Shown: piece after piece, positions 1 through 64,000 of the stretch
Position numbering within the stretch: position 1 is the stretch's first letter
Layout: each line of letters starts with the position of its first letter
Assembly (NCBI RefSeq): GCF_013315695.1
Contig: NZ_CP054353.1
Source: Escherichia coli
GTDB lineage: Bacteria; Pseudomonadota; Gammaproteobacteria; Enterobacterales; Enterobacteriaceae
Reading direction: 5' to 3' (one strand)
Length of the DNA: 64,000 nucleotides
Position numbers and translations under genes: made by a program
The notes under the pieces: generated by a model
Database searches by the model: none
Told to the model about the DNA's origin: nothing
Seen by the model: only the letters and a program-made list of their open reading frames with translations

Positions 1-843
1 TTGCATCCGATTACGCGCGGCGTATCGAAGCAACTGTTGCCGATTTACGATAAGCCAATGATTTACTATCCGCTGTCGGTGCTGATGCTGGCCGGTATCC
101 GCGAAATTCTCATCATTACTACGCCGGAAGATAAAGGTTATTTCCAGCGCCTGCTGGGTGACGGCAGTGAGTTCGGTATCCAGCTGGAATATGCCGAACA
201 GCCCAGTCCGGACGGTCTGGCGCAGGCCTTTATCATCGGTGAAACCTTCCTCAACGGTGAACCTTCTTGTCTGGTGCTGGGCGATAACATTTTCTTCGGT
301 CAGGGCTTCAGTCCGAAGCTGCGTCATGTTGCGGCGCGCACGGAAGGGGCGACGGTATTTGGCTATCAGGTAATGGATCCGGAACGCTTTGGCGTCGTGG
401 AGTTTGACGACAATTTCCGTGCGATCTCGCTGGAAGAAAAGCCAAAACAACCGAAATCAAACTGGGCGGTGACCGGGCTTTATTTCTACGACAGTAAAGT
501 CGTGGAGTACGCAAAGCAGGTGACGCCGTCGGAGCGTGGTGAACTGGAGATTACCTCCATCAACCAGATGTACCTCGAGGCGGGTAACCTGACCGTTGAA
601 CTGCTCGGGCGCGGATTTGCCTGGCTGGACACCGGTACTCACGACAGCCTGATTGAAGCCAGTACCTTTGTACAGACGGTAGAAAAACGCCAGGGCTTTA
701 AGATTGCCTGCCTGGAAGAGATCGCCTGGCGTAACGGCTGGCTCGATGACGAGGGTGTGAAGCGTGCTGCCAGTTCATTAGCGAAAACTGGCTACGGCCA
801 ATATCTGCTGGAGTTACTTCGTGCCCGTCCGCGCCAGTATTGA
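1..843 (+). CDS. rffH: glucose-1-phosphate thymidylyltransferase (5' end lies outside window)
   Basis: ORF runs from window edge; translation [24 protein letters not shown]... is RmlA/RffH nucleotidyltransferase family; first gene of the ECA cluster. Confidence 0.9.
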
Positions 844-1495
844 GCCACTAACCTGGGAAAACGCCTTCTTTGGTGTTAACAGCGCCATTGTGCGTATTAG
901 TCCTGACGCGGCACTCCTGACGCCAGACGCCTTAGCGCCGTGGTCACGGGTGCAGGCCAAAATTGCGGCATCAAATACGGGTGAACTGGATGCCCTGCAA
1001 CAGCTGGGATTCTCCCTGGTAGAAGGTGAAGTTGATTTGGCACTACCCGTGAACAATGTCAGTGATAGTGGTGCAGTAGTGGCACAAGAGACCGATATTC
1101 CCGCATTACGTCAGTTAGCCAGCGCCGCATTTGCGCAAAGCCGTTTTCGTGCGCCGTGGTATGCGCCTGACGCCAGCGGTCGCTTTTATGCACAGTGGAT
1201 TGAAAATGCCGTGCGCGGCACCTTTGATCATCAATGTCTGATTTTACGTGCGGCGTCCGGCGATATTCGCGGTTATGTCTCTTTACGGGAACTCAATGCG
1301 ACAGATGCGCGAATTGGCCTGCTGGCTGGACGCGGTGCAGGTGCTGAGCTAATGCAAACGGCGCTAAACTGGGCGTATGCTCGCGGTAAAACAACTTTGC
1401 GGGTGGCGACCCAGATGGGCAACACCGCCGCGCTTAAACGATACATACAAAGTGGTGCGAATGTAGAAAGCACCGCGTACTGGTTATACAGGTGA
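821..1495 (+). CDS. wecD: dTDP-fucosamine acetyltransferase
   Basis: 224-codon ORF overlapping rffH 3' end, position and size as in rff cluster; true start may be internal. Confidence 0.8.
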
Positions 1496-1499
1496 TCAC

Positions 1500-2630
1500 A
1501 TGATTCCATTTAACGCACCGCCGGTGGTGGGAACCGAGCTCGACTATATGCAGTCGGCAATGGGTAGCGGCAAACTGTGCGGCGATGGTGGTTTTACCCG
1601 TCGCTGCCAGCAGTGGCTGGAGCAACGTTTTGGCAGCGCCAAAGTGTTACTGACGCCATCCTGCACCGCTTCGCTGGAGATGGCGGCGCTGCTGCTCGAT
1701 ATCCAGCCTGGCGATGAAGTGATCATGCCGAGCTACACCTTTGTCTCCACCGCCAATGCCTTTGTGCTGCGTGGCGCGAAAATCGTCTTTGTGGATGTTC
1801 GCCCGGACACCATGAACATCGACGAAACGCTGATTGAAGCGGCGATCACCGACAAAACGCGCGTTATCGTGCCGGTCCATTACGCGGGTGTGGCCTGCGA
1901 AATGGACACTATTATGGCGTTGGCGAAGAAGCATAATCTATTTGTGGTGGAAGATGCCGCTCAGGGCGTGATGTCCACTTACAAAGGGCGTGCGCTGGGA
2001 ACCATTGGTCATATTGGCTGCTTTAGCTTCCATGAAACCAAAAACTACACGGCGGGTGGTGAAGGCGGCGCGACGCTGATTAACGATAAAGCGTTGATCG
2101 AACGAGCCGAGATCATCCGTGAAAAAGGCACAAACCGCAGCCAGTTCTTCCGTGGTCAGGTCGATAAATATACCTGGCGCGATATTGGCTCCAGCTATTT
2201 GATGTCCGATCTGCAAGCAGCGTACCTTTGGGCGCAACTGGAAGCCGCTGAACGTATCAATCAGCAGCGTCTGGCGCTGTGGCAAAACTACTACGATGCA
2301 CTGGCGCCTCTGGCAAAAAATGGGCGTATCGAGCTGCCGTCGATTCCCGATGGCTGCGTGCAGAACGCGCATATGTTCTACATTAAACTGCGGGATATTG
2401 ATGACCGGAGCGCGTTGATTAACTTTCTGAAAGAAGCGGAAATCATGGCGGTGTTCCATTACATTCCGCTGCACGGTTGCCCTGCGGGGGAGCGCTTTGG
2501 TGAGTTCCACGGTGAAGATCGCTACACCACCAAAGAGAGCGAGCGCCTGCTGCGCCTGCCGTTGTTCTACAACCTGTCGCCCGTCAATCAGCGTACGGTA
2601 ATTGCGACCTTGTTGAACTACTTCTCCTGA
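1500..2630 (+). CDS. wecE: dTDP-4-amino-4,6-dideoxygalactose transaminase (DegT/aminotransferase family)
   Basis: 376 aa; aminotransferase motifs; position in ECA cluster. Confidence 0.9.
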   Translation: MIPFNAPPVVGTELDYMQSAMGSGKLCGDGGFTRRCQQWLEQRFGSAKVLLTPSCTASLEMAALLLDIQPGDEVIMPSYTFVSTANAFVLRGAKIVFVDVRPDTMNIDETLIEAAITDKTRVIVPVHYAGVACEMDTIMALAKKHNLFVVEDAAQGVMSTYKGRALGTIGHIGCFSFHETKNYTAGGEGGATLINDKALIERAEIIREKGTNRSQFFRGQVDKYTWRDIGSSYLMSDLQAAYLWAQLEAAERINQQRLALWQNYYDALAPLAKNGRIELPSIPDGCVQNAHMFYIKLRDIDDRSALINFLKEAEIMAVFHYIPLHGCPAGERFGEFHGEDRYTTKESERLLRLPLFYNLSPVNQRTVIATLLNYFS

Positions 2631-2631
2631 T

Positions 2632-3882
2632 ATGTCGTTGGCAAAAGCGTCCTTGTGGACGGCGGCCAGTACACTGGTCAAGATTGGTGCCGGGTTACTG
2701 GTCGGTAAGTTGCTGGCAGTGTCATTTGGTCCGGCGGGGCTTGGGCTGGCGGCAAATTTCCGCCAGTTGATTACCGTGCTCGGCGTGCTTGCCGGGGCAG
2801 GCATCTTTAACGGCGTAACCAAATACGTTGCCCAGTACCATGATAATCCCCAACAATTGCGCCGCGTGGTCGGCACTTCATCAGCGATGGTACTTGGCTT
2901 CTCTATGCTAATGGCGCTGGTTTTTGTGCTGGCAGCTGCGCCAATCAGCCAGGGATTGTTCGGTAATACCGACTATCAGGGGCTGGTGCGTTTAGTGGCG
3001 TTGGTGCAAATGGGGATCGCCTGGGGCAACCTGTTACTGGCGTTGATGAAAGGCTTTCGCGATGCCGCAGGTAATGCGTTATCCCTGATTGTTGGCAGCT
3101 TGATTGGCGTTCTTGCGTACTACGTCAGTTACCGTTTGGGCGATTATGAAGGAGCGTTGCTGGGGCTGGCGTTGATTCCCGCGCTGGTGGTGATTCCTGC
3201 CGCCGTCATGCTAATTAAGCGTGGTGCAATCCCGTTAAGCTATCTGAAACCCAGCTGGGATAACGGCCTGGCAGGGCAGTTGAGCAAATTTACGCTCATG
3301 GCGTTGATTACGTCGGTAACCTTGCCCGTTGCTTACATCATGATGCGTAAACTGCTGGCGGCGCAGTATAGCTGGGATGAAGTGGGGATCTGGCAAGGGG
3401 TGAGCAGTATTTCCGATGCCTACCTGCAATTTATTACGGCATCGTTCAGCGTATATTTGCTGCCCACGTTGTCGCGGCTAACGGAAAAGCGCGATATCAC
3501 CCGGGAAGTGGTTAAATCGCTGAAATTCGTCTTACCGGCAGTGGCGGCGGCGAGTTTTACCGTCTGGTTGCTGCGTGATTTTGCTATCTGGCTGCTGTTG
3601 TCGAATAAATTTACCGCTATGCGCGATCTCTTTGCCTGGCAGTTAGTGGGTGATGTGTTAAAAGTGGGCGCTTATGTCTTTGGTTATCTGGTGATCGCCA
3701 AAGCGTCACTGCGGTTTTATATTCTGGCGGAAATCAGCCAGTTCACTTTATTGATGGTATTTGCCCACTGGCTAATCCCTGCGCATGGCGCACTGGGCGC
3801 AGCACAGGCCTATATGGCAACCTATATCGTCTATTTTTCTCTTTGTTGTGGCGTGTTTTTACTCTGGCGTAGGCGGGCATGA
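2632..3882 (+). CDS. wzxE: ECA lipid III flippase (polytopic membrane protein)
   Basis: 416 aa, highly hydrophobic multi-TM ORF 2 bp after wecE. Confidence 0.9.
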
Positions 3883-4958
3883 CTGTACTGATTCACGTAC
3901 TGGGATCGGATATCCCTCACCATAACCGAACCGTTCTGCGGTTTTTCAACGACGCGCTGGCCGCGACGAGCGAGCACGCGCGCGAGTTTATGGTTGTTGG
4001 CAAGGACGACGGCTTAAGTGATAGCTGTCCGGCGCTTTCTGTGCAATTTTTCCCTGGGAAAAAATCGCTGGCGGAAGCGGTCATCGCGAAAGCAAAAGCT
4101 AACCGTCAGCAGCGATTTTTTTTCCACGGTCAGTTCAATCCCACACTGTGGCTGGCTCTGCTGAGTGGTGGCATTAAGCCCAGCCAGTTTTACTGGCATA
4201 TCTGGGGGGCAGACCTGTACGAACTTTCCAGTGGCTTGAGATATAAGCTTTTTTACCCGCTACGTCGCCTGGCGCAAAAGCGAGTCGGCTGTGTATTTGC
4301 CACCCGCGGCGATTTGAGCTTTTTTGCCAAAACGCACCCAAAGGTGCGGGGCGAACTGCTGTACTTCCCGACGCGGATGGACCCTTCTCTCAATACGATG
4401 GCGAACGATCGGCAACGTGAAGGGAAAATGACCATTCTGGTGGGCAACTCCGGCGACCGCAGTAATGAGCATATTGCTGCCTTGCGCGCCGTTCATCAGC
4501 AATTTGGCGATACGGTAAAAGTGGTGGTGCCGATGGGATATCCGCCTAATAACGAAGCGTACATCGAGGAAGTTCGTCAGGCGGGGCTGGAGTTATTCAG
4601 CGAAGAAAATCTACAAATTCTGAACGAAAAACTGGAATTTGACGCCTATCTGGCACTACTTCGCCAGTGCGATCTCGGCTACTTTATTTTTGCCCGCCAG
4701 CAGGGCATTGGTACGCTGTGCTTGCTGATTCAGGCGGGCATTCCTTGTGTGCTTAACCGGGAAAATCCGTTCTGGCAGGATATGACAGAGCAACATTTGC
4801 CGGTGCTGTTTACCACAGACGATCTCAACGAAGATATTGTGCGTGAAGCGCAGCGCCAGTTGGCTTCGGTGGATAAAAACACTATTGCCTTCTTTAGCCC
4901 TAACTATCTACAAGGCTGGCAGCGGGCGTTGGCGATTGCCGCCGGGGAGGTCGCATGA
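3879..4958 (+). CDS. wecF: TDP-Fuc4NAc:lipid II Fuc4NAc transferase
   Basis: 359 aa; 4-bp start/stop overlap with wzxE; gene order. Confidence 0.9.
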
Positions 4959-6307
4959 GTCTGCTGCAATTCAGTGGCCTGTTTGTTGTCTGGCTGCTCT
5001 GCACGCTGTTTATTGCCACGCTGACCTGGTTTGAGTTTCGCCGTGTGCGCTTTAACTTCAATGTCTTCTTTTCATTGCTGTTTTTGCTCACCTTTTTCTT
5101 CGGCTTTCCGCTGACCAGCGTGCTGGTATTTCGCTTTGATGTTGGTGTCGCGCCGCCAGAAATCTTGTTGCAGGCGTTGCTTTCTGCAGGCTGCTTCTAC
5201 GCGGTTTACTACGTCACCTACAAAACCCGCCTACGCAAACGCGTTGCTGATGTACCGCGCCGTCCGCTGTTTACCATGAACCGCGTGGAAACCAATCTCA
5301 CGTGGGTGATCCTGATGGGCATCGCGCTGGTAAGCGTCGGCATCTTCTTCATGCACAACGGCTTTTTGCTGTTCCGGCTTAATTCTTACAGTCAGATCTT
5401 TTCCAGCGAAGTCTCCGGCGTGGCATTAAAACGCTTCTTTTACTTTTTCATCCCGGCGATGCTGGTGGTTTATTTTCTGCGCCAGGACAGTAAAGCGTGG
5501 CTGTTTTTCCTCGTCAGCACGGTCGCCTTTGGCTTGCTGACTTATATGATTGTCGGCGGCACTCGCGCCAATATCATCATCGCATTCGCTATCTTCCTGT
5601 TTATTGGCATTATTCGCGGCTGGATTTCGTTGTGGATGCTGGCGGCGGCGGGTGTGCTGGGGATTGTGGGCATGTTCTGGCTGGCGTTAAAACGCTATGG
5701 AATGAATGTGAGCGGCGATGAAGCGTTCTATACGTTTCTCTATCTCACCCGCGATACCTTTTCGCCGTGGGAGAATCTGGCATTGCTGCTGCAGAACTAC
5801 GACAACATCGACTTCCAGGGCCTGGCTCCCATTGTCCGCGATTTCTATGTCTTTATCCCTTCCTGGCTGTGGCCGGGTCGCCCGAGTATGGTACTGAACT
5901 CCGCCAACTACTTTACCTGGGAAGTGCTGAATAACCACTCCGGACTGGCGATCTCGCCTACGCTTATAGGCTCACTGGTGGTGATGGGCGGCGCGTTGTT
6001 CATCCCGCTCGGGGCGATTGTTGTTGGACTGATCATCAAATGGTTCGACTGGCTGTATGAGCTGGGCAACCGCGAGACTAATCGCTATAAGGCTGCGATA
6101 TTGCACAGTTTCTGCTTCGGGGCGATCTTCAATATGATCGTGCTGGCGCGTGAAGGGCTGGATTCGTTTGTCTCACGCGTGGTCTTTTTTATCGTGGTCT
6201 TCGGCGCATGTCTGATGATCGCAAAACTGTTGTACTGGCTTTTTGAAAGCGCCGGACTCATTCATAAACGTACAAAATCATCGCTCCGGACGCAGGTTGA
6301 AGGATAA
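4955..6307 (+). CDS. wzyE: ECA polymerase (polytopic membrane protein)
   Basis: 450 aa hydrophobic ORF, 4-bp overlap with wecF. Confidence 0.9.
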
Positions 6308-6309
6308 CA

Positions 6310-7050
6310 ATGAATAACAACACCACGGCACCGACCTATACGCTGCGTGGCTTACAGTTGATTGGTTGGCGTGATATGCAGCACGCCCTCGATTATCTGT
6401 TTGCTGACGGGCAGCTTAAGCAGGGAACGCTGGTTGCCATTAATGCCGAAAAAATGCTGACCATTGAAGATAATGCTGAGGTCAGGGAGCTAATTAACGC
6501 TGCCGAATTTAAATATGCGGATGGCATCAGCGTTGTACGTTCAGTACGTAAAAAGTACCCGCAGGCGCAGGTTTCCCGCGTTGCCGGTGCCGATCTCTGG
6601 GAAGAGCTGATGGCGCGCGCAGGCAAAGAAGGGACGCCGGTATTTCTTGTGGGCGGTAAACCTGAAGTGCTGGCGCAAACTGAAGCTAAACTGCGCAACC
6701 AGTGGAATGTGAATATCGTTGGCAGTCAGGATGGTTATTTTAAACCCGAGCAGCGTCAGGCGCTGTTTGAACGCATTCATGCCAGCGGAGCGCAAATCGT
6801 CACCGTTGCGATGGGATCGCCAAAGCAGGAGATCTTCATGCGCGACTGCCGTCTGGTGCATCCGGATGCGCTGTATATGGGCGTTGGCGGGACTTACGAT
6901 GTTTTCACCGGTCACGTAAAACGTGCACCGAAAATCTGGCAAACGCTGGGACTGGAGTGGCTCTACCGCCTGCTTTCGCAGCCGAGCCGCATTAAGCGTC
7001 AGCTTCGTTTGCTGCGTTATTTACGCTGGCACTACACCGGCAACCTCTGA
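6310..7050 (+). CDS. wecG: UDP-ManNAcA:lipid I transferase (WecB/TagA/CpsF family)
   Basis: 246 aa; last gene of the ECA cluster. Confidence 0.9.
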
Positions 7051-7068
7051 TTTTCCTCTCTTTGTAAA

Positions 7069-7106
7069 GCGACGGAGTGGTCACTTCGTCGCCTTCCTGC
7101 TTTTTT
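7069..7106 (+). terminator. putative intrinsic terminator of the rff operon
   Basis: imperfect GC-rich inverted repeat GCGACGGAGTG/CACTTCGTCGC followed by a T-run TTTTTT ~20 nt after wecG stop. Confidence 0.5.
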
Positions 7107-7240
7107 ATTACACAAAGCATTCAAATTTTTAATGCTTTATTTGCCATTTCTCCTGAATTACGAAAACATTCGCAACACTCGATGTACCCATAACGATAAC
7201 CGGTAACACCGGAAAGCATGCAAACACAACACGAGGATTT

Positions 7241-8626
7241 ATGGCAGATAACAAACCAGAGCTACAGCGTGGGCTGGAAGCTCGACATATCGAACTCATC
7301 GCCCTGGGGGGCACCATTGGCGTCGGCCTGTTTATGGGGGCCGCCAGTACCCTGAAATGGGCCGGGCCATCTGTATTGTTGGCCTATATCATCGCCGGGC
7401 TGTTCGTCTTTTTCATCATGCGTTCAATGGGCGAAATGTTGTTCCTCGAACCGGTTACCGGTTCGTTCGCCGTTTACGCGCATCGTTATATGAGCCCGTT
7501 CTTTGGTTATCTCACCGCCTGGTCTTACTGGTTTATGTGGATGGCGGTGGGGATCTCAGAAATCACCGCCATTGGCGTTTATGTCCAGTTCTGGTTCCCG
7601 GAGATGGCGCAGTGGATACCCGCATTGATCGCAGTGGCGCTGGTGGCGTTGGCGAATCTGGCGGCGGTGAGATTGTACGGCGAAATCGAGTTCTGGTTCG
7701 CGATGATCAAAGTCACCACGATTATCGTGATGATTGTCATTGGCCTGGGCGTGATTTTCTTTGGCTTTGGCAATGGCGGGCAGTCGATTGGTTTTAGCAA
7801 TCTCACAGAGCATGGCGGTTTCTTTGCTGGTGGCTGGAAAGGGTTCCTGACCGCGCTGTGTATTGTGGTGGCGTCCTACCAGGGCGTGGAGCTGATTGGC
7901 ATTACTGCCGGTGAAGCGAAGAATCCGCAGGTGACGCTGCGCAGTGCCGTAGGCAAGGTGCTGTGGCGAATCCTGATTTTCTACGTAGGCGCGATTTTCG
8001 TTATCGTCACCATCTTCCCGTGGAATGAAATAGGCAGCAACGGCAGCCCGTTCGTACTGACTTTCGCCAAAATCGGCATTACCGCAGCGGCGGGTATTAT
8101 CAACTTTGTGGTGCTGACGGCTGCGCTCTCTGGCTGTAACAGCGGCATGTACAGTTGCGGACGTATGCTCTACGCACTGGCGAAAAACCGTCAGTTACCG
8201 GCGGCAATGGCGAAAGTTTCCCGTCACGGCGTACCGGTTGCGGGTGTGGCAGTATCTATTGCTATTCTGCTAATTGGCTCATGCCTGAACTACATCATTC
8301 CCAATCCGCAGCGTGTGTTTGTCTACGTCTACAGTGCCAGCGTGCTTCCGGGGATGGTGCCATGGTTTGTGATATTGATTAGCCAGTTGCGTTTTCGTCG
8401 TGCGCATAAAGCGGCAATTGCCAGCCATCCGTTCCGCTCAATCCTGTTCCCGTGGGCCAACTACGTAACAATGGCATTCCTGATTTGCGTTTTGATCGGC
8501 ATGTACTTTAATGAAGATACGCGTATGTCGCTGTTTGTCGGCATCATCTTTATGCTGACGGTGACGGCGATTTATAAAGTTTTTGGGCTTAATCGCCACG
8601 GTAAAGCGCATAAACTGGAGGAATAA
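7241..8626 (+). CDS. yifK: amino-acid permease (APC family)
   Basis: 461 aa polytopic ORF with APC permease signatures. Confidence 0.9.
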
Positions 8627-8678
8627 GCAGCAAAATGCACAAACCGTAACCAAACGCGCAATTTATTTAAAAAGGGAC

Positions 8679-8707
8679 TAGACAGAGGGGTGGGAAGTCC
8701 GTATTAT
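8679..8707 (+). promoter_or_regulatory. sigma70-type promoter of the tRNA operon
   Basis: TAGACA-17 bp-TATTAT followed by GC-rich discriminator CCACCCCC, upstream A/T-rich tract; ~20 nt before tRNA-Arg. Confidence 0.5.
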
Positions 8708-8728
8708 CCACCCCCGCAACGGCGCTAA

Positions 8729-8805
<77 letters not shown>

Positions 8806-8862
8806 TTTAGTCCCGGCGCTTGAGCTGCGGTGGTAGTAATACCGCGTAACAAGATTTGTAGT

Positions 8863-8939
8863 GGTGGCTATAGCTCAGTTGGTAGAGCCCTGGATTGTGA
8901 TTCCAGTTGTCGTGGGTTCGAATCCCATTAGCCACCCCA
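8863..8939 (+). tRNA. hisR: tRNA-His (anticodon GTG)
   Basis: GGTGGCTATAGCTCAGTTGG...GGTTCGAATCC...CCA with extra 5' G typical of tRNA-His. Confidence 0.9.
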
Positions 8940-8959
8940 TTATTAGAAGTTGTGACAAT

Positions 8960-9046
8960 GCGAGGGTGGCGGAATTGGTAGACGCGCTAGCTTCAGGTGT
9001 TAGTGTCCTTACGGACGTGGGGGTTCAAGTCCCCCCCCTCGCACCA
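8960..9046 (+). tRNA. leuT: tRNA-Leu (anticodon CAG), long variable arm
   Basis: 87-nt GCGAGGGTGGCGGAATTGGTAGAC...GTTCAAGTCC...CACCA. Confidence 0.9.
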
Positions 9047-9088
9047 CGACTTTAAAGAATTGAACTAAAAATTCAAAAAGCAGTATTT

Positions 9089-9165
9089 CGGCGAGTAGCG
9101 CAGCTTGGTAGCGCAACTGGTTTGGGACCAGTGGGTCGGAGGTTCGAATCCTCTCTCGCCGACCA
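9089..9165 (+). tRNA. proM: tRNA-Pro (anticodon TGG)
   Basis: CGGCGAGTAGCGCAGCTTGGTAGCGCAACTGGTTTGGGACCAGTGGGTCGGAGGTTCGAATCC...GACCA. Confidence 0.9.
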
Positions 9166-9173
9166 ATTTTGAA

Positions 9174-9200
9174 CCCCGCTTCGGCGGGGTTTTTTGTTTT
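9174..9200 (+). terminator. intrinsic terminator of tRNA operon
   Basis: CCCCGC-TTCG-GCGGGG hairpin followed by TTTTTTGTTTT. Confidence 0.8.
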
Positions 9201-9311
9201 CTGTGCATTTCGTCACTTTCCCTTCGCAATAAACGCCCGTAATAACGCATTGCGCCACGGTATGATTTCGCCCTTAACTTATTGAAGGATGACTTCAGGC
9301 AAGGAGCGACC

Positions 9312-10547
9312 ATGCTGCAACAGGTTCCAACGCGTGCTTTTCATGTGATGGCGAAACCGAGCGGTTCCGATTGTAATCTGAACTGTGACTACTGTTTTTA
9401 TCTCGAAAAACAATCCCTTTACCGCGAAAAGCCAGTCACGCATATGGACGATGACACGCTGGAAGCGTATGTCCGTCACTATATCGCTGCCAGCGAAACC
9501 CAAAACGAAGTGGCTTTTACCTGGCAGGGCGGCGAACCAACGTTACTCGGGCTGGATTTTTACCGCCGTGCCGTGGCGCTACAGGCGAAATATGGTGCTG
9601 ACAGGAAGATAAGTAACAGCTTCCAGACTAATGGCGTGCTGCTTGATGACGAATGGTGTGCATTTCTGGCAGAAAATCATTTTCTTGTTGGGTTATCGCT
9701 GGATGGTCCGGCTGAGATCCACAATCAATATCGCGTGACCAAAGGCGGCAGACCAACGCATAAGCTGGTGATGCGTGCCCTGACGCTCCTGCAAAAACAT
9801 CATGTCGACTATAACGTGCTGGTCTGCGTAAATCGCACCAGTGCGTTACAACCTTTGCAAATCTATGATTTTCTGTGTGATGCAGGTGTTGAGTTCATCC
9901 AGTTTATTCCTGTGGTCGAGCGCCTGGCTGATGAAACGGCTGCTCATGCTGGACTTAAGCTACATGCTCCCGGCGATATTCAGGGCGAACTGACGGAATG
10001 GTCGGTGTGCCCGCAAGAGTTCGGTGAGTTTCTGGTGGCGATTTTCGACCACTGGATTAGGCGCGACGTCGGTAAGATTTTCGTAATGAATATCGAATGG
10101 GCGTTCGCCAATTTTGTCGGCGCACCGGGCGCGGTTTGCCATCATCAGCCAACCTGTGGGCGCTCGGTGATTGTTGAGCACAACGGTGACGTTTACGCCT
10201 GCGATCACTATGTTTATCCGCAATATCGGCTGGGGAATATGCACCAGCAAACAATCGCAGAAATGGTAGATTCCCCGCAACAGCAGGCGTTTGGTGAAGA
10301 TAAATTTAAGCAGTTACCGGCGCAGTGTCGCAGTTGTAACGTGCTAAAAGCATGTTGGGGAGGCTGCCCGAAACACCGCTTTATGCTCGATGCCAGCGGC
10401 AAACCGGGGCTGAATTATTTGTGTGCCGGGTATCAGCGTTATTTCCGCCATCTACCGCCATATCTTAAAGCAATGGTTGATCTGCTGGCGCACGGTCGTC
10501 CGGCCAGCGACATTATGCAGGCGCATTTGCTGGTGGTGAAGAAGTAA
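9312..10547 (+). CDS. aslB: anaerobic sulfatase-maturating enzyme homolog (radical SAM, SPASM domain)
   Basis: CxxxCxxC motif (CNLNCDYCFY) near N-terminus, Cys-rich C-terminus; AAGGAG RBS before ATG at 9312. Confidence 0.85.
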   Translation: MLQQVPTRAFHVMAKPSGSDCNLNCDYCFYLEKQSLYREKPVTHMDDDTLEAYVRHYIAASETQNEVAFTWQGGEPTLLGLDFYRRAVALQAKYGADRKISNSFQTNGVLLDDEWCAFLAENHFLVGLSLDGPAEIHNQYRVTKGGRPTHKLVMRALTLLQKHHVDYNVLVCVNRTSALQPLQIYDFLCDAGVEFIQFIPVVERLADETAAHAGLKLHAPGDIQGELTEWSVCPQEFGEFLVAIFDHWIRRDVGKIFVMNIEWAFANFVGAPGAVCHHQPTCGRSVIVEHNGDVYACDHYVYPQYRLGNMHQQTIAEMVDSPQQQAFGEDKFKQLPAQCRSCNVLKACWGGCPKHRFMLDASGKPGLNYLCAGYQRYFRHLPPYLKAMVDLLAHGRPASDIMQAHLLVVKK

Positions 10548-10582
10548 AAAAGCGGCCATTTTGTTGCCGCCTGCGGTTGATT

Positions 10583-10613
10583 GCCGGATAAGGCGTTCAC
10601 GCCGCATCCGGCA
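10583..10613. repeat. REP (repetitive extragenic palindrome) element
   Basis: GCCGGATAAGGCGTTCACGCCGCATCCGGCA between convergent aslB and aslA. Confidence 0.6.
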
Positions 10614-10648
10614 AGGTCAGTGTGGCCCGATGTAGCGATAGCGCCGGC

Positions 10649-12304
10649 TTAATCAGATTTAATCTGCGCGCGCGGCGGATATTTTTTCAGGATCTCCATA
10701 TACGCGTGCATTTCGGTCTGTAGCGGTACACCCATTGGGATATGGCGCACGCCGATAGAGTCGCTTTCCTGCGGATCGGTGTACAGGTTAAACACCGACG
10801 ATCCCGCCGTTTGCATTACTGTGCCGGTGAATCCACCCTGATACCCGCTCTGGGTATACGCGTACGGTTGCTGGATCAGGACGTGATACTTGAACTCATC
10901 CATACGCACAGCAGAAAGTTTACCGTTGAGGAAGTAGTGCTCGGCCTTACGGTTAGACTGACCATTTGTTCCCAGGAAGAAAGATGTCTGGTCCACACCA
11001 TCGATAAAGGTGGTTTTCGGTACTAAATTCGCTACTTTCGCCCCAGGATGCCCCGCCAGATCCAGCGCCGTAGGGAAGAGATCCGCCAGATCGACAATGC
11101 CGTCAGATTTACGCGGTTGGATCATGCCTTTCCAGTAAACGAAGGTTGGCACACGAACGCCGCCTTCCCATGTAGAACCTTTCGCACCGCGGAACGGCGT
11201 GCGACCGTGCGGCGGTACTTCCGCTTCCGGTCCGTTATCGGAGGTAAAGACGATTAGCGTGTTATCCAACTGACCATTTTTCTCCAGTGCTTTATACAGA
11301 TTGGCGAAGATATCGTTCATCTCCACCATGCAGTCGCCGTAAGAGGTGCGCGCCGGAGAGCTACCCGCATATTTCGCATTTGGGTAGTTATCGAAGTGAC
11401 AGCCGCGAGTGCCGTAGTAGAGGAAGAAAGGCTTATCGCTCTTCGCCATCTTGTCGAGGAACTTAACGCCATATTCCATCCAGCGTTGATCCAGGTCTTC
11501 CATATATTTCGGCGTAATGTCGGCAATGGCTTCCTGTTCACCGCCGCGCACGGCATGAACGTCATCTTTGCTGAATGGCAGTTTTTGGATGTATTCAGAA
11601 CGATCCGGGCTCAGGGCGACTTCCGGGTTGACGTGAACATCACGCCATTCGGTATACATATCGGATACCGAGTTAAAGCCGCGGAAATCATCAAAGCCAA
11701 CGTTCTGCGGCTGCGACTCTTTGTTTTCCCCCATATGCCATTTCCCGATGGCCTGAGTGACGTAGCCCTGATCGTGCAGCAACTGCGGCAGAGTGGTTAA
11801 CCCTTGCAGACCGCCCGGTTGCCCGTACATTGGCGGCATCAGAATGCCGTGGTGGATGGAGTATTGTCCGGTAAGAATCGTGGCGCGGGTTGGGGAAGAA
11901 CTCGGTTGAGAATACGCCGAAGTTAAAATCAGCCCCTGGCTGGCAACGGCGTCGATATCTGGTGTAGGGTTACCCACCGCCACGCCGCCGCCGTTAAAGC
12001 CAACATCCATCCAGCCCACATCATCCAGCAAGAAAACAACCACGTTCGGTTTCTTACCGGTTTTTTTCTCAAGTTCTGCCAGCTTCTGCTGGGTTTCTTT
12101 GTCTTGTGCAGGATGCTGCATCACCGGCATCATGTTGTCGGCAATAGTGGTCGCCGGTTTAACCAGATACTGGTTTGGGTGATCGTATCCGGCAAAGCCT
12201 TTGCGTGCGGTGGCGGTTGACGGGGTATCTGCTGCGTTGGCCATGAGTGGAAGAGCGGCGGCGACAGCTACAACAAGAAGTTTGGGTGAAAACGAAAATT
12301 CCAT
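10649..12304 (-). CDS. aslA: arylsulfatase-like protein with signal peptide
   Basis: 551 aa; sulfatase family features, N-terminal signal sequence. Confidence 0.9.
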
Positions 12305-12728
12305 GCAAAATGCTCCGGTTTCATGTCGTCAAAATGTTGACGTAATTAAGCATTGATAATTGAGATCCCTCTCCCTGACAGGATGATTGCATAAATAATA
12401 GTGATGAAAATAAATTATTTATTTATCCAGAAAATGAATTGGAAAATCAGGAGAGCGTTTTCAATCCTACCTCTGGCGCAGGTGATATGTAAGGCGGTGA
12501 TGTTATATCGCGTTGATTATTGATGCTGTTTTTAGTTTTAACGGCAATTAATATATATGTTATTAATTGAATGAATTTTATTATTCATTATATATATGTG
12601 TAGAATCGTGCGCAGGAGAAATATTCACTCAGGAAGTTATTACTCAGGAAGCAAAGAGGATTACAGAATTATCTCATAACAAGTGTTAAGGGATGTTATT
12701 TCCCGGTTCTCTGTGGCATAATAAACGA

Positions 12729-12935
12729 GTAGATGCTCATTCCATCTCTTATGTTCGCCTTAGTGCCTCATAAACTCCGGAATGACGCAGAGCCGTTTAC
12801 GGTGCTTATCGTCCACTGACAGATGTCGCTTATGCCTCATCAGACACCATGGACACAACGTTGAGTGAAGCACCCACTTGTTGTCATACAGACCTGTTTT
12901 AACGCCTGCTCCGTAATAAGAGCAGGCGTTTTTTT
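12729..12935 (+). ncRNA. glmZ: GlmZ small RNA (activator of glmS translation)
   Basis: sequence GTAGATGCTCATTCCATCTCTTATGTTCGCC...AACGCCTGCTCCGTAATAAGAGCAGGCGTTTTTTT matches my recollection of GlmZ including terminator hairpin; CATAAT -10 element ~7 nt upstream. Confidence 0.85.
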
Positions 12936-13533
12936 ATGACCGGATAAAGAACTGGTTACGTCGCTCCTGGGTCATCGGTTGCGCGTTTAACACTCTTACA
13001 AGAGAGCCTACCGTGACGATGGGAAGAAACGGATTCTCTTCTATTCCGCATAGATCGCGCCCGCAACGAGCAGCGGTATCTTCAACCAGCTCTTCTAACT
13101 CGACTGCGTCGCTCACCAAATCCAGATCATCGTCCAGTATATCATCGGCTTTCAGTGGCAGTGGGTAATCGATATAGCCGTTTCCTTGCAAGGTATCCCA
13201 CACCGCACGAATCACCCATGTATCTACGGTGTAGGTGTCAAATTCGCGGGCGAACTGGCAAATGGAGCGTCCCCGACGTTTATCTGCCATGATTCGGTAC
13301 TTCTTGAGGATCTTGATTTTTTCCTGCTTCGCCGCAGCTATCAGATATCCAATAAAAAGTGTTAACCAGAAGATGAATGTATTGCCCGTACGTACAAAGG
13401 AAATAATCAACCAACTTACGCCAGCCAGAGCGGCACATATCAACAAGATTAAAAAGAGCGTTGCCCGAAAAGGAGTAATTTCATGCGATGGCAAGCGGAA
13501 AAGATAGCGGGACGGCGTGCGCAATTTTGACAT
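12934..13533 (-). CDS. hypothetical small membrane protein (two predicted N-terminal TM helices, acidic C-terminal domain)
   Basis: uninterrupted 199-codon ORF lying between the glmZ terminator and the hemY terminator; weak translation-initiation context; family not recognised. Confidence 0.45.
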   Translation of the reverse strand: MSKLRTPSRYLFRLPSHEITPFRATLFLILLICAALAGVSWLIISFVRTGNTFIFWLTLFIGYLIAAAKQEKIKILKKYRIMADKRRGRSICQFAREFDTYTVDTWVIRAVWDTLQGNGYIDYPLPLKADDILDDDLDLVSDAVELEELVEDTAARCGRDLCGIEENPFLPIVTVGSLVRVLNAQPMTQERRNQFFIRS

Positions 13534-13538
13534 CCTGG

Positions 13539-13569
13539 TAAAAAAATATCGCCTCTGAACGAGGCGATA
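13539..13569 (-). terminator. intrinsic terminator downstream of hemY
   Basis: on minus strand: hairpin TATCGCCTC-GTTCA-GAGGCGATA followed by TTTTTTT. Confidence 0.65.
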
Positions 13570-13573
13570 TAGA

Positions 13574-14770
13574 TTACTGTGACGGGTTATTCTGTAAGGT
13601 CAGCATCAAACCGTCGCGGCGCATCGCTGCAGCTTCTTCTGGTTTGTGCAGTCTGTCCAGCGCGTCGGCAAGCCATGCGTAATCGTAGGCGTCCGGACGT
13701 TGTTTCAGCGCCGCGCGGAAGGCGAGCGATGCTTCCTGCCATTCGCCGTGCTTCATCAGCGACTGACCCAGTGTGCTCCACAACAACGGGCGATCGCCCA
13801 CGTTTTTGATCTGTTGGCGCAGCACTTTTTCCAGCTGTTCCGGGTTATTGGTTTTCAGACGCGGGATCGGCAGCAGCAGGCGATCGTCATACTGGCGTTT
13901 CAGGCCGTCGATGATAATTTGCTGGGCGGTGTCATGGTCATCACACTCAATAAGGTGTTCCGCCATTGCCACCTGTAACGCCACCTGATGACGCGTTTTC
14001 CGGCTTTGGTTTTTCCACCAGTTACGCAAACCTTCGCTACCGTTATCGGCACGCGCCTGATCCATCAGGCCAATCCATGCCTGTTGTTCCAGCATTGCAC
14101 GATGTTCTTCATCGCCAACGTGGGCTTTCGCCATTGATGGGATGATATCCAGCAGCGAACTCCATGCACCAGTGCGGATATACGCCTGTTCCGCCAGACG
14201 TAATACTTCCGGATGGCGTGGCGTAACTTCCAGCAGCTTATCCACGCCGTGGCGTGCAGCATGGTTTTCATTACGGGCCAGTTGCAGACGTACACGGGTG
14301 ATTTCTACCGGAATTGTGTCGTTGCCGGCCAGCTCCGCTGCGCGTTCCAGATGTTGGTTGGCGCGTGCTTCATCACCGCGTTGTTGCGCGGCTTCGGCAG
14401 CCAGCAGATAGTTCACCACCGGTTGTTCAGCGTGATCGGCATTTTTCGCCATCAGCTTTTCAACTTGCTGATAATCGCCTTCCGCTAGTTTCAGCAGCGC
14501 CTGTTCGGTCTGCTTACGGGCACGGCGACGCTTACGTCCGACAAACCACCCACGGGTGTGTGCGCCTGTGCGGAAGATCCGCCGCAGTAGCCACTCAATG
14601 GCAAACAGCACTACCATCGCCAGAATCAAAATAATCGCCAGGCCAGTGACGCTGGTTTCGATATTGTAGTTGTCGGTCTGAATCAATACGTACCCCTGAT
14701 GACCGGCAATCATCGGGCCAACCACGATCCCCGCAATCAGCAAAACAAAGAGCAATAACACTTTTAGCAT
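13574..14770 (-). CDS. hemY: HemY protein (TPR-containing inner membrane protein of heme pathway operon)
   Basis: 398 aa; operon position. Confidence 0.9.
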   Translation of the reverse strand: MLKVLLLFVLLIAGIVVGPMIAGHQGYVLIQTDNYNIETSVTGLAIILILAMVVLFAIEWLLRRIFRTGAHTRGWFVGRKRRRARKQTEQALLKLAEGDYQQVEKLMAKNADHAEQPVVNYLLAAEAAQQRGDEARANQHLERAAELAGNDTIPVEITRVRLQLARNENHAARHGVDKLLEVTPRHPEVLRLAEQAYIRTGAWSSLLDIIPSMAKAHVGDEEHRAMLEQQAWIGLMDQARADNGSEGLRNWWKNQSRKTRHQVALQVAMAEHLIECDDHDTAQQIIIDGLKRQYDDRLLLPIPRLKTNNPEQLEKVLRQQIKNVGDRPLLWSTLGQSLMKHGEWQEASLAFRAALKQRPDAYDYAWLADALDRLHKPEEAAAMRRDGLMLTLQNNPSQ

Positions 14771-14772
14771 GG

Positions 14773-15954
14773 TTATTCTCCTTGCGGCGCGGCTGCCGGA
14801 GTATCAGCTTGCGGTGCAGGTGCAGGTTTAGCTTCCGTTGCCCCCGCTGCCGGTTGTGCCAACAGGTTACGCACGCGAGTCTGCATCAGTTTTTCCAGCA
14901 TCGCCTGGCTTTGCAGGGTTTCGGGGAGATCCATCGAGATATTTTGCTGGCTTAACTGGTCCACCTCGTCGAGGAACGCTTTGGTGGTGGCATCATCAGT
15001 ATCGTAGTAAGCACGTACCCAGGTGGAGACGTTCTCCAGCGCCTGGCGATAAGTCTCTTCCTGATGACGCGGTACGGCTTGTGCCGCGACCAGCAGGCGA
15101 GAGCGAATATTTTCGCGCAGATAGATATCCTGATTTGGCGCTAACAGCGGTACGGCGGTGTCATCACGACGGCGAATCGTAATGAAGTTGTCCATAAAGT
15201 TCTGCCAGCTTTTTTGCAGATTGATACGCCATTCGCTGATGGAACTGGAAAGCTCTTCACCGTCGGAATCCATCGGCGAACCATCGCTGTCATTATCAGC
15301 CAGACGCAGGTTATCTACCTGATTTGAAAGCTGATTAAGCTTAAGGATAATGCCGTCATAATCCACCTGCGATACCGCAGAAAGGCTGGCGATATCATCG
15401 GTAATTGCCCGGCGAACGGTAATCAGACTCGGGTCATTCATATCCGCCAGGCTGGCGTCTGCACTTTTCAGCAACGCTGCAGCGGTCGTGACGTCCTGAT
15501 CGCTCCACAGCTTCCGTCCGGCGAGTTTCACCAGGAAATCAGCCTGAGCCAGCAGCCAGGTTTTAGCATCGCTGCCGGAAATAGTCGCGACCTTTTGTTG
15601 GACTTCATCCAGCTGTTTTGCCAGCGTTTCTTGCTGACGATTCGCCTGCTCAAGCTGTACAGCTTGTTGCTTGATAATGCCTTCCAGCTCGGCTTTTTGG
15701 CTCTCCTGGGCTTTTTGCAGTGCCGTAAGTTGGTTAGCCAGGGCATCGCTGGTGGCAGTCTGATTGACGGCCTGTTGTTTACCCCAGCCATACAAACCGA
15801 CGCCCGCCGCCAGAGCAATAGCGATAGCCACCGCGCTGAGAATCAATGCGGTATTGTTCTTACTCTTTTTTTCTGTTGCGACAGGTTGTGACGTGGTGTC
15901 CACGGCCTCCCTGGTCTCTTCAACCACGGCGGAGGTTTTTTCTTGTTCCGTCAT
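14773..15954 (-). CDS. hemX: HemX membrane protein
   Basis: 393 aa, Ala/Gln-rich coiled-coil; operon position. Confidence 0.9.
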
Positions 15955-15975
15955 TATGGCTTCCTGTTATGAGAG

Positions 15976-16716
15976 TTATTGTAATGCCCGTAAAAGCGCA
16001 TCGTTGTCAGCGTTATCGGCGACCTTAATGTCTTGCCAGCCCAGTTCCCGGGCGAGTTTCGCCAAACGCTCACTGACGACCAATAGTCGACAGCGTAGTA
16101 ACCAGTGCTCACGATACCATTGTGGGATCAGCGACCAGAGTTGCTGCAACATTTCACCGCTGGTAACAACGACTGTCGTCACCTCGCGGGATTGCCAGCG
16201 CATCGCTTCTTCTGCACCATCGTAATGGATTGCGCATCGTTGATAACATTCACAAAAAGTGACCTCAGCACCGCGCGCCGTCAGGGTATCCCCAATTAGC
16301 TCACGACCGCCATTGCCACATAATATCAGCGCACGTTTGCCCGCAATATTTTGTAATTCAGGTAATTGTAGCAAGACTTCGCTGATTTCCCGATCCTGCG
16401 GGTAGAGAATCTTCTGTCCGCTTACGGTATGTAATGCCAGTGCGGTGGTGCGTCCAATGGCGAAATAATCAGGTAGTCGGGGCCATTTACGATCTTGCTG
16501 ATGTAGCTGTGATTGGGCAAAAGCAACCGCGTGTTGCGAGAGGGCAAACAACAGATCGCTCTCCCCCAGCGCTGCCAGTTGATCAGCAAGTTGCGGTAAT
16601 TGTCGACCCGGAGAAAACTCAATCAGCGGAAAATGCCAGGCCACCTGCCCCAGTGTGCGCAGACGGCTCACTAACTCTTCTCCAGCGGGAGACGGGCGGG
16701 TGACCAGGATACTCAT
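15976..16716 (-). CDS. hemD: uroporphyrinogen-III synthase
   Basis: 246 aa; overlaps hemC stop. Confidence 0.9.
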
Positions 16717-17654
16717 GCCGGGGCGTCTCCGTTATAGACTTCAGCGAGGATCTCGCGCGCGCCGTTATTCAGTAGCTCTTCTGCCAGCGAAATCCCCATT
16801 TGTTCGGCATCTTGCGGCGCACCGCGGCGTTCACCGCGAATAATCTGCGAACCGTCCGGCGCGCCGACCAGCGCACGCAGCCAGATTTCGCCATCAATAA
16901 GCTCGGCGTAGCTACCAATTGGCACCTGACATCCGCCTTCGAGACGGGTATTCATGGCGCGTTCTGCGGTAACGCGCAGTGCAGTTTCGTGGTGATTCAG
17001 CGCGGCAAGCAGCTCGCGAGTGCGTGTATCATCAAGGCGGCATTCAATACCGACCGCACCTTGTCCTACCGCCGGAAGAGAAATCTCGGGTGGTAACGCG
17101 GCGCGAATACGTGACTCCAGACCTAAACGTTTTAGTCCGGCTACGGCAAGAATGATGGCATCGTATTCGCCGTTATCCAGTTTACTCAGGCGAGTGCCGA
17201 CGTTGCCGCGCAGGGAGCGGATAATCAGATCCGGGCGGCGTTCAGCCAGTTGGCACTGGCGACGTAAACTGGACGTCCCGACGATACTGCCTGCCGGTAA
17301 CGCATCCAGACTTTCATAGTTATTGGACACAAAGGCATCGCGAGGATCTTCACGCTCACAAATAGTGACCAGCCCCAGACCTTGCGGGAATTCAACCGGC
17401 ACATCTTTCATTGAATGTACGGCGATATCGGCGCGATTCTCCAGGAGCGCGACTTCCAGCTCTTTTACAAATAAGCCTTTTCCGCCTACTTTCGCCAGCG
17501 GCGTATCAAGAATCACATCGCCGCGCGTCACCATCGGTACCAGTTCAACGACCAGGCCCGGATGGCTCGCCATCAACTTGTCTTTGACATAGTGTGCCTG
17601 CCAGAGTGCAAGTGGGCTTTGGCGTGTGGCAATTCTTAAAACATTGTCTAACAT
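16713..17654 (-). CDS. hemC: porphobilinogen deaminase (hydroxymethylbilane synthase)
   Basis: 313 aa from [20 protein letters not shown]... Confidence 0.9.
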
Positions 17655-17871
17655 GCTTGTTACCGTCATTATCATCCGTGGTCCATCCTAACATCCTTGC
17701 CAGAGCGATGTCAGTGTTGTGGTGAAACGTAGACGCCTGCGCAAACCGTAAAATGAGGTCTGGCAGTGGATCCTGACAGGCGTTTCACGCCGTCGTAATA
17801 AGGAATTTACAGAGAATAAACGGTGCTACACTTGTATGTAGCGCATCTTTCTTTACGGTCAATCAGCAAGG

Positions 17872-17887
17872 TGTTAAATTGATCACG
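17872..17887. promoter_or_regulatory. CRP-like half-palindrome in hemC-cyaA divergent regulatory region
   Basis: TGTTAAATTGATCACG resembles TGTGA-N6-TCACA; location approximate, not verified. Confidence 0.25.
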
Positions 17888-18040
17888 TTTTAGACCATTT
17901 TTTCGTCGTGAAACTAAAAAAACCAGGCGCGAAAAGTGGTAACGGTTACCTTTGACATACGAAATATCCCGAATGCCGCGTGTTACCGTTGATGTTGGCG
18001 GAATCACAGTCATGACGGGTAGCAAATCAGGCGATACGTC

Positions 18041-20587
18041 TTGTACCTCTATATTGAGACTCTGAAACAGAGACTGGATGCCATAAATCAATTGCGTGTG
18101 GATCGCGCGCTTGCTGCTATGGGGCCTGCATTACAACAGGTCTACAGTCTACTGCCGACATTGTTGCACTATCACCATCCGCTAATGCCGGGTTACCTTG
18201 ATGGTAACGTTCCCAAAGGCATTTGCCTTTACACGCCTGATGAAACTCAACGCCACTACCTGAACGAGCTTGAACTGTATCGTGGAATGTCAGTACAGGA
18301 TCCGCCGAAAGGTGAGCTTCCAATTACTGGTGTATACACCATGGGCAGCACCTCGTCCGTAGGGCAAAGTTGTTCCTCTGACCTGGATATCTGGGTCTGT
18401 CATCAATCCTGGCTCGATAGCGAAGAGCGCCAGTTACTACAACGTAAATGCAGCCTGCTGGAAAGCTGGGCCGCCTCGCTGGGTGTGGAAGTCAGCTTCT
18501 TCCTGATTGATGAAAATCGCTTCCGTCATAATGAAAGCGGCAGCCTGGGGGGCGAAGATTGTGGCTCCACCCAGCATATACTGCTGCTTGACGAATTTTA
18601 TCGTACCGCCGTGCGTCTCGCCGGTAAGCGTATTCTGTGGAATATGGTGCCGTGCGACGAAGAAGAGCATTACGACGACTATGTGATGACGCTTTACGCG
18701 CAGGGCGTGCTGACGCCAAATGAATGGCTGGATCTTGGTGGCTTAAGCTCACTTTCTGCTGAAGAGTACTTTGGTGCCAGCCTTTGGCAGCTCTACAAGA
18801 GTATCGATTCCCCGTACAAAGCGGTACTGAAAACACTGCTGCTGGAAGCCTATTCCTGGGAATACCCGAACCCACGACTGCTGGCGAAAGATATCAAACA
18901 GCGTTTGCACGATGGCGAGATTGTATCGTTTGGCCTCGATCCATACTGCATGATGCTGGAGCGTGTTACGGAATACCTGACGGCGATTGAAGATTTCACC
19001 CGTCTGGATTTAGTACGCCGCTGCTTCTATTTAAAAGTGTGCGAAAAACTCAGCCGCGAACGCGCCTGCGTAGGCTGGCGTCGTGAAGTGCTAACCCAGT
19101 TAGTGAAAGAGTGGGAATGGGACGATGCGCGTCTGGCAATGCTCGATAACCGCGCTAACTGGAAGATTGATCAGGTGCGTGAGGCGCACAACGAGCTGCT
19201 CGATGCAATGATGCAGAGCTACCGTAATTTGATCCGCTTTGCGCGTCGCAATAACCTTAGCGTCTCCGCCAGTCCGCAGGATATCGGCGTACTGACACGT
19301 AAGCTGTACGCCGCGTTTGAAGCATTGCCAGGTAAAGTGACGCTGGTAAACCCGCAGATTTCGCCCGATCTCTCGGAACCGAATCTGACCTTTATTTATG
19401 TGCCGCCGGGCCGGGCTAACCGTTCAGGTTGGTATCTGTATAACCGCGCGCCAAATATTGAGTCGATCATCAGCCATCAGCCGCTGGAATATAACCGTTA
19501 CCTGAATAAACTGGTGGCGTGGGCATGGTTTAACGGCCTGCTGACCTCGCGCACCCGCTTGTATATTAAAGGCAACGGCATTGTCGATTTGCCTAAGTTG
19601 CAGGAGATGGTCGCCGACGTGTCGCACCATTTCCCGCTGCGCCTGCCTGCACCGACGCCAAAAGCGCTCTACAGCCCATGTGAGATTCGCCATCTGGCGA
19701 TTATCGTTAACCTGGAATATGACCCGACAGCTGCGTTCCGCAATCAGGTGGTGCATTTTGATTTCCGTAAGCTGGACGTCTTCAGCTTTGGCGAGAATCA
19801 AAATTGCCTGGTAGGTAGCGTGGACCTGCTGTACCGCAACTCGTGGAACGAAGTGCGTACGTTGCACTTCAACGGCGAGCAGTCGATGATCGAAGCCCTG
19901 AAAACCATTCTCGGCAAAATGCATCAGGACGCCGCACCGCCAGATAGCGTGGAAGTCTTCTGTTATAGCCAGCATCTGCGCGGGTTAATCCGTACTCGCG
20001 TGCAGCAACTGGTTTCTGAGTGTATTGAACTGCGTCTTTCCAGCACCCGCCAGGAAACCGGGCGCTTCAAGGCGCTGCGCGTCTCCGGTCAAACCTGGGG
20101 CTTGTTCTTCGAACGGCTGAATGTATCGGTACAGAAACTGGAAAACGCCATCGAGTTTTATGGCGCTATTTCGCATAACAAACTGCACGGCCTGTCAGTG
20201 CAGGTTGAAACCAATCACGTCAAATTACCGGCGGTGGTGGATGGCTTTGCCAGCGAAGGGATCATCCAGTTCTTCTTCGAAGAAACGCAAGACGAGAATG
20301 GCTTTAATATCTACATTCTCGACGAAAGCAACCGGGTTGAGGTGTATCACCACTGCGAAGGCAGCAAAGAGGAGCTGGTGCGTGACGTCAGTCGCTTCTA
20401 CTCGTCATCGCACGACCGTTTTACCTACGGCTCAAGCTTCATCAACTTCAACCTGCCGCAGTTCTATCAGATTGTGAAGGTTGATGGTCGTGAACAGGTG
20501 ATTCCGTTCCGCACCAAATCGATTGGCAACATGCCGCCTGCCAATCAGGATCACGACACGCCGCTATTACAGCAGTATTTTTCGTGA
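18041..20587 (+). CDS. cyaA: adenylate cyclase (class I)
   Basis: 848 aa; TTG initiation codon at 18041; translation [18 protein letters not shown]... Confidence 0.95.
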
Positions 20588-20626
20588 TGAGCGTGCCGGA
20601 AAGCGAGGCTTATCCGGCATGCAATC

Positions 20627-20947
20627 TTAGCGGAAACTGACTGTTTCATCCGCCTGCTGCGTTGCCGCCTGTTCCAGCAAATCCCAGAAGGTTTCGCCGC
20701 TACGATCGCAAATCCACTCATCGCCTTTCATATCAAAATGGTAGCCGCCCTGTTTGGTTGCCAGCCATACCTGGTGCAGCGGTTCCTGGCGGTTGATAAT
20801 GATTTTGCTCCCGTTTTCAAAGGTAATGGTCAGCACACCGCCGTTGATTTCGCAGTCGATATCGCTATCGCCATCCCAGTCGTCCAGACGCTCTTCAATG
20901 GTCAGCCACAGTTGATCAGCCAGGCGATGAAATTCACTGTCGTTCAT
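20627..20947 (-). CDS. cyaY: frataxin homolog (iron-sulfur cluster assembly)
   Basis: 106 aa, acidic; convergent with cyaA. Confidence 0.9.
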
Positions 20948-21416
20948 TGTTGTATCCTGTTTTTAAGTGATGGCGGCAGTATAGCGGTATGGGGTCAGGG
21001 CTTCAAAGTTTGCCCGTCTGCGGCTGCGTTACGGCATGATTCATCCGTCAACGGAATAATAATATCTCTATATAGCGAAAGATTGGTCTTTTCATAAGGG
21101 CGCAGGTACACCACGCCTTTTCCCTGTTTCTGGTAAATATTATGTTCCGGCTCATCAAGCCGACATCCCCATGCCGATGATAAAAACAACGAACAAGACA
21201 ACAAACAAACCACATTGCGATAGTGCATAAAGCCATCCTGGCGCGAGGTGCCGATCACGAAACTACCAGCAAAACATAAATCGCCACGTGTAAGCGTTAT
21301 ACTCGCAGCATTTCCTCACTTTTCAGACTTCATAAAGAGTCGCTAAACGCTTGCTTTTACGCCTTCTCCTGCGATGATAGAAAGCAGAAAGCGATGAACT
21401 TTACAGGCAATCCATA

Positions 21417-21620
21417 ATGAAAAACGTGTTTAAGGCACTCACTGTATTACTTACTCTCTTCAGCCTGACGGGCTGCGGTCTGAAAGGTCCGCTCTATTTC
21501 CCGCCTGCAGATAAAAACGCACCGCCGCCGACCAAACCGGTAGAGACGCAAACGCAATCCACAGTGCCGGATAAAAACGACCGCGCCACTGGCGATGGTC
21601 CATCCCAGGTGAATTACTAA
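21417..21620 (+). CDS. yifL: small lipoprotein
   Basis: 67 aa; lipobox LTGC after signal peptide. Confidence 0.8.
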   Translation: MKNVFKALTVLLTLFSLTGCGLKGPLYFPPADKNAPPPTKPVETQTQSTVPDKNDRATGDGPSQVNY

Positions 21621-21656
21621 AAGTCAGTTTCTGTACCCGCGTGATTGGAGTAAATG

Positions 21657-22481
21657 ATGCAGTTCTCGAAAATGCATGGCCTTGGCAACGATTTTATGGT
21701 CGTCGACGCGGTAACGCAGAATGTCTTTTTTTCACCGGAGCTGATTCGTCGCCTGGCGGATCGGCACCTGGGGGTAGGGTTTGACCAGCTGCTGGTGGTT
21801 GAGCCGCCGTATGATCCTGAACTGGATTTTCACTATCGCATTTTCAATGCTGATGGCAGTGAAGTGGCGCAGTGCGGCAACGGTGCGCGCTGCTTTGCCC
21901 GTTTTGTGCGCCTGAAAGGGCTGACTAATAAGCGCGATATCCGCGTCAGCACCGCCAACGGGCGGATGGTTCTGACCGTCACCGATGATGATCTGGTTCG
22001 CGTAAACATGGGCGAGCCCAACTTCGAACCTTCCGCTGTGCCGTTTCGCGCTAACAAAGCGGAAAAGACCTATATTATGCGCGCCGCCGAGCAGACAATC
22101 TTATGCGGCGTGGTGTCGATGGGAAATCCGCACTGCGTGATTCAGGTTGATGATGTCGATACTGCAGCGGTAGAAACGCTTGGTCCTGTTCTGGAAAGCC
22201 ACGAACGTTTCCCGGAGCGCGCCAATATCGGTTTTATGCAAGTGGTTAAGCGCGAGCATATTCGTTTACGCGTTTATGAGCGTGGGGCAGGAGAAACCCA
22301 GGCCTGCGGCAGCGGCGCGTGTGCGGCGGTGGCGGTAGGGATTCAGCAAGGTTTGCTGGCCGAAGAAGTACGCGTGGAACTCCCCGGCGGTCGTCTTGAT
22401 ATCGCCTGGAAAGGTCCGGGTCACCCGTTATATATGACTGGCCCGGCGGTACATGTCTACGACGGATTTATTCATCTATGA
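21657..22481 (+). CDS. dapF: diaminopimelate epimerase
   Basis: 274 aa [13 protein letters not shown]...; catalytic Cys motifs. Confidence 0.9.
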
Positions 22482-23185
22482 AGCAACCAGGGGAAGAACT
22501 GCAGGAAACACTCACGGAGCTTGATGACCGGGCGGTTGTCGATTATCTGATTAAAAATCCTGAGTTTTTTATCCGCAATGCGCGCGCAGTTGAAGCGATA
22601 CGTGTGCCGCATCCGGTACGCGGCACCGTTTCGTTGGTCGAATGGCACATGGCCCGTGCACGTAATCATATTCATGTTCTGGAAGAGAACATGGCGCTGT
22701 TGATGGAACAGGCTATCGCCAACGAAGGCCTGTTTTATCGCTTACTCTACTTGCAGCGTAGTCTCACCGCCGCCAGCAGTCTCGACGATATGCTGATGCG
22801 CTTTCACCGCTGGGCGCGCGATCTCGGCCTGGCGGGTGCGAGCCTGCGCCTGTTCCCGGATCGCTGGCGTTTAGGTGCGCCGTCGAACCACACTCATCTG
22901 GCATTAAGCCGTCAGTCTTTCGAACCGCTGCGTATTCAGCGTCTGGGGCAGGAACAGCACTATCTGGGGCCGCTTAACGGACCGGAGCTTCTGGTGGTGC
23001 TACCGGAAGCGAAAGCGGTGGGATCGGTGGCGATGTCGATGCTGGGAAGCGATGCTGATTTGGGTGTTGTGTTGTTTACCAGTCGCGATGCCAGTCACTA
23101 TCAACAAGGGCAGGGAACGCAGTTACTTCATGAAATTGCGCTGATGTTGCCGGAGCTTCTGGAGCGTTGGATTGAACGCGTATGA
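22478..23185 (+). CDS. yigA: DUF484 protein
   Basis: 235 aa; 4-bp overlap with dapF and xerC. Confidence 0.85.
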
Positions 23186-24078
23186 CCGATTTACACACCG
23201 ATGTAGAACGCTACCTACGTTATCTGAGCGTGGAGCGTCAGCTTAGCCCGATAACCCTACTTAACTATCAGCGTCAGCTTGAGGCGATCATCAATTTTGC
23301 CAGTGAAAACGGCCTGCAAAGCTGGCAGCAATGTGATGTGACGATGGTGCGCAATTTCGCTGTACGCAGCCGCCGTAAAGGGCTGGGAGCTGCAAGTCTG
23401 GCGTTACGGCTTTCTGCGCTACGTAGCTTTTTTGACTGGCTGGTCAGCCAGAACGAACTCAAAGCCAACCCGGCGAAAGGTGTTTCGGCACCGAAAGCGC
23501 CGCGTCATCTGCCGAAAAACATCGACGTCGATGATATGAATCGGCTGCTGGATATTGATATCAACGATCCCCTCGCTGTACGCGACCGTGCAATGCTGGA
23601 AGTGATGTACGGCGCGGGTCTGCGTCTTTCCGAGCTGGTGGGGCTGGATATCAAACACCTCGACCTGGAGTCTGGTGAAGTGTGGGTGATGGGAAAAGGC
23701 AGCAAAGAGCGCCGCCTGCCGATTGGTCGCAACGCTGTGGCGTGGATTGAGCACTGGCTTGATTTGCGCGACCTGTTTGGTAGCGAAGACGACGCGCTTT
23801 TTCTGTCGAAACTGGGCAAGCGTATCTCCGCGCGTAATGTGCAGAAACGCTTTGCCGAATGGGGCATCAAACAAGGGCTGAATAATCACGTTCACCCGCA
23901 TAAATTACGTCACTCGTTCGCTACGCATATGCTGGAGTCGAGCGGCGATCTTCGTGGTGTGCAGGAGCTGCTGGGTCATGCCAACCTCTCCACCACGCAA
24001 ATCTATACTCATCTTGATTTTCAACACCTTGCCTCGGTGTACGATGCGGCGCATCCACGTGCCAAACGGGGGAAATAA
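23182..24078 (+). CDS. xerC: tyrosine site-specific recombinase XerC (chromosome dimer resolution)
   Basis: 298 aa; R..HxxR..Y tyrosine recombinase motifs; conserved dapF-yigA-xerC-yigB operon context. Confidence 0.9.
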
Positions 24079-24794
24079 TGCGTTTTTACCGGCCTTTGGG
24101 GCGCATCTCGGCGCTCACCTTTGACCTGGATGATACCCTTTACGATAACCGTCCGGTGATTTTGCGCACTGAGCGAGAGGCGCTTACCTTTGTGCAAAAT
24201 TATCATCCGGCGCTGCGCAGCTTCCAGAATGAAGATCTGCAACGCCTGCGCCAGGCGGTACGGGAAGCGGAACCCGAGATTTATCACGACGTGACGCGCT
24301 GGCGTTTTCGTTCGATTGAACAAGCCATGCTCGACGCCGGGCTGAGTGCCGAAGAAGCCAGTGCAGGCGCACACGCAGCAATGATCAACTTTGCCAAATG
24401 GCGCAGCCGAATCGATGTCCCGCAGCAAACCCACGACACCTTAAAACAGCTGGCGAAGAAATGGCCGCTGGTGGCGATCACCAACGGTAACGCCCAGCCG
24501 GAGCTGTTTGGTTTAGGGGATTATTTTGAGTTTGTGTTGCGCGCTGGCCCGCACGGGCGCTCAAAACCGTTCAGCGATATGTACTTCCTGGCGGCGGAAA
24601 AACTCAACGTGCCGATCGGCGAGATCTTACATGTCGGGGACGATCTCACCACTGACGTGGGTGGGGCAATTCGCAGCGGAATGCAGGCCTGTTGGATCAG
24701 ACCGGAAAATGGCGATCTGATGCATACCTGGGACAGCCGTTTACTCCCGCATCTGGAAATTTCCCGGTTGGCATCTCTGACCTCGCTGATATAA
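24078..24794 (+). CDS. yigB: HAD-family phosphatase
   Basis: 238 aa; HAD motif DLDDTL near N-terminus. Confidence 0.85.
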
Positions 24795-24803
24795 TCAGCA
24801 AAT

Positions 24804-24819
24804 CTGTATATATACCCAG
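24804..24819. promoter_or_regulatory. LexA (SOS) box upstream of uvrD
   Basis: CTGTATATATACCCAG fits CTGT-N8-ACAG class, 58 bp upstream of uvrD ATG. Confidence 0.8.
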
Positions 24820-24877
24820 CTTTTTGGCGGAGGGCGTTGCGCTTCTCCGCCCAACCTATTTTTACGCGGCGGTGCCA

Positions 24878-27040
24878 ATGGACGTTTCTTACCTGCTCGA
24901 CAGCCTTAATGACAAACAGCGCGAAGCGGTGGCCGCGCCACGCAGCAACCTTCTGGTGCTGGCGGGCGCGGGCAGTGGTAAGACGCGCGTACTGGTGCAT
25001 CGTATCGCCTGGCTGATGAGCGTGGAAAACTGCTCGCCATACTCGATTATGGCGGTAACGTTTACCAACAAAGCGGCGGCGGAGATGCGTCATCGTATCG
25101 GGCAGCTGATGGGCACCAGCCAGGGCGGCATGTGGGTCGGCACCTTCCACGGGCTGGCGCACCGTCTGCTGCGTGCGCACCATATGGACGCCAATCTGCC
25201 GCAGGATTTTCAGATCCTCGACAGCGAGGACCAGCTACGCCTGCTCAAACGCCTAATCAAGGCGATGAACCTCGACGAGAAGCAGTGGCCGCCGCGCCAG
25301 GCAATGTGGTACATCAACAGCCAGAAAGATGAAGGCCTGCGTCCACATCATATTCAAAGCTACGGTAATCCGGTGGAGCAGACCTGGCAGAAGGTGTATC
25401 AGGCGTATCAGGAAGCGTGTGACCGCGCGGGCCTGGTGGACTTCGCCGAGCTGCTGCTACGTGCTCACGAGTTGTGGCTTAACAAACCGCATATCCTTCA
25501 GCACTATCGCGAACGGTTTACCAATATCCTGGTGGACGAATTCCAGGATACCAACAACATTCAGTATGCGTGGATCCGCCTGCTGGCGGGCGATACCGGC
25601 AAAGTGATGATCGTTGGCGATGACGATCAGTCAATCTACGGCTGGCGCGGAGCGCAGGTGGAGAATATTCAGCGTTTCCTCAATGATTTCCCCGGTGCTG
25701 AAACTATCCGTCTGGAGCAGAACTACCGCTCTACCAGCAATATTCTGAGCGCCGCGAACGCCCTGATTGAAAACAACAACGGGCGTTTGGGTAAAAAACT
25801 GTGGACCGATGGCGCGGATGGTGAGCCTATTTCCCTCTATTGCGCTTTTAACGAACTCGATGAAGCGCGTTTTGTGGTTAACCGTATCAAAACCTGGCAG
25901 GACAACGGCGGGGCGCTTGCCGAGTGCGCCATTCTCTACCGCAGCAACGCCCAGTCGCGTGTGCTGGAAGAAGCACTGTTACAGGCAAGTATGCCGTACC
26001 GTATTTACGGCGGGATGCGCTTCTTCGAACGCCAGGAAATCAAAGACGCGCTCTCGTATCTGCGCCTGATTGCCAACCGCAACGACGACGCGGCCTTTGA
26101 GCGTGTGGTTAATACGCCAACGCGGGGTATTGGTGACCGGACGCTGGACGTGGTACGTCAGACATCGCGTGATCGCCAGTTAACACTCTGGCAGGCATGT
26201 CGTGAACTGTTGCAGGAAAAAGCCCTCGCCGGACGTGCTGCCAGTGCCTTACAGCGGTTTATGGAACTGATCGACGCCTTAGCGCAGGAAACTGCCGATA
26301 TGCCGCTGCATGTACAGACTGACCGGGTAATTAAAGACTCCGGCTTGCGCACCATGTACGAGCAGGAGAAGGGCGAAAAAGGTCAGACGCGTATCGAAAA
26401 CCTGGAGGAACTGGTGACGGCAACGCGCCAGTTCAGCTACAACGAAGAAGACGAAGATTTAATGCCGCTGCAGGCATTCCTCTCCCATGCGGCGCTGGAA
26501 GCGGGCGAGGGGCAGGCGGATACCTGGCAGGACGCGGTGCAGTTGATGACGCTACACTCGGCGAAAGGCCTGGAGTTCCCGCAGGTGTTTATCGTTGGTA
26601 TGGAAGAGGGCATGTTCCCAAGCCAGATGTCGCTGGATGAAGGCGGACGTCTGGAAGAAGAACGCCGTCTGGCCTACGTTGGCGTAACCCGCGCGATGCA
26701 GAAACTGACGCTGACCTACGCGGAAACTCGCCGTCTGTATGGCAAAGAGGTTTACCATCGCCCGTCGCGCTTTATCGGTGAGTTGCCGGAAGAGTGTGTG
26801 GAAGAGGTGCGCCTGCGCGCTACGGTAAGCCGCCCGGTCAGCCATCAACGGATGGGTACGCCGATGGTCGAGAACGACAGCGGCTACAAGCTCGGCCAGC
26901 GCGTACGCCACGCTAAGTTTGGTGAAGGCACCATCGTCAATATGGAAGGCAGCGGCGAGCATAGCCGTTTGCAGGTGGCATTCCAGGGCCAGGGTATTAA
27001 ATGGCTGGTGGCGGCTTATGCCCGACTGGAGACGGTGTAA
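24878..27040 (+). CDS. uvrD: DNA helicase II
   Basis: 720 aa from MDVSYLLDSLNDKQREAV...; Walker A GAGSGKT. Confidence 0.95.
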   Translation: MDVSYLLDSLNDKQREAVAAPRSNLLVLAGAGSGKTRVLVHRIAWLMSVENCSPYSIMAVTFTNKAAAEMRHRIGQLMGTSQGGMWVGTFHGLAHRLLRAHHMDANLPQDFQILDSEDQLRLLKRLIKAMNLDEKQWPPRQAMWYINSQKDEGLRPHHIQSYGNPVEQTWQKVYQAYQEACDRAGLVDFAELLLRAHELWLNKPHILQHYRERFTNILVDEFQDTNNIQYAWIRLLAGDTGKVMIVGDDDQSIYGWRGAQVENIQRFLNDFPGAETIRLEQNYRSTSNILSAANALIENNNGRLGKKLWTDGADGEPISLYCAFNELDEARFVVNRIKTWQDNGGALAECAILYRSNAQSRVLEEALLQASMPYRIYGGMRFFERQEIKDALSYLRLIANRNDDAAFERVVNTPTRGIGDRTLDVVRQTSRDRQLTLWQACRELLQEKALAGRAASALQRFMELIDALAQETADMPLHVQTDRVIKDSGLRTMYEQEKGEKGQTRIENLEELVTATRQFSYNEEDEDLMPLQAFLSHAALEAGEGQADTWQDAVQLMTLHSAKGLEFPQVFIVGMEEGMFPSQMSLDEGGRLEEERRLAYVGVTRAMQKLTLTYAETRRLYGKEVYHRPSRFIGELPEECVEEVRLRATVSRPVSHQRMGTPMVENDSGYKLGQRVRHAKFGEGTIVNMEGSGEHSRLQVAFQGQGIKWLVAAYARLETV

Positions 27041-27059
27041 TTTACAACTCCGTTGCAGG

Positions 27060-27080
27060 ATGCGGTGCGCCACACCGCAT
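27060..27080. repeat. REP-like palindromic hairpin between convergent uvrD and downstream gene
   Basis: ATGCGGTG-CGCCA-CACCGCAT, 8-bp stem, no T-run. Confidence 0.35.
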
Positions 27081-27094
27081 TCGGCATCAGCACC

Positions 27095-27997
27095 TTACTT
27101 AGCGCACTTCTTCACATCAATATTCCAGTCAGCACCAGACGCAACCTGATGTTTCTGCGCAAAATTATCCATATTCAGCGCCACGGAAACATTCAATAAG
27201 CTGTTCAGATACACCATCGGCTGGCCTTCCGGCACATCGCCGAAGCTTGCGACATATGGCATTTTCCCTGCGTATTTTTGCTGGGAACCTTCGGAAATGG
27301 TCACACACAACGTGTCGTTGAGTTTGATTCCTGCCTGATTCAGCAACTCGTCGCTGATATTGCTCCAGACGTTGCCGTACTGAATATCGAGAATTGGGAT
27401 ATTGCCCTTCACTTCACCTTTTGTTGCTTTTGCTTTCTGATAAGAAAGTTCGACAACTTTTGCAGGAAGCTCTGGCCCCACCTGTTCGAACGTGATCACT
27501 CCGGAAGCCAGACGCGCACCGGTGTAGGCATATACATCGCGACCATGGAAGGTATATGACTTTTCAGAACCTTTCAGGCGGTTAGCTTTTTCGTCGATTT
27601 CCCGGACGCTATCAATACCCAGAGTTTGTGCCACCAAAGTGAGCGTACCGTTATCTGGTGAAACGAAGTATTGACCGTTTTTGGTTTTCAGCACTACCGA
27701 TTTACGGTCAGTGCCTACGCCCGGATCGACCACGCTAACCAACACCGAACCTTGCGGCCAGTAACTGGCAGTCTGATACAGGCGATAAGCGCCTTCCCAG
27801 ATGTTATACGGTGGAATTTCGTGTGTTAAATCAAAGATTTTAAGATTATGGTCAACGCCGAATGCGACCCCTTTCATCGCCGAGACGGCACCATCTTTCA
27901 GGCTAAAATCAGTTTGTAAAATCAAAGCGTTATCCGCATAGGCGGATGATGATCCCAGACACGTTAATAAAAATAACGTTGCGAGCGTTTTTTTCAT
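27095..27997 (-). CDS. DUF62 family protein (SAM hydroxide adenosyltransferase / SalL-FlA halogenase-like) with N-terminal signal peptide
   Basis: 300 aa; signal-like MKKTLATLFLLTCLGSSSAYA; family motifs LQTDFSLKDGAVSAMKGV, DLTHEIPPYNI, VVDPGVGT, SPDNG, FHGRDV, GNVWSNI; AAGGG RBS. Confidence 0.7.
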   Translation of the reverse strand: MKKTLATLFLLTCLGSSSAYADNALILQTDFSLKDGAVSAMKGVAFGVDHNLKIFDLTHEIPPYNIWEGAYRLYQTASYWPQGSVLVSVVDPGVGTDRKSVVLKTKNGQYFVSPDNGTLTLVAQTLGIDSVREIDEKANRLKGSEKSYTFHGRDVYAYTGARLASGVITFEQVGPELPAKVVELSYQKAKATKGEVKGNIPILDIQYGNVWSNISDELLNQAGIKLNDTLCVTISEGSQQKYAGKMPYVASFGDVPEGQPMVYLNSLLNVSVALNMDNFAQKHQVASGADWNIDVKKCAK

Positions 27998-28079
27998 TTT
28001 TGTTTCCCTTCATTTATCTGATGATTTTCCAGCTGTGTAGCCAGTCCCAGTTTGTCTGGCCTCCTCGAGTGTACAATGC

Positions 28080-28520
28080 TTAACCTTTCCGCTCGACGGA
28101 AATCATGGTGACAAAAGGATAGCGTTGCCACGGGATTGCCCCGCCTTTCATATACATATGTGAAATTGTGCCATCAAGATAAAGCAGCTGCTCAACGTTC
28201 AGTTTCGCTTTGGCATAGCAGGCAAAATCATAAAAATTTGTCGCCTGCTGGCTCAACAAAAACACGGCGTTCCCTTGTTTATTAATCCCTACACCGTTAC
28301 GAATTTTACGCGAGGCGACGTTGGGATGAATACGCGGATTAATTACACCGTTTTCCATCAACAATGGCCCTGACTGCACCGCAAACTGAATCTCTTTACT
28401 GGTTTTAAAGGCATCCAGACGAACGATGCCGACTTTATCTCCCGCGACATAAAACACGCCGCCAGGACGAATAAAGAAATTCCCTTCACCTGAAGCGAAA
28501 TTTAACGCCACCTTCTGCTG
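28080..28520 (-). pseudogene. yigE: yigE (DUF2233) C-terminal fragment, interrupted by IS4
   Basis: 143-codon ORF whose upstream end abuts the IS4 left end; continues the reading frame of the fragment on the other side of the IS. Confidence 0.8.
28509..28520. repeat. 12-bp target-site duplication (left copy) of IS4
   Basis: CACCTTCTGCTG immediately outside IS4 left IR; identical copy at 29947-29958. Confidence 0.85.
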
Positions 28521-29946
28521 TAATGCCAGTCAGTTAAGCAACTGACTGGCTCTTTTTCGGGGCTGTGGGGTATTTCCAGGGCCTCTCCTTTACCACTCTC
28601 GGGAAGGCCCTTTCCCTTCTTGTCGGTAATTTCACAAGTTGTCCCATACTTGCAAGATCGCGCATCAGCTCCGGTATACGTCCCGGTGAAGCGCCCTGCA
28701 ATGTCATCAGCATTCTCATCACCATTCCGCATGATTCTGAGAAACTCAGTTGATTCGGCCAGTAACCTTTCAGATGTTCCGCCATTTTAATCATCTGATA
28801 TCTCACCAGATTATAAGCCAGTAAGACACCCCACAGCTCTTGCTCCACAAGCTCCGGTTTTTTACTTCTCAGCGTCAGCCTGCTCAGTTGCATCGTCTGT
28901 TTTATCTCCCTGTATCCCAGTTCGATTTCCCAGCGATGACTGTACAGATCCGCCATTTCTCCTCCGGGGAAGCGCATGGCGTCCGTCATCGACGTCAGCA
29001 GATGGCAGACTTTTCCTTTGCGCGTCACGGTCAGCAGGCGGGCTGTCACTTCATTTCCCAGTCCCGGCCACTTTTTTCGTGCCTGCGGGCTGGTTTTCAG
29101 CTTCACCAGATGATCGCCTTTACCCAGTTTTCTGATCTCTTCATATTGCGCTCCCTTTCTGAGAGGTATCATCCAGTGGCGGTGTTCTCCCGCCAGGCTC
29201 CAGGCATTTAACAGTCCCAGTGAGTAATAACCTTTATCCATTAACGTCAGAGTGTTATCGCCGGTTTGTTCTATAAGTTGCTCAGCAAGCTCATTTTCGC
29301 TGTTCTTCATCGTGCCGAAGGCTGCAGCCGTCAGCAGATGGCTGGTCAGTTCCATCTGGCAGACCATTTTGACCTGCGGGTAGAGCGCCGGGTTCCCGGC
29401 ATGTGTCTGGCGGGGGAAGGCTGCATCGTTCTCTGGTGTATCCGGTGTGCGCCAGAACACACCATCGATGGCCAGCAGGGTCAGGCCGCACCAGTGCGGA
29501 TGCGGCGTGGCGTTATGCCAGAGCTGCGCTGTTTTCGTGAACACGCGGCGGACAGCCTCACTTCCCAGGCGCTGGCGGGCCTGAATAACGGCACTGGGGG
29601 CAACGAAGGGGCGATTGCCCGGCAGCATGATGTCCAGGCGATTCACAATCTGGTGAAGAGGTTCTTTACGCTCAAGCGCCATGCCAACAATACACCAGAC
29701 CATCATTTCGAGGGGAAGACGGCGCTTGCGTAGCGTTACAGTACCTGATTCGGCAAGGCAACGAGAGATGAGTTCGGGGTCGAGGTAATCCCCCAGAGAA
29801 GTCAGTGGGTTACGCAGAGAATCGTAACGGGATACCAGATCAAGAGCCTGTCCAATGTGCATAAAAAAATCCGGAAACAAGTGAGCGTTTCCGGATTCTT
29901 ACACAGCCACTGGATCGGTCAACTGATCCTTAACTGATCGGCATTA
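28521..29946 (-). mobile_element. IS4 insertion sequence (complete, 1426 bp)
   Basis: 18-bp terminal inverted repeats TAATGCCAGTCAGTTAAG / TAATGCCGATCAGTTAAG (16/18), single transposase ORF, flanked by 12-bp direct repeat. Confidence 0.9.
28534..29862 (-). CDS. insG: IS4 transposase (DDE)
   Basis: 442 aa from [20 protein letters not shown]...; matches my recollection of IS4 transposase. Confidence 0.9.
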
Positions 29947-29958
29947 CACCTTCTGCTG
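29947..29958. repeat. 12-bp target-site duplication (right copy) of IS4
   Basis: CACCTTCTGCTG immediately outside IS4 right IR. Confidence 0.85.
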
Positions 29959-30282
29959 ACCGTTTTCGATGTACAAACCGAGCGGCGCATAGCTTTCATC
30001 ATAGATGCCGCCGTTCATCGCCATCTGCACCTGACCCTGACTATTCATATCCGCCAGCAGAGCATGTAACGTTCCCCACGCTTCGCCATTGGCTTTTTGC
30101 CAGTACATTTTCACCCGCTCTGTTTGAGGATTAACGGTATACGCCTGTACGGTCAGCGTCGGATCTGAGAGTGCGCAATCTTCAGCGGCAACAGCAAACA
30201 AGGGAAGTAAGGTGAGGGTGAGAAAAATCCGTTTGAGATTCAAGGTGATCATTCCTTTACCAATGAGTAGCCGATGCGCCAT
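29947..30282 (-). pseudogene. yigE: yigE (DUF2233) N-terminal fragment, truncated by IS4 (stop codon supplied by IS end)
   Basis: 112-codon ORF MAHRLLIGKGMITLNLKRIFLTLTLLPLFAVA... ends at TAA formed by the terminal TTA of IS4. Confidence 0.8.
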
Positions 30283-30651
30283 TATAGGTCCTGGATGTGG
30301 GATTTTTTTATCCTGTTAGCGACCTTGACGAGTACCAAAAAGCGCGAAGTTCAACTATTGTTCTGTGGTGTTCTGTTGCGTGTTGACGGCAAAATTTTGC
30401 TGGCGTAACATGCGCGCACGATCACTCTAAGAGGACATTCGCCTTGGACACACCCAGTAGATACTGGCTCACTATCCTGTCATCCAGGATCAACTCCTAA
30501 GGCTATCCCTTTTTGCTGATAGCCTTAGCGGTTGTCAGCGACCTCAATTTTTCCCGTCGCGCTGAGTCAGGCTGTTTAATGGTCTGAAACCCAATTTGTT
30601 TCTGTGTGCCCACCGAACTGTCCGATATTTTAAGCATTGGGAGTCCCGGTC

Positions 30652-31602
30652 ATGCTGAGCGCATTTCAACTGGAAAATAACCGACTGACCCGGCTGGAAG
30701 TCGAAGAGTCACAACCCCTTGTAAATGCAGTATGGATTGATCTTGTCGAACCGGACGACGACGAGCGACTGCGCGTACAATCTGAACTTGGTCAGAGCCT
30801 GGCAACCCGCCCGGAACTGGAAGACATCGAAGCATCGGCACGTTTCTTTGAAGACGATGACGGCCTGCATATTCACTCCTTCTTCTTCTTTGAAGATGCG
30901 GAAGATCACGCCGGTAACTCCACTGTGGCATTTACCATCCGTGATGGTCGTCTGTTTACTTTGCGTGAGCGTGAACTGCCCGCTTTTCGTCTGTATCGTA
31001 TGCGTGCCCGTAGCCAGTCGATGGTAGACGGTAACGCCTACGAGCTGCTGTTGGATCTGTTCGAAACCAAAATCGAACAGCTGGCAGATGAAATTGAAAA
31101 TATCTATAGCGACTTGGAGCAGTTGAGCCGGGTGATTATGGAAGGGCATCAGGGCGATGAGTATGACGAAGCGCTCTCTACGCTGGCGGAACTGGAAGAT
31201 ATCGGCTGGAAAGTTCGCCTGTGTCTGATGGATACCCAGCGTGCGCTCAACTTCCTGGTACGCAAGGCGCGTTTACCGGGTGGGCAACTGGAGCAGGCGC
31301 GTGAAATCCTGCGAGATATCGAATCCCTGCTGCCGCATAACGAATCCCTGTTCCAGAAGGTGAACTTCCTGATGCAGGCGGCGATGGGCTTTATCAATAT
31401 CGAGCAGAACCGCATCATCAAAATCTTCTCGGTGGTATCCGTGGTGTTCCTGCCGCCAACGCTGGTTGCTTCCAGCTACGGGATGAACTTTGAGTTTATG
31501 CCAGAACTGAAGTGGAGTTTCGGCTACCCAGGCGCGATTATCTTTATGATCCTCGCGGGCCTGGCACCGTATCTGTACTTTAAGCGGAAGAACTGGTTGT
31601 AA
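30652..31602 (+). CDS. corA: magnesium/cobalt transporter CorA
   Basis: 316 aa from [15 protein letters not shown]...; GMN motif (YGMNF) before C-terminal TM helices. Confidence 0.95.
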
Positions 31603-31626
31603 CTTTACGATGTCGCTGTGAGTAAG

Positions 31627-32013
31627 TTAGTGTGCTGACAGCGACATTTTAGCCGAGGGAATCGCAGATAACATAATTGTTGTGAATAATATCCATGCTA
31701 CGTTGAGTTGGACGCTTAATGAATCACATCTCACCCCTTCAATTACTGCCGAGATAATAGAAAAAAGTGTCAAACCCAATGAAATCAATACAAAATAGAT
31801 TGCCTTACATCCAGTATCTCTTATTCTTTTAGCTCCGATATTGATATTCGCATACGTATTAGTGATGACCAGAATGAAACTCAAAGCCAGGTTGATATCA
31901 TTCAAAGTTATTAATATTGTCCATGATGTTAATGTGTAGATTATAAACTGCAAACGTGATAAATGCTCAAGCCTGGATGGGTATAATATATTTCTAATAG
32001 ATGATTTAAACAT
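31627..32013 (-). CDS. yigF: small inner membrane protein
   Basis: 128 aa hydrophobic ORF in AT-rich segment downstream of corA. Confidence 0.7.
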   Translation of the reverse strand: MFKSSIRNILYPSRLEHLSRLQFIIYTLTSWTILITLNDINLALSFILVITNTYANINIGAKRIRDTGCKAIYFVLISLGLTLFSIISAVIEGVRCDSLSVQLNVAWILFTTIMLSAIPSAKMSLSAH

Positions 32014-32200
32014 TTTTATATTGTTTTGTATATGATTGGTTTAAGTGTATATACATTATTTAGAACATATAGCTTGTTATATCCATGCAATATGACAGCC
32101 TTTGTATTGATAACTATACAGTAGTAATTTAGAGTGTGTAAGTTTTTATTGAGGGGAACTATATTTAATTAAATAATATTTGTTTCTATGAATAATATTT

Positions 32201-32518
32201 TTGGTGAATGTATTCTATATGGAAAATAGTAACTTTTGGCAGTTGTTCTTGGGTAAAGAACCTTACAGCAAAAAATCTGATTTTGTTAAGGCGTGGTTAT
32301 TGTGGTGGGCTATTACCATCCTTGTTCTATTTATTTTAAGCCTGACTACGACATTAAATTTAAGAAGTATAGGTATAGGGTTAAGTTTTGGGTTTTGTCA
32401 AATCCTTGGTAGATATACGATGTCTCTAGGATGGAGTAAGTACTGGGGAGTTTTGGGGGTATTTCCTGTAACAAATATTGTTCTTTTTCTTATCTTAATT
32501 TTTTTCAAAAAAAGATAA
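32201..32518 (+). CDS. yigG: small inner membrane protein
   Basis: 105-codon hydrophobic ORF in AT-rich segment; start uncertain. Confidence 0.6.
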   Translation: MVNVFYMENSNFWQLFLGKEPYSKKSDFVKAWLLWWAITILVLFILSLTTTLNLRSIGIGLSFGFCQILGRYTMSLGWSKYWGVLGVFPVTNIVLFLILIFFKKR

Positions 32519-32563
32519 ATAAGTCAGTGGGTAGGCTTTTAAACGGCCTACCCATGTTAATGC

Positions 32564-33451
32564 CTAACTTTTTCTACGCTGCGTATAAATCGCATCCATC
32601 ACAAAAATTGCCAGCGCCACCCAAATAAAGGCGAAGGTCACCATCTTATCGGCACCCGGTTTTTCACCATAAAACGTCACAGCCAGCAGGAACATCAGCG
32701 TCGGGCCAATGTACTGAAAAAAGCCTAACGTTGAGAGACGCAGGCGTGTCGCAGCCGCAGTAAAACACAACAGCGGTACTGTAGTGACAATCCCGGCGGC
32801 GATCAGCAGTAAATTCAGTGACATCGGGTTTTGCCCCATATGGCTGGTTGAGCTGTCGGCAATAGCAAACAGGTAAATCGCCGCCACGGGCAGCAACCAC
32901 ATAGTTTCGATTAACATGCCGGTTTGCGCTTCAACAGCAATCTTCTTGCGTACCAGGCCGTAGAAGGCAAAACTAAACGCCAGCCCCAGCGCGATAATCG
33001 GCAGTGAACCAAAAGTCCACAACTGAACCAACACGCCACATATCGCCAGAATCACCGCCAGCCATTGCATCCGGCGGAATCGCTCGCCGAGGAAAATCAT
33101 CCCCAGCACAATGTTCACCAGTGGGTTAATAAAGTAACCAAGGCTCGCTTCCAGCATATGGTGATTGTTCACCGCCCAGATAAACAGTAGCCAGTTGCCA
33201 CCAATCAGCACGGCAGAGACTGCCAGCATAAAAATTTTCTGTGGCGTCTGAATCAGCGTTTTTAAATAGGACCACTGGCGGCAAATGCTCATCAGCACCA
33301 CCATAAAGAAAAACGACCAGATCACGCGATGCGTCAGGATCTCATCGGCGGGCACGTAGTAAATCAGCTTGAAGTACGCTGGCGCAATACCCCAAATAAA
33401 ATAAGCGGCAAGAGCGAGTAATACGCCCTGCCGCGTTTGTTTTGCATCCAT
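32564..33451 (-). CDS. rarD: DMT-superfamily transporter RarD
   Basis: 295 aa, 10-TM EamA-type. Confidence 0.9.
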   Translation of the reverse strand: MDAKQTRQGVLLALAAYFIWGIAPAYFKLIYYVPADEILTHRVIWSFFFMVVLMSICRQWSYLKTLIQTPQKIFMLAVSAVLIGGNWLLFIWAVNNHHMLEASLGYFINPLVNIVLGMIFLGERFRRMQWLAVILAICGVLVQLWTFGSLPIIALGLAFSFAFYGLVRKKIAVEAQTGMLIETMWLLPVAAIYLFAIADSSTSHMGQNPMSLNLLLIAAGIVTTVPLLCFTAAATRLRLSTLGFFQYIGPTLMFLLAVTFYGEKPGADKMVTFAFIWVALAIFVMDAIYTQRRKS

Positions 33452-33502
33452 CGGGAATACTCATTTTTAATTGGTAACAGCAGTTTACCTGCTTTTATGT
33501 CT

Positions 33503-33970
33503 TCAACCTACCATATAGGTGGCGGTGGCACTGGCAATATAAAGCTGTTCTTCATTGTGTAATTCAACGCGGGCGACGGCGACTTTATTGCCTGCACGTA
33601 ACAGGCTACTGGTAGCAGTAAAACGCTCGCCTCTGCCTGGGCGCAGATAATCGACGCGAAGATCAATGGTCCCCATCCGCGATAGCCGCTGGCGTAGTTC
33701 ATCTTCACTGATGGTTTCGTGGCGGGTTAAGGTACTTCCCACGCACACCAGACCGGCGGCGACATCCAGCGCCGACGCAATGACCCCGCCGTGCAAAATG
33801 CTTTGCGCCCAGTTACCCACCATCATTGGCTGATTTTTAAAGGCCAGCTGTGCGAACTCTTTTTCGTAACGCTCCAGTTCCATCCCCAATGCGCGGTTAA
33901 ATGGCATGTGATAAACAAACATCTCACCCACTAATTTCAGGGCTTGTTCAGCGGTCAGTACGGCAGACAT
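33503..33970 (-). CDS. yigI: hotdog-fold acyl-CoA thioesterase
   Basis: 155 aa from [18 protein letters not shown]... Confidence 0.85.
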
Positions 33971-34134
33971 ATCATCCTTACACTTCATTGGTTAATGAAA
34001 TGTTGATTTTATGCTTCTTTGTTGTTGGTTTCTACTTTAGGAAGGGATAACTAACGGCTATGGAGTTAAGTATGTAAAATAGCCCGCAGAAAAATATTCA
34101 CCTTATCAATAATTCGTTACGGAGAACACGAGCG

Positions 34135-35004
34135 ATGCGGACTCTGCAGGGCTGGTTGTTGCCGGTGTTTATGTTGCCTATGGCTGTATATGCACAAGAG
34201 GCAACGGTGAAAGAGGTGCATGACGCGCCAGCGGTGCGTGGCAGTATTATCGCCAATATGCTGCAGGAGCATGACAATCCGTTCACCCTTTATCCTTATG
34301 ACACCAACTACATCATCTACACCCAAACCAGCGATCTGAATAAAGAAGCGATTGCCAGTTACGACTGGGCGGAAAATGCGCGTAAGGATGAAGTAAAGTT
34401 TCAGTTGAGCCTGGCATTTCCGCTGTGGCGTGGGATTTTAGGCCCGAACTCGGTGTTGGGTGCGTCTTATACGCAAAAATCCTGGTGGCAACTGTCCAAT
34501 AGCGATGAGTCTTCACCGTTTCGTGAAACCAACTACGAACCGCAATTGTTCCTCGGTTTTGCCACGGATTACAACTTTGCTGGCTGGACGCTGCGCGATG
34601 TGGAAATGGGCTACAACCACGACTCAAACGGGCGTTCAGACCCGACTTCCCGCAGCTGGAACCGCCTTTATACCCGCCTGATGGCAGAAAACGGTAACTG
34701 GCTGGTAGAGGTGAAGCCGTGGTATGTGGTGGGGAATACGGACGATAACCCGGACATCACCAAATATATGGGCTATTACCAGCTTAAAATCGGCTATCAC
34801 CTCGGTGATGCGGTACTGAGCGCGAAAGGGCAGTACAACTGGAACACCGGTTACGGTGGTGCGGAGTTAGGTTTAAGTTACCCGATCACCAAACATGTGC
34901 GCCTTTATACTCAGGTTTACAGTGGTTACGGCGAATCGCTCATCGACTATAACTTCAACCAGACCCGCGTTGGTGTGGGAGTTATGCTAAACGACCTGTT
35001 TTGA
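34135..35004 (+). CDS. pldA: outer membrane phospholipase A
   Basis: 289 aa with signal peptide; beta-barrel; catalytic HDSNG motif. Confidence 0.9.
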   Translation: MRTLQGWLLPVFMLPMAVYAQEATVKEVHDAPAVRGSIIANMLQEHDNPFTLYPYDTNYIIYTQTSDLNKEAIASYDWAENARKDEVKFQLSLAFPLWRGILGPNSVLGASYTQKSWWQLSNSDESSPFRETNYEPQLFLGFATDYNFAGWTLRDVEMGYNHDSNGRSDPTSRSWNRLYTRLMAENGNWLVEVKPWYVVGNTDDNPDITKYMGYYQLKIGYHLGDAVLSAKGQYNWNTGYGGAELGLSYPITKHVRLYTQVYSGYGESLIDYNFNQTRVGVGVMLNDLF

Positions 35005-35080
35005 TGAATGGTTGTCAAATCTGGAATCCAGCATCCAGGATTACCCTCTCAGAGACTAAAAGCATTGCAGTTTCTCGCGC

Positions 35081-35107
35081 AGGCGCTGAAAATAGCGCCT
35101 GTTTTTA
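35081..35107 (+). terminator. intrinsic terminator after pldA
   Basis: AGGCGCT-GAAAAT-AGCGCCT hairpin followed by GTTTTTATTT. Confidence 0.7.
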
Positions 35108-35128
35108 TTTCAGGCAATCGGGGTGAAT

Positions 35129-36958
35129 GTGGCGCAGGCGGAAGTGTTGAATCTGGAGTTCGGAGCTAAACAGGTTTTACAAGAAACCTTTGGCTACCAA
35201 CAGTTTCGCCCCGGCCAGGAAGAAATTATCGACACTGTGCTTTCCGGCCGCGATTGCCTCGTCGTCATGCCCACTGGTGGCGGAAAATCCCTTTGCTATC
35301 AAATCCCTGCCTTATTGCTAAACGGCCTTACCGTGGTTGTTTCACCGCTGATTTCCTTGATGAAAGATCAGGTGGATCAACTGCAAGCCAACGGCGTGGC
35401 GGCGGCGTGCCTTAACTCGACGCAAACCCGCGAGCAGCAACTTGAAGTGATGACAGGCTGTCGCACCGGGCAAATCCGCCTGCTTTATATCGCGCCGGAA
35501 CGCCTGATGCTGGATAACTTTCTTGAGCATCTGGCGCACTGGAATCCGGTGTTATTAGCCGTTGATGAAGCGCACTGTATCTCCCAATGGGGTCACGATT
35601 TCCGCCCGGAATACGCTGCCCTCGGTCAGCTGCGTCAGCGGTTCCCGACGCTGCCGTTTATGGCGCTGACTGCCACCGCCGACGATACCACGCGGCAGGA
35701 TATCGTGCGCCTGCTGGGGCTGAACGATCCGCTGATTCAAATCAGCAGTTTTGACCGTCCGAATATTCGCTACATGCTGATGGAGAAATTCAAACCGCTC
35801 GATCAGTTGATGCGCTACGTGCAGGAACAGCGCGGTAAGTCCGGCATTATCTACTGCAACAGCCGGGCGAAAGCAGAAGACACCGCTGCGCGCCTGCAAA
35901 GCAAGGGTATTAGCGCGGCGGCCTATCATGCCGGGCTGGAAAATAATGTCCGCGCCGACGTGCAGGAAAAATTTCAGCGCGATGACCTGCAAATTGTGGT
36001 GGCGACCGTGGCGTTTGGCATGGGTATCAACAAGCCTAACGTCCGCTTCGTGGTCCACTTTGATATTCCGCGCAATATCGAATCCTATTATCAGGAAACC
36101 GGTCGCGCCGGGCGTGATGGCCTGCCCGCGGAAGCGATGCTGTTTTACGATCCGGCCGATATGGCGTGGCTACGCCGTTGTCTGGAAGAGAAGCCGCAGG
36201 GGCAATTGCAGGATATCGAGCGCCATAAACTCAATGCGATGGGCGCGTTTGCCGAAGCGCAAACTTGCCGTCGTCTGGTGCTGCTGAACTACTTTGGCGA
36301 AGGGCGGCAGGAGCCGTGCGGGAACTGCGATATCTGCCTCGATCCGCCGAAACAATACGATGGTTCAACCGATGCTCAGATTGCCCTTTCCACCATTGGT
36401 CGTGTGAATCAGCGGTTTGGGATGGGTTATGTGGTGGAAGTGATTCGTGGCGCTAATAACCAGCGTATCCGCGACTATGGTCATGACAAACTGAAAGTCT
36501 ATGGCATGGGCCGTGATAAAAGCCATGAACATTGGGTGAGCGTGATCCGCCAGCTGATTCACCTCGGCCTGGTGACGCAAAATATTGCCCAGCATTCTGC
36601 CCTACAATTGACAGAGGCTGCGCGTCCGGTGCTGCGCGGCGAATCCTCTTTGCAACTTGCCGTGCCGCGTATCGTGGCGCTCAAACCGAAAGCGATGCAG
36701 AAATCGTTCGGCGGCAACTATGATCGCAAACTGTTCGCCAAATTACGCAAACTGCGTAAATCGATTGCCGATGAAAGCAATGTCCCGCCGTACGTGGTAT
36801 TTAACGACGCAACCTTGATTGAGATGGCGGAACAGATGCCGATCACTGCCAGCGAAATGCTCAGCGTTAACGGCGTTGGGATGCGCAAGCTGGAACGCTT
36901 TGGCAAACCGTTTATGGCGCTGATTCGTGCGCATGTCGATGGCGATGACGAAGAGTAG
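35129..36958 (+). CDS. recQ: ATP-dependent DNA helicase RecQ
   Basis: 609 aa; GTG start; DEAH box (VDEAH), zinc-binding and HRDC regions. Confidence 0.95.
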
Positions 36959-37021
36959 TCAGCAGGATAAAAAAGTGCCAGGATGAAGACTCCGTAAACG
37001 TTTCCCCCGCGAGTCTAATGT

Positions 37022-37642
37022 ATGTTGATGTTATTCCTCACCGTCGCCATGGTGCACATTGTGGCGCTTATGAGCCCCGGTCCCGATTTCTTTTTTGTCT
37101 CTCAGACCGCTGTCAGTCGTTCCCGTAAAGAAGCGATGATGGGCATGCTGGGCATTACCTGCGGCGTAATGGTTTGGGCTGGGATTGCGTTGCTTGGCCT
37201 ACATTTGATTATCGAAAAAATGGCCTGGCTGCATACGCTGATTATGGTGGGCGGTGGCCTGTATCTCTGCTGGATGGGTTACCAGATGCTACGCGGTGCA
37301 CTGAAAAAAGAGGCTGTATCTGCGCCTGCACCACAGGTTGAGCTGGCGAAAAGCGGGCGCAGTTTCCTGAAAGGCTTACTGACCAATCTCGCCAATCCGA
37401 AAGCGATTATCTACTTTGGTTCGGTATTCTCGCTGTTTGTCGGCGATAACGTCGGCACCACCGAGCGCTGGGGCATTTTCGCGTTGATTATTGTAGAAAC
37501 ACTGGCGTGGTTTACCGTCGTTGCCAGCCTGTTTGCCCTGCCGCAAATGCGCCGTGGTTATCAACGTCTGGCGAAGTGGATTGATGGTTTTGCCGGGGCA
37601 TTATTTGCCGGATTTGGCATTCATTTGATTATTTCGCGTTGA
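37022..37642 (+). CDS. rhtC: threonine efflux protein (LysE/RhtB family)
   Basis: 206 aa 6-TM LysE-type. Confidence 0.9.
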   Translation: MLMLFLTVAMVHIVALMSPGPDFFFVSQTAVSRSRKEAMMGMLGITCGVMVWAGIALLGLHLIIEKMAWLHTLIMVGGGLYLCWMGYQMLRGALKKEAVSAPAPQVELAKSGRSFLKGLLTNLANPKAIIYFGSVFSLFVGDNVGTTERWGIFALIIVETLAWFTVVASLFALPQMRRGYQRLAKWIDGFAGALFAGFGIHLIISR

Positions 37643-37665
37643 TGCCAGACGCGTCATCAGAGTAA

Positions 37666-37695
37666 GTCGGATAAGGCGTTTACGCCGCATCCGAC
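37666..37695. repeat. REP element
   Basis: GTCGGATAAGGCGTTTACGCCGCATCCGAC between convergent rhtC and rhtB. Confidence 0.6.
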
Positions 37696-37703
37696 ATTAT
37701 TTT

Positions 37704-38324
37704 TCACGCATGCCTCGCCGATGCTAACAGCGCTCCCACCAGCATAAACAACGAGCCGAAAATCTTATTCAGCGCCTTCATCTGCTTTGGTCCTTTAATC
37801 CATAGAGCAATCCGTTGAGCAAGGGTGGCGTAACCGATCATCACAATAATATCGACCACAATAGTGGTGACGCCGAGCACGATATACTGCATCAGTTGTG
37901 GCTGCTGCGGCATGATGAATTGCGGAAATAGCGCCGCCAGAAACACAATACTTTTGGGATTGGTAAGATTCACAAAAACTGCGCGCTGGAACAAATGTCG
38001 GCGCGATTGAGTAGAGGCTAGCGATTTAAGGTCAATTGCACCAGCGGCGCGCCATTGCTGTATTCCCAGCCAAATCAAGTAAGCTGCGCCTGCCCACTTC
38101 AACACTTCAAACGCAATCACTGAGCGGGAAAATAGCGTCCCCAACCCCACGCCAACCAGCACAATATGAATCGCCAGTCCGGTCTGAAGCCCAGCAATAG
38201 ACGCCACCGCGCCGCGATAACCGTGGTTGAGCGAGGTGGTCATGGTGTTGATTGCGCCAGAGCCTGGCGACAGGCTTAAAATGATCGATGTCAGCAGGTA
38301 GGCAAACCACCATTCTAAGGTCAT
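37704..38324 (-). CDS. rhtB: homoserine/homoserine-lactone efflux protein (LysE/RhtB family)
   Basis: 206 aa LysE-type paralog of rhtC. Confidence 0.9.
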
Positions 38325-38434
38325 GATGAACTCCCGGTGTGTCTATTTTTGTGCCACAATACGCTACTGTCGCAGCGTTGTGTCAGGCACGCTTAAAAAA
38401 ACGATTTTACGTGGTTTAAGAGGCAGATTACCCG

Positions 38435-39457
38435 ATGTTTCAGCAGCAAAAAGACTGGGAAACAAGAGAAAACGCGTTTGCTGCTTTTACCATGGGACCG
38501 CTGACTGATTTCTGGCGTCAGCGTGATGAAGCAGAATTTACTGGTGTGGATGACATTCCGGTGCGCTTTGTCCGTTTTCGCGCACAGCACCATGACCGGG
38601 TGGTAGTCATCTGCCCGGGGCGTATTGAGAGCTACGTAAAATATGCGGAACTGGCCTATGACCTGTTCCATTTGGGGTTTGATGTCTTAATCATCGACCA
38701 TCGCGGGCAGGGACGTTCCGGTCGCCTGTTAGCCGATCCGCATCTCGGGCATGTTAATCGCTTTAATGATTATGTTGATGATCTGGCGGCATTCTGGCAG
38801 CAGGAGGTTCAGCCCGGTCCGTGGCGTAAACGCTATATACTGGCACATTCAATGGGCGGTGCGATCTCCACATTATTTCTGCAACGCCATCCAGGTGTAT
38901 GTGACGCCATTGCGCTAACTGCGCCAATGTTTGGCATCGTGATTCGTATGCCGTCATTTATGGCACGGCAGATCCTCAACTGGGCCGAAGCGCATCCACG
39001 TTTCCGTGATGGCTATGCAATAGGCACCGGGCGCTGGCGCGCGTTGCCGTTTGCTATCAACGTACTGACCCACAGCAGACAGCGATATCGACGTAACTTA
39101 CGCTTTTATGCTGATGACCCAACGATTCGCGTCGGTGGGCCGACCTACCATTGGGTACGCGAAAGTATTCTGGCTGGCGAACAGGTGTTAGCCGGTGCGG
39201 GTGATGACGCCACGCCAACGCTTCTCTTACAAGCTGAAGAGGAACGCGTGGTGGATAACCGCATGCATGACCGTTTTTGTGAACTCCGCACCGCTGCGGG
39301 CCATCCTGTCGAAGGAGGACGGCCGTTGGTAATTAAAGGTGCGTACCATGAGATCCTTTTTGAAAAGGACGCAATGCGCTCAGTCGCGCTCCACGCCATC
39401 GTTGATTTTTTCAACAGGCATAACTCACCCAGCGGAAACCGCTCTACAGAGGTTTAA
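38435..39457 (+). CDS. pldB: lysophospholipase L2 (alpha/beta hydrolase)
   Basis: 340 aa; GHSMGG nucleophile elbow. Confidence 0.9.
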   Translation: MFQQQKDWETRENAFAAFTMGPLTDFWRQRDEAEFTGVDDIPVRFVRFRAQHHDRVVVICPGRIESYVKYAELAYDLFHLGFDVLIIDHRGQGRSGRLLADPHLGHVNRFNDYVDDLAAFWQQEVQPGPWRKRYILAHSMGGAISTLFLQRHPGVCDAIALTAPMFGIVIRMPSFMARQILNWAEAHPRFRDGYAIGTGRWRALPFAINVLTHSRQRYRRNLRFYADDPTIRVGGPTYHWVRESILAGEQVLAGAGDDATPTLLLQAEEERVVDNRMHDRFCELRTAAGHPVEGGRPLVIKGAYHEILFEKDAMRSVALHAIVDFFNRHNSPSGNRSTEV

Positions 39458-39464
39458 ATTTCTT

Positions 39465-40265
39465 ATGTACCAGGTTGTTGCGTCTGATTTAGATGGCACG
39501 TTACTTTCTCCCGACCATACGTTATCCCCTTACGCCAAAGAAACTCTGAAGCTGCTCACCGCGCGCGGCATCAACTTTGTGTTTGCGACCGGTCGTCACC
39601 ACGTTGATGTGGGGCAAATTCGCGATAATCTGGAGATTAAGTCTTACATGATTACCTCCAATGGCGCGCGCGTTCACGATCTGGATGGCAATCTGATTTT
39701 TGCTCATAACCTGGATCGCGACATTGCCAGCGATCTGTTTGGCGTAGTCAACGACAATCCGGACATCATTACTAATGTTTATCGCGACGACGAATGGTTT
39801 ATGAATCGTCATCGCCCGGAAGAGATGCGCTTTTTTAAAGAAGCGGTATTCAAATATGCGCTGTATGAGCCGGGATTACTGGAGCCGGAAGGCGTCAGCA
39901 AAGTGTTCTTCACCTGCGATTCCCATGAACAACTGCTGCCGCTGGAGCAGGCGATTAATGCTCGCTGGGGCGATCGCGTCAACGTTAGTTTCTCTACCTT
40001 AACCTGTCTGGAAGTGATGGCGGGCGGCGTGTCGAAAGGCCATGCGCTGGAAGCGGTGGCGAAGAAACTGGGCTACAGCCTGCAAGATTGTATTGCCTTT
40101 GGCGATGGAATGAACGATGCCGAAATGCTGTCGATGGCGGGGAAAGGCTGCATTATGGGCAGCGCGCATCAACGGCTGAAAGATCTGCATCCAGAGCTGG
40201 AAGTGATTGGTACTAACGCCGAGGACGCAGTGCCGCATTATCTGCGTAAGCTCTATTTATCGTAA
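39465..40265 (+). CDS. yigL: HAD-family sugar phosphatase (Cof-like)
   Basis: 266 aa from MYQVVASDLDGTLL... Confidence 0.9.
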   Translation: MYQVVASDLDGTLLSPDHTLSPYAKETLKLLTARGINFVFATGRHHVDVGQIRDNLEIKSYMITSNGARVHDLDGNLIFAHNLDRDIASDLFGVVNDNPDIITNVYRDDEWFMNRHRPEEMRFFKEAVFKYALYEPGLLEPEGVSKVFFTCDSHEQLLPLEQAINARWGDRVNVSFSTLTCLEVMAGGVSKGHALEAVAKKLGYSLQDCIAFGDGMNDAEMLSMAGKGCIMGSAHQRLKDLHPELEVIGTNAEDAVPHYLRKLYLS

Positions 40266-40340
40266 TCGTTCTTTATTTGGTCAGTTGTCAACCTGATACT
40301 TCGCTACAATGGATACTCGTTAATCAAAGAGTTTTCCATT

Positions 40341-41240
40341 GTGGCGCTACTTATCATCACCACGATTCTGTGGGCCTTCTCCTTTAGCTTTTATGGCGAG
40401 TACCTTGCGGGGCACGTCGATAGCTATTTTGCGGTGCTGGTGCGCGTTGGCCTGGCGGCACTCGTTTTTCTGCCGTTTCTGCGTACCCGTGGCAATAGCC
40501 TGAAAACGGTCGGCCTGTATATGCTGGTGGGCGCGATGCAGCTCGGTGTGATGTATATGCTGAGTTTCCGCGCCTATCTCTACCTGACGGTCTCCGAATT
40601 GTTGCTGTTCACCGTACTGACGCCGCTCTACATCACGCTAATTTATGACATCATGAGTAAGCGCCGTCTGCGCTGGGGCTATGCTTTTAGCGCCTTGCTG
40701 GCGGTGATTGGTGCCGGGATTATTCGCTATGATCAGGTCACCGACCATTTCTGGACTGGCTTATTGCTGGTGCAACTCTCCAATATCACTTTTGCCATCG
40801 GCATGGTGGGTTACAAACGTCTGATGGAAACTCGCCCGATGCCGCAGCATAACGCCTTTGCGTGGTTCTATCTTGGCGCGTTCCTGGTGGCAGTGATTGC
40901 ATGGTTCTTGCTAGGAAATGCGCAGAAAATGCCGCAAACCACGTTGCAATGGGGCATTCTGGTGTTTCTTGGCGTGGTGGCTTCCGGGATTGGCTACTTT
41001 ATGTGGAACTACGGCGCGACGCAGGTGGACGCCGGAACGCTGGGCATTATGAATAATATGCACGTTCCGGCAGGGCTGCTGGTAAACCTGGCTATCTGGC
41101 ACCAACAGCCGCACTGGCCAACGTTTATTACAGGCGCGCTGGTGATCCTGGCCTCACTGTGGGTGCATCGTAAGTGGGTCGCTCCGCGCTCTTCACAAAC
41201 GGCAGATGATCGCAGGCGTGATTGCGCGCTGAACGAATAA
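40341..41240 (+). CDS. yigM: DMT/EamA-family transporter (biotin transporter)
   Basis: 299 aa 10-TM; 3' end overlaps metR 3' end. Confidence 0.85.
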
Positions 41241-42081
41241 ACGCTTCTGTAATCGGCTTACGCTGCTCGCCATCGCGCACGGCGGCGTACAGTCGGCTCC
41301 ACAAGCCTTCGCCCAGGGTTTTGGTGACCACCAGACCCTGGCGTTCAAAACTCTCCACTACCCAATGCGGTAGTGCGGCAATACCCATCCGTGCGGCAAC
41401 CATCTGAATCAACAATAAGGTGTTATCGACGCTTTTCAGTGACGGGCTGACGCCTGCTGGCTGAAGAAAATGCCGCCAGACATCCAGTCGGCTACGCTGC
41501 ACCGGATAAATCAACAGCGTCTCGCTGGCGAGATCTTCCGGTGTAATTCGCGTTTTTGCCGCCAGTGGATGGTCAGGTGCTAACACCAGACGCACTTCAT
41601 AGTCGAACATCGGCGAATAATGCAGGCCACTGCGCGGCAGAATATCGGACGTCATCACCAGATCCAGCTCGCCCTGTTGCAACGCAGGCTGCGGATCAAA
41701 CGTTACGCCCGATTTAAAATCCATCTCCACCTGCGGCCAGTTCTTATGGAAACTTTCTAATGCGGGCGTCAGCCACTGAATACAGCTATGGCACTCTATG
41801 GCAATGCGCAGGCGCGTCTGCTGCGGTTCATTGCAGGCTTGCAGTGCCTGGCTAATTTGCGGCAGCACCTGATTTGCCAGTTGCAACAGGATTTCTCCCT
41901 GCGGTGTAAAGCGAAGCGGCTGGCTTTTACGCACAAATAGCCGGAAGCCAAGGCGTTGTTCCAGATCGCTAAACTGGTGAGACAGGGCGGATTGCGTTTG
42001 ATGCAACGTCGCCGCAGCGGCTGCGAGTGAGCCGCAGTTCCGCAACGCTTGTAGCGTTTTCAGGTGTTTTACTTCGATCAT
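41128..42081 (-). CDS. metR: LysR-type regulator of methionine biosynthesis
   Basis: 317 aa; divergent from metE. Confidence 0.9.
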
Positions 42082-42152
42082 GAAAGTCCTTCACTTCGGC
42101 ATGAATAATTTGCGCTTGAGGAATATACAGTAACCGCCAATTATGGATGTGT

Positions 42153-42168
42153 AAACATCTGGACGGCT
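42153..42168. promoter_or_regulatory. tandem MetJ-box-like repeats in metR-metE control region
   Basis: AAACATCT GGACGGCT, each 6/8 to AGACGTCT consensus, ~35 bp upstream of metE ATG. Confidence 0.45.
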
Positions 42169-42198
42169 AAATACTAAAAATTCCATAAGGGGCATATA

Positions 42199-44460
42199 AT
42201 GACAATTCTTAATCACACCCTCGGTTTCCCTCGCGTTGGCCTGCGTCGCGAGCTGAAAAAAGTGCAAGAGAGTTATTGGGCGGGGAACTCCACGCGTGAA
42301 GAACTGCTGGCGGTAGGGCGTGAATTACGTGCTCGTCACTGGGATCAACAAAAGCAAGCGGGTATCGACCTGCTGCCGGTGGGCGATTTTGCCTGGTACG
42401 ATCATGTACTGACCACCAGTCTGCTGCTGGGTAATGTTCCGGCGCGTCACCAGAACAAAGATGGTTCGGTAGATATCGACACCCTGTTCCGTATTGGTCG
42501 TGGACGTGCACCGACTGGCGAACCTGCGGCGGCAGCGGAAATGACCAAATGGTTTAACACCAACTATCACTACATGGTGCCGGAGTTCGTTAAAGGCCAA
42601 CAGTTCAAACTGACCTGGACGCAGCTGCTGGAGGAAGTGGACGAGGCGCTGGCGCTGGGCCACAAGGTGAAACCTGTGCTGCTGGGGCCAGTTACCTACC
42701 TGTGGCTGGGTAAAGTGAAAGGTGAACAGTTTGATCGCCTGAGCCTGCTGAACGACATTCTGCCGGTTTATCAGCAAGTGCTGGCAGAACTGGCGAAACG
42801 CGGCATCGAGTGGGTACAGATTGATGAACCCGCGCTGGTACTGGAACTGCCGCAGGCGTGGCTGGACGCATACAAACCCGCTTACGACGCGCTCCAGGGA
42901 CAGGTGAAACTGCTGCTGACCACCTATTTTGAAGGCGTAACGCCAAATCTCGACACGATTACTGCGCTGCCTGTTCAGGGTCTGCATGTCGATCTCGTAC
43001 ATGGTAAAGATGACGTTGCTGAACTGCACAAGCGTCTGCCTTCTGACTGGCTGCTGTCTGCGGGTCTTATCAATGGTCGTAACGTCTGGCGCGCCGATCT
43101 TACCGAGAAATATGCGCAAATTAAGGACATTGTTGGCAAACGTGATTTGTGGGTGGCATCTTCCTGCTCATTGCTGCACAGCCCTATCGACCTGAGCGTG
43201 GAAACGCGTCTTGATGCAGAAGTGAAAAGCTGGTTTGCCTTCGCCCTGCAAAAATGTCATGAACTGGCATTGCTGCGCGATGCGTTGAACAGTGGTGATA
43301 CGGCAGCTCTGGCAGAGTGGAGCGCTCCGATTCAGGCGCGTCGTCACTCTACTCGTGTACATAATCCGGCAGTAGAAAAGCGTCTGGCGGCGATCACCGC
43401 TCAGGACAGTCAGCGTGCGAATGTCTATGAAGTGCGTGCTGAAGCCCAGCGTGCGCGTTTTAAACTGCCCGCGTGGCCGACCACCACGATTGGTTCCTTC
43501 CCGCAAACCACGGAGATTCGTACCCTGCGTCTGGATTTTAAAAAGGGTAATCTCGACGCCAATAACTACCGCACGGGCATTGCGGAACATATCAAGCAGG
43601 CCATTGTTGAGCAGGAACGTTTGGGACTGGATGTGCTGGTACATGGCGAGGCCGAGCGTAATGACATGGTGGAATACTTTGGCGAGCATCTGGATGGCTT
43701 TGTCTTTACGCAAAACGGTTGGGTACAGAGCTACGGTTCCCGCTGCGTGAAGCCACCGATTGTTATTGGTGACGTTAGCCGCCCGGCACCGATTACCGTG
43801 GAGTGGGCAAAATATGCGCAATCCCTGACTGATAAACCGGTGAAAGGGATGTTGACCGGCCCGGTGACTATTCTCTGCTGGTCGTTCCCGCGTGAAGATG
43901 TCAGCCGTGAAACCATCGCCAAACAAATTGCGCTGGCGCTGCGTGATGAAGTGGCGGACCTGGAAGCCGCTGGAATTGGCATCATCCAGATTGATGAACC
44001 GGCGCTGCGCGAAGGTTTACCGCTGCGTCGTAGCGACTGGGATGCATATCTCCAGTGGGGCGTAGAGGCCTTCCGTATCAATGCCGCTGTAGCGAAAGAT
44101 GACACGCAAATCCACACCCACATGTGTTATTGCGAGTTCAACGACATCATGGATTCGATTGCGGCGCTGGACGCAGACGTCATCACCATCGAAACCTCGC
44201 GTTCCGACATGGAGTTGCTGGAGTCGTTTGAAGAGTTTGATTATCCAAATGAAATTGGTCCAGGCGTCTATGACATTCACTCGCCAAACGTACCGAGCGT
44301 GGAATGGATTGAAGCCTTGCTGAAGAAAGCGGCAAAACGCATTCCGGCAGAGCGTCTGTGGGTCAACCCGGACTGTGGCCTGAAAACGCGCGGCTGGCCA
44401 GAAACCCGCGCGGCACTGGCGAACATGGTGCAGGCGGCGCAGAATTTGCGTCGGGGATGA
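42199..44460 (+). CDS. metE: cobalamin-independent methionine synthase
   Basis: 753 aa [21 protein letters not shown]... Confidence 0.95.
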
Positions 44461-44498
44461 CGAATATTAACTAGTCACTGTAAATTGCAGTACGATAA

Positions 44499-44526
44499 TG
44501 GCTTCCAGCACTGGAAGCCATTTTGC
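44499..44526 (+). terminator. intrinsic terminator after metE
   Basis: TGGCTTCCAG-CA-CTGGAAGCCA hairpin followed by TTTTGCT. Confidence 0.75.
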
Positions 44527-44553
44527 TATGTATGCCAGGTATGATGTGGATCT

Positions 44554-45450
44554 TCAGGAACAGAAAATTAATTGCGGATTTCTTAAATATTCTATGCACC
44601 ACTGACAGGCTTTGCCCATACCATCGGAACGAGCGGCAAGAAATAACTTGGTGGCGTGTTTATGTTCGCGCATTGGCTTTTTAAGCAATTTACCGCTGTT
44701 CAATAACGGCAATGCCAGATGATGTGGAATATAACCAATACCGACGTTTTGTTCTATTAAGGCGATTGCCGTAGCGAAGTCAGGAACAAAAATGGGTTTT
44801 TGTCCTTCCAACAACCAGGCTTGCATCGGGGGGAAGTTAACGGAGGTATCGCGGATACAAACCGCTGGATAATGACGCAATTCACTGTTTTCTAATGGAT
44901 GCCGCTTCGCTGCCAGTGGGTGGAGTGGGCTGACGACAAAATCCCATTCCATTTGTCCGACCGGTTCGCTAATGATGCCTTCACTGCTTGGCACTGCATG
45001 AGGAGCACCGTAGACCAGATCGGCACGCTTACTGTACAGCGCATCCCAGCAGCCGTTGTATACCTCAAGATCTACCGTCAGTGTTGTTGATGTGAATTGC
45101 CGTTCAAAATCTCGAATAAATGCCACCAGCAAATCACCAGGAATAATATTGTTCACCGCAATTGTCAGTTCACGCTCAATACCATCGTGAATCAGCACTG
45201 TGTTGCGCTTTAATGCTTCCAGGTCGCCAAGAATAGTTTTGCTATGTTCGATGAAGTAACTTCCCGCTGGCGATAATTCAATATAGCGTCCCTTACGAAT
45301 GAACAGTTCAACGCCCAGGCTCTCTTCCGCTTTCTTGATGGTGTAACTGATAGCGGAAGGGACTTTATTTAACTGCTCGGCTGCGGTGGTAATGCTCTGG
45401 TGTCTGGCGACCAGATGAATAACACGAAGCGTTTCGTCTGAGATGAACAT
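44554..45450 (-). CDS. LysR-family transcriptional regulator
   Basis: 298 aa; N-terminal wHTH (ITTAAEQLNKVPSAISYTIKKAEESLGVELF) and LysR substrate-binding domain. Confidence 0.8.
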   Translation of the reverse strand: MFISDETLRVIHLVARHQSITTAAEQLNKVPSAISYTIKKAEESLGVELFIRKGRYIELSPAGSYFIEHSKTILGDLEALKRNTVLIHDGIERELTIAVNNIIPGDLLVAFIRDFERQFTSTTLTVDLEVYNGCWDALYSKRADLVYGAPHAVPSSEGIISEPVGQMEWDFVVSPLHPLAAKRHPLENSELRHYPAVCIRDTSVNFPPMQAWLLEGQKPIFVPDFATAIALIEQNVGIGYIPHHLALPLLNSGKLLKKPMREHKHATKLFLAARSDGMGKACQWCIEYLRNPQLIFCS

Positions 45451-45527
45451 AAGGCTCCCTGGTCAGTGGTAAAGTGGCTGAATCTCTCCAGATTCAGCCG
45501 TAATCATTGCCTGAGTATACCCAGGAA

Positions 45528-46751
45528 TTAGCGGTGTTGACTTGCCTGACTGAGAATCGCATACGCGATACATGCCACCAGAATCGAGTCTACCGAAGGG
45601 ATCGTCGTCAGGGTGAATAAGCCTTTTACGGTCATAAAGCCAACCGCTGCGCCTATGATCCATGCTGCGAATGTCAGCACTTTAATCTGTGACTCCTGGG
45701 CTAACACTGACTCTTGATAGCCATTACGGCGATAAAGGAAAAAGTCAGCGATATAAATTCCGGCAACGGGTGGCGTGGCGATACCCAGGAACAGCAGAAA
45801 CGGAATAAACCACGCCATAATATCCATACTGCCTACGATGGCGGAAAGGATACCCAGCGCCACGGTAATCTGCCATTTGGGAAAGCGGGTAAGCAGTGTG
45901 GAAACCACCAGCGTGCCCTGGAACATATTGCCCGCGTTACCGGTGACGCAGGCGAAAATCAACAACAGCGCCGCAGGCAGAACCGCACCGAATACCGCCA
46001 TCGCACCCAGTAAAGATCCCTGACCACTAATGGCGCTCGGCGTTGCACCCGCCCAGTAGAGCAGAGGGTAGGCAACCAGAAACGTCACGCCTGCGGCAAT
46101 CAGCGCATGTTTGCGGTTATGTACAAAACTACCGAAATCAGGCAGTGTGGCAACCAGCACAATAATGGTGCCAACAACGGTGGAAACGGCGACACCTGTA
46201 TTCATCTCCACAATCGCCGCTGGTACTGCCACTTCGGTATGGGTTGCCACATAGAGGATGTAACACAGCACCAGCGCGATAACCGGCACGGCAACCTGGG
46301 CAATTTTTCCCAGAACGGCAAAGCCAAATGCCGTAGAGGCGACAAAAATGACACAGCCAGCCGCCACTAACAGTGCCAGTGGAACTTCCAGTCCATGTTG
46401 AGCCAGTAAGTCATGTACCGAATGACCAAACATATTGGCGGTAACGGCAATCCAGCCGAACAGACTTATCGCCATCAAAATGTTAATGGCGATGGCCCCT
46501 TTTTCGCCAAACGAATATTTCACAATGCCATACGTTGGTAGGCGGGCTTTTTCTCCCACGCTAATGGTGATGGCTGAAAGTAAGGTCAGAATGACGCCGC
46601 CTAACAATACGACGCTAATTAAACTGCCGCTGGAAAGTTGATTGCCGAGGCTTGAGGATGACAACAGCACAGGTGTGACGGCAATACCCAGCAAAATCAT
46701 GGCAATACGCAATCCTGATGCCGTATTCAGATTCTCTTCTTTTTTACGCAT
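45528..46751 (-). CDS. NCS1-family (CodB-like cytosine/nucleobase) permease
   Basis: 407 aa polytopic; resembles CodB architecture (…VGEKARLPTYGIVKYSFGEKGA…). Confidence 0.7.
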   Translation of the reverse strand: MRKKEENLNTASGLRIAMILLGIAVTPVLLSSSSLGNQLSSGSLISVVLLGGVILTLLSAITISVGEKARLPTYGIVKYSFGEKGAIAINILMAISLFGWIAVTANMFGHSVHDLLAQHGLEVPLALLVAAGCVIFVASTAFGFAVLGKIAQVAVPVIALVLCYILYVATHTEVAVPAAIVEMNTGVAVSTVVGTIIVLVATLPDFGSFVHNRKHALIAAGVTFLVAYPLLYWAGATPSAISGQGSLLGAMAVFGAVLPAALLLIFACVTGNAGNMFQGTLVVSTLLTRFPKWQITVALGILSAIVGSMDIMAWFIPFLLFLGIATPPVAGIYIADFFLYRRNGYQESVLAQESQIKVLTFAAWIIGAAVGFMTVKGLFTLTTIPSVDSILVACIAYAILSQASQHR

Positions 46752-46776
46752 AGTATGTTCCCTTTATAAATGCGCG

Positions 46777-47166
46777 TTACACAGTATGAAAATGCCCGGT
46801 GTATTTGCGCCAGCTGCCCAGTTCTGTAATTTCCCGTTGGCCTTCGGTCAGCCAGTTTTCTGCCAGTACGCCCAGCACTTCGCTACCATCGGCAAGTTTG
46901 ATTTTGCCAATTGCCAGCCCAGCGGGTTCGCTCATTAACAGAGCGGCAAAACTGGCCAGCGGTAATTGCCAAATTTCTACGTCGACGTGTGTTCCTCCTT
47001 CATTCACGCGAATCATTCCCGGATGGCGATCATTAATACTCCACAACCGGTAATGGGCGTCAGTTCGGTCTTCACGGACAAAAATACCGCCCGCTTTTTG
47101 CATATTTGGGTTGAGTTCCAGGCCGCGCATCAGCGTTCCGTTAACGGCTAAAAGCGTTGTAGTCAT
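46777..47166 (-). CDS. gamma-glutamylcyclotransferase-like (AIG2 / allophanate hydrolase C-terminal domain-like) protein
   Basis: 129 aa; N-terminal LLAVNGTLMRG motif typical of GGCT fold. Confidence 0.5.
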   Translation of the reverse strand: MTTTLLAVNGTLMRGLELNPNMQKAGGIFVREDRTDAHYRLWSINDRHPGMIRVNEGGTHVDVEIWQLPLASFAALLMSEPAGLAIGKIKLADGSEVLGVLAENWLTEGQREITELGSWRKYTGHFHTV

Positions 47167-47182
47167 TGTGTTCTCCAGAGAA

Positions 47183-48139
47183 TTAAAGGGTTATCCATGT
47201 ACCGCTCTGATGCGCCAGGGCTGCTTTTATGGTTTGCGGTGAAGTAATCAGGCCGCTGGCCTGTTTGCCTTGTTGCTGGCTGGCATTGATGAAATCAACA
47301 ATGGCTTCCACTTTGGGTTGCATACTGCCGACACCAAACTGACCTTCCCGCAACAGCGTTTGCGCTTCGGCAACGCTGATAGCGTCGAGCCACTGTTGTT
47401 GTGGTGTACCAAAGTTAATCGCCACTTTTTCTACACCGGTGGGGATCACCAGCAGATCTGCGCCTAACTGACTGGCGAGCAGCGCGGAGGCCAGATCTTT
47501 ATCGATCACGGCTTCCACACCTTTCAGTTGTTGCCCGTCTCGCACCACCGGAATACCGCCGCCGCCGCAGGCAATAACCAGATATCCCTGGCGCACCAGG
47601 TGAGCGATGGTGTCGTGCTCAATAATTTCCAGTGGTGCAGGAGAGGGAACTGTACGCCGCCAACCACGCCCGGCGTCCTCCATCAGCGTCCAGCCGAGTT
47701 GTTGTTGGCGTTGTTGGGCCGTTGCTTCATCGAGAAACGCGCCAATTGGTTTACTGGGGCTGGCGAAAGCATCGTCATGTGGGCTGACTCGCGTTTGTGT
47801 CACCAGGGCAATTACCGGTTTGTTTATGCCACGGCGAGCCAATTCGTTATGCAGTGCTTTCTGGAACATGTAGCCAATTGCACCTTGTGTATCACCCACG
47901 GCGTAATCAAGTGGAACCGGAGAAACTTCGTTACTGGCGAGTTCAGAGCGGCGCAGAATAAAGCCCACCTGCGGGCCATTACCGTGGGTTAGTACCAGGT
48001 CCCATCCGGCTTCAACCATATCAACGATATGCTGCACGCTTTCCATCACTGCAACATATTGATCGGGAATACTATTGCGTTGCTCGTCCTGAATGAGCGC
48101 ATTGCCGCCAACCGCGACGACAGCCAGTGGCTTAACCAT
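47183..48139 (-). CDS. carbamate kinase-like protein
   Basis: 318 aa from MVKPLAVVAVGGNAL...; amino-acid kinase family; start overlaps upstream stop (ATGGTTAA). Confidence 0.8.
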   Translation of the reverse strand: MVKPLAVVAVGGNALIQDEQRNSIPDQYVAVMESVQHIVDMVEAGWDLVLTHGNGPQVGFILRRSELASNEVSPVPLDYAVGDTQGAIGYMFQKALHNELARRGINKPVIALVTQTRVSPHDDAFASPSKPIGAFLDEATAQQRQQQLGWTLMEDAGRGWRRTVPSPAPLEIIEHDTIAHLVRQGYLVIACGGGGIPVVRDGQQLKGVEAVIDKDLASALLASQLGADLLVIPTGVEKVAINFGTPQQQWLDAISVAEAQTLLREGQFGVGSMQPKVEAIVDFINASQQQGKQASGLITSPQTIKAALAHQSGTWITL

Positions 48140-49556
48140 GATGGTTCTCCTTTGCGACGATCTCCGCCAGTGCACGTACAGCGGCGACAAAACAGGCCAT
48201 CGGCGCAGTGGTGATCCCGGCACCAATTTGCCCGACCCCCGCTTGTTTGTGGGCGATACCCGTATTGATGACCGGTAAAATGCCGCGATCGGTCACTTTA
48301 CGCGCATCAATCCCTGCTGCGGTGGGGGCAAAATTGAGGGCTGGAAGTGTAAATGCGGGGTTACCGCCGAGGGTGATGGCTTGCATCCGACGGCTGTTAT
48401 TGGTGGCATCGGCAGGGGTGCCTCCCACAAATTTGACGATCGCCGGAGACGACGCCATCGCGAAGCCACCCACACCTGCGGTTTCAGTAATTGCGCTATC
48501 ACCCAGGTCAGCAGCAGCGTCGTCAACGCCAAATCCGGGGAAGAACAGACCTTCAACGGCATTGGCAGGAGCCTGGAACCAGCGATCGCCAGTACCGGAA
48601 ATCCGAATACCAAAATTCACCCCGTTACGCGCCATCACCGTAACCATTGAACTGAACGGTACATTGGCGGCGGCATCCATCATTGCTTTACAGGCGGCCA
48701 TCGACAGATTGAGGAAGAAGTGATCGTTACCGGTGATAAATGCCACGACGCGCTGGATATGTTCCTGTGGAAGAGAGCAGGCCAGCAATGCCGGGAGCAG
48801 GCGCTTAATCAGCAAACCGGTAGCGGCAGCATTGCGGTTATGAACTTCATCCCCCATATGCAGCGCCTGCGCCATTAATGGCTTGAGTTCCAGCTCGCCG
48901 TGTTGTGCGATTGCTGCTTTCATTGCCGGCGCCAGTTCATCGCGCATCCAGGCCAGACGATTGAGAACTTCATCGTTATTGGCGCCAAAACGGAGAACCT
49001 TACCCAGACCTTCATTGAAATTGCTAAAAGTACGATGGCCGTTGGTTTTGTTTTCTACCACCCATAACGGCATCGACGGGCTGATGATGCCTGCCATTGG
49101 GCCAACCGCGTGATAATGATGACAAGGGGCAAGGTCGATTTCGCCTGCGTTTATTTGGTTTTCAGCGTCTTGCTGGCTGGTGGCCCAACCTTCGTACAGC
49201 ATGGCACCAATAATCGCCCCTTTTACCGGACCACACATCTCTTCCCAGGCAATCGGCGGGCCAGAGTGCAAAATACGTTTTTGTTCAGCCATTGCTGGAA
49301 TGGCCTCTTTAGCGAGCATGACATCCACCAGCACGGGCTGTGCTTCGAGATAACGTGTCATGGCGATTTGGTTGGCATTTTCTACCAGGGGATGACGTAG
49401 CAACGATGCCAGATCCAATCCAGCGTCAATATCGCCTTGTGCTGGTGGCTGCCAGTTGAGTGCAATTGCGCTTCCCCCGGCATGTTGAATATTGTCAGCA
49501 AAACTGTGTAGTCCCGCGTTCACGACCTTCAAAGGCTGATTAAATAAGGTATTCAT
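48132..49556 (-). CDS. DUF1116 protein (YlbE/YahG-like)
   Basis: 474 aa from MNTLFNQPLKVVNAG...; ATGA start/stop overlap with upstream FdrA-like gene. Confidence 0.75.
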   Translation of the reverse strand: MNTLFNQPLKVVNAGLHSFADNIQHAGGSAIALNWQPPAQGDIDAGLDLASLLRHPLVENANQIAMTRYLEAQPVLVDVMLAKEAIPAMAEQKRILHSGPPIAWEEMCGPVKGAIIGAMLYEGWATSQQDAENQINAGEIDLAPCHHYHAVGPMAGIISPSMPLWVVENKTNGHRTFSNFNEGLGKVLRFGANNDEVLNRLAWMRDELAPAMKAAIAQHGELELKPLMAQALHMGDEVHNRNAAATGLLIKRLLPALLACSLPQEHIQRVVAFITGNDHFFLNLSMAACKAMMDAAANVPFSSMVTVMARNGVNFGIRISGTGDRWFQAPANAVEGLFFPGFGVDDAAADLGDSAITETAGVGGFAMASSPAIVKFVGGTPADATNNSRRMQAITLGGNPAFTLPALNFAPTAAGIDARKVTDRGILPVINTGIAHKQAGVGQIGAGITTAPMACFVAAVRALAEIVAKENHHG

Positions 49557-51112
49557 GCGTTTAGCCCCTTTTTCTGCAACTGAGTCTGTGCAACGGTGCT
49601 GGCCCATAACGCCGCCTGTGCATTGCTGCTGGCGATGATGACCCCTGCATTTTGTAGTGCGCTTATCTGCTGACTGCGTATTTGCGGATCAGCTTCCGTT
49701 CCGCAAACGTGCGCAATCAGCAACGGTGCGTTATTCATGTCGATGTGTGAAAGTTGGTCCAGTAATTCGCTGGCAGGCGTCGTGGAAGCGCCATAACCAA
49801 GTACCAGGTCGAATAACACGACGGCAGTGTGTGAGTCGTTGAGTTCGTTGAGCAGACGTTGATTGCGCAGAGTCGGGTCGATCATTGGATGCGGTTTGCC
49901 ACGGGTGAAATCATCGTCGCCCATATCGATCAACGTGTGATCTTCGCTTTGCCAGATATTTGCCAGAGCACGATTACCCGCAACTGGCGTATTGGAGGCT
50001 GCGATGAATCCCTTTTGTTGGCAGATAAGTTGCGCTTCGTAGCAGAAGGTTCCTCCGGCGAAAACACCGCGTATCGCCTGGCGATGGGCTGGCAGGCGCT
50101 GGCAGGCGTTTTGTAACATTGTGAGATCGTCGCAGGAAATTTCGGTCTCGATAGTCGGAAGTGGTTGATCATTCAGTAACGCCACGGCGATATTTGCGGC
50201 GCTGGCAAGTGTGGTGGCCGCGGTGATATTGGGACGTGCCAGATCATGCGGATTCGCACCGAGGAAATTCACCACCACGGGTTTTCCACAAGCCTCGGCA
50301 CGCTCCAGAATAGTCCGGGCAACGATCGGTGAAGGCGGTTTTGAAATAAGCACAATCACGCGAGTTTCATCGTCTTGCGCCAGCGCATCTAAAGCGAAGA
50401 GCATCGATATTCCACCAATCTCTTCACTGAGATCATGTCCGCCTGTTCCCAACGCCTGAGAAATACCCGCTCCGAGCTGGTCGATTCGGCAAGTCACTTC
50501 CTGTAACCCGGTGCCTGACGCGCCAATAACACCAATTGCTCCGCGTTTCACCACATTAGCGAAGCCTAACGGAATGCCGTTAACAATGGCGGTTCCACAG
50601 TCAGGTCCCATTACGATGCGCTGACGTTCTCGGGCAAGCGTTTTGATGGATTTTTCCTGCACGATACTGACGTTATCGCTGAACATCATCACGTTCATTC
50701 CGAGGTTTAACGCTTTAATTGCTTCGGCGGCGGCGTAGTCTCCCGGTACAGAAATGAGTGCCAGGTTGGCTTCGGGCTCGGCTTCCAGTGCCATTTCCAG
50801 GCTGACCTTTTCCGGTGATTTAATGCCACTATCCGTTTCATCATCGGGTTTGCTGGTCAGACGTTGCTGGGCCAGTACCAGTGCTTCATTGCAAATATCT
50901 TCTTCACCCATGACTGCAATCACTAAATCATTGGGACTGGCGTTGATTTCGTTACCCAGACCCGCATCGCGCAATTGTTCGAGATTATTGGGCGTTCCCA
51001 TGACGACCGAGGCCTGTTGAATACCGGGCAACTTGCTGATTTGCGCGGAAATCTGCATCAGAGAAACTGAGTCCTGATAAAGATTACTGAAAACTTTATA
51101 TTTAACTTTCAT
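49553..51112 (-). CDS. FdrA-like protein (succinyl-CoA synthetase alpha-like CoA-binding/ligase domains)
   Basis: 519 aa; FdrA/YahF-like. Confidence 0.75.
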   Translation of the reverse strand: MKVKYKVFSNLYQDSVSLMQISAQISKLPGIQQASVVMGTPNNLEQLRDAGLGNEINASPNDLVIAVMGEEDICNEALVLAQQRLTSKPDDETDSGIKSPEKVSLEMALEAEPEANLALISVPGDYAAAEAIKALNLGMNVMMFSDNVSIVQEKSIKTLARERQRIVMGPDCGTAIVNGIPLGFANVVKRGAIGVIGASGTGLQEVTCRIDQLGAGISQALGTGGHDLSEEIGGISMLFALDALAQDDETRVIVLISKPPSPIVARTILERAEACGKPVVVNFLGANPHDLARPNITAATTLASAANIAVALLNDQPLPTIETEISCDDLTMLQNACQRLPAHRQAIRGVFAGGTFCYEAQLICQQKGFIAASNTPVAGNRALANIWQSEDHTLIDMGDDDFTRGKPHPMIDPTLRNQRLLNELNDSHTAVVLFDLVLGYGASTTPASELLDQLSHIDMNNAPLLIAHVCGTEADPQIRSQQISALQNAGVIIASSNAQAALWASTVAQTQLQKKGLNA

Positions 51113-51206
51113 GCTGTTACGCCTGTTTCATTCCGCCCGATAGCAAAATTCGGGCAAAGTATCCCCGTGTAGCCCCATAAACGGGCTACGGGAGAAAAGG
51201 TTGAAA

Positions 51207-52067
51207 TCAATTCATGGTGTTCAGGGTTCGAAAGCCATGCAGCATTCCTGCAAGGCAATCTACTCCTGACGTTGCGCCAAATTGCATGACCTGTTCTGCA
51301 CAGGATGCGATTGTCATTGCCGATGCGCTCCCAACCAGTTGTGCGAGTAACTGGCAAATCGGTTCTGAAAAATGTCCCTGAAGCGCACGCTCCAGATAAT
51401 GACGACTGATATCCGTGGTGTTGTGCGCATGTTGATCAATTGCCTGCTGCAACCGGTATTGATGATCGGCAAGTGGTGCAGGGAGTTGCCATAACCAGAG
51501 CGCTGCCAGATAGCCCAACAAATAGTCATCTCCATCGGGCGTTAAGCCTTTACCAAAGCCGATCAGTTGTGGCACCTGGCGTTCCAGCGCATCTGGATGC
51601 TCCATAATCGCTAATCCCTGGTGCGTGAGACTATCCGGCAGGTGCAATGTGCTTTGAACGTTATGTTCCAGACAAAATAAAAGCCGTTGCGATGCCATCG
51701 TTGGGTAGTGCTGGAAAACCAAAGGGAATGCCTCAAGTGTCAGCATTCCCCCCACAAATGGCGACTGCCAGAGCGTTGCGTTATCGAGCGCCACACAAAA
51801 TCGAGGTGTCCGCAGTAAGCCTGGGGTTAACTGAATGGGATCTGAATGGGCAATCTCTCTTCGCCAGTCCCAACATTCAGGTAGCCAGACTCTGGCAGCA
51901 TCAGGGAGATTCAGATACGTTTGCGCACACAACAGAGTGATGAATGTTCCCGCGTCTGAATACAGATTTACCGCATGTTTAAAAGCGCTATGCAGACGTA
52001 AATCTTGCGTTTCATTCTGCGGGAAAATATATCCCAACGACGATGCGCAAAGCGTAACCTGTACCAT
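51207..52067 (-). CDS. DUF2877 protein (YlbF/YahE-like)
   Basis: 286 aa; co-occurs with DUF1116 and FdrA-like genes. Confidence 0.65.
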   Translation of the reverse strand: MVQVTLCASSLGYIFPQNETQDLRLHSAFKHAVNLYSDAGTFITLLCAQTYLNLPDAARVWLPECWDWRREIAHSDPIQLTPGLLRTPRFCVALDNATLWQSPFVGGMLTLEAFPLVFQHYPTMASQRLLFCLEHNVQSTLHLPDSLTHQGLAIMEHPDALERQVPQLIGFGKGLTPDGDDYLLGYLAALWLWQLPAPLADHQYRLQQAIDQHAHNTTDISRHYLERALQGHFSEPICQLLAQLVGSASAMTIASCAEQVMQFGATSGVDCLAGMLHGFRTLNTMN

Positions 52068-52072
52068 CGGCG

Positions 52073-52741
52073 TTAGCCTTCCAGACCTGCAATAATGGCT
52101 TTGGAATCAGTAACCCAACCGAAAATGGCACCTTGTGCTTTGATCATCTCGAGGGCGTATTTCTGGAATTCCGGGAAATAGGAGCCGACACAATCTTCCG
52201 GGATAATGCATTCATAGCCACGATCATTTGCTTCGCGCACGGTGGTGGTTACGCAAACTTCGGTTGTAACACCACAAACTATCAGCGTCTTGATACCGTG
52301 GTTTTGCAAAATCAGATGTAAGTCGGTTTGATAAAACGCGCCTTTGCCAGGCTTATCAATCACCGGTTCGCCTGCCACCGGGTACAGTTCAGGAATGATG
52401 TCATGACCTGCTTCACCTCTGACCAGAATGCGTCCCATCGGTCCTGGTTCACCAATAAAGGTTTTTCCGCCGCGCGTCAGTTTGGCTGGCGGGCAGTCGC
52501 TTAAGTCTGCACGATGGCCTTCACGAGTATGAATAACCATAATTCCTTTTTGACGTGCGGCTGCCAGCACCTCTGTACATGGTGCGATAGCCGTGCGTAC
52601 CAGTGAAACATCATTGCCCAGTGCCTCACCGAAGCCCCCTGCTTCGACAAAGTCACGCTGCATGTCGATCATGACCAGTGCAGTTGTGCGCGGATCAAAA
52701 GGTAATTCAAAGGGTTGAGCCTGAAAAATGGATTGCGTCAT
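52073..52741 (-). CDS. isochorismatase-family cysteine amidohydrolase (RutB / N-carbamoylsarcosine amidase-like)
   Basis: 222 aa; ALVMIDMQRDF and LIVCGVTTEVCV motifs of isochorismatase-like hydrolases. Confidence 0.8.
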   Translation of the reverse strand: MTQSIFQAQPFELPFDPRTTALVMIDMQRDFVEAGGFGEALGNDVSLVRTAIAPCTEVLAAARQKGIMVIHTREGHRADLSDCPPAKLTRGGKTFIGEPGPMGRILVRGEAGHDIIPELYPVAGEPVIDKPGKGAFYQTDLHLILQNHGIKTLIVCGVTTEVCVTTTVREANDRGYECIIPEDCVGSYFPEFQKYALEMIKAQGAIFGWVTDSKAIIAGLEG

Positions 52742-52997
52742 GGTAAATCTCCTGTCTGATGTTTAAACGATCCAGTTGTTCTGAGAACGAGTATTCAGGA
52801 GAAAAGCGGCACAAAACAGGAAAAAAGTTTGCCGCACAGCAACGAAATTTTTGCATTCAGCAGGTGGTGTGATGACGAATGTGAAGGGAGTCAAAGAGTG
52901 GCATACAGCAACAAATTTTTTGATGCTGTATGGTTTTGAGATTAAAAAAATCGTTGAAATTGTGTGAGCTTAATCATCAGATTTAGCGACTATGGCG

Positions 52998-53807
52998 TTA
53001 CTTTTTAACACCATACTGTGTAAACCATTCCAACATTCGCTGCCAGCCGTCTTTCGCAGACTCGGCATGATAGCCCGGACGATAATCGGCGTTGAACGCA
53101 TGCCCGGCATCCGGGTACACGATAATCTCTGCTTTCGCGTTTGCTGCCCGCAGCGCCTGGCGCATCGTTTCAACGCTCTCTTGCGGAATGCTGTTATCCT
53201 GACCACCATATAAGCCGAGAACCGGCGCGTTAAGATCGGTTGCGATATCAACAGGTTGTTTCGGTGAATTCAGCGTCTTATCGCCGGTTAATTTGCCGTA
53301 CCATGCCACCGCTGCTTTCAGTTGTGGATTATGCGCGGCATACAGCCAGGTGATACGTCCACCCCAGCAGAATCCGGTGATCATTAAACGATGAACATCG
53401 CCGCCGTTGCGTGACGCCCAACTGGCGACATGATCGAGATCGGCCAGCACCTGCGAGTCAGGCACTTTTGCTACCAGACCGCTAAGCAGCGTAGGGATAT
53501 CGGCAAAATCATTCGGATCGCCTTCGCGGAAGTAAAGTTCAGGTGCGATAGCCAGATACCCCTCCAGCGCCAGACGGCGACAAATATCGCGGATATGTTC
53601 ATGCACGCCAAAAATTTCCTGCACTACAATGACCACTGGCAGTGGGCCATCGCTTTGCTTTGGTCTGGCATGGTAAGCAGGCATGTTATCCCCTTGTGAA
53701 GGGATAGAGGTGAAGCCCGCCACAATCGCGTCGTCCGGAGTCTGAACGATGGTCGAAGCGAGAGGCGATGCAGCAGGTGCAAATCCAGATTGTTGTGTTG
53801 TTGCCAT
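52998..53807 (-). CDS. ysgA: dienelactone hydrolase family protein
   Basis: ~269 aa from MATTQQSGFAPAASP... Confidence 0.85.
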   Translation of the reverse strand: MATTQQSGFAPAASPLASTIVQTPDDAIVAGFTSIPSQGDNMPAYHARPKQSDGPLPVVIVVQEIFGVHEHIRDICRRLALEGYLAIAPELYFREGDPNDFADIPTLLSGLVAKVPDSQVLADLDHVASWASRNGGDVHRLMITGFCWGGRITWLYAAHNPQLKAAVAWYGKLTGDKTLNSPKQPVDIATDLNAPVLGLYGGQDNSIPQESVETMRQALRAANAKAEIIVYPDAGHAFNADYRPGYHAESAKDGWQRMLEWFTQYGVKK

Positions 53808-54068
53808 GGTATTCTCCGTACCCTTATAAAAATGTTGCGCAATGTTAACTATAGTCAGCATGCAACAAATCACATTGCCTGAATCGGCTCATCTTTTATG
53901 CAGTCCTGCAGAATGAAGAGTGATTTATGTGATTTGCATCACTTTTGGCGGGTAAATTTATGCAACGCATTTTCGTCATGGTGATGAGTATCACGAAAAA
54001 ATGTTAAACCCTTCGGTAAAGTGTCTTTTTGCTTCTTCTGACTAAACCGATTTACAGAGGAGTTGTAT

Positions 54069-54833
54069 ATGTCCAAGTCTGATGTTTTTCATCTCGGCCT
54101 CACTAAAAACGATTTACAAGGGGCTACGCTTGCCATCGTCCCTGGCGACCCGGATCGTGTGGAAAAGATCGCCGCGCTGATGGATAAGCCGGTTAAGCTG
54201 GCATCTCACCGCGAATTCACCACCTGGCGTGCAGAGCTGGATGGTAAACCTGTTATCGTCTGCTCTACCGGTATCGGCGGCCCGTCTACCTCTATTGCTG
54301 TTGAAGAGCTGGCACAGCTGGGCATTCGCACCTTCCTGCGTATCGGCACAACGGGCGCTATTCAGCCGCATATTAATGTGGGTGATGTCCTGGTTACCAC
54401 GGCGTCTGTTCGTCTGGATGGTGCGAGCCTGCACTTCGCACCGCTGGAATTCCCGGCTGTCGCTGATTTCGAATGTACGACTGCGCTGGTTGAAGCTGCG
54501 AAATCCATTGGCGCGACGACTCACGTTGGCGTGACAGCTTCTTCTGATACCTTCTACCCTGGTCAGGAACGTTACGATACTTACTCTGGTCGCGTAGTCC
54601 GTCACTTTAAAGGTTCTATGGAAGAGTGGCAGGCGATGGGCGTAATGAACTATGAAATGGAATCTGCAACCCTGCTGACCATGTGTGCAAGTCAGGGCCT
54701 GCGTGCGGGTATGGTGGCGGGCGTTATCGTTAACCGCACCCAGCAAGAGATCCCGAATGCTGAGACGATGAAACAAACCGAGAGCCATGCGGTGAAAATC
54801 GTGGTGGAAGCGGCGCGTCGTCTGCTGAAATAA
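54069..54833 (+). CDS. udp: uridine phosphorylase
   Basis: 253 aa [28 protein letters not shown]... Confidence 0.95.
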
Positions 54834-54837
54834 AAAA

Positions 54838-54859
54838 CGCTCCCCAACTTCGGGGAGCG
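54838..54859. terminator. hairpin between convergent udp and tctA-like gene (possible bidirectional terminator)
   Basis: CGCTCCCC-AACTT-CGGGGAGCG flanked by A-run upstream and T-rich downstream. Confidence 0.6.
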
Positions 54860-54866
54860 ATATCAG

Positions 54867-56357
54867 TTATTGACGCCGTAAACGCATTATTTTGCGGATT
54901 ATTGGCGTCAGTAGCGTAAAGGCTGCCAGAGTCAGCAATGCCAGAGTGATCGGTCGGGTATACAGAAAGTCGAGTGAACCACCAGAAAGCGACAGCGCAC
55001 GGCGAAAATTACTTTCCGCCATTGGCCCCATAATCAATGCCAGCACTACGGGTGATGCCGGATATCCTCCTTTCTGCATGAAATAGCCCACCACGCCTGC
55101 AATCAGCATAATGCCAACATCAAACAGGCTATTGTTCAACGCATAAGTCCCGACCACACAAAGTGCGAGGATCATCGGTGTGAGAATATTGCCGGGGATC
55201 TTCACCACGTTACCGATGACTTTCAAAGAGAGCAGTCCAAGAACTAGCAGCATGAAGTAACAAAAGATCATGCCGACAAACAGTGTATAAACCATATCGC
55301 CGTGGTCGGTAAACATCAGCGGGCCTGGTTGCATTCCCTGTAACGTTAACGCGCCCAGCATGATGGCGGTTACCGCATCGCCAGGGATCCCCAGCGTCAG
55401 CATAGGTAACAATGCGCCACCGGTGCAGCCATTCGCGCCTGCCTCACAGGAGGCCACAGCTTTAATTTCACCCTTACCAAAGTTTTCTGGTGTCTTACTG
55501 AAACGACGAGTTTCGTTATAGGCAACAAAAGCTGCAATATCCGCCCCCGCACCGGGGATCATGCCGATAAAAACCCCTAATCCTGATGAGCGCAAAATGG
55601 TTAATGCAATGCGGCGTAGTGTTTGCCAGGGCAGTAACAGACTGCCGATAGCCACCTTCGCCCCCTGACGAATTTGCTGGTTTTGCTCCATAGAGCGGAA
55701 TGCATCTGAAGCAGCAAATAAACCAATCATCACCGGGATAAATGGCACATTCATCAGCTCCACAAATCCACCTGTAAACCGTGGAAAACCGCCCATTGGA
55801 TCAAGGCCTATCGTTGCGATCAGCAATCCGCCAACCCCGGCAATCAGCCCTTTAATCAGTGACTCACCGGAAATACTGGCAATAATGCTCAGTCCGAAGG
55901 TTGCCAGGGCGAAGGACTCCGAGGCACTAAATTTCAGCGCCCAACTGGCAAGTACCGGAGAGAGAAACATCAGCACGATAATGCTGAGCGTTCCGCCACT
56001 AAAGGAAGAGAACGTGGCGGCACTCAATGCCAGCCCTGCTTTTCCCTGTTTCGTCAGCTCATAACCATCAATAGCGGTGGCTGCGGCGGCAGGCGTTCCG
56101 GGAATTTTGAGCAAAATTGCGGTGATAGAACCACCGTAGACGCCACCAAAAAAGACGCCGCAAATCATCAACAAGCCAGAAACAGGCTCCATGCCGTAGG
56201 TGAAAGGCAGCAAAATCACCACACCCATGGTCGCTGTCAGACCAGGCAAAGCGCCAATCACAATACCCAGCATCACCCCAAAAGTGGCAAACAGCAGCGC
56301 CTGAGGATTATTGAGTAATGTCGAAAAACCCTGAGTTAAAAGTTCACTTTCAAACAT
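54867..56357 (-). CDS. tripartite tricarboxylate transporter large permease TctA-like
   Basis: 496 aa polytopic, TctA family. Confidence 0.8.
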   Translation of the reverse strand: MFESELLTQGFSTLLNNPQALLFATFGVMLGIVIGALPGLTATMGVVILLPFTYGMEPVSGLLMICGVFFGGVYGGSITAILLKIPGTPAAAATAIDGYELTKQGKAGLALSAATFSSFSGGTLSIIVLMFLSPVLASWALKFSASESFALATFGLSIIASISGESLIKGLIAGVGGLLIATIGLDPMGGFPRFTGGFVELMNVPFIPVMIGLFAASDAFRSMEQNQQIRQGAKVAIGSLLLPWQTLRRIALTILRSSGLGVFIGMIPGAGADIAAFVAYNETRRFSKTPENFGKGEIKAVASCEAGANGCTGGALLPMLTLGIPGDAVTAIMLGALTLQGMQPGPLMFTDHGDMVYTLFVGMIFCYFMLLVLGLLSLKVIGNVVKIPGNILTPMILALCVVGTYALNNSLFDVGIMLIAGVVGYFMQKGGYPASPVVLALIMGPMAESNFRRALSLSGGSLDFLYTRPITLALLTLAAFTLLTPIIRKIMRLRRQ

Positions 56358-56369
56358 TGCTGGCCCCTG

Positions 56370-56879
56370 TTATTCGAAAAATGTGCCGACAGGCAATGGC
56401 ACCTGTAACGCTTCGACAAACAGCAACCAGAGGATTGCCGTTAACAGCAGCGCAATACCCGGTGTGAGTACCCATCGCCTGTAGCCCATCAACGTCATAA
56501 TGACGATGAGGAAAACAGGAGTAGTAATGAGATAACCGCAGTAGCTCATCGCCACAATATAAAATGCGGTTGCCGCAATTCCTGTTGCCGTTTTCCTGAA
56601 TGCCGGTTTTTCCTGTGCGTTGGCGCAAGAGGCTGGTTTTGCCTGCAAAAGATCGCGTATCACCAGCAAGACAGCGAGCACAATCAGGGCACAGGCATAG
56701 AAGGTAGGGAAGGCACTTGCACCGGGATCCGTTTCAATGGCAGTTGCTGGAAAATCAGCGGCATTAATCATCACCGCGCCAGCAACCACACAAAGTAACA
56801 GCGCCACCACCATCGTTGATGAAAGGCGCTTGCGGTGCGGTACGGCGAGTTGAGCAACAGACTGTTTTGTGTTCATCAA
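56370..56879 (-). CDS. TctB-like small permease subunit
   Basis: 169 aa, ~4 TM, between TctC- and TctA-like genes. Confidence 0.7.
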   Translation of the reverse strand: MMNTKQSVAQLAVPHRKRLSSTMVVALLLCVVAGAVMINAADFPATAIETDPGASAFPTFYACALIVLAVLLVIRDLLQAKPASCANAQEKPAFRKTATGIAATAFYIVAMSYCGYLITTPVFLIVIMTLMGYRRWVLTPGIALLLTAILWLLFVEALQVPLPVGTFFE

Positions 56880-56892
56880 CCGTACCTCAGGT

Positions 56893-57867
56893 TTATTTTT
56901 TCAGGCCCAGGCGAGTCAGCAACTCGTCAAAGTACTTTTCCTGTTCGCTGATTTGGGTCTGGAAGCTGGCAGCGTCAAGCCATGCATAGTTGAGATTCAA
57001 CTTTTGCAGTGCATCCTGGAATGCAGGCTCTTCAGCCGTCTCTTTTGCTGCCTTTGCCAGAACATCCACCACATCCTGCGGCGTTTTTTGCGACACAATC
57101 AGGCCGCGCCAGGTGCCGATGGAGAGATCAACGCCTTTCTCTTTTAACGTCGGGACGTCAGGCATGGTTTTCATTCGCTCATCCGCCATCACTACCAGTG
57201 TCTTCAGCTTGCCGCCATTCACATGGTTGATAACTTCTCCTGGGCTTACGGAAACCGCTTCAATGTGCCCGCCTAACAGGCCTGTAATGGCAGGGGCTGC
57301 GCCGTCATACGGGACATGAGAAAACTTTGCGCCCGTTTTGTCTTCCAGTGCAGCTGCCGCCAGATGCCAGATAGCTCCGGTGCCTGAGTTACCAATGCGT
57401 ACTTTTCCGGGATTCGCTTTGGCGTAAGTCATAAATTCTTCATAGCTATTCCACGGCGCATCGGCACGGACTGTGATAGCAGCCGGATCCGCATTCAGAC
57501 GGGCAATGGGTTTAAAGTCGCTGGTTTTAAAACGCACCATTCCGAGGCTGGGAAGGGTGGTCAGTTCAACTGTGCCTAAACCAATTTTGTAACCGCCAGG
57601 GCGGGCAGCGGCGATTTCACTCAGGCCGATAGCACCGCCTCCGCCAGGTTTATTGATAACCCCGATGCTGACGGGTAAATGGTTTTTGGCGGCATCAGCA
57701 AAGGCACGGGCAACCAGATCCGTACCGCCTCCGGCAGCGTAGGGAACGACTAACTCGATCTGTTTGGTTGGGTAGGAGGCTGCCTGTACAGGCGCAATGC
57801 TGAGGGCAGCGCCTGCAAGAAGTACCATTGCAGCCATTTTTTTCGGTAAGGTAAGATGTTTTATCAT
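56893..57867 (-). CDS. TctC/Bug-family periplasmic substrate-binding protein
   Basis: 324 aa with signal peptide. Confidence 0.8.
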   Translation of the reverse strand: MIKHLTLPKKMAAMVLLAGAALSIAPVQAASYPTKQIELVVPYAAGGGTDLVARAFADAAKNHLPVSIGVINKPGGGGAIGLSEIAAARPGGYKIGLGTVELTTLPSLGMVRFKTSDFKPIARLNADPAAITVRADAPWNSYEEFMTYAKANPGKVRIGNSGTGAIWHLAAAALEDKTGAKFSHVPYDGAAPAITGLLGGHIEAVSVSPGEVINHVNGGKLKTLVVMADERMKTMPDVPTLKEKGVDLSIGTWRGLIVSQKTPQDVVDVLAKAAKETAEEPAFQDALQKLNLNYAWLDAASFQTQISEQEKYFDELLTRLGLKK

Positions 57868-57891
57868 TGCTTTTATATCCTTATTTATCAG

Positions 57892-58521
57892 TTAGTTGCT
57901 ATTTAAATTGTTCCATGCGTTCATAAACAGTACTGCATTTTCATAGACTTGCTCTGGCGTCATGCCGGGGTGATATAGCGCAGAACCGAGGCCAAAGCCG
58001 TTTGCGCCGTGGCTCAGATAACGCGCCATGGTTTCCGGTGTGATACCGCCAACCGGTAACATCGGAACGGATTGTGGAATAACCGCACGCCAGGCTTTGG
58101 TAACTTCTGGCGTAATTTGTTCAGCCGGGAACAGCTTGATGGCATTAGCACCATGTTCAATGGCAGCAAAGGCTTCGGTGGGCGTGGCGACGCCAGGCGC
58201 ACAATACATACCCAGCGCACGGGCGCGACGGATCACCGCAGTATCGCAATGCGGCATCACGATAATCTGGCCCCCAGCCTCTTTAACCGCAACCACCTGC
58301 TCTACCGAAAGCACAGTTCCGGCTCCGACCAGGCAGTCCTTAGGCAGGGCGTCGCGCAGTAAACTGATACTTTGCAACGCCTCCGGCGAGTTCATAGGAA
58401 TCTCAATCAGGCGGAATCCGGCGGCGTACAGTTTTTCACCGATGGCGACAATCTCATCCGGTTTCACGCCGCGTAAAATGGCGACTAACCCGGTTTTTTG
58501 CAAAAGCGTCTTAAATGGCAT
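57892..58521 (-). CDS. 2-dehydro-3-deoxy-6-phosphogalactonate/KDPG aldolase (DgoA/Eda family)
   Basis: ~209 aa from MPFKTLLQKTGLVAILRGVKPDE...; clear similarity to DgoA. Confidence 0.8.
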   Translation of the reverse strand: MPFKTLLQKTGLVAILRGVKPDEIVAIGEKLYAAGFRLIEIPMNSPEALQSISLLRDALPKDCLVGAGTVLSVEQVVAVKEAGGQIIVMPHCDTAVIRRARALGMYCAPGVATPTEAFAAIEHGANAIKLFPAEQITPEVTKAWRAVIPQSVPMLPVGGITPETMARYLSHGANGFGLGSALYHPGMTPEQVYENAVLFMNAWNNLNSN

Positions 58522-59515
58522 GGGTACATTCCCTGGCGTTGGTGGACAGTAACCCGGCAGCGTGGGCGATTCGCCATAATCCCTGTTCAGTGGCATTAGG
58601 AATGGCGTGTATCTGTCTGTCGGGAAAAACGTGGCTGAATGCTTGTGAATAGCGGCTGTTCAGATTTGCGCTACCGATTAAAGCGATCGGTGTTGTGGCG
58701 GGTAAATCACGTAGCAAACTGGATGCCAGACCACATAATTCATGGCCTATCAGTAATCCGGAAAGGTAATCCCCCTGCGAGGACGACGTAAGATTACTGG
58801 TCAGCAGGCGCGAACGGGTCGAAAACAGCGTCGATAATAATCCGGTCTGATGATGCTCTTGTGCTGCTGTCAGCCCGTGGGTGAAGGCATCCCAGTGCGG
58901 TTCATCTCCAGGATGCATGGTGGCACCGAGAATCGAATGGCGGGATAAAACATCAAATAACTCGCCCGTCATAAAGGTTCGGAAATCGGTAATGGTGTTG
59001 TTTTCAACTACTGCCCATTTCGCATGTGTGCCGGGTAAGCCTATCAGCACTGGCATACCCTGATGGATCGCGTTTTGCAGGGCCGGTTCCATCGAGATAG
59101 CACCGAAGATTTGTGTCTCTTCGCCACGCATCACTTCGGGCATTTCACCTTCTTTAATCACGCCAGGAATGATGTGCAGCATTGTCTGCTGCTGGTGGAT
59201 AACAGGCGTCAACTGCTTCGCCAGACCCTCGAGAGTGACCGGGCAAGGTAAATAAGCTGCTGGTTGCCACCCTTGCGCACTGCCGAGCATGCCGCAAGCC
59301 AGTACCGGGCATGGGGTTTGTGCCAGCCAGTCGCCGCAGACACGTAAAAACGTATCGTGGAAAGCGTCCTCACGTGTTGCTGCCTGGGAGGGTAATTTCA
59401 TGATCCCCCAGGGGAATTCACGTTTTTCTTGTGGATTTGGTGATTCGTCAAAACGCCATGCCCGAAGCGATGACGTTCCCCAGTCCAGGGCAATAAATGA
59501 GGGTGCTCCCGGCAT
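58511..59515 (-). CDS. 2-dehydro-3-deoxygalactonokinase-like (DgoK family)
   Basis: 334 aa; ALDWGTSSLRAW N-terminus as in DgoK. Confidence 0.7.
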   Translation of the reverse strand: MPGAPSFIALDWGTSSLRAWRFDESPNPQEKREFPWGIMKLPSQAATREDAFHDTFLRVCGDWLAQTPCPVLACGMLGSAQGWQPAAYLPCPVTLEGLAKQLTPVIHQQQTMLHIIPGVIKEGEMPEVMRGEETQIFGAISMEPALQNAIHQGMPVLIGLPGTHAKWAVVENNTITDFRTFMTGELFDVLSRHSILGATMHPGDEPHWDAFTHGLTAAQEHHQTGLLSTLFSTRSRLLTSNLTSSSQGDYLSGLLIGHELCGLASSLLRDLPATTPIALIGSANLNSRYSQAFSHVFPDRQIHAIPNATEQGLWRIAHAAGLLSTNARECTHAI

Positions 59516-59538
59516 TAGTCGTTTCCTTTAATCATGGT

Positions 59539-60306
59539 TTATTTATCTTTGCGGACGTGCTTACCCCAGCCCAGTTCAGCGGATATCTCTTCTGCACAGG
59601 ATTTGACGTAAGGTGCCAGTTCTTCCAGACGCGCCAGCGACATATACGTGGTGGTACTGGCGACAGAAATAGCCGCCACAATTTCATCCCGGGCGTTGTA
59701 AACCGGCGCTGCAACGCAACGGATAGTCGGCTCGTTCTCTTCCAGATCAAAAGCAAAACCACTGGTGGCATAACGACGCATGTTCTGAATAAATGCGCCC
59801 AGTTTTGTTTCATCACCACAGGTCTTAAACAGCGTGCGCCACTCTTCTTCTGTTCGGTTGAGGATCAATGCCTTGCCGATGCCGGTGATTGCCAGTGGCA
59901 TGCGATGGCCTGGGCGTGAGCGCATTTCCAGCCCGCGCTGACTGTTGATCTTCTCCAGATACAGCACTTCGTCGCCTTCAACGATCCCCAGATGCACGGT
60001 GTCCAGGGTGTAACGGGCAAGGCGTTGCAAAACGGGCTGGGCAATTTCGTACAGCGAGGTGCTTTCCAGTGCTCTGGCACCGAATTCGATCAGTTTGGCA
60101 CCCAGTTGGTAGCCCTGCGTTGGGACATGGCGCAGGTAGCGTTGTTCCACCAGAACGGTGACTAAACGATGGGTTGTGCTCCGGGTCGTGCCGGTGAACT
60201 CGCCGATACTTTTTAGGTCATGGCAGCCGTTATAAACAGCATTAAGAACCGCCAGTCCACGTAATAACGTTTGTGCGCCTGCGGTGGTTGAAGAGGTTTC
60301 TGCCAT
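59539..60306 (-). CDS. IclR-family transcriptional regulator
   Basis: 255 aa from MAETSSTTAGAQTLLRGLAVLNAV...; AGGAG RBS 6 nt before ATG. Confidence 0.8.
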   Translation of the reverse strand: MAETSSTTAGAQTLLRGLAVLNAVYNGCHDLKSIGEFTGTTRSTTHRLVTVLVEQRYLRHVPTQGYQLGAKLIEFGARALESTSLYEIAQPVLQRLARYTLDTVHLGIVEGDEVLYLEKINSQRGLEMRSRPGHRMPLAITGIGKALILNRTEEEWRTLFKTCGDETKLGAFIQNMRRYATSGFAFDLEENEPTIRCVAAPVYNARDEIVAAISVASTTTYMSLARLEELAPYVKSCAEEISAELGWGKHVRKDK

Positions 60307-60366
60307 ACGTTTCTCCTGATGATATTGCTGAAGTGTTCCACATAATGACGTGGGGAAAAGGTGATA

Positions 60367-60404
60367 TATCCCACAATATAAACTCCATCTCATATTGTGG
60401 GATA
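60367..60404. promoter_or_regulatory. candidate operator: 13-bp perfect inverted repeat with 12-bp spacer
   Basis: TATCCCACAATAT-N12-ATATTGTGGGATA located 61-98 bp upstream of the IclR start. Confidence 0.4.
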
Positions 60405-60522
60405 AAATAATGAAAATTAACGATCGTTTTGCGTAGCGCCTCGCAGGAAACTTCTTTCAAACTGGACGTTTGTACAGCACAATTCTATTTTGTGCGGGTA
60501 AGTTGTTGCGTCAGGAGGCGTT

Positions 60523-61950
60523 GTGGATTTCTCAATCATGGTTTACGCAGTTATTGCGTTGGTGGGTGTGGCAATTGGCTGGCTGTTTGCCAGTTATCAA
60601 CATGCGCAGCAAAAAGCCGAGCAATTAGCTGAACGTGAAGAGATGGTCGCGGAGTTAAGCGCGGCAAAACAACAAATTACCCAAAGCGAGCACTGGCGCG
60701 CTGAGTGCGAGTTACTCAATAACGAAGTGCGCAGCCTGCAAAGTATTAACACCTCGCTGGAGGCCGATCTGCGTGAAGTAACCACGCGGATGGAAGCTGC
60801 ACAGCAACATGCTGACGATAAAATTCGCCAGATGATTAACAGCGAGCAGCGCCTCAGTGAGCAGTTTGAAAACCTCGCCAACCGTATTTTTGAGCACAGC
60901 AATCGCCGGGTTGATGAGCAAAACCGTCAGAGCCTGAACAGCCTGTTGTCGCCGCTACGTGAACAACTGGACGGTTTCCGCCGTCAGGTCCAGGACAGCT
61001 TTGGTAAAGAAGCCCAGGAACGTCATACCCTGACTCACGAAATCCGCAACCTCCAGCAACTCAACGCCCAGATGGCCCAGGAAGCGATCAACCTGACGCG
61101 TGCGCTGAAAGGCGACAATAAAACCCAGGGCAACTGGGGCGAGGTAGTATTGACGCGGGTGCTGGAGGCTTCCGGTCTGCGTGAAGGGTATGAATATGAA
61201 ACCCAGGTCAGCATCGAAAATGACGCCCGCTCGCGGATGCAGCCGGATGTCATCGTGCGGTTGCCGCAGGGAAAAGATGTGGTGATCGACGCCAAAATGA
61301 CGCTGGTCGCCTATGAACGTTATTTCAACGCTGAAGATGACTACACCCGCGAAAGCGCGCTACAGGAACATATCGCGTCGGTGCGTAACCATATCCGTTT
61401 GCTGGGACGCAAAGATTATCAACAGCTGCCGGGGCTGCGAACCCTGGATTACGTTCTGATGTTTATTCCCGTTGAACCCGCTTTTTTACTGGCGCTTGAC
61501 CGCCAGCCGGAGCTGATCACCGAAGCGTTGAAAAACAATATCATGCTGGTTAGCCCGACTACGCTGCTGGTGGCGCTGCGCACTATCGCCAACCTGTGGC
61601 GTTATGAGCATCAAAGCCGCAACGCCCAGCAAATCGCCGATCGTGCCAGCAAGCTGTACGACAAGATGCGTTTGTTCATCGATGACATGTCCGCGATTGG
61701 TCAAAGTCTCGACAAAGCGCAGGATAACTACCGCCAGGCAATGAAAAAACTCTCTTCAGGTCGCGGAAATGTGCTGGCGCAGGCAGAAGCGTTTCGCGGT
61801 TTAGGGGTAGAAATTAAACGCGAGATTAATCCGGATTTGGCTGAACAGGCGGTGAGCCAGGATGAAGAGTATCGACTGCGGTCGGTTCCGGAGCAGCCGA
61901 ATGATGAAGCTTATCAACGCGATGATGAATATAATCAGCAGTCGCGCTAG
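60523..61950 (+). CDS. rmuC: DNA recombination protein RmuC
   Basis: 475 aa; GTG start; coiled-coil N-terminal half. Confidence 0.9.
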   Translation: MDFSIMVYAVIALVGVAIGWLFASYQHAQQKAEQLAEREEMVAELSAAKQQITQSEHWRAECELLNNEVRSLQSINTSLEADLREVTTRMEAAQQHADDKIRQMINSEQRLSEQFENLANRIFEHSNRRVDEQNRQSLNSLLSPLREQLDGFRRQVQDSFGKEAQERHTLTHEIRNLQQLNAQMAQEAINLTRALKGDNKTQGNWGEVVLTRVLEASGLREGYEYETQVSIENDARSRMQPDVIVRLPQGKDVVIDAKMTLVAYERYFNAEDDYTRESALQEHIASVRNHIRLLGRKDYQQLPGLRTLDYVLMFIPVEPAFLLALDRQPELITEALKNNIMLVSPTTLLVALRTIANLWRYEHQSRNAQQIADRASKLYDKMRLFIDDMSAIGQSLDKAQDNYRQAMKKLSSGRGNVLAQAEAFRGLGVEIKREINPDLAEQAVSQDEEYRLRSVPEQPNDEAYQRDDEYNQQSR

Positions 61951-62044
61951 CCCATTGGGGGTAGTTAAGCCGGGTAGAAATCTAGGGCATCGACGCCCAA
62001 TCTGTTACACTTCTGGAACAATTTTTTGATGAGCAGGCATTGAG

Positions 62045-62800
62045 ATGGTGGATAAGTCACAAGAAACGACGCACTTTGGTTTTCAGACCGTCGCGAAGGA
62101 ACAAAAAGCGGATATGGTCGCTCACGTTTTCCATTCCGTGGCATCAAAATACGATGTCATGAATGATTTGATGTCATTCGGTATTCATCGTTTGTGGAAG
62201 CGATTCACGATTGATTGCAGCGGCGTACGCCGTGGGCAGACCGTGCTGGATCTGGCTGGTGGCACCGGCGACCTGACAGCGAAATTCTCTCGCCTGGTCG
62301 GAGAAACTGGCAAAGTGGTCCTTGCTGATATCAATGAATCCATGCTCAAAATGGGCCGCGAGAAGCTGCGTAATATCGGTGTGATTGGCAACGTTGAGTA
62401 TGTTCAAGCGAACGCTGAGGCGCTGCCGTTCCCGGATAACACCTTTGATTGCATCACCATTTCGTTTGGTCTGCGTAACGTCACCGACAAAGATAAAGCA
62501 CTGCGTTCAATGTATCGCGTGCTGAAACCCGGCGGCCGCCTGCTGGTGCTTGAGTTCTCGAAGCCAATTATCGAGCCGCTGAGCAAAGCCTATGATGCAT
62601 ACTCCTTCCATGTGCTGCCGCGTATTGGCTCACTGGTCGCGAACGACGCCGACAGCTACCGTTATCTGGCAGAATCCATCCGTATGCATCCCGATCAGGA
62701 TACCCTGAAAGCCATGATGCAGGATGCCGGATTCGAAAGTGTCGACTACTACAATCTGACGGCAGGGGTTGTGGCGTTGCATCGTGGTTATAAGTTCTGA
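62045..62800 (+). CDS. ubiE: ubiquinone/menaquinone C-methyltransferase
   Basis: 251 aa; SAM-binding LDLAGGTGD. Confidence 0.95.
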
Positions 62801-62813
62801 CAGGAGACCGGAA

Positions 62814-64000
<1,187 letters not shown>

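Follow-up and report, generated by a model that had tools for sequence, protein, structure and literature searches.

The 113-nt convergent coding overlap of bioP (yigM) and metR in Escherichia coli: conservation among Enterobacterales and constraint on the two reading frames

Two convergent genes, bioP (yigM) and metR, share their 3' ends within the window, a 64,000-nt stretch of the E. coli contig NZ_CP054353.1. A first-pass annotation, made from the letters of the window, had named the genes yigM and metR, described a convergent overlap of about 113 bp between them, called it conserved in E. coli and suggested that the two transcripts might interfere with each other. The gene names are right, as indicated by Pfam and RefSeq. 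The bioP/yigM ORF matches the Pfam EamA domain in two stretches, the best-scoring of which covers aa 139-275, and the metR ORF matches HTH_1 (aa 5-63) and LysR_substrate (aa 86-288). YigM is a biotin transporter of the DMT/EamA type with 10 transmembrane (TM) segments, and MetR is a LysR-type regulator. Moreover, PDB entry 5fo5 matches the N-terminal domain of E. coli MetR, entry 4ab5 (the effector domain of N. meningitidis MetR) aligns to MetR aa 87-296, and homologues of the two proteins number in the thousands. Overall, the Pfam, PDB, homologue and RefSeq evidence indicates that both frames are true protein-coding genes on opposite strands. The features of the locus and the arrangements found in other genomes are collected in Table 1.

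Table 1. Features of the bioP-metR junction (window coordinates) and arrangement of the two genes in other genomes
Feature or genome	Position	Strand	Description
bioP (yigM) CDS	40341..41240	+	299 aa, GTG start; ORF list, Pfam EamA, RefSeq
metR CDS	41128..42081	-	317 aa, ATG start; ORF list, Pfam, PDB, RefSeq
Convergent coding overlap bioP/metR	41128..41240	both strands	113 nt; ORF list, sequence
YigM-dominated half	41128..41174	both strands	YigM aa 263-278 (last TM helix) conserved; MetR tail aa 303-317 variable
Doubly conserved stretch	41175..41192	both strands	YigM W279-S284 / MetR S298-P302; most sites invariant
MetR-dominated half	41193..41240	both strands	MetR aa 281-297 (effector domain end) conserved; YigM tail aa 285-299 variable
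YigM stop TAA	41238..41240	+	From MetR F281-I282 codons (TTT ATT)
MetR tandem stops TAA TAA	41125..41130	-	From YigM F262-I263-T264 codons; minus-strand read UAAUAAACG
Published Rho termination region	~40969	+	MG1655 4011704 mapped to the window; resolution hundreds of nt
Yersinia frederiksenii			Overlap 113 nt, geometry as in E. coli
Dickeya zeae and a Dickeya-like contig			Overlap 98 nt
Sodalis			Overlap 95 nt
Serratia marcescens			Convergent, no overlap, 36-nt spacer; YigM 286 aa, MetR 314 aa
Erwinia toletana			DUF1456 gene between yigM and metR; YigM 287 aa, MetR 312 aa
Vibrio, Microbulbifer			yigM homologue away from metR; likewise in one further contig

The extent of the overlap proved exact to the base, the ends in the ORF list and in RefSeq being identical. 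RefSeq gives the same bioP and metR ends in a 100%-identical clinical isolate, in a K-12-like laboratory strain and in MG1655, where bioP lies at 4011076-4011975 (+) and metR at 4011863-4012816 (-) with 113 nt in common. The overlap geometry of the K-12 pair (b3827/b3828) is identical to that of the present strain, and the strains differ only elsewhere. Neither frame contains an earlier in-frame stop; since the 3' end of an ORF is by definition its first in-frame stop, the objection that an earlier stop or start would remove the overlap does not apply to yigM and metR. Upstream, the GTG start of yigM lies 75 nt past the yigL stop, and a simple promoter scan of this gap (40266-40340) found no sigma-70-like site.

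The bioP-metR overlap is an already known and annotated feature, to which the site-level dissection given here adds detail but no biology of a new kind. It was previously noted in print (PMC5120140, PMC12288877). Cote et al. 2016, who identified yigM as bioP with a role in biotin transport, called its overlap with metR 'substantial' (PMC5120140). They reported that the Keio metR deletion disrupts yigM and abolishes YigM function, and that it mimics a yigM mutant, being synthetic lethal with bioA and sensitive in LB to the BioA inhibitor MAC13772 (PMC5120140).

The overlap is conserved in E. coli, as the first-pass annotation stated, and well beyond, in most Enterobacteriaceae and in Yersinia, Dickeya and Sodalis. 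Of 5426 complete E. coli genomes, 5422 contain the bioP-metR region (>=95% identity, >=80% coverage); the overlap is no accidental lengthening of an ORF in a single strain. A species scan with one genome per species gave 80 Enterobacteriaceae loci, in which YigM is 81-99% identical. The start codons of yigM and metR are exactly 1741 nt apart, without any indel, in 81 of 81 sequences (the 80 loci and the window). Most of these have a 113-nt overlap; in the others it is 116 nt (eight sequences), 98 nt (two) or 68 nt (one). YigM is 299 aa long in Dickeya, Pectobacterium, Brenneria, Yersinia, Sodalis, Chimaeribacter and Cedecea, and 286-287 aa long in Serratia, Gibbsiella, Chania and Erwinia. In the non-overlapping species, where YigM has this shorter length and MetR has 312-314 aa, the tails are unrelated.

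These observations, from Enterobacteriaceae and the more distant genera of Table 1, show that the overlap is much older than E. coli and is conserved in orthologous pairs of several Enterobacterales families. Because the register is the same and the tails are homologous in three families, a single old origin, later resolved in two lineages, would be the more parsimonious reading of the sequences. A trace of duplication was sought in Serratia by comparing the 90-nt segment between the protein cores with the flanking gene ends, and only one weak gapped local match was found.

Three of the retrieved loci are unusual. The record titled 'Chryseobacterium sp. 18061' carries a typical Enterobacteriaceae yigM-metR locus (YigM 83% and MetR 91% identical to E. 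coli) and is probably a contaminated or mislabelled assembly. Another contig (L093, 1753-3163) holds fragments of a yigL-like gene, a yigM-like gene (220 aa) and metE, without a metR called in between; it has the look of a decayed form of the locus, perhaps from a symbiont, and is uninformative for its origin. In E. coli Z135-6 (L002, 1542-3361), bioP and metR are annotated as truncated pseudogenes, with a 636-nt 'hypothetical protein' ORF in place of the junction.

We examined the constraint on the overlap site by site. The two frames are phased such that first codon positions lie opposite each other, while the second positions of either gene lie opposite the third positions of the other; every synonymous change at a third position thus alters a second position of the partner gene. 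Outside the overlap, variability at codon positions 1, 2 and 3 is 0.08, 0.03 and 0.31 in yigM and 0.06, 0.02 and 0.27 in metR. Inside it, the burden of constraint passes from one protein to the other. In the YigM-dominated half, the variable sites are third positions of YigM and second positions of MetR, apart from the frozen codons V268 (GTG), L/V/M270 (NTG) and H276 (CAT). In the MetR-dominated half, the variable sites are third positions of MetR and second positions of YigM. Residue conservation falls past YigM 284 and past MetR 302, and the Pfam limits agree with this split, EamA extending to YigM aa 275 and LysR_substrate to MetR aa 288. When families are compared, conservation of the cores stops at about W279 in YigM and at about R301/P302 in MetR, so that the cores essentially abut.

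Between the two halves, the doubly conserved stretch (about 17 nt) is the only part constrained in both frames within Enterobacteriaceae. Of the 13 sites from 41175 to 41187, 12 are either invariant or no more than 0.01 away from it, the remaining site (41182) varying at 0.06, and variability at 41188-41192 reaches up to 0.27. The frozen codons of this stretch are A299 (GCG), R301 (CGA) and P302 (CCC) in MetR, and V280 (GTC), A281 (GCT) and P282 (CCG) in YigM; Serratia, which has no overlap, uses other codons for the same MetR residues. With species treated as independent, as in all the conservation statistics given here for yigM and metR, purifying selection is clear for both frames in this stretch only, and one frame dominates elsewhere.

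The constant length of the overlap follows from the position of the stops, each of which sits in conserved residues of the partner. We infer that purifying selection on the protein encoded opposite each tail is what chiefly keeps the length at 113 nt. The eight species that have lost the first MetR stop have the 116-nt overlap, which is consistent with use of the second. When synonymous codons were drawn at random with the partner protein fixed, the E. coli tail was open with a probability of 0.68 for YigM and 0.66 for MetR; the tail lengths thus need no special explanation.

The YigM stop is more strictly kept than the proteins demand. Either Phe codon at MetR 281 leaves TAA or TGA as the YigM stop, and still F281 is TTT in 81 of 81 sequences and I282 is ATT in all 80 that have Ile there. 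Every overlap-bearing genome examined, those of Yersinia, Dickeya and Sodalis among them, keeps YigM Glu299 and its TAA unchanged, and the nonamer GAATAAACG at 41235-41243 is essentially invariant in all of them. In Serratia, without the overlap, the MetR I282 codon is ATC. As a YigM stop would also result from TTC, the invariance of the F281 and I282 codons is unexplained by the needs of either protein, and some further constraint therefore exists (a C-terminal Glu, a preference for TAA, or an RNA signal).

The MetR tail shows site-specific signs of selection: codon choice in yigM yields to it, so that the tail stays open and part of it is conserved. It is open in 79 of 81 species, compared with 48 expected from synonymous resampling of yigM. 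Across yigM codons 264-278 there are 94 stop-prone contexts, in which 32.8 stop-making codons were expected and 2 observed. For example, V268 is GTG in 78 of the 80 sequences with Val, GTT or GTC being codons that would end MetR at codon 313. The neighbouring I269 (41145-41147) is the rare codon ATA in 36 of 81 species, compared with a frequency of 2.9% elsewhere in yigM and metR, and its codon choice tracks the MetR residue or stop on the opposite strand. All eight species with Met270 use ATA at I269, the sole Ile codon that creates no MetR stop there; these species belong to several genera and have diverged from each other about as far as the full set, their identity at yigM third positions being 0.62, versus 0.58 for all pairs. 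Moreover, H276 is CAT in 80 of 81 sequences, which keeps MetR Asp305, and codon 270 is NTG whatever the residue, which keeps MetR Pro311.

Signs of selection on the YigM tail are weaker than those for the MetR tail. Synonymous variability of metR in the MetR-dominated half is 0.205, versus 0.282 outside the overlap (p=0.047), and stop-making codons in metR number 2 where 8.3 were expected. Both tails are dispensable in nature, given their natural truncations. YigM has 284-285 aa in one locus of the species scan (L031) and in two protein clusters (P0076, with 42 members, and P0077, Salmonella Gaminara, with 66 members), and MetR has 311-312 aa in two loci (L022 and L042), in Dickeya and in Sodalis.

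The overlap leaves no intergenic DNA, and we looked for the means by which the two transcripts end. A scan in and beside the overlap found no terminator-like hairpin, the sole terminator-like match (41527-41515, minus strand) lying deep within metR. A bidirectional intrinsic terminator at the junction was rejected, as neither a G+C-rich hairpin nor a U-tract occurs in or next to the overlap. Compared with shuffled sequences, the plus strand folds no better (z-score 0.11) and the minus strand is marginal (-2.06). The best minus-strand hairpin, GCCGGAACG/CGTTCCGGC at 41031-41071, was considered as a conserved RNA structure and rejected: of 81 species, only 37 and 49 preserve its two most variable pairs, and 21 have the complete set of nine. 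As it shows no covariation, this hairpin is a by-product of the protein sequence. Rfam gave no match at E <= 1 for the overlap region. The inverted repeat around the overlap (41127-41138 / 41242-41253) was likewise discarded as a maintained pairing, its left arm being variable and its right arm invariant; it arises from the Phe-Ile (TTTATT) that both genes carry at the stop of the partner. The RNA read through past each stop is C-rich relative to G, as expected for the antisense of coding sequence.

Published data point to Rho. Adams et al. 2021 (PMC7815308, supplementary file 2) reported a Rho termination region on the sense strand of yigM at MG1655 coordinate 4011704. The reads upstream and downstream of it were 98 and 21 without bicyclomycin and 300 and 326 with it (Rho score 5.07, p=1.3e-12; PMC7815308). 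The curated Term-seq tables of the same study assign no 3' ends to yigM or metR, and list the Rho region only (PMC7815308). These data indicate that Rho limits the yigM transcription that runs antisense into metR. Hairpins are present in the non-overlapping genomes, where the overlap-bearing genomes are without any: the 36-nt yigM-metR spacer of S. marcescens (L088, 3362-3397) holds a short inverted repeat, GGGCCA...TGGCCC, and Erwinia (L089, ~3368-3392) has a strong hairpin AGCGGAGCGG/CCGCTCCGCT after the yigM stop.

Since their coding sequences overlap, the bioP and metR mRNAs are necessarily complementary over at least 113 nt, and antisense interference between them, as the first-pass annotation suggested, is possible. 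In its fuller form, the pair would be an excludon, convergent transcription or 3'-end pairing followed by RNase III cleavage making bioP and metR mutually antagonistic, and biotin uptake would thereby be linked to methionine/SAM status. Biotin synthesis uses SAM, and a link between biotin and methionine is conceivable. The arrangement is kept across several families, no intrinsic terminator stands between the genes, and the pair belongs to the core MG1655 'excludome', seen in at least 50% of 58 transcriptomes (PMC12288877). However, such a listing is automatic for any overlapping coding sequences, and the literature searched held no functional test of reciprocal regulation. Rho, moreover, already cuts yigM sense read-through about 5-fold (PMC7815308). 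The overlap contains no conserved structure, its conservation tracks the codon positions of both proteins and not an RNA element, and Serratia and Erwinia retain both genes in non-overlapping form; we therefore regard mutual antagonism as unlikely. Less likely again is a conserved regulatory coupling, in which metR transcription, controlled by MetJ/SAM and MetR, would run head-on into the 3' end of bioP and, through polymerase collision or duplex RNA, tune biotin uptake to methionine/SAM supply, or the reverse. If true, this coupling would explain the survival of the overlap across Enterobacterales and the invariant GAATAAA junction.

Two other readings concern the proteins themselves. That the overlap is an artefact of annotation, one protein ending earlier or one tail being untranslated, is suggested by the poor conservation and disordered look of both tails, by the natural truncations known for each, and by a study that judged long convergent overlaps in databases to be mostly 3' extension errors (124 of 178; PMC2478687). 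This is nevertheless very improbable: neither frame has an earlier stop, the same stops are present across 81 species, the conserved cores alone still share the doubly conserved stretch, the avoidance of stop-making synonymous codons in yigM indicates translation of the MetR tail and selection on it, and YigM is inactivated in the Keio metR deletion (PMC5120140). At the other extreme, both tails might be functionally required, the full 113 nt being true dual coding, as could be argued from the frozen synonymous sites opposite the tails (V268, codon 270 and H276 in yigM; F281, I282, A285 and C290 in metR), from the rare ATA at yigM I269 and from the invariant YigM Glu299 with its TAA. Yet tail positions are mostly free, with 4-12 different residues at many sites; synonymous variability over yigM codons 263-278 is not reduced overall (0.39 versus 0.33); stop avoidance is weak for the YigM tail; and the naturally shorter proteins, like the unrelated tails of non-overlapping species, speak against it. 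Full dual coding is thus doubtful, if the least improbable of these alternatives.

The bioP-metR pair is most probably a genuine, old tail-to-tail overlap of two unrelated genes that represents maximal compaction of a convergent pair and not a dedicated device. In this compaction, convergent yigM and metR would have lost all intergenic DNA, until the end of the YigM core (~aa 279-284) met the end of the MetR core (~aa 301-302) mid-overlap, in the doubly conserved stretch. Past this point each protein carries a C-terminal tail of ~15 aa read from the antisense of its partner's core, and each stop is made by the partner, MetR Phe281-Ile282 giving the YigM TAA and YigM Ile263-Thr/Ile264 giving the MetR TAA. 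With no intergenic space for a terminator, each transcript would end inside the opposite gene, yigM being stopped by Rho according to the literature, and deletion of one gene damages the other, as the literature also indicates. Regulatory cross-talk, if any, would be a side effect of compaction. Given the persistence of the overlap in at least three families, selection for the overlap itself could also be conceived.

Compaction of this kind has known relatives. Like the class described by Rogozin et al. 2002 and by Palleja, Harrington and Bork 2008 (PMC2478687), bioP-metR is a tail-to-tail overlap of >60 bp, with both genes well characterised. Long convergent overlaps have been attributed to the loss or shift of a stop codon, and in no other orientation were long overlaps accepted as real (PMC2478687). 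The 54 overlaps judged possibly real in that study were mostly conserved in very close species only (PMC2478687), whereas bioP-metR spans several Enterobacterales families and so belongs to the well-conserved members of a class that is known but rare. ExcludonFinder lists the pair among 165 convergent excludons of MG1655 on the basis of RNA-seq coverage (PMC12288877). The E. coli mscL-arfA excludon (PMC10070815) likewise consists of convergent neighbours with overlapping transcripts, and an antisense regulatory effect is reported for it, whereas bioP-metR is listed on transcript overlap. The bioP-metR overlap is one of coding sequence with coding sequence and not of a UTR with a gene. The bidirectional terminators seen by SEnd-seq (Ju et al. 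2019, bioRxiv 10.1101/2022.10.23.513370) likewise serve convergent genes with no space for two terminators. They are described as Rho-independent (10.1101/2022.10.23.513370), whereas bioP-metR has neither hairpin nor U-tract and the published evidence points to Rho.

Beyond the other end of metR, the metR-metE intergenic region measures 117 nt in the present strain (42082-42198) and 236 nt in K-12 MG1655 (L094, 2818-3053). The K-12 region has about 119 extra nt with the palindrome CACCCCGGTCACTTACTTCAGTAAGCTCCCGGGGAT, which seems to resemble an ERIC/IRU repeat. The two strains also differ in roughly 25 nt just ahead of the metE ATG, and these differences lie in the shared regulatory region of metE and metR.

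For practical purposes, any deletion or recoding of bioP or metR has to reckon with 113 nt that serve both genes, the Keio metR mutant being a biotin-transport mutant as well (PMC5120140). Likewise, synonymous recoding of either gene within the overlap alters or truncates the partner protein. Unless reciprocal regulation of bioP and metR is demonstrated, the overlap raises no new biological question. It shows, nonetheless, how the codon usage of yigM (the rare ATA at Ile269) is bent by the needs of MetR, and bioP-metR serves as a clear textbook example of the persistence of a long convergent overlap, with abutting protein cores and stops pinned by the partner.

Follow-up and report, generated by a model that had tools for sequence, protein, structure and literature searches.

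A predicted ATP-yielding route for linear oligo-ureides encoded on an accessory island between metE and ysgA of Escherichia coli

The window analysed here, a 64,000-nucleotide stretch of Escherichia coli contig NZ_CP054353.1, carries an eight-gene operon that, judging from its sequence and its relatives in other genomes, we read on balance as a LysR-controlled, ATP-yielding system for the catabolism of linear oligo-ureides: triuret, and probably biuret. Both compounds are products of non-enzymatic uric acid oxidation, as well as impurities of urea. The island that bears the operon is already known, having been described earlier as a UPEC/ExPEC-specific region without assigned function, and we found no biochemical characterisation of the operon in the searchable literature; it is the integrated pathway that is new, as a prediction.

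Position, spread and gene content of the island

The whole operon lies within an 8.5-kb accessory island (44457..52999) between metE and ysgA. The junctions, which the preliminary description had left to be defined by alignment, were mapped by comparison with the empty site of E. coli W: homology stops at 44456 and starts again at 53000, and ~49 bp of the empty site, including the common terminator, is replaced by the insert. Of 5426 complete E. coli genomes, 1553 (~29%) have the whole stretch; it is lacking in E. coli W, O157:H7 and the sampled K-12-derived strains, in which metE and ysgA are ~1 kb apart in total; their spacing in E. coli W is only 38 bp. The initial view of an accessory insert separating two otherwise nearly adjacent genes is therefore upheld. 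It was also noted at the outset that mobility genes are lacking, which is correct for the island itself but not for the module, since the same module is borne at ~95% identity by 82 conjugative plasmids. The plasmids that carry it are poultry-associated.

All eight open reading frames are on the minus strand, separated in transcription order by 5, 94, -4, -8, 16, 25 and 77 bp, and profile searches of the window's own proteins agreed with the gene order and families as first read:

52073..52741, minus strand: TrtA-type isochorismatase-like cysteine hydrolase, predicted triuret hydrolase, 222 aa (structure matches, residues, phylogeny)
51207..52067, minus strand: AllH-like subunit, formerly DUF2877, 286 aa (Pfam AllH PF11392, E=5e-27)
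49553..51112, minus strand: AllF/FdrA-like subunit, succinyl-CoA-synthetase-alpha-like, 519 aa (NCBIfam FdrA; Pfam CoA_binding and Ligase_CoA)
48132..49556, minus strand: AllG-like subunit, formerly DUF1116, 474 aa (Pfam AllG PF06545, E=5e-99)
47183..48139, minus strand: carbamate kinase, 318 aa (TIGR00746 arcC, 366 bits, cutoff 358)
46777..47166, minus strand: standalone allophanate-hydrolase C-domain (AH_C) protein, c4763 of UPEC CFT073, 129 aa (100% identical to PDB 5C5Z)
45528..46751, minus strand: NCS1-family permease, predicted triuret/biuret importer, 407 aa (CodB-like, not a CodB ortholog)
44554..45450, minus strand: LysR-type regulator, PunR/AllS-like, 298 aa (NCBIfam PunR and AllS matches)

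A hydrolase of the TrtA clade

By sequence, the product of the first gene is a member of the TrtA clade and not a generic amidohydrolase. TrtA acts on triuret, a linear oligo-ureide, by deamidating its terminal amide. The best solved-structure match to the island protein is Herbaspirillum TrtA (6XIX, E=9e-80), followed by the biuret hydrolase BiuH (E=1e-69), with RutB at only 4e-29. Its catalytic triad (D26/K130/C163) and binding residues are intact, and the six published residues that discriminate TrtA from BiuH (F37, N43, A135, E161, Y188, I206) are all of the TrtA type; triad and discriminators are invariant in 120 orthologs. A neighbour-joining split between {E. coli, Herbaspirillum TrtA, 80 genomic homologs} and {Rhizobium BiuH, 19 second copies} has a bootstrap of 100/100. 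A linear substrate of this kind displaces the ring-opening hydrolase acting on a heterocycle that had been proposed initially.

E. coli Nissle 1917 grows on biuret as a nitrogen source and K-12 does not. Nissle 1917 has the module, with hydrolase, carbamate kinase and AH_C proteins identical to those of the island, although this is a two-strain correlation, for biuret rather than triuret, between strains that differ in many genes. The activity of Herbaspirillum TrtA on biuret is 10^4-fold lower, so growth on biuret would call for a hydrolase of wider range or for phosphorolysis acting on biuret itself.

A predicted phosphorolytic enzyme, carbamate kinase and AH_C

AllFGH is a proven three-subunit enzyme that forms carbamoyl phosphate (oxalurate + Pi -> carbamoyl phosphate + oxamate). 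The FdrA-like protein of the island scores 497 bits against NCBIfam FdrA (cutoff 433) and shares 40-42% identity with AllF and YahF; for the AllG-like subunit the identity is 46-49% to YahG and AllG, for the AllH-like subunit 26% to YahE and 33% to AllH, and for the carbamate kinase 49% to YahI and 39% to AllK. This agrees with the paralogy to allFGH-allK and yahEFG-yahI recognised in the preliminary description, at 26-49% identity to either, and subunits just 33-49% identical to AllFGH point to a separate paralog set, for which the bootstrap support as a clade distinct from the K-12 paralogs (TrtA-linked AllF, AllG and carbamate kinase) is only 3-47%.

The 129-aa protein, at first called simply GGCT-like, does have a GGCT-like fold, but it is specifically a homolog of the C-domain of allophanate hydrolases, the sole region it matches, with a solved crystal structure (PDB 5C5Z). 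It aligns with the C-terminal domain of AtzF and DUR1,2, sharing the polar residues T35, Y39, R40, E64, W119 and R120, but unlike these enzymes it does not have the amidase-signature N-domain, the allophanate-hydrolysing part, and occurs either standalone or fused to carbamate kinase, the fusion being present at four mycobacterial loci. In allophanate hydrolase the canonical substrate of the C-domain is reportedly N-carboxycarbamate, as Fan et al. are said to have found in 2013.

TrtA loci across species

At least 80 TrtA loci were surveyed in diverse species, with one genome per species. The same eight genes recur in Caballeronia, Vibrio, Dyella, Avibacterium, Edwardsiella, Budvicia, Silvimonas and Paraburkholderia, and no BiuH, AtzF or urease was seen beside the module in these eight genera. 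In an 80-locus sample, by Fisher tests that take no account of phylogenetic non-independence, AllF/G (23 loci) and BiuH-type genes (19 loci) never occur together (p=0.0009), full-length allophanate hydrolase (18 loci) and AH_C, alone or fused (25 loci), never occur together (p=0.0005), and AH_C is present in 18/23 AllF/G loci versus 7/57 others (p=3e-8). All four combinations of BiuH or AllF/G with full-length hydrolase or AH_C occur, and these exclusions and combinations fit a linear route in which TrtA would be followed by BiuH or by AllFGH with carbamate kinase, and then by full-length allophanate hydrolase or AH_C. Only three AllF/G loci among the 80 listed have the full-length hydrolase. 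At locus L022, TrtA-permease-AllH-AllF-AllG-carbamate kinase genes lie beside a genuine allophanate hydrolase (score 817 bits, cutoff 511) and BiuH is absent, which suggests that the transcarbamylase produces allophanate. TrtA and permease alone are seen in 23/80 loci, so downstream genes can lie elsewhere.

Proposed pathway and nearest known systems

We propose that triuret or biuret would be taken up by the NCS1 permease, and that triuret would be converted to carboxybiuret and NH3 by the TrtA-type hydrolase, as its sequence, signature residues and phylogeny suggest. From comparative genomics and analogy with AllFGH, the three-subunit AllF/AllG/AllH-like enzyme would then cleave the N-carbamoyl bond with phosphate, most likely in the reaction carboxybiuret + Pi -> carbamoyl phosphate + allophanate, filling the place of the hydrolytic BiuH in other bacteria. 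Carbamate kinase, in a role predicted from its family, would turn carbamoyl phosphate and ADP into ATP, NH3 and CO2, while AH_C, instead of a full-length allophanate hydrolase, would remove the N-carboxylated co-product, most likely by allophanate -> urea + CO2; this last is the least certain step. Each triuret would yield at least two NH3 and one ATP, and the urea would probably be excreted by urease-negative E. coli, like oxamate in the allantoin pathway. The logic first suggested (uptake, hydrolysis of an amide, transfer of the carbamoyl group to phosphate and synthesis of ATP) holds as a general prediction; the fully open or heterocyclic substrate gives way to triuret or biuret, with an island-positive strain growing on the latter.

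The K-12 allF-allG-allH-allK genes, which encode oxamic transcarbamylase and a catabolic carbamate kinase and form the oxamate branch of anaerobic allantoin degradation, resemble the island in their families (AllF, AllG and AllH, then carbamate kinase), in the chemistry predicted here, where phosphate splits an N-carbamoyl amide to give carbamoyl phosphate and then ATP, and in the salvage of ureido nitrogen by a host that has no urease. They are linked to allantoin genes and act on oxalurate, whereas the island set is linked to a TrtA-type hydrolase, AH_C and an NCS1 permease, and its predicted substrate is carboxybiuret or biuret. The K-12 yahE-yahF-yahG-yahI-yahJ cluster likewise has an AllH/AllF/AllG-like set, a carbamate kinase-like protein (YahI, the closest to the island kinase), an amidohydrolase and a LysR regulator (YahB, 34% identical to that of the island), but YahJ is of the metal-dependent amidohydrolase family, in contrast to the isochorismatase-like island hydrolase, and the cluster has neither the AH_C nor the NCS1 permease of the island. 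Herbaspirillum sp. BH-1 (TrtA, TrtB, BiuH, AtzF) shares a TrtA-clade first enzyme with the same signature and binding residues, together with the substrate class and first intermediate, carboxybiuret, predicted for the island. BiuH, TrtB and AtzF are all missing from the island; AllF/G/H-like proteins with carbamate kinase stand in for BiuH and standalone AH_C for AtzF, and this route, unlike the hydrolytic Herbaspirillum pathway, should by prediction capture energy as ATP. In comammox Nitrospira and ammonia-oxidising archaea, too, biuH/trtA is co-located with allFGHK, sometimes with a codB-like gene, an arrangement read by the authors as two separate pathways for triuret/biuret and for oxalurate; the comammox clusters retain biuH and atzF, and the E. 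coli-type module is a minimal form without both.

Alternative readings

There is a real but minority prospect that the substrates are as proposed and the steps are not, with AH_C acting as a carboxybiuret decarboxylase (a TrtB analog) and the AllF/G/H-like enzyme phosphorolysing biuret directly (biuret + Pi -> carbamoyl phosphate + urea), such that biuret would be a growth substrate in its own right, used without a hydrolase, and triuret would enter via TrtA. Growth of Nissle on biuret would then be explained without a TrtA-type enzyme accepting biuret, BiuH and AllF/G would share one substrate, matching their mutual exclusivity, and co-product excretion would parallel that of oxamate in the AllFGH pathway; moreover, no TrtB (AtzH family) turned up in the AH_C-containing loci that were examined. 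However, the tightly linked full-length allophanate hydrolases of loci L022, L035 and L050, where neither urea carboxylase nor urease was seen, would be left without a substrate, fusion of AH_C to carbamate kinase would be less natural for an enzyme two steps upstream, and the strict either-or of full-length hydrolase and AH_C suggests one common intermediate. It is rather improbable that the TrtA-like signature fails to predict triuret specificity here and that the operon serves another N-carbamoyl or ureido compound (e.g. guanylurea-like, or an acyl-urea). The E. coli-type hydrolases do form their own subclade, at 59% identity to Herbaspirillum TrtA, the sole enzyme with known triuret hydrolase activity, the hydrolase passes no NCBIfam model, and the permease is nucleobase-type; against this, every discriminating and substrate-binding residue is conserved, relatives at 63-73% identity are located in classical TrtA-BiuH-AtzF clusters, and an island-positive strain grows on biuret.

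We give little credence to the idea that the operon is another oxamic transcarbamylase system, working on oxalurate derived from allantoin or purines, with the hydrolase an unrelated neighbour, even though the Pfam families carry AllF/G/H names, the regulator is similar to AllS and PunR, and the nitrifier study read co-located allFGHK as oxalurate genes. The subunits are as distant from AllFGH as from YahEFG, allantoin genes are not nearby and allFGHK is already present in E. coli; hydrolase, AH_C and permease stay together with the transcarbamylase in a single operon in different phyla, AllF/G and BiuH exclude each other, and two independent pathways would not be expected to show either pattern. 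Least credible are the earlier published suggestions, namely Rut-like pyrimidine degradation, from the RutB-like amidohydrolase and CodB-like cytosine permease proposed in the BEN2908 genome paper, and urea utilisation with c4763 as a replacement for urease. Similarity to RutB (32% identity reported) and to CodB is weak, at 112 bits against an NCBIfam RutB equivalog cutoff of 378 and 146 bits against a cytosine permease cutoff of 326, TrtA and BiuH are far closer to the hydrolase, and RutA and other rut genes are absent; c4763 resembles the C-domain of allophanate hydrolase but has no allophanate-hydrolysing amidase domain, and the operon has no urea carboxylase.

Permease, regulator and control sites

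The permease is kept in the module in Caballeronia, Vibrio, Dyella, Avibacterium, Edwardsiella and Budvicia. In NCBIfam the LysR regulator scores highest against PunR (287 bits), followed by AllS (214 bits), in each case under cutoff. Candidate control sites are as follows:

52742..52997, minus strand: putative operon promoter/operator region
52903-52931: palindromic LysR-box-like site within this region
52836-52861: second LysR-box-related site within this region
52788-52796: conserved GAATACTCG (-10-like) within this region
44498..44524, no strand assigned: GC-rich hairpin followed by a T run, ATGGCTTCCAGCACTGGAAGCCATTTT, between the convergent metE and LysR gene

A simple sigma-70 consensus scan of 52742..52997 gave no minus-strand match; the upstream motifs are partly conserved before orthologous operons in Edwardsiella, Budvicia and plasmid pEC598. 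The hairpin at 44498..44524, which stands where the empty site has a different terminator hairpin, is likely a bidirectional terminator.

The metE-ysgA island

Eight co-directional minus-strand open reading frames lie between metE (42199-44460, plus strand) and ysgA (minus strand, stop near 52998), separated successively by 5, 94, -4, -8, 16, 25 and 77 bp, much as the preliminary description had it. The identical stretch in strain SMS-3-5 is labelled in RefSeq as cysteine hydrolase, DUF2877, FdrA, DUF1116, carbamate kinase, allophanate hydrolase-related protein, cytosine permease and LysR regulator, and profile searches on the window's own proteins (Pfam AllH, AllG, and CoA_binding plus Ligase_CoA; NCBIfam FdrA; TIGR00746) bear out the family assignments made earlier. 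That the operon is an accessory insert is likewise borne out: of 5426 complete E. coli genomes, 1553 have the whole stretch, whereas O157:H7, E. coli W and the sampled derivatives of K-12 do not, and in E. coli W metE and ysgA stand 38 bp apart. Homology to the empty site stops at window position 44456 and restarts at 53000, and the island is therefore ~8.54 kb long, replacing ~49 bp of the empty site, shared terminator included. Its GC content of 0.47-0.56 shows no contrast with the flanks.

The metE-ysgA gap is an integration hotspot. In strains MS20655 (L090:2556-9778) and Nissle 1917 (L093:17749-24971) a further ~7.5 kb separates metE from the module, comprising two small open reading frames, a tssD pseudogene, hxlB, ptsG, tkt and a regulator of the RpiR type, while other strains (H33-H35) lack the module and have nothing but tssD or colicin-like genes there. 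Elsewhere in the window, downstream of udp (54867-56357 and further on in the direction of rmuC), there is a gene for a tripartite tricarboxylate transporter; the stretch towards rmuC, compared with SMS-3-5, MS20655 and Nissle, includes TctB, a Bug-family binding protein, 2-dehydro-3-deoxy-galactonate kinase/aldolase-like genes and an IclR regulator. Since rmuC follows udp almost directly in E. coli W, this stretch looks like a second accessory insert. Nissle 1917 also has two tandem copies of pldB whose products are identical, on either side of a truncated HAD-hydrolase fragment (L093:10219-12577); the repeat may be genuine or may stem from the assembly.

The island itself is in print as 'GR 29 metE..ysgA' in the genome paper of the avian pathogenic strain BEN2908, where pyrimidine degradation was guessed from weak RutB and CodB similarity, and c4763 of UPEC strain CFT073 is described as uropathogen-specific and similar to the allophanate hydrolase C-domain. 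Literature searches for the CFT073 locus tags c4760-c4769 and for pEC598, a module-bearing IncF plasmid of a turkey isolate, yielded no functional or expression data on the operon, and a urinary tract infection transcriptome paper covers K-12 fdrA and ylbE only, with no mention of the metE-ysgA island. No study of the operon's biochemistry, genetics or expression turned up in the searchable literature. All components are members of known families; as far as that literature shows, what is new is their combination, the predicted transcarbamylase substrate, the role proposed for the allophanate-hydrolase C-domain protein (AH_C) and the connection with a phenotype of E. coli.

A TrtA-type hydrolase

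The first gene of the operon encodes, by sequence, a hydrolase of the triuret hydrolase (TrtA) type, with predicted triuret amidohydrolase activity. Its best matches among solved structures are Herbaspirillum TrtA (6XIX, 6XJ4 and 6XJE, E=9e-80), followed by biuret hydrolases (~1e-69) and RutB (4e-29). According to the TrtA paper the triad is D-K-C, the binding residues are E72, K132 and Q202, and TrtA differs from biuret hydrolase, BiuH, at six discriminating positions (F35, N41, A134, E160, Y187 and I205 versus Y, Y, S, D, T and V). In the island protein, D26, K130, C163 and the Val-Thr cis-peptide pair before the cysteine (V158-T159) align with D24, K129, C162 and V157-T158 of TrtA, the binding residues are E74, K133 and Q203, and F37, N43, A135, E161, Y188 and I206 are all six of the TrtA type. 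Triad, binding and discriminating residues are invariant among 120 orthologs of at least 79% identity. The island hydrolase is 58.7% identical to TrtA and 53.5% to BiuH, and it falls below the cutoff of the curated BiuH model NF050097 (280 bits versus 370) with none of the six discriminating positions BiuH-like. A neighbor-joining tree, in which the TrtA and BiuH references come from printed alignments and lack their termini, places the E. coli protein, Herbaspirillum TrtA and 80 genomic homologs opposite Rhizobium BiuH and 19 second-copy hydrolases with a bootstrap of 100/100. This grouping with an enzyme of linear triuret, together with the full set of signature residues, displaces the ring-opening amidohydrolase acting on a heterocycle that had been proposed.

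A probable third set of transcarbamylase-like and carbamate kinase genes

Downstream, AllF-, AllG- and AllH-family subunits are encoded together with a carbamate kinase (CK), whose gene overlaps that of the AllG-like subunit by 8 bp. The AllF-like subunit scores 497 bits against NCBIfam FdrA (cutoff 433), and CK scores 366.2 bits against TIGR00746 (cutoff 358.25) over residues 7-317. All four proteins are 26-49% identical to both K-12 sets (allFGH-allK and yahEFG-yahI), and appear to form a third paralog set. Strict monophyly of TrtA-linked AllF, AllG and CK against the K-12 paralogs is not supported (bootstrap 3-47%). No all genes adjoin the island, K-12 allFGHK lying elsewhere, by allD. On pEC598 a yah-like cluster (LysR regulator, ankyrin-repeat protein and DUF2877 protein; L009:1-2013) is set apart from the module by ~7 kb and an IS1 element, so that two AllFGH-type paralog systems reside on one plasmid.

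AllFGH has been proven to convert oxalurate and phosphate to carbamoyl phosphate and oxamate. The simplest reaction fitting the island enzyme would be its aza-analog, in which carboxybiuret and phosphate yield carbamoyl phosphate and allophanate.

The allophanate-hydrolase C-domain protein

The 129-residue AH_C is 100% identical to PDB 5C5Z (c4763). It matches the C-domain only of allophanate hydrolase (profile positions 440-563 of 563), with the amidase-signature N-domain missing and no amidase gene within the island, and shares T35, Y39, R40, E64, W119 and R120 with allophanate hydrolase C-domains. Its closest homologs are all standalone proteins of ~130 residues from module-bearing taxa. 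An identity with TrtB, the carboxybiuret decarboxylase of the Herbaspirillum pathway, was considered and ruled out, TrtB being of the AtzH/HpxZ family. In four Mycobacterium/Mycolicibacterium loci AH_C is fused to the C-terminus of CK, in the order of the adjacent E. coli genes (CK residues ~18-328, AH_C ~347-465; 61-62% identity to the E. coli protein):

L024:12651-14063, CK-AH_C fusion
L025:13629-14999, CK-AH_C fusion
L027:13578-15002, CK-AH_C fusion
L034:9086-10450, CK-AH_C fusion

Apparent full-length allophanate hydrolases in the mycobacterial loci were ruled out, the matches being these fusions. Neither BLAST nor phmmer detected an AllH-like gene in the four loci, where the third subunit may be too diverged or missing.

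The C-domain of allophanate hydrolase reportedly decarboxylates N-carboxycarbamate, a finding attributed to Fan et al. in 2013. In the pathway proposed here, AH_C would decarboxylate allophanate to urea and CO2; since phosphorolysis is reversible, AH_C and CK would between them clear away both of its products. We regard this assignment of AH_C as the weakest link of the pathway. It is favored because AH_C replaces full-length allophanate hydrolase (AH) in both BiuH and AllF/G contexts, to which allophanate is common.

Gene combinations across bacteria

A gene-neighborhood survey of the kind that the preliminary description had called for finds the module genes together in multiple genera. Orthologs with 80-88% identity to the island hydrolase are present across Gamma- and Betaproteobacteria. 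Caballeronia, Vibrio sinensis and Dyella have all eight genes side by side, as does Avibacterium in a rearranged form, and the seven structural genes are shared by Edwardsiella, Budvicia, Silvimonas and Paraburkholderia. Complete copies of the module, ~95% identical, also reside on 82 conjugative plasmids of E. coli and Klebsiella, many from poultry isolates.

A scan with one genome per species, annotated with the island proteins as probes, recovered at least 80 loci whose hydrolase shares 63-89% identity with that of E. coli. The 80 primary hydrolases listed bear the TrtA signature FN[A/S]EYI save for two minor deviations (one truncated reading frame, one I to L change), and 19 of the 21 second hydrolases in these loci (48-54% identical) bear the BiuH signature YY[S/A]DTV, either intact or gapped. 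Among the 80 loci listed, AllF/G-like genes (23 loci) and BiuH-type genes (19) never co-occur, nor do AH (18) and AH_C, standalone or fused (25), and AH_C is found in 18/23 AllF/G loci versus 7/57 others, with Fisher p values, which ignore shared ancestry, of 0.0009, 0.0005 and 3e-8, respectively. All four combinations are represented among the loci listed (BiuH with AH in 8, BiuH with AH_C in 5, AllF/G with AH in 3, AllF/G with AH_C in 18), which, given the two exclusivities, is what a linear pathway having two interchangeable modules would be expected to show. In the tree, hydrolytic and phosphorolytic contexts are interleaved outside a monophyletic E. coli-type clade. One locus, L022, has an AH (817 bits, cutoff 511) beside TrtA, permease, AllH, AllF, AllG and CK genes and no BiuH, so that its allophanate must come from the transcarbamylase step. 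Urease or urea carboxylase, sought near AllF/G loci with urea as a product in mind, was not among the reading frames examined; the large ones are regulators or an aminopeptidase.

These patterns point to a TrtA-initiated, phosphorolytic, ATP-yielding route for triuret or biuret, with AllFGH-like proteins and CK in place of BiuH and AH_C in place of AH; TrtA would act first, then BiuH or AllFGH with CK, then AH or AH_C. The earlier outline of operon, families and carbamate-kinase logic was thus largely right, and its open-ended substrate narrows to a specific triuret/biuret pathway. In its full form we advance the proposal tentatively, giving it somewhat less than an even chance: many bacteria, among them probiotic as well as extraintestinal pathogenic E. 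coli, would possess an unrecognized energy-conserving branch in which an AllFGH-type carboxybiuret (or biuret):phosphate carbamoyltransferase replaces BiuH, CK yields ATP, and standalone or kinase-fused AH_C is a new allophanate (N-acyl-carbamate) decarboxylase replacing AH.

The main rival keeps the substrate class and assigns the steps differently, with AH_C decarboxylating carboxybiuret and the transcarbamylase acting on biuret and phosphate to give urea. It accounts more directly for growth on biuret, but it explains less well both the linked allophanate hydrolases (L022, L035, L050) and the fusion of AH_C to the kinase, and we consider it unlikely. Another ureide as substrate seems more improbable still. 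A second oxalurate system, suggested by the AllFGH families themselves, is poorly supported, the subunits sharing only 33-49% identity with E. coli AllFGH and being as distant from YahEFG, a relation short of orthology. Poor support likewise attends the Rut-like pyrimidine degradation that weak similarity had prompted, since RutB reaches 112 bits against a cutoff of 378 and CodB 146 against 326, and rutA and rutC-G were not found within the island, as well as a reading of the operon as a urea utilization system.

Phenotype, regulation and niche

In a phenotype-microarray study Nissle 1917 grew with biuret as sole nitrogen source and K-12 MG1655 did not, a difference left without genetic explanation. 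In Nissle the metE-ysgA site holds the complete module with 99.3% nucleotide identity to the window, its hydrolase, kinase and AH_C proteins being identical to those analyzed here, and K-12 is without it. We know of no other BiuH/TrtA-family gene in E. coli. The phenotype, a two-strain correlation for biuret and not triuret, supports the substrate class of the proposed pathway and offers a gene-level explanation for the strain difference.

The regulator best matches the purine-related PunR and AllS, both below cutoff. Three features upstream of the hydrolase gene are partly common to the Edwardsiella, Budvicia and pEC598 operons:

52903-52931, palindrome ATACAGCATCAAAAAATTTGTTGCTGTAT
52836-52861, second site related to the palindrome
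52788-52796, conserved GAATACTCG

A consensus sigma-70 scan upstream of the operon gave no minus-strand match, with overall counts below shuffled expectation, and the three features fit a predicted LysR-activated promoter.

Triuret and biuret are impurities of urea fertilizer and feed, and uric acid is excreted by birds. The TrtA paper notes that the substrates are uric acid oxidation products present in human urine. Taken with bird uric acid and the enrichment of the module on poultry plasmids, this makes it plausible that the module contributes to niche fitness in urine and in the avian gut. An island that has long been catalogued as UPEC/ExPEC-specific gains a concrete, testable candidate function, and, if the proposal is true, its 'uropathogen-specific' status would be tied to uric acid oxidation products in urine and the bird gut. 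The small protein of solved structure 5C5Z gains a candidate activity, new for the allophanate-hydrolase C-domain fold; a new substrate specificity is predicted for the recently discovered AllFGH enzyme class; and nitrifier trtA/biuH co-located with allFGHK can be re-read as a single pathway.

The permease

The island permease scores 146 bits against the CodB model (cutoff 326). In 54 of the 80 loci listed, from many phyla, a multi-pass membrane protein of ~500-540 residues, matching no Pfam or NCBIfam family, adjoins the TrtA gene, for example:

L036:10685-12307, ~500-540-residue membrane protein
L022:10724-12280, ~500-540-residue membrane protein
L028:10683-12299, ~500-540-residue membrane protein
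L067:14894-16471, ~500-540-residue membrane protein

This is probably the usual triuret/biuret transporter, replaced in the E. coli-type module by the CodB-like NCS1 permease. In L036, a Verrucomicrobiales TrtA-BiuH locus, a 131-residue protein resembling the ChrR C-terminal domain is encoded between the permease and a standalone AH_C gene (12304-12699).

Follow-up and report, generated by a model that had tools for sequence, protein, structure and literature searches.

Intercistronic stem-loops that act as barriers to mRNA decay have their paradigms in the malE-malF REP element and in the puf operon of Rhodobacter. Other junctions sequester the Shine-Dalgarno (SD) sequence of the downstream gene in a structure and couple translation of the two genes by unmasking this sequence, as is the case for rpmI-rplT in the infC operon and for the coat and replicase genes of MS2. 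In the xylFGHR operon of Escherichia coli K-12, the regulator gene is found at the 3' end of the operon that it accompanies and is equipped with a weak private promoter. Finally, LysR-type regulators commonly autoregulate their expression via dyad sites.

The junction described here, between an NCS1 permease gene and a lysR gene of E. coli, can be compared with each of these systems. As with the malE-malF REP and the puf operon, a hairpin devoid of a U-run is located between cistrons, an arrangement in which the upstream genes could be expressed more, but the lysR-junction hairpin differs from REP/BIME elements by its presence in one copy per genome, and its role as a decay barrier is only putative. 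It resembles intrinsic terminators and internal attenuators in being a stable stem-loop that occurs soon after a stop codon and before the next gene, the difference being that in the E. coli clade there is no U-tract and that the stem is selected even when its tail contains only 1–2 U. As in rpmI-rplT and MS2, the SD of the downstream gene is placed opposite a complementary segment located where the upstream ORF ends, with which it is predicted to pair; here, however, the helix has 5–7 bp and is held over ~55 nt by the intervening hairpin, and a promoter-like box is embedded in the predicted structure. The xylFGHR operon provides the same layout of a co-oriented activator gene at the operon end, potentially reached by read-through and served by a private promoter, whereas the lysR junction has a conserved structured RNA and the regulator families are unrelated. 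As for LysR operators with their T-N11-A dyad, the likeness lies in a dyad adjoining a LysR gene, and covariation, the strand bias of G·U pairs and geometry set the two apart. The junction hairpin is a new, clade-specific element of a well-known intercistronic kind, which was not previously described.

The permease-lysR junction and its accessory island

The window, i.e. the whole stretch of 64,000 nucleotides of E. coli chromosomal DNA analyzed here (contig NZ_CP054353.1), encodes on its minus strand a permease (ORF 45528–46751, stop codon UAA at 45528–45530) and, downstream of it, a LysR protein (ORF 44554–45450, ATG at 45450–45448). Pfam assigns the permease to PF02133 (NCS1) and the regulator to HTH_1 plus LysR_substrate, and the N terminus of the latter, MFISDETLRV, is kept in orthologues. 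These ORF coordinates leave a gap of 77 bp (45451–45527), in which the original prediction had placed a perfect hairpin with a 10-bp stem; direct reading of the sequence at 45476–45499, whose plus-strand letters are GGCTGAATCTCTCCAGATTCAGCC, confirms both the gap and the hairpin, GGCTGAATCT-CTCC-AGATTCAGCC, with its loop of 4 nt. On the mRNA strand, the hairpin reads GGCUGAAUCU-GGAG-AGAUUCAGCC, with a dG of -15.7 kcal/mol, and constitutes the apical stem-loop (helix H3; minus strand, 45476–45499) of the structure discussed below, for which direct sequence, RNAalifold prediction and covariation provide the evidence. It sits after the stop codon, its stem rests on three G-C pairs, and its 3' foot is followed 25 nt downstream by the lysR start codon (minus strand, 45448–45450).

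The E. coli stems comprise 10–11 bp on a GGC/GCC base, with dG values from -15.7 to -18.1 kcal/mol, strain E69 having an additional 11th C-G pair. A region of 101 nt folds with a z of -2.55, one of 200 shuffled sequences being equally stable. The hairpin is identical in 1615 of the 1618 E. coli records carrying the element and is found at a median of one place per genome, always inside the island presented below. No second copy was found in the window with up to three mismatches allowed, and a REP/BIME element or another dispersed palindromic repeat is ruled out by this single-copy status. A permissive Rfam scan of positions 44300–46000 against 4227 families returned nothing over the hairpin and two chance-level eukaryotic matches, both off the hairpin, so that a known RNA family was rejected. 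Furthermore, a covariance model built from 14 spacers (R1) retrieves no other site than this one in the window, with 84 bits, its matches in Serratia being marginal only.

The window contains 8 distinct sites with a perfect hairpin whose stem reaches 10 bp or more; the raw scan gave 14 records versus a mean of 1.0 in dinucleotide shuffles, nested stem and loop versions of one site being counted as separate records. Six further perfect hairpins, with stems of 10–13 bp, are located at 12901–12930, 13546–13570, 28525–28550, 29868–29897, 30497–30528 and 60367–60404. In addition, a perfect 12-bp hairpin, AATGGCTTCCAG-CA-CTGGAAGCCATT, followed by TTTGC on the plus strand, occupies positions 44497–44522 between the convergent stops of metE (44460) and lysR (44554). 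This hairpin evidently serves as the metE terminator; it is also the sole strong structure available to end lysR transcripts, but has no T-run on the minus strand.

The spacer belongs to an accessory island of eight genes, all on the minus strand, located between metE and ysgA and encoding a cysteine hydrolase, an AllH-family protein, FdrA, a YlbE-family protein, a carbamate kinase, a protein with an allophanate-hydrolase C-domain (AH_C), the NCS1 permease and LysR. The island appears to encode the breakdown of a carbamoyl or ureido compound, and the operon that ends with lysR is presumably under LysR control, an unusual position for the regulator gene. It is carried by 1555 of 5426 complete E. 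coli genomes (~29%), and its carriers include LF82, NC101, ST131 strains, an E. coli B derivative and ~125 plasmids; many are B2/ExPEC strains, others being E. coli B derivatives and the large plasmids. The ~125 plasmid records correspond to large E. coli plasmids (~190 kb), most of which come from poultry; on them, remnants of IS and Tn elements and a gene for cytochrome b562 flank the island. One of them, pEND_Eco 19035-1 (NZ_CP126927.1), carries the whole eight-gene island with an identical spacer and hairpin. Because it is found on large plasmids with IS and Tn sequences at its flanks, the island is taken to be mobile.

The single literature mention that we found concerns region GR 29 of an avian pathogenic strain, which was left uncharacterized with a speculation on pyrimidine nitrogen and with nothing on regulation, and no usable TSS or Term-seq data were found in the literature on island-bearing strains. 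Upstream of the first island gene (~52790–52990, minus strand), the operon-promoter region contains a palindrome, CATACAGCA-N13-TGCTGTATG (ACAGCA-N13-TGCTGT), and a motif, CAAAAA(A)TTT(C)GTTGCTGT, present twice in the same orientation. The sequences of these repeats bear no relation to that of the hairpin, and they are candidate operators through which LysR would act on the operon promoter; as exact copies of the ACAGCA-N13-TGCTGT palindrome were absent from the other loci retrieved, an operator consensus could not be built.

Conservation of the stem-loop and of its genomic context

A single scan of species-representative genomes with the LysR protein yielded 47 loci, and a pattern scan of metagenomes added three further E. 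coli-type spacers. Sets of 11 and 14 orthologous spacers were aligned with MAFFT on the basis of sequence, structure not being used, and RNAalifold predicts three nested helices on these alignments. The apical helix exhibits compensatory changes on both sides in 8 of its 11 pairs, and 95% of its cells are paired over the 14 spacers. For the whole structure, 94% and 90% of the cells are paired with 11 and 14 spacers, respectively, as compared with 22–50% when the 3' partner columns are slid by 1–3 columns. Altogether, both-side changes affect 12 pairs, and neither the pairing nor the covariation of the real alignments was reached in any of 500 shuffles. Within E. coli, the spacer hardly varies, and polymorphism in this species offers no source of covariation.

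Most loci with the permease-then-lysR order have a compact hairpin of altered sequence at the same position, as illustrated by Edwardsiella (CGGCUGAACCC-AUACC-GGGUUCAGCCG), Buttiauxella (GUGGUCUGGUUC-AGGAA-GAAUCAGGCCAC), Citrobacter sp. 18056 (GUGGCUUAAC...GUUAAGCCAC) and Serratia (CUGCCAGC...GCUGGCAG). On the mRNA strand, the non-Watson-Crick cells consist of 15 G·U pairs and 12 mismatches versus 3 G·U pairs and 24 mismatches on the opposite strand, in a comparison for which the structure had been predicted on the sense strand. The prevalence of G·U among the departures from Watson-Crick pairing, when the mRNA strand is considered, leads us to read the palindrome as a sense-strand RNA structure. 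A chance palindrome is ruled out by cross-genus conservation together with covariation and, on these comparative grounds, the palindrome is a conserved stem-loop predicted to fold on the sense transcript, neither a chance match nor a DNA operator. Contig CACSKA010000007.1 (L012), labelled Chryseobacterium sp. 18061, does not differ from Citrobacter sp. 18056 (L011) in its spacer and genes, and this assembly is probably mislabelled or contaminated.

The position of lysR as last gene, after the permease, is kept in Enterobacterales, in Burkholderiales with Caballeronia and Paraburkholderia, in Dyella and in Silvimonas. Gene order is inverted between lineages (L035–L039 and L042–L044 versus L002–L034), lysR coming first, before the cysteine hydrolase gene, in Vibrio, Photobacterium, Shewanella, Motilimonas and Halomonas; these lysR-first loci have a clear CATATAAT -10 box ~35–40 nt before the start codon. 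A compact hairpin with a stability of -12.8 to -30 kcal/mol is found at all enterobacterial junction loci and at most other loci having a co-oriented upstream gene, 21–37 nt before the AUG, this distance being 21–25 nt across the E. coli clade. In the 13 loci where lysR is in another situation (8 lysR-first and 5 in other contexts), no strong hairpin was found in the 100 nt before the lysR start, the best ones ranging from -3.4 to -12 kcal/mol.

Two Serratia loci illustrate this dependence on context. In Serratia sp. DD3, an extra gene for a 534-aa membrane transporter (L024, 2308–3912) separates the NCS1 permease gene from lysR, and the unit formed by the -10 box and the hairpin stays directly upstream of lysR, behind a co-oriented gene. 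In Serratia microhaemolytica, lysR stands alone beside a divergent cydAB; the -10-like box persists without an upstream operon and the strong hairpin is gone. Since the hairpin follows the co-oriented upstream gene, it would act on RNA or transcription arriving from upstream, and this distribution weakens the idea of a mere stabilizer for the message of lysR itself.

Predicted pairing of the lysR Shine-Dalgarno region, and a promoter-like box

Folding predictions suggest that the hairpin is the tip of a larger structure, covering the ~75-nt intercistronic region, in which the lysR SD is paired. Indeed, a longer, irregular stem with the hairpin as its tip is obtained in the MFE fold of 9 of 11 spacers and in the alifold consensus. 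Its basal helix, H1, associates an anti-SD strand, UUCCUGG (minus strand, 45521–45527), with the sequence CCAGGGA of the lysR SD region (minus strand, 45456–45462), both strands being supported by MFE, alifold, covariation and a duplex test. The anti-SD strand is directly adjoined by the permease stop codon (UAA, minus strand, 45528–45530), which is located one nucleotide before an invariant TCC in 14 of 14 aligned sequences. The 4-bp core of H1 is paired in all 14 sequences, one U-A pair being replaced by C-G in five of them (Edwardsiella, the B. izardii group and metagenome locus L056). In the duplex test, the mean is -10.1 kcal/mol for own strands versus -9.0 kcal/mol for strands swapped between species, with 70 of 5000 permutations as good (p ~0.014), for a helix that is short (5–7 bp) and half of which is an SD sequence conserved anyway. 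In the E. coli variant CCAGGAA (GGGAG to GGAAG), which is the only common polymorphism of the spacer, a U·G pair becomes U-A.

The middle helix, H2, pairs UCAG (minus strand, 45511–45514, in this allele) with CUGA (minus strand, 45463–45466) in the MFE and alifold predictions, and in other genera its partners are UUGGCA:UGCCAA or UGCGU:ACGCA; in the duplex test, which was also applied to the CUGA strand, H2 was not significant, 777 of 5000 permutations being as good. In Serratia, the basal helix differs (AACAUAAUGA:UCAUUAUGUU, with a G·U variant included) and buries the start codon, and the presumed own transcript of lysR would still carry the occluding strand.

The SD accessibility predicted with 30 nt of coding sequence is, for the window allele, 0.28 in the read-through RNA versus 0.31 in the own transcript, and the mean predicted SD accessibility over 14 sequences is 0.22 versus 0.42. 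A freer SD in the own-promoter transcript was rejected for E. coli, as neither allele shows a difference. In the fold of the window allele that includes this coding sequence, the anti-SD strand has a preferred alternative partner nearby, CUCAGG. E. coli CFE299 (NZ_OZ465017.1) naturally lacks 9 bp, TAATTCCTG, so that the permease stop and most of the anti-SD strand are lost and the permease is longer by 5 codons; this strain is a natural mutant lacking most of the anti-SD strand of the basal helix.

Between the anti-SD strand and the hairpin lies a -10-like hexamer, TATACT (minus strand, 45514–45519), within a block strongly conserved in alignments A1–A3; most other genera have GGGTATAAT at this box. 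We infer that this candidate serves lysR as the -10 box of a promoter of its own. The TATACT box is not accompanied by a -35 match, and the promoter scan gives no call.

Other features of the spacer were examined and set aside. A 14-codon uORF (MITAESGEIQPLYH followed by a stop), from an AUG at 45507 to a UGA ending at 45463 on the minus strand, spans the hairpin; it is regarded as a chance ORF because neither E. coli E69 nor any of the other genera has this AUG. A 66-aa ORF (45463–45663) is not regarded as coding, since the spacer that it crosses carries indels. A CsrA site was also rejected, GGA being present in the apical loop of only 6 of 14 sequences (alignment A3); loops with GGA from several lineages (GGAG, GGAU, AGGAA and AGGAU), combined with the GGA of the SD, resemble the geometry of CsrA targets.

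Possible roles of the junction hairpin

The reading that we favor, with somewhat less than even confidence, is that of a post-transcriptional junction insulator limiting regulator output from the operon RNA. We infer an effect on translation or decay, and likewise the promoter with its start site and the direction of the regulation, in the following way. The stem-loop would form in the minus-strand transcript where the catabolic operon runs into lysR. In the read-through RNA, in which the anti-SD strand is present, the fold would close the lysR ribosome-binding site, and the stable U-less hairpin would clamp this SD-closing fold. The hairpin may also act, independently of a U-tract, as a barrier against the 3'-to-5' decay or processing that the operon mRNA undergoes, or as the point where it ends. 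Upon induction of the operon, regulator output would thereby stay low, LysR being mainly produced from its own weak promoter (-10 TATACT), the transcript of which would be free of the anti-SD strand. In a variant of this scheme, UUCCUGG would be covered and opened by ribosomes that end permease translation at the UAA, and permease translation would gate lysR translation.

The original prediction was that the hairpin could attenuate read-through from the operon into the regulator gene. This idea stands in so far as the structure belongs to the RNA of the transcribed strand, is tied to the junction and has U-run terminators as counterparts in some homologues, but it does not hold as a classical terminator in the E. 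coli clade. Not mentioned in the original prediction were the larger fold predicted to pair the lysR ribosome-binding site, the conserved -10-like box a short way upstream and the minus-strand orientation of the genes. In the form of a leaky intrinsic terminator or attenuator, at which a fraction of the RNA polymerases coming from the operon or from a nearby upstream promoter would stop before lysR and keep the regulator low, it remains somewhat unlikely in our opinion. The position of the hairpin after a stop codon, its three basal G-C pairs and its occurrence only where upstream transcription can enter lysR all agree with such a role, as does the distance of 21–37 nt to the AUG, which leaves no promoter room past the hairpin and implies that every lysR transcript passes through it. 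Furthermore, canonical terminators are found at the same position in Rahnella (13-bp stem then U7), Silvimonas (AAAACCCGCAC...GUGCGGGUUUUUUU), Enterobacter sp. CC120223-11 (U6) and one Caballeronia (Caballeronia sp. BR, UUUUUGUUU), and limiting read-through into the regulator may reasonably be seen as the ancestral or general role. However, the T-run that the original prediction had noted as lacking is indeed absent: the E. coli transcribed-strand tail, ACUUUACC, has 3 U in 8 nt, with nT values of 0.9–1.5 (0.90 for the window allele), members of the E. coli clade have 1–4 U among the 8 nt that follow the stem, and the site is not listed by a terminator scan requiring at least 5 T in 8. Of the features expected of intrinsic terminators, the stable G+C-containing stem is present and the U-rich tract (~5 or more U in 8 nt) is not. 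A terminator discriminant, of qualitative use only, is negative for every clade member, with values of -37 in the case of the window allele and -22 in that of E69; the automatic stem picker takes in A/U-tract pairs in some species. Moreover, in Buttiauxella and Citrobacter sp. 18056, compensatory changes preserve the stems despite tails with 1–2 U. As compensatory changes keep the stem in this U-poor clade, the function selected there would be independent of a U-tract, and classical intrinsic termination, as judged from the sequences, cannot be the selected function in the E. coli clade; weak or factor-assisted termination may take place there. A leaky terminator would also leave the covarying anti-SD:SD helix unexplained. 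A trade-off across species between terminator and ribosome-binding-site occlusion was rejected, as U-tract strength and accessibility of the translation-initiation region are not correlated over 26 loci (rho 0.17, p 0.42).

The hairpin could alternatively be an element of the 5'-UTR of a lysR mRNA starting just past the TATACT/CATAAT boxes, where the stem-loop would counter RppH/RNase E or tune ribosome loading. The conservation of the -10-like box 12–25 nt upstream of the stem, the hairpin-AUG distance fixed at 21–25 nt and a 10-nt deletion in B. izardii that puts the -10 box right against the stem are in line with this proposal, which nevertheless appears improbable: lysR orthologues that head the operon or stand alone keep the box without the hairpin, so that the hairpin tracks the upstream operon and not the lysR message, and the covariation with sequence upstream of the -10 box is left unexplained. 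As to a DNA operator, a 24-bp palindrome bound by LysR for autoregulation or by another dimeric transcription factor, it would account for a perfect dyad adjoining a LysR gene but is scarcely credible. Indeed, the half-sites diverge among orthologues whose regulators are 80–88% identical, their complementarity being kept, and the G·U departures concern one strand only. In addition, an even-centered palindrome cannot hold a centered T-N11-A motif, the operon promoter region has different repeats and no copy of the hairpin sequence, and loci in which lysR heads the operon lack the palindrome. Covariation, strand-biased G·U pairs and an operon promoter devoid of any related sequence argue for rejecting a LysR operator.

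Besides the junction insulator that we favor, a more elaborate arrangement can be envisaged, in which LysR would be under a dual-input control. On the operon mRNA, a long-range helix clamped by the hairpin would lock the lysR ribosome-binding site, and since the 5' strand of this helix would lie within the footprint of a ribosome terminating on the permease gene, unmasking would make LysR synthesis from induced transcripts proportional to permease translation; the embedded promoter would give a constitutively open transcript. We consider it unlikely. If true, it would represent a distinct way to limit positive feedback for an activator whose gene closes the operon to which it belongs, and would have taken the place of the plain terminator that Rahnella and Silvimonas retain.

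The lysR junction provides a natural example of a hairpin that has no U-tract in one clade and is still selected, and as such bears on U-less junction hairpins. For studies on the regulation of the island, it means that lysR expression should be analyzed at the RNA level, with read-through transcripts separated from private ones, and that deletion or relocation of the spacer probably changes the dosage of the regulator.

What the first reader, a model, noticed from the sequence alone, without database searches (positions are those of the whole stretch)
48132..49556. Start/stop codon overlaps (ATGA and ATGGTTAA) linking FdrA-like, DUF1116 and carbamate kinase genes
The FdrA-like stop TGA shares bases with the DUF1116 ATG (ATGA), and the DUF1116 stop TAA lies inside the first codons of the carbamate kinase gene (ATGGTTAA). 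Such overlaps imply translational coupling and fixed stoichiometry, consistent with the three products forming one enzyme complex.
Basis: seen in the sequence. Interest (0 to 1): 0.3.

Follow-up and report, generated by a model that had tools for sequence, protein, structure and literature searches.

The report
Ordinary start/stop overlaps in ureide operon
Both gene overlaps are real and correctly placed, but they are the commonest kind of gene junction in E. coli. The enzyme complex they hint at most likely pairs the FdrA-like and DUF1116 proteins with an upstream DUF2877 protein, not with carbamate kinase.

Summary
Observation confirmed. On the minus strand the FdrA-like stop and the DUF1116 start form ATGA (49556-49553). 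The carbamate kinase (CK) start and the DUF1116 stop form ATGGTTAA (48139-48132). RefSeq annotation, conserved N-termini and Shine-Dalgarno (SD) sites 7-8 nt upstream (AAGGGG, AAGGAG) all support these starts. No other start would remove either overlap.

The feature is ordinary. Ten of 42 same-strand gene pairs around this window overlap, and six are ATGA, including dapF-yigA-xerC, which I know of no evidence for as a complex. Published E. coli data rank -4, -1 and -8 as the three commonest junctions. About 30% of tight pairs encode complex subunits.

Across 80 related loci both junctions stay tight. FdrA>DUF1116 has a median gap of +2 nt and overlaps in 46%. DUF1116>CK has a median of +4 nt and overlaps in 42%. 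The exact state flips between close relatives; Salmonella and Citrobacter have -4 where E. coli has -8. Translational coupling is therefore plausible but untested.

The "three-protein complex" reading is only partly right. In the characterised paralogue the complex is AllF-AllG-AllH (FdrA, DUF1116, DUF2877), and CK works alone. Here DUF2877 lies upstream, behind a 94-nt spacer.

The genes belong to an accessory 8-gene island with a TrtA/BiuH-like hydrolase.

The parts
49553..49556 (-). ATGA junction: DUF1116 ATG (49556-49554) overlaps the FdrA-like TGA (49555-49553) by 4 nt
   Evidence: Sequence. PGAP coordinates. Same -4 junction in Salmonella and Citrobacter from independent gene calls. -4 in 25 of 74 related loci.
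48132..48139 (-). ATGGTTAA junction: CK ATG (48139-48137) overlaps the DUF1116 TAA (48134-48132) by 8 nt
   Evidence: Sequence. PGAP coordinates. Identical in a plasmid and a divergent chromosomal E. coli copy. Close orthologues have -4 (ATGA or GTGA) instead.
49565..49570 (-). Shine-Dalgarno-like AAGGGG, 8 nt upstream of the DUF1116 ATG, inside the FdrA-like coding tail (..KKGLNA*)
   Evidence: Sequence. The plasmid allele reads AAGGAG, which changes Gly to Glu in the FdrA tail and improves the SD.
48147..48152 (-). Shine-Dalgarno AAGGAG, 7 nt upstream of the CK ATG, inside the variable C-terminal tail of DUF1116 (..AKENHHG*)
   Evidence: Sequence. AAGGAG is kept in Salmonella, Citrobacter and Edwardsiella although the encoded tail differs.
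49553..51112 (-). FdrA/AllF-like gene (519 aa)
   Evidence: Pfam CoA_binding + Ligase_CoA. NCBIfam FdrA subfamily 496.6 bits against a cut-off of 433. 40% identity to K-12 FdrA.
48132..49556 (-). DUF1116/AllG (YlbE-family) gene, 474 aa, 'long' form carrying an N-terminal ~55-aa segment
   Evidence: Pfam PF06545 AllG, E = 5e-99. 46-48% identity to YahG and YlbE. PDB 3CLQ matches residues 57-465 only.
47183..48139 (-). Carbamate kinase gene (318 aa)
   Evidence: NCBIfam TIGR00746 arcC 366.2 bits against a cut-off of 358.25; PRK12352 377.6 against 266.
51207..52067 (-).
   Evidence: Pfam PF11392 AllH 95.6 bits. PGAP name 'oxamate carbamoyltransferase subunit AllH family protein'.
51113..51206 (-). 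94-nt spacer between the DUF2877 and FdrA-like genes, with two predicted hairpins
   Evidence: RNA fold -35.2 kcal/mol, z = -2.25. A 93-146 nt spacer occurs in six orthologous clusters (two enteric, four Burkholderiaceae) but only 33-37 nt in two others. No Rfam match. No robust consensus structure.
52073..52741 (-). TrtA/BiuH-like cysteine hydrolase (isochorismatase fold), first gene of the cluster
   Evidence: Pfam Isochorismatase. NCBIfam BiuH 279.8 bits, below the 370 cut-off. Best PDB matches: 6XIX at 270.6 bits and 6XJ4 at 266 bits, both deposited as 'Cysteine hydrolase' (I recall them as Herbaspirillum TrtA); 6AZO/5BK6 'Putative amidase' (I recall them as Rhizobium BiuH) and 6XJM 'Biuret hydrolase' at 234-237 bits.
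46777..47166 (-). Stand-alone allophanate-hydrolase C-terminal-domain protein (129 aa)
   Evidence: Pfam AH_C, E = 1.6e-41. Full-length match to PDB 5C5Z, 287 bits over residues 1-129.
45528..46751 (-). NCS1-family permease (407 aa)
   Evidence: Pfam Transp_cyt_pur. NCBIfam cytosine permease 145.9 bits, below the 326 cut-off.
44554..45450 (-). LysR-type regulator (298 aa), PunR/AllS-like
   Evidence: Pfam HTH_1 + LysR_substrate. NCBIfam PunR 286.7 and AllS 214.3 bits, both below cut-off.

Best explanation
The two overlaps are genuine, ordinary operon junctions. They join the FdrA-like, DUF1116 and CK genes with no room for a terminator or promoter between them, presumably inside one polycistronic mRNA.

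Shown: the exact overlap geometry; the true start codons; SD motifs embedded in the 3' tails of the upstream genes; and tight spacing at both junctions across many phyla.

Inferred: ribosomes finishing the FdrA-like gene reinitiate, or hand over, at the DUF1116 ATG. The same happens from DUF1116 to CK. The internal SD sites assist this and also allow some independent initiation. The likely effect is co-ordinated, roughly proportional synthesis of the three proteins.

Inferred from the AllFGH paralogue: the FdrA-like and DUF1116 proteins are about 1:1 subunits of a carbamoyltransferase whose third subunit is the DUF2877 protein encoded upstream. That third subunit is loosely bound and possibly sub-stoichiometric. 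CK is not a subunit. It is the next enzyme, converting the labile carbamoyl phosphate to ATP plus carbamate, and its tight linkage serves pathway balance rather than assembly.
For: Overlaps and starts.

SD sites conserved at the RNA level while the encoded tails vary.

No inhibitory RNA structure at either junction (z = +1.87 and +0.35).

Family-wide junction statistics. FdrA>DUF1116: n = 74, median +2 nt, 46% overlapping, -4 in 25 loci, 64% within -8..+10. DUF1116>CK: n = 48, median +4 nt, 42% overlapping, -4 in 17 loci, -8 in 2.

Independent gene calls agree for Vibrio (+11/-4), Citrobacter (-4/-4) and Salmonella (-4/-4).

Overlapping pairs are experimentally coupled and are 4.5-fold enriched for complex subunits: PMC10666635.

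AllF-AllG-AllH is the active oxamate carbamoyltransferase. AllF and AllG appear in similar amounts. When only AllH carried a tag, AllF and AllG washed out: PMC11326118.

AllK is active alone: PMC9843812.

Rosetta-stone-type evidence that FdrA and DUF1116 associate: in K-12 the segment homologous to DUF1116 residues 11-42 is the C-terminus of AllF (residues 513-544), in the same reading frame as allG. PDB 3CLQ is the corresponding short DUF1116 form.
Against: No expression, ribosome-profiling or interaction data exist for this island.

Strong SD sites in open RNA mean the downstream genes might be translated mostly by independent initiation.

The junction state is labile. Junction 1 is -4 in E. 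coli, Serratia and Edwardsiella but +10 to +12 in Caballeronia, Budvicia and Silvimonas. Junction 2 is -8, -4 or +18/+19. So overlap itself is not strictly required.

Neutral models reproduce much of the short-overlap distribution without selection (PMC3887535).

Complex composition is extrapolated from a paralogue only 33-47% identical. The AllFGH quaternary structure is itself unresolved.

My comparative start calls are heuristic: the nearest start codon to the aligned Met1, with bonuses for ATG and an SD. The 80 loci are the most similar of at least 584 hits, not a random sample.
Confidence: 0.65

Rival explanations
1. One reading: the FdrA-like, DUF1116 and CK proteins assemble into one complex with fixed stoichiometry, perhaps to channel carbamoyl phosphate. 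The overlaps exist to enforce that stoichiometry.
For: The DUF1116>CK junction is tight in most loci where CK is adjacent: 30 of 48 within -8..+10 nt and 42% overlapping. Tight pairs are 4.5-fold enriched for complex subunits. Carbamoyl phosphate is labile, and from memory a CK-like enzyme was reported to interact with ornithine carbamoyltransferase in Pyrococcus furiosus; I did not check this here.
Against: AllFGH is active without AllK, and AllK is active alone. In the K-12 yah paralogue CK lies 421 nt downstream of yahG. In the all operon CK follows allH, not allG. No CK was found within the retrieved flanks in 32 of the 80 related loci, some of which are short contigs. About 70% of tight E. 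coli pairs are not complex subunits. This reading also omits DUF2877, which is required in the paralogue.
Confidence: 0.12
2. The overlaps are neutral by-products of compaction. A stop codon is lost and the upstream gene extends to the next in-frame stop inside its neighbour. Downstream genes are translated from their own SD sites, with no meaningful coupling and no meaning for stoichiometry.
For: Strong, well-spaced SD sites sit in unstructured RNA. The DUF1116 C-terminal tail varies in length and sequence. The -8 in E. coli, against -4 in Salmonella, Citrobacter, Serratia and Edwardsiella, looks like a shifted stop in a dispensable tail. The junction state flips among close relatives. Simulations explain much of the overlap-length distribution, and long phase-1 overlaps in particular, without selection (PMC3887535).
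Against: All six native overlapping pairs tested experimentally were strongly coupled (PMC10666635). The sharp -4 mode (25 of 74 and 17 of 48) and the near absence of gaps over 24 nt at FdrA>DUF1116 show that tight spacing is maintained over very long evolutionary distances.
Confidence: 0.2
3. The overlaps are annotation artefacts. The true starts lie downstream, so the genes do not overlap.
For: The mechanical ORF list gives other possible starts: ATG 49607 for DUF1116 and TTG 48226 for CK.
Against: Both alternatives are upstream and would lengthen the overlap. Any downstream start would delete near-invariant N-terminal residues (M1, L4, F5, L9 of DUF1116; the GGNAL motif of CK). Homologue lengths, SD positions and three independent annotations agree.
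Confidence: 0.02

Closest known systems
E. coli K-12 allFGHK operon (fdrA-ylbE-ylbF-ybcF): oxamate (oxamic) carbamoyltransferase AllFGH plus catabolic carbamate kinase AllK
   Same: The same four protein families lie in one co-directional cluster: FdrA/CoA-ligase-like, PF06545 AllG, PF11392 AllH and carbamate kinase. Junctions are tight. CK consumes the carbamoyl phosphate that the three-subunit enzyme makes (PMC11326118, PMC9843812).
   Different: Identity is only 40%, 47%, 33% and 39%. Gene order here is H-F-G-K, not F-G-H-K. Junctions differ: +9, +10, -4 in K-12 against +94, -4, -8 here. The F/G gene boundary sits about 55 codons earlier here. The neighbours are a TrtA/BiuH-like hydrolase, an AH_C protein and an NCS1 permease instead of allantoin genes, so the substrate is probably not allantoin-derived oxalurate.
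E. coli K-12 yahD-yahE-yahF-yahG-(yahH)-yahI-yahJ cluster (uncharacterised paralogue)
   Same: Same gene order DUF2877 - FdrA-like - DUF1116 - CK, with a stop/start overlap at FdrA-like/DUF1116 (yahF/yahG -1).
   Different: yahE/yahF overlap by 11 nt, where this cluster has a 94-nt spacer. CK (yahI) lies 421 nt downstream of yahG, with yahH between them. The cluster starts with an ankyrin-repeat protein instead of a BiuH-like hydrolase, and from memory ends with the amidohydrolase YahJ, which I did not retrieve here. Identity is 42-51%.
Termination-reinitiation type overlapping gene pairs (ATGA, TGATG, -8) described by Huber et al. 2019 and 2023
   Same: Co-directional pairs with -4 and -8 overlaps and an SD inside the upstream gene. 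The family-wide median distance falls within their -8..+10 'coupled' class.
   Different: Coupling has not been measured for these pairs. One of the two pairs (DUF1116>CK) probably links sequential enzymes rather than subunits.
biuH/trtA - allFGHK collocations reported in comammox Nitrospira and ammonia-oxidising archaea (PMC12625717)
   Same: The same association of a BiuH/TrtA-type isochorismatase-like hydrolase with FdrA-DUF1116-(DUF2877)-CK, sometimes with a cytosine-permease-like transporter. Two of my related loci are Nitrospira (L018, L021).
   Different: Those authors read it as two separate adjacent pathways (triuret/biuret and oxalurate), and AtzF is often present. The enterobacterial island has no amidase-type allophanate hydrolase, only the isolated AH_C domain.

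Membership tests
Short stop/start overlap gene pair (termination-reinitiation class) | Two adjacent co-directional protein-coding genes | tested here: met
   All three genes are on the minus strand and adjacent.
Short stop/start overlap gene pair (termination-reinitiation class) | Stop of the upstream gene and start of the downstream gene share bases (-4 ATGA/GTGA, -1, or -8) | tested here: met
   ATGA at 49556-49553 and ATGGTTAA at 48139-48132. Starts validated by homology.
Short stop/start overlap gene pair (termination-reinitiation class) | Both genes lie on one transcript, with no terminator or promoter between them | tested here: inconclusive
   Overlap leaves no room for signals between the genes. 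The pattern scan found no more terminator-like sites than shuffled sequence and none at the junctions. No transcript data are available.
Short stop/start overlap gene pair (termination-reinitiation class) | Translation of the downstream gene depends on translation of the upstream gene | not testable with these tools
   Needs reporter fusions with premature stops, or ribosome profiling.
AllFGH-type (FdrA/DUF1116/DUF2877) carbamoyltransferase | FdrA-family protein with CoA_binding and Ligase_CoA domains | tested here: met
   Pfam PF02629 + PF00549. NCBIfam NF004760 496.6 bits, above the 433 cut-off.
AllFGH-type (FdrA/DUF1116/DUF2877) carbamoyltransferase | PF06545 (AllG/DUF1116) protein encoded next to the FdrA gene | tested here: met
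   E = 5e-99. An FdrA-like gene lies within 24 nt upstream of DUF1116 in 68 of the 74 related loci where both ends could be scored.
AllFGH-type (FdrA/DUF1116/DUF2877) carbamoyltransferase | PF11392 (AllH/DUF2877) protein in the same cluster | tested here: met
   95.6 bits against a cut-off of 25, at 51207-52067.
AllFGH-type (FdrA/DUF1116/DUF2877) carbamoyltransferase | The three proteins co-purify and catalyse oxalurate + Pi <-> oxamate + carbamoyl phosphate | not testable with these tools
   Known only for K-12 AllFGH (PMC11326118). The different neighbours here argue for a different carbamoyl donor.
AllFGH-type (FdrA/DUF1116/DUF2877) carbamoyltransferase | Located in the allantoin (all) regulon next to allDCE | tested here: not met
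   The island sits between metE and ysgA with no allantoin genes. It is a paralogue, not the all operon.
Carbamate kinase (arcC equivalog) | Scores above the TIGR00746 / PRK12352 curated cut-offs | tested here: met
   366.2 against 358.25, and 377.6 against 266.
Biuret hydrolase BiuH (NCBIfam equivalog NF050097) | Scores above the curated equivalog cut-off (370 bits) | tested here: not met
   279.8 bits. Closest solved structures are 6XIX/6XJ4 (deposited as 'Cysteine hydrolase'; recalled as TrtA) at 266-271 bits and the biuret-hydrolase entries 6AZO/5BK6/6XJM at 234-237 bits. It belongs to the TrtA/BiuH clade, but its substrate is unassigned.

The most novel reading that the evidence does not exclude
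The FdrA-DUF1116-CK unit may be the core of an uncharacterised, ATP-yielding route for small ureides such as biuret, triuret or carboxybiuret.

In this reading the TrtA/BiuH-like hydrolase makes allophanate or a related N-carbamoyl acid. The AllFGH-like enzyme cleaves it with phosphate instead of water, giving carbamoyl phosphate. The tightly linked CK then converts that to ATP.

The module is conserved from Enterobacterales, Vibrio and Burkholderiales to mycobacteria, Chloroflexi and Firmicutes. In E. coli it is an accessory island found in ExPEC lineages (ST131, IHE3034) and on a 208-kb plasmid from a chicken isolate. Triuret has been reported in human urine, so this could be a urease-independent niche trait.
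Probability: 0.25. Interest if true: 0.6.

Novelty: new member of a known kind. Interest (0 to 1): 0.15.

Why it matters
The overlaps themselves matter little. They are the default architecture of E. coli operons and are already in the RefSeq annotation.

The useful outcome is a correction. Overlap alone is a weak predictor of complex membership. Here it points to the wrong third partner: CK instead of the DUF2877 protein.

The surrounding genes are more interesting. They form an uncharacterised paralogue of the recently discovered AllFGH carbamoyltransferase, linked to a TrtA/BiuH-like hydrolase. The island is present in about 29% of complete E. coli genomes. Its substrate and physiological role are unknown and could be tested directly.

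Tried and rejected
1. Alternative start codons (ATG 49607; TTG/GTG upstream of the CK ATG). Rejected: all lie upstream, so they would lengthen the overlaps, and they are not conserved.

2. An SD-occluding RNA structure that would force strict coupling. Not found: both junctions fold no better than shuffled sequence.

3. A known RNA family in or near the cluster. Only sub-threshold chance hits.

4. A conserved structure in the DUF2877-FdrA spacer. E. coli has two hairpins (z = -2.25), but the 7-sequence alignment gave only a 4-bp consensus stem with weak covariation.

5. Using the annotated record's coordinates directly as window coordinates. This failed for the first ~28 kb. The alignment breaks at the IS1 copy of that record, which appears absent from the window; the IS4 segment is inverted; the offset is +789. 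I re-located the control junctions by sequence.

6. Automated junction calling produced artefacts. tblastn matches ran through stop codons (L003, L034, L042), and CK>AH_C gaps in mycobacteria came out spuriously negative. These values were fixed or excluded.

7. Structure prediction of fused pairs to test interfaces. Not attempted, because the tool returns no inter-chain error or contact output, so the result could not be interpreted.

8. Identifying TrtB (carboxybiuret decarboxylase) with the AH_C protein. The papers I could read do not state TrtB's family, so I make no claim.
Full report
**Observation**

The three genes lie on the minus strand. The plus strand reads TCAT at 49553-49556. On the coding strand this is ATGA, so the DUF1116 ATG (49556-49554) shares TG with the FdrA-like TGA (49555-49553).

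The plus strand reads TTAACCAT at 48132-48139. On the coding strand this is ATGGTTAA, so the CK ATG (48139-48137) lies 8 nt before the end of the DUF1116 TAA (48134-48132).

A complete E. coli chromosome (NZ_OZ547117.1) differs from the window at 1 of 23,801 bases over this region. NCBI annotates it with exactly these boundaries: CK 47183-48139, YlbE-family/DUF1116 48132-49556, FdrA 49553-51112.

**Are the starts right?**

The mechanical ORF list offers longer ORFs: ATG 49607 for DUF1116 and TTG 48226 for CK.

Homologues of DUF1116 are 467-476 aa, against 474 aa here. They begin with the same M-x-x-L-F-x-Q-P-L motif; M1 is nearly invariant and F5 invariant among 15 diverse sequences. In many related loci the aligned ATG is the only available start.

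For CK, every alternative start is upstream. No in-frame start lies in the six codons after the ATG, and reading I see none before the glycine-rich GGNAL motif.

Both starts have Shine-Dalgarno (SD) motifs inside the upstream gene. AAGGGG lies 8 nt before the DUF1116 ATG, and AAGGAG lies 7 nt before the CK ATG.

These motifs behave as RNA-level constraints. A plasmid allele changes AAGGGG to AAGGAG, at the cost of a Gly-to-Glu change in the FdrA tail. AAGGAG is kept in Salmonella, Citrobacter and Edwardsiella although the encoded DUF1116 tail differs (QGEKP* against KENHHG*).

**Is it more than chance?**

The overlaps are real, but they are not unusual.

In the annotation of the near-identical strain, 10 of 42 same-strand adjacent gene pairs overlap. 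Six of these are ATGA junctions: wzxE/rffT, rffT/wzyE, hemC/hemD, dapF/yigA, yigA/xerC and the present FdrA/DUF1116 pair. I confirmed each junction sequence in the window. To my knowledge dapF, yigA and xerC are functionally unrelated, and hemC and hemD are sequential enzymes rather than a stable complex.

Huber et al. 2023 report that in E. coli -4 is the commonest configuration, followed by -1 and -8. They count 707 of 2,987 unidirectional pairs between -8 and +6. Of pairs between -8 and +10, 30.4% encode subunits of heteromeric complexes, against 6.8% for gaps over 20 nt (PMC10666635). Overlap therefore raises the odds of a complex about 4.5-fold but leaves about 70% non-complex.

**Comparative anatomy**

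A scan of one genome per species returned 80 loci from many phyla. I mapped the eight island proteins onto them. For each junction I took the upstream stop and the start codon nearest the aligned Met1, with bonuses for ATG and an SD.

| Junction | n | Median gap | Overlapping | Most frequent | Within -8..+10 | Over +20 |
|---|---|---|---|---|---|---|
| FdrA>DUF1116 | 74 | +2 nt | 46% | -4 (25 loci) | 47 | 6 |
| DUF1116>CK | 48 | +4 nt | 42% | -4 (17 loci); -8 in 2 | 30 | 10 |
| DUF2877>FdrA | 29 | +9 nt | 45% | -4 (7 loci) | 12 | 10 |

In the orthologous 8-gene cluster of Enterobacterales and Burkholderiales, the DUF2877>FdrA spacer is 33-146 nt.

Independent gene calls agree with my junction calls: Vibrio +11/-4, Citrobacter -4/-4 and Salmonella -4/-4.

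So tight spacing is maintained over very long distances, but the exact state is labile. The E. coli -8 differs from the -4 seen in all the closest relatives examined and so looks derived.

Two caveats apply. The start choice is heuristic, and the 80 loci are the most similar of at least 584 hits.

**Coupling**

Neither junction shows unusual RNA structure (z = +1.87 and +0.35). There is therefore no sign of an SD-occluding hairpin that would make downstream translation strictly dependent on upstream ribosomes.

The published experiments on overlapping pairs make termination-reinitiation plausible. The strong SD sites would assist it and would also permit independent initiation. This step is inference; nothing here measures translation.

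**Which proteins form the complex?**

Pfam now names the families after the K-12 enzyme. The DUF1116 protein matches PF06545 (AllG). The protein encoded at 51207-52067 matches PF11392 (AllH). The FdrA-like protein passes the NCBIfam FdrA cut-off.

[quoted passage not shown] With a tag on AllH only, AllF and AllG washed out. The enzyme was assayed without CK (PMC11326118). Purified YbcF/AllK is an active carbamate kinase on its own (PMC9843812).

Overlap does not follow subunit identity in the K-12 paralogues. The junctions are allF/allG +9, allG/allH +10, allH/allK -4, yahE/yahF -11, yahF/yahG -1 and yahG..yahI +421.

One independent genomic argument links FdrA and DUF1116. In K-12, AllF residues 513-544 are homologous to residues 11-42 of the DUF1116 protein here. 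The K-12 sequence runs ...VINIGLRSFALELQ...LERLQ*, then three more codons (GVP), then the allG ATG, all in one reading frame. PDB 3CLQ (421 aa) is the matching short DUF1116 form, aligning to residues 57-465. A segment that can be carried by either polypeptide argues that the two proteins are physically associated.

I found no comparable evidence for CK.

**Context**

The genes belong to an 8-gene cassette at 44554-52741. In order of transcription it encodes:

- a TrtA/BiuH-like cysteine hydrolase;
- the DUF2877 protein;
- the FdrA-like protein;
- the DUF1116 protein;
- CK;
- a stand-alone allophanate-hydrolase C-domain protein, which matches PDB 5C5Z over its full length;
- an NCS1 permease;
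- a LysR regulator.

The cassette is inserted between metE and ysgA.

It is present in 1,559 of 5,426 complete E. coli genomes, including ST131 and IHE3034. There are 127 plasmid placements. The one I examined is flanked by IS fragments on a 208-kb plasmid that also carries eitD.

Essentially the same set of genes occurs in Citrobacter (at the same chromosomal site), Salmonella, Vibrio, Serratia, Edwardsiella, Budvicia, Caballeronia, Paraburkholderia and Silvimonas. A reduced form occurs in mycobacteria.

A BiuH/TrtA-like gene lies within 6 kb in 33 of the 80 loci, and an AH_C gene in 29.

A genome paper on strain BEN2908 lists the island as GR29 and guesses at pyrimidine nitrogen scavenging (PMC12928451). 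A 2025 metagenome study noticed biuH-allFGHK collocation in nitrifiers but read it as two separate pathways (PMC12625717).

I raise, as a hypothesis only, that the AllFGH-like enzyme here phosphorolyses the hydrolase's product (allophanate or a relative) to carbamoyl phosphate. That would explain the conserved tight linkage to CK.

**Verdict**

The feature is an ordinary member of a well-known class. Interest in the overlaps themselves is low, and the uncharacterised island is the more promising lead.

Noticed in passing
window 44554-52741: The finding sits in an accessory 8-gene island between metE and ysgA. It is present in 1,559 of 5,426 complete E. coli genomes (including ST131 and IHE3034), with 127 plasmid placements. 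The plasmid copy I examined (95.6% identity) is flanked by IS fragments on a 208-kb plasmid that also carries eitD. Citrobacter has the island at the same chromosomal site.
   Followed up: partly
L003 (E. coli K-12 NC_000913.3) 5130-5420; window 49392-49556: The FdrA/DUF1116 gene boundary has moved. In K-12 the first ~55 residues of the 'long' DUF1116 are encoded as the C-terminus of AllF (555 aa), in the same frame as allG, separated by one stop and three more codons. PDB 3CLQ is the short DUF1116 type. This looks like a fission or fusion event and supports FdrA-DUF1116 interaction.
   Followed up: partly
window 51113-51206: The 94-nt spacer between the DUF2877 and FdrA-like genes has two predicted hairpins (z = -2.25). 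A spacer of similar length (93-146 nt) occurs in Serratia, Edwardsiella, Budvicia and Caballeronia/Burkholderia clusters. There is no Rfam match and only a weak consensus stem. It could be a processing, stability or regulatory element that sets DUF2877 levels apart from the downstream genes.
   Followed up: partly
window 46777-47166: The stand-alone AH_C-domain protein matches PDB 5C5Z over its full length (287 bits, residues 1-129). That entry is deposited as 'Glutamyl-tRNA amidotransferase', a name that does not fit its Pfam family (allophanate hydrolase C-terminal domain).
   Followed up: no
window 52073-52741: The first gene of the island is a cysteine hydrolase closest to PDB 6XIX/6XJ4 (266-271 bits; deposited as 'Cysteine hydrolase', recalled as the triuret hydrolase TrtA) and to the biuret-hydrolase entries 6AZO/5BK6/6XJM (234-237 bits). 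It scores below NCBI's BiuH equivalog cut-off. No amidase-type allophanate hydrolase is present in the island.
   Followed up: partly
window 54867-60306: A cluster lies between udp and rmuC: a TctABC tripartite tricarboxylate transporter, dgoK/dgoA-like kinase and aldolase genes overlapping by 11 nt, and an IclR regulator. From memory udp and rmuC are adjacent in K-12, so this may be a second accessory island; I did not check.
   Followed up: no
window ~28200-29950: Compared with record NZ_OZ547117.1, the window appears to lack that record's IS1 copy (the alignment breaks there, with a +789 offset upstream). It carries the IS4 segment in inverted orientation, inside a fragmented phosphodiester glycosidase pseudogene.
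   Followed up: partly
window 41128-41240: The annotated 3' ends of bioP (+) and metR (-) overlap convergently by 113 nt.
   Followed up: no

Follow-up and report, generated by a model that had tools for sequence, protein, structure and literature searches.

The catabolism of D-galactonate in Escherichia coli follows the lower De Ley-Doudoroff route and is encoded by dgoRKADT, which is present in 5008 of 5426 complete E. coli genomes. Free 2-keto-3-deoxyhexonates are handled by the Kdg regulon. In K-12, external 2-keto-3-deoxyhexonates fail to induce their own uptake (PMC11219438). Tripartite tricarboxylate-type transporters (TTTs) have been described with several carboxylates, and the characterised substrates mostly carry two carboxylate groups (PMC5812351). 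An islet of E. coli that combines elements of these systems was remarked on in a 2012 paper as "6 ORFs with unknown functions". A full-text literature search for a characterised pathway at the locus found nothing beyond that remark, and the R. sphaeroides and Taurinivorans papers that were matched are unrelated to it.

Here we describe the islet in a window of 64 kb, the whole stretch of E. coli DNA that was analysed. Judged from gene content and sequence, and with about even confidence, we read it as a self-contained operon, controlled by its IclR protein, for the catabolism of an exogenous 4R ('galacto') 2-keto-3-deoxy sugar acid, most likely 2-dehydro-3-deoxy-D-galactonate (D-KDGal).

The accessory segment (54834..60427) places 5594 bp where K-12-type genomes have a 55-nt udp-rmuC spacer. 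It is flanked by udp (54069-54833) and rmuC (60523-61950), both on the plus strand and both identified by equivalog model matches. Comparison with segment-free genomes puts the left junction directly after udp at '...CGTCTGCTG' and the right junction at '...TTTTGCGTAGCGCC'; in these genomes the spacer carries the udp terminator at the position of the segment. The first-pass annotation had given udp and rmuC as neighbours in K-12 and had called for a presence/absence comparison. The segment is indeed absent from K-12-type genomes, where the two genes lie 140 nt apart. The six co-directional minus-strand genes that it had listed are all present and intact between 54867 and 60306, as seen in the ORF list and in the RefSeq annotation of a record that is 100% identical. 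The mechanically listed ORFs of the aldolase and the regulator are too long on the 5' side, the true starts being M26 and M29, respectively. The operon order is IclR regulator, DGOK-family kinase, KDPGal-type aldolase, TctC, TctB and TctA, with intergenic spacings of -11 to 24 nt and a single terminator at the end. This hairpin (54838..54859, minus strand; a 9-bp stem with 7 G-C pairs, then TTTTTTATTT on the minus strand) is common to the convergent udp and tctA. An Rfam search of the segment (E <= 0.1) matched no family, and no riboswitch or sRNA was found. Family-model matches, which are strong and span each protein over its full length, bear out the gene set given earlier (IclR, DgoK-like, DgoA-like and TctCBA), and none of the segment's genes encodes a dehydratase, as had been stated.

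The kinase (58511..59515, minus strand, 334 aa) is a predicted 2-keto-3-deoxy sugar-acid kinase of the DGOK family (PF05035, 3e-89, positions 1-281 of 281). Its matches in the PDB include 3R1X (2e-37) and 3T69 (2e-35), and the N-terminal ATP-binding motif D-x-G-[ST]-[ST] is present ('LDWGTSSLRAW', aligned to 'IDWGSTNLRAW' of 3R1X). Its gene shares 11 nt at the 3' end with the start of the aldolase gene. The aldolase (57892..58521, minus strand, 209 aa) is a class I enzyme of the KDPGal-aldolase type and a DgoA paralogue; it scores 319.8 bits with NF006600 (cut-off 207), falls under the cut-offs of all Eda models, and matches PDB 2V81 at 1.5e-49. Alignment finds the catalytic Schiff-base Lys126 (AIKLFP) and Glu37 (IEIPMNSP) of the DgoA type. 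Stereoselectivity for KDPGal or KDPG is determined by the A-I site of beta-1 and the V site of beta-7 (PMC4915726), and both are of the KDPGal type here (A11-I12 in LVAILRG; V154 in LPVGGI). The Lys, the Glu, the A-I pair and the V before GG are common to every DGOK-linked aldolase orthologue aligned, whereas the PfkB-linked aldolase of Brevibacillus has T instead of V, like Eda. Identity to the K-12 enzymes is 35% for the kinase with DgoK, a paralogue with which it coexists in E. coli; the aldolase is 46% identical to DgoA and 26% to Eda. The DgoK and DgoA values rule out a recent duplication of dgoKA. The kinase's distance from DgoK and its lack of an equivalog model also count against a firm assignment of its sugar specificity; NCBIfam holds no models for TctABC, DGOK and SGL proteins and is uninformative for those neighbours.

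The transporter genes are contiguous, with 12-16 nt between them, and all lie on the minus strand. They encode the large permease subunit TctA (54867..56357, 496 aa; PF01970, 2e-150, full length; named 'tripartite tricarboxylate transporter permease' in RefSeq), the small membrane subunit TctB (56370..56876 with the RefSeq start, 168 aa; PF07331, 1.9e-21) and the Bug-family periplasmic binding protein TctC (56893..57867, 324 aa; PF03401, 5e-55). A Sec signal peptide, ...APVQA|AS, is predicted from the TctC translation. The TctC loop P-Y-A-A-G-G-G-T-D matches the conserved P-F-x-A-G-G-x-x-D of TTT binding proteins (quoted in PMC8556258) with a single change, F to Y, that is also found in 4X9T. 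This ligand-free Polaromonas TctC is the nearest solved structure (1e-99), and the second closest, 25HK (5e-64), is a Vibrio sp. C42 protein that binds unsaturated uronate oligomers. Of the 11 residues of the Vibrio TTT-C that are implicated in binding uronate oligomers, TctC retains 7, among them G24, G183 and T225. Because relatives at 55-57% identity also occur in galactarate and uronate clusters, and given the ligand of 25HK, the TctC clade appears to bind sugar acids.

The first gene, iclR (59539..60306 from the RefSeq start, minus strand), encodes an IclR-family transcriptional regulator of 255 aa and has an AGGAG 7 nt upstream of its ATG. The protein matches the models BhcR (143.7 bits), KdgR (129.3 bits) and PcaR, in every case below the equivalog cut-off (350 bits for BhcR, 275 for KdgR). 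It is therefore an IclR-family protein but not KdgR, BhcR being the slightly better match. A candidate operator at 60367..60404, which is 61-98 nt upstream of the gene, consists of the perfect inverted repeat TATCCCACAATAT-N12-ATATTGTGGGATA. Its half-site occurs only twice in the window, both times in the repeat, and related paired half-sites (roughly ATAT-N2-3-(G/T)GG(G/T)A) precede iclR in E. whittamii, K. indica, Phytobacter, Enterobacter, Brenneria and Buttiauxella. A simple sigma-70 scan found no minus-strand promoter upstream of iclR.

These parts suggest a short pathway. TctC would capture the acid in the periplasm and TctB/TctA would carry it over the inner membrane, the DGOK-family kinase would phosphorylate its terminal hydroxyl, and the KDPGal-type aldolase would split the product into pyruvate and D-glyceraldehyde-3-phosphate. 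The IclR protein would sit on the inverted repeat in front of iclR until released by the keto-deoxy acid or its phosphate, a scheme modelled on KdgR acting on kdgT, kdgK and eda. The gene content, the family assignments, the key aldolase residues, the compactness of the operon, the conservation of cassette and repeat and the distribution within E. coli are observed; what the substrate is, which way the regulation runs and that an unlinked dehydratase is not required are what we infer. E. coli already has dgoRKADT, so an additional kinase-aldolase pair that brings its own regulator and transporter would fit only a substrate that the dgo system neither imports nor senses.

The same gene order, from IclR to TctA, was also identified in E. 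whittamii, K. indica, Phytobacter, Buttiauxella, Enterobacter, K. oxytoca and Brenneria, and outside the enterobacteria in Uliginosibacterium, Rhodoferax, Azospirillum and a soil MAG; the cassette recurs in Alpha- and Betaproteobacteria. None of 11 related proteobacterial loci has a dehydratase within 7-9 kb of the cassette, and a cassette-owned dehydratase was seen in none of 13 related loci. Two Firmicutes, Brevibacillus and Thermovorax, pair a related transporter with a PfkB-type KDG kinase and an Eda-type aldolase; the Brevibacillus locus reads IclR-TctCBA-PfkB kinase-Eda-type aldolase, and its binding protein is 66% identical to the E. coli TctC. A non-homologous kinase is swapped in there, but the order of import, phosphorylation and cleavage is conserved, and since the enzymes are of the KDPG type, this transporter clade is not tied to one stereoisomer. 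The dehydratase-free cassette in at least 11 proteobacterial loci, together with the two Firmicute clusters, supports the first-pass suggestion that an already dehydrated 2-keto-3-deoxy acid would be imported.

A different keto-deoxy or uronate-derived substrate, for which the 'galactonate' names would be misleading, is possible but unlikely; such a substrate could be KDG, L-KDGal, a 2-keto-3-deoxy-pentonate, Kdo or another of the longer 3-deoxy-ulosonic acids, or a compound derived from oxidised 3-deoxy-osones. The low identities to DgoK and DgoA would allow for it, as would the uronate-oligomer residues retained by TctC, the KDG-type enzymes that accompany the Firmicute transporters (with pectin genes as well in Thermovorax) and the variable set of accessory genes: SDR, lactonase, Fe-ADH and 2-hydroxyacid-dehydrogenase genes differ from lineage to lineage. 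The aldolase, however, scores above the KDPGal cut-off, and both KDPGal-type determinants are found in all DGOK-linked orthologues, which disfavours the 4S substrates KDG and L-KDGal. The length and the GG phosphate-loop region of the aldolase equal those of DgoA and thus favour a six-carbon 6-phosphate.

The accessory genes also bear on whether TctCBA imports D-galactonate or its lactone. An unlinked DgoD, or a promiscuous enzyme of the IlvD/Edd or enolase type, would then make KDGal, and the islet kinase and aldolase would add a further lower De Ley-Doudoroff branch under separate regulation. These two enzymes belong to the DgoK and DgoA types, dgoD is nearly universal in E. coli, and D-galactonate is known both as an extracellular and as a host-derived compound (PMC10507020). 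The Rhodoferax and soil MAG cassettes have in addition orthologous SDR genes and genes for an SGL-type lactonase, and that of Azospirillum has the SDR only, resembling an aldonate-yielding sugar 1-dehydrogenase plus lactonase. Against this, dgoD is a constant member of the canonical dgo operon, but none of some 11 proteobacterial loci has a dehydratase linked to the cassette, and the cassettes of Brenneria, Uliginosibacterium, Buttiauxella and K. indica are bare of helper genes. D-galactonate would moreover induce dgoRKADT anyway, so the kinase and aldolase of the islet would be redundant. We consider import of D-galactonate quite improbable.

The D-KDGal reading faces its own difficulties: no natural source of extracellular D-KDGal readily suggests itself, and KDGal has one carboxylate, unlike most characterised TTT substrates. 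The extra genes, including the Fe-ADH and second DGOK added in Enterobacter and K. oxytoca, hint at a precursor that is first oxidised or reduced. It is conceivable, though rather doubtful, that D-KDGal comes from release by other microbes or from 3-deoxy-osone oxidation, a step for which the soil versions would have their SDR and lactonase, and that the TTT is specific for a monocarboxylic keto-deoxy sugar acid.

Of the 5426 complete E. coli genomes, 1452 (about 27%) carry the 5.6 kb segment and 73% lack it. Carriers include BL21 and REL606 among laboratory strains, the species type strain ATCC 11775, and ST131, NC101 and F11 among the major extraintestinal lineages. Islet-interior matches are >= 99% identical in 1427 of 1457 genomes, and 1452 of the 1457 cover >= 80%. 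The G+C content of the segment (52.1%) equals the window mean. No integrase, transposase, tRNA or direct repeats were found in the segment and its junctions, a search of 72,556 plasmids gave no match to the islet, and the same udp/rmuC site is occupied by the cassette in four other enterobacterial species of different genera. These observations rule out a recent horizontal insertion; the segment is probably an old enterobacterial locus that most E. coli have lost. A single assembly, that of strain HS-02, has a degenerate remnant of 1.4 kb; HS-02 shares 16 nt after udp with K-12 (15/16 matched). When this remnant was used to ask whether the K-12 spacer is a relic of the kinase gene, a position-free local alignment scored no better than shuffled controls. 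The cassette and the operator-like repeat are kept across enterobacterial genera despite 48-90% protein divergence, which points to purifying selection. A cryptic or decaying state of the E. coli operon, as a relic without phenotype on its way to loss, is hardly credible: the many genomes that lack it, the HS-02 remnant and the decayed kinase gene of Cohaesibacter fit such decay, but the six reading frames are intact here, nearly all carriers are close to identical over the islet, and the cassette is conserved with its repeat.

If the proposed function is true, the operon would extend by one nutrient the range of carbon sources that varies between strains and shapes gut and urinary colonisation, and B2/ExPEC and B-type strains could owe part of their niche fitness to it. 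It would also explain the second kinase/aldolase pair in cells that already have dgoKA. TctCBA would then be a functional TTT without known precedent in E. coli. Among TTTs in general it would be the first with specificity for a monocarboxylic keto-deoxy sugar acid, and it would bring to the large, mostly orphan Bug/TctC family a class of sugar-acid ligands linked to a defined pathway. Because the operon is present in BL21 and REL606 and absent from K-12, the question is directly testable in standard strains.

The relationship of the locus to the known systems can be summarised as follows. The described TTTs, namely Salmonella TctCBA (citrate), Halomonas TctABC (glucarate/galactarate-linked) and the Vibrio sp. 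C42 system (alginate oligosaccharides), share its three-gene architecture and Pfam families. The segment transporter differs in its partner genes, which are those of a kinase and an aldolase instead of TCA-cycle, aldarate or lyase genes, and has no TctDE two-component regulator. The IclR-TctCBA clusters of Brevibacillus and Thermovorax have binding proteins 55-66% identical to TctC and the same order of import, phosphorylation and cleavage. Their kinase belongs to the unrelated PfkB family, however, and their aldolase has the KDPG-type Thr; near the Thermovorax cluster are also UxaB, a UxaA-like dehydratase and KduD. With dgoRKADT the segment shares adjacent, overlapping genes for a DGOK-family kinase and then a KDPGal-type class I aldolase, and the same predicted products, pyruvate and glyceraldehyde-3-phosphate. 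It lacks the DgoD dehydratase, has an IclR-family regulator in place of the GntR-family DgoR, and a binding-protein-dependent TctCBA in place of the MFS symporter DgoT. In its logic the closest analogy is the Kdg regulon (KdgR, kdgT, kdgK, eda), in which a free 2-keto-3-deoxyhexonate is taken up, phosphorylated and cleaved by an aldolase under the control of an IclR-family regulator and needs no dehydratase. The segment differs from that regulon in gathering all genes into a single operon, and in a kinase of the DGOK family rather than PfkB, an aldolase of the KDPGal (4R) rather than the KDPG (4S) type, and a TTT rather than KdgT.

Six intact reading frames, all on the minus strand, lie within 54860-60410 between udp and rmuC, and they agree with the gene calls that RefSeq gives for a 100% identical record, that of E. 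coli AF3 from a UK blood culture. The set opens with iclR (59539-60306), whose product matches IclR-family models, all below their equivalog cut-offs. It is followed by a DGOK-family kinase (58511-59515; PF05035 over its full length, 3e-89; PDB 3R1X, 2e-37), a KDPGal-type aldolase (57892-58521; NF006600, 319.8 bits against a cut-off of 207; PDB 2V81, 1.5e-49) and a tripartite tricarboxylate transporter (TTT) comprising tctC (56893-57867; PF03401, 5e-55), tctB (56370-56876; PF07331) and tctA (54867-56357; PF01970, 2e-150). Spacing ranges from an 11-nt overlap (kinase/aldolase) to 24 nt, and TctC, the binding protein, has a typical Sec signal peptide. The islet and the convergent udp share one strong hairpin terminator (54838-54859). 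Udp and RmuC each exceed their equivalog cut-offs. The co-directional six-gene set described in the first-pass annotation is thus borne out.

A perfect 13-nt inverted repeat, TATCCCACAATAT-N12-ATATTGTGGGATA, is located at 60367-60404, 61-98 nt upstream of iclR. The half-site has no further copies in the 64 kb window, and related paired half-sites occur upstream of iclR in six further enterobacterial cassettes. The repeat is a candidate operator of an autoregulated operon. A simple sigma-70 scan did not locate the operon promoter, and the islet region had no match to Rfam families.

The islet aldolase shares 46% identity with K-12 DgoA and 26% with Eda. It retains the Schiff-base lysine (AIKLFP), the catalytic glutamate (IEIPMNSP), the beta-1 A11-I12 pair and the V154 that precedes the GG loop. 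The A11-I12 and V154 sites have been experimentally shown to determine KDPGal versus KDPG stereoselectivity (PMC4915726). In the alignment every DGOK-linked orthologue has P-V-G-G, and P-T-G-G is found in Eda and in a PfkB-linked Brevibacillus aldolase. Together the two sites and the P-V-G-G motif make a 4R ('galacto') 2-keto-3-deoxy 6-phosphate the probable aldolase substrate. We propose that the operon would import a preformed 2-keto-3-deoxy sugar acid of the 4R configuration, 2-dehydro-3-deoxy-D-galactonate (D-KDGal) being the simplest case, and that expression would be controlled by an IclR repressor sensing the keto-deoxy acid or its phosphate. Direct import of a keto-deoxy acid has in our judgement about an even chance of being correct; for D-KDGal in particular our confidence is lower.

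The closest solved structure to the islet TctC is the ligand-free Polaromonas TctC 4X9T (1e-99), for which the ligand is listed as unknown. Second closest is 25HK (5e-64), the TTT-C of Vibrio sp. C42, which binds unsaturated alginate oligosaccharides; the E. coli protein has 7 of the 11 residues implicated in 25HK ligand binding, including G24, G183 and T225. Relatives in Variovorax and Ramlibacter (55-57% identity) are orphan binding proteins within sugar-acid clusters. The Variovorax cluster encodes a galactarate dehydratase equivalog (932 bits), a uronate-dehydrogenase-like protein, lactonases, an SDR and a TRAP system, and the Ramlibacter cluster encodes GarD/UxaA-family and enolase-superfamily dehydratases. 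From the likeness to 25HK and these gene neighbourhoods, the ligands of the TctC clade are predicted to be sugar acids, in many cases galacto- or uronate-series compounds. That the islet substrate is another keto-deoxy or uronate-derived acid is a reading we consider rather doubtful.

The order IclR-DGOK-aldolase-TctC-TctB-TctA recurs in Enterobacter hormaechei, Klebsiella oxytoca, Brenneria roseae, Uliginosibacterium, Rhodoferax fermentans, Azospirillum thermophilum and a soil MAG, and also, with a decayed kinase gene, in Cohaesibacter. No dehydratase was found within 7-9 kb of any of these cassettes. In Rhodoferax, the soil MAG and Azospirillum an orthologous SDR gene (61-84% identical across lineages) is divergent and upstream, and in the first two an SGL-type lactonase gene lies 3' of tctA (77% identical to each other). 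In their own coordinates, these SDR and lactonase genes occupy 4512-5288 and 11184-12098 of comparison locus L049, 4076-4852 and 12190-13095 of L062, and 4360-5157 of L050. The E. hormaechei and K. oxytoca cassettes (comparison loci L051 and L058, each 3079-5258) have a divergent upstream Fe-dependent alcohol dehydrogenase with a second DGOK-family kinase, which suggests an additional oxidoreduction/phosphorylation branch; a second IclR gene lies past tctA.

The SDR and lactonase partners favour a different reading, in which D-galactonate is imported and the dehydratase is supplied in trans. However, a linked dehydratase is consistently absent, including from the non-enteric cassettes with SDR or lactonase genes, and we regard D-galactonate import as unlikely. 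That the islet is a cryptic relic is very improbable. The sequence of import, phosphorylation and aldol cleavage put forward in the first-pass annotation receives its strongest support from clusters in which the kinase has been exchanged. In Brevibacillus sp. (comparison locus L055, 7089-13680) the order is IclR-TctC-TctB-TctA-PfkB kinase-Eda-type aldolase-GhrB-like 2-hydroxyacid dehydrogenase; the kinase is displaced non-orthologously, and the transporter, whose TctC is 66% identical to that of E. coli, looks like a cross-phylum transfer. Thermovorax has a TctC of 55% identity, encoded after the genes for UxaB, a UxaA-like dehydratase, KduD, Eda and a PfkB KDG kinase. The kinase can thus be replaced by an unrelated family while the order of the three steps is kept.

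The whole segment is present in 1452 of 5426 complete E. coli genomes, including BL21, REL606, the type strain ATCC 11775, NC101, F11 and ST131 strains, and identity is at least 99% in 1427 of the 1457 genomes matching the islet interior. As the first-pass annotation stated, udp and rmuC are adjacent in K-12-type genomes; genome comparison places them 140 nt apart in non-carriers. Junction comparison indicates that 5594 bp (54834-60427) stand in place of a 55-nt spacer with the K-12-type udp terminator. The udp alleles beside the islet have one additional C-terminal Lys codon (...RRLLK* versus ...RRLL* in K-12-type genomes; 54829-54833), which places the left junction of the polymorphism within the last udp codons. 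Nothing points to a mobile-element origin: the islet has neither direct repeats nor tRNA genes nor an integrase, none of 72,556 plasmids carries a copy, and the islet G+C of 52.1% equals the whole-window value.

A second strain-variable insert, an 8.2 kb minus-strand cluster at 44554-52741, separates metE from ysgA, which directly adjoin in K-12-type genomes. It encodes a LysR regulator, cytosine permease, an allophanate-hydrolase-related protein, carbamate kinase ArcC, a YlbE-family protein, FdrA, an AllH-like oxamate carbamoyltransferase subunit and a cysteine hydrolase. A different island, the 16 kb tkt1, has been reported at this site in APEC O1 (PMC3349570).

Escherichia whittamii, Klebsiella indica and Buttiauxella warmboldiae also have the cassette between udp and rmuC, and Phytobacter massiliensis has it beside udp. 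In the last (comparison locus L006, 6549-7591) it directly abuts ubiE; a homologue of the rmuC that Escherichia, K. indica and Buttiauxella have at this position was not detected. Across these relatives the cassette proteins are 48-99% identical to those of E. coli and the flanking Udp and RmuC 82-100%. An old enterobacterial locus that most E. coli lineages have since lost explains this better than a recent insertion does; replacement of alleles via the conserved flanks is possible. E. coli HS-02 (NZ_CP172818.1) has a degenerate 1.4 kb remnant between udp and rmuC (comparison locus L061, 3509-4919), consisting of the 3' part of the kinase gene and iclR; identity is ~81%, and short deletions are numerous. 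The proteins encoded by the flanking genes are 100% identical, and the first 16 nt past udp resemble the K-12 'empty' spacer. The remnant could be genuine decay or an assembly artefact; it is given little weight because it is known from one assembly only and is oddly G-poor (168 G, compared with 395 G over a slightly longer part of the intact copy).

The islet is common among important E. coli lineages, and BL21 versus K-12 offers an easy test; it could provide the large orphan TctC family with a pathway-linked sugar-acid ligand. Our literature search for an already characterised pathway found no functional assignment, only the remark on APEC O1 that the islet comprises 6 ORFs of unknown function (PMC3349570). 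Every component falls in a known family. Identity with the dgo operon was rejected, the dehydratase, DgoR and DgoT features all being missing, and KdgR was rejected as the regulator on a score under the cut-off. The dgoRKADT operon is present in 5008 of 5426 E. coli genomes, and in K-12 the uptake of external keto-deoxyhexonates is not induced by these compounds themselves (2024 review, PMC11219438). The proposed uptake operon would account for the retention of a second kinase-aldolase pair, served by a separate transporter and regulator, in strains that have dgoRKADT. The islet would then be the galacto-series counterpart of the logic represented by KdgR, KdgT, KdgK and Eda.
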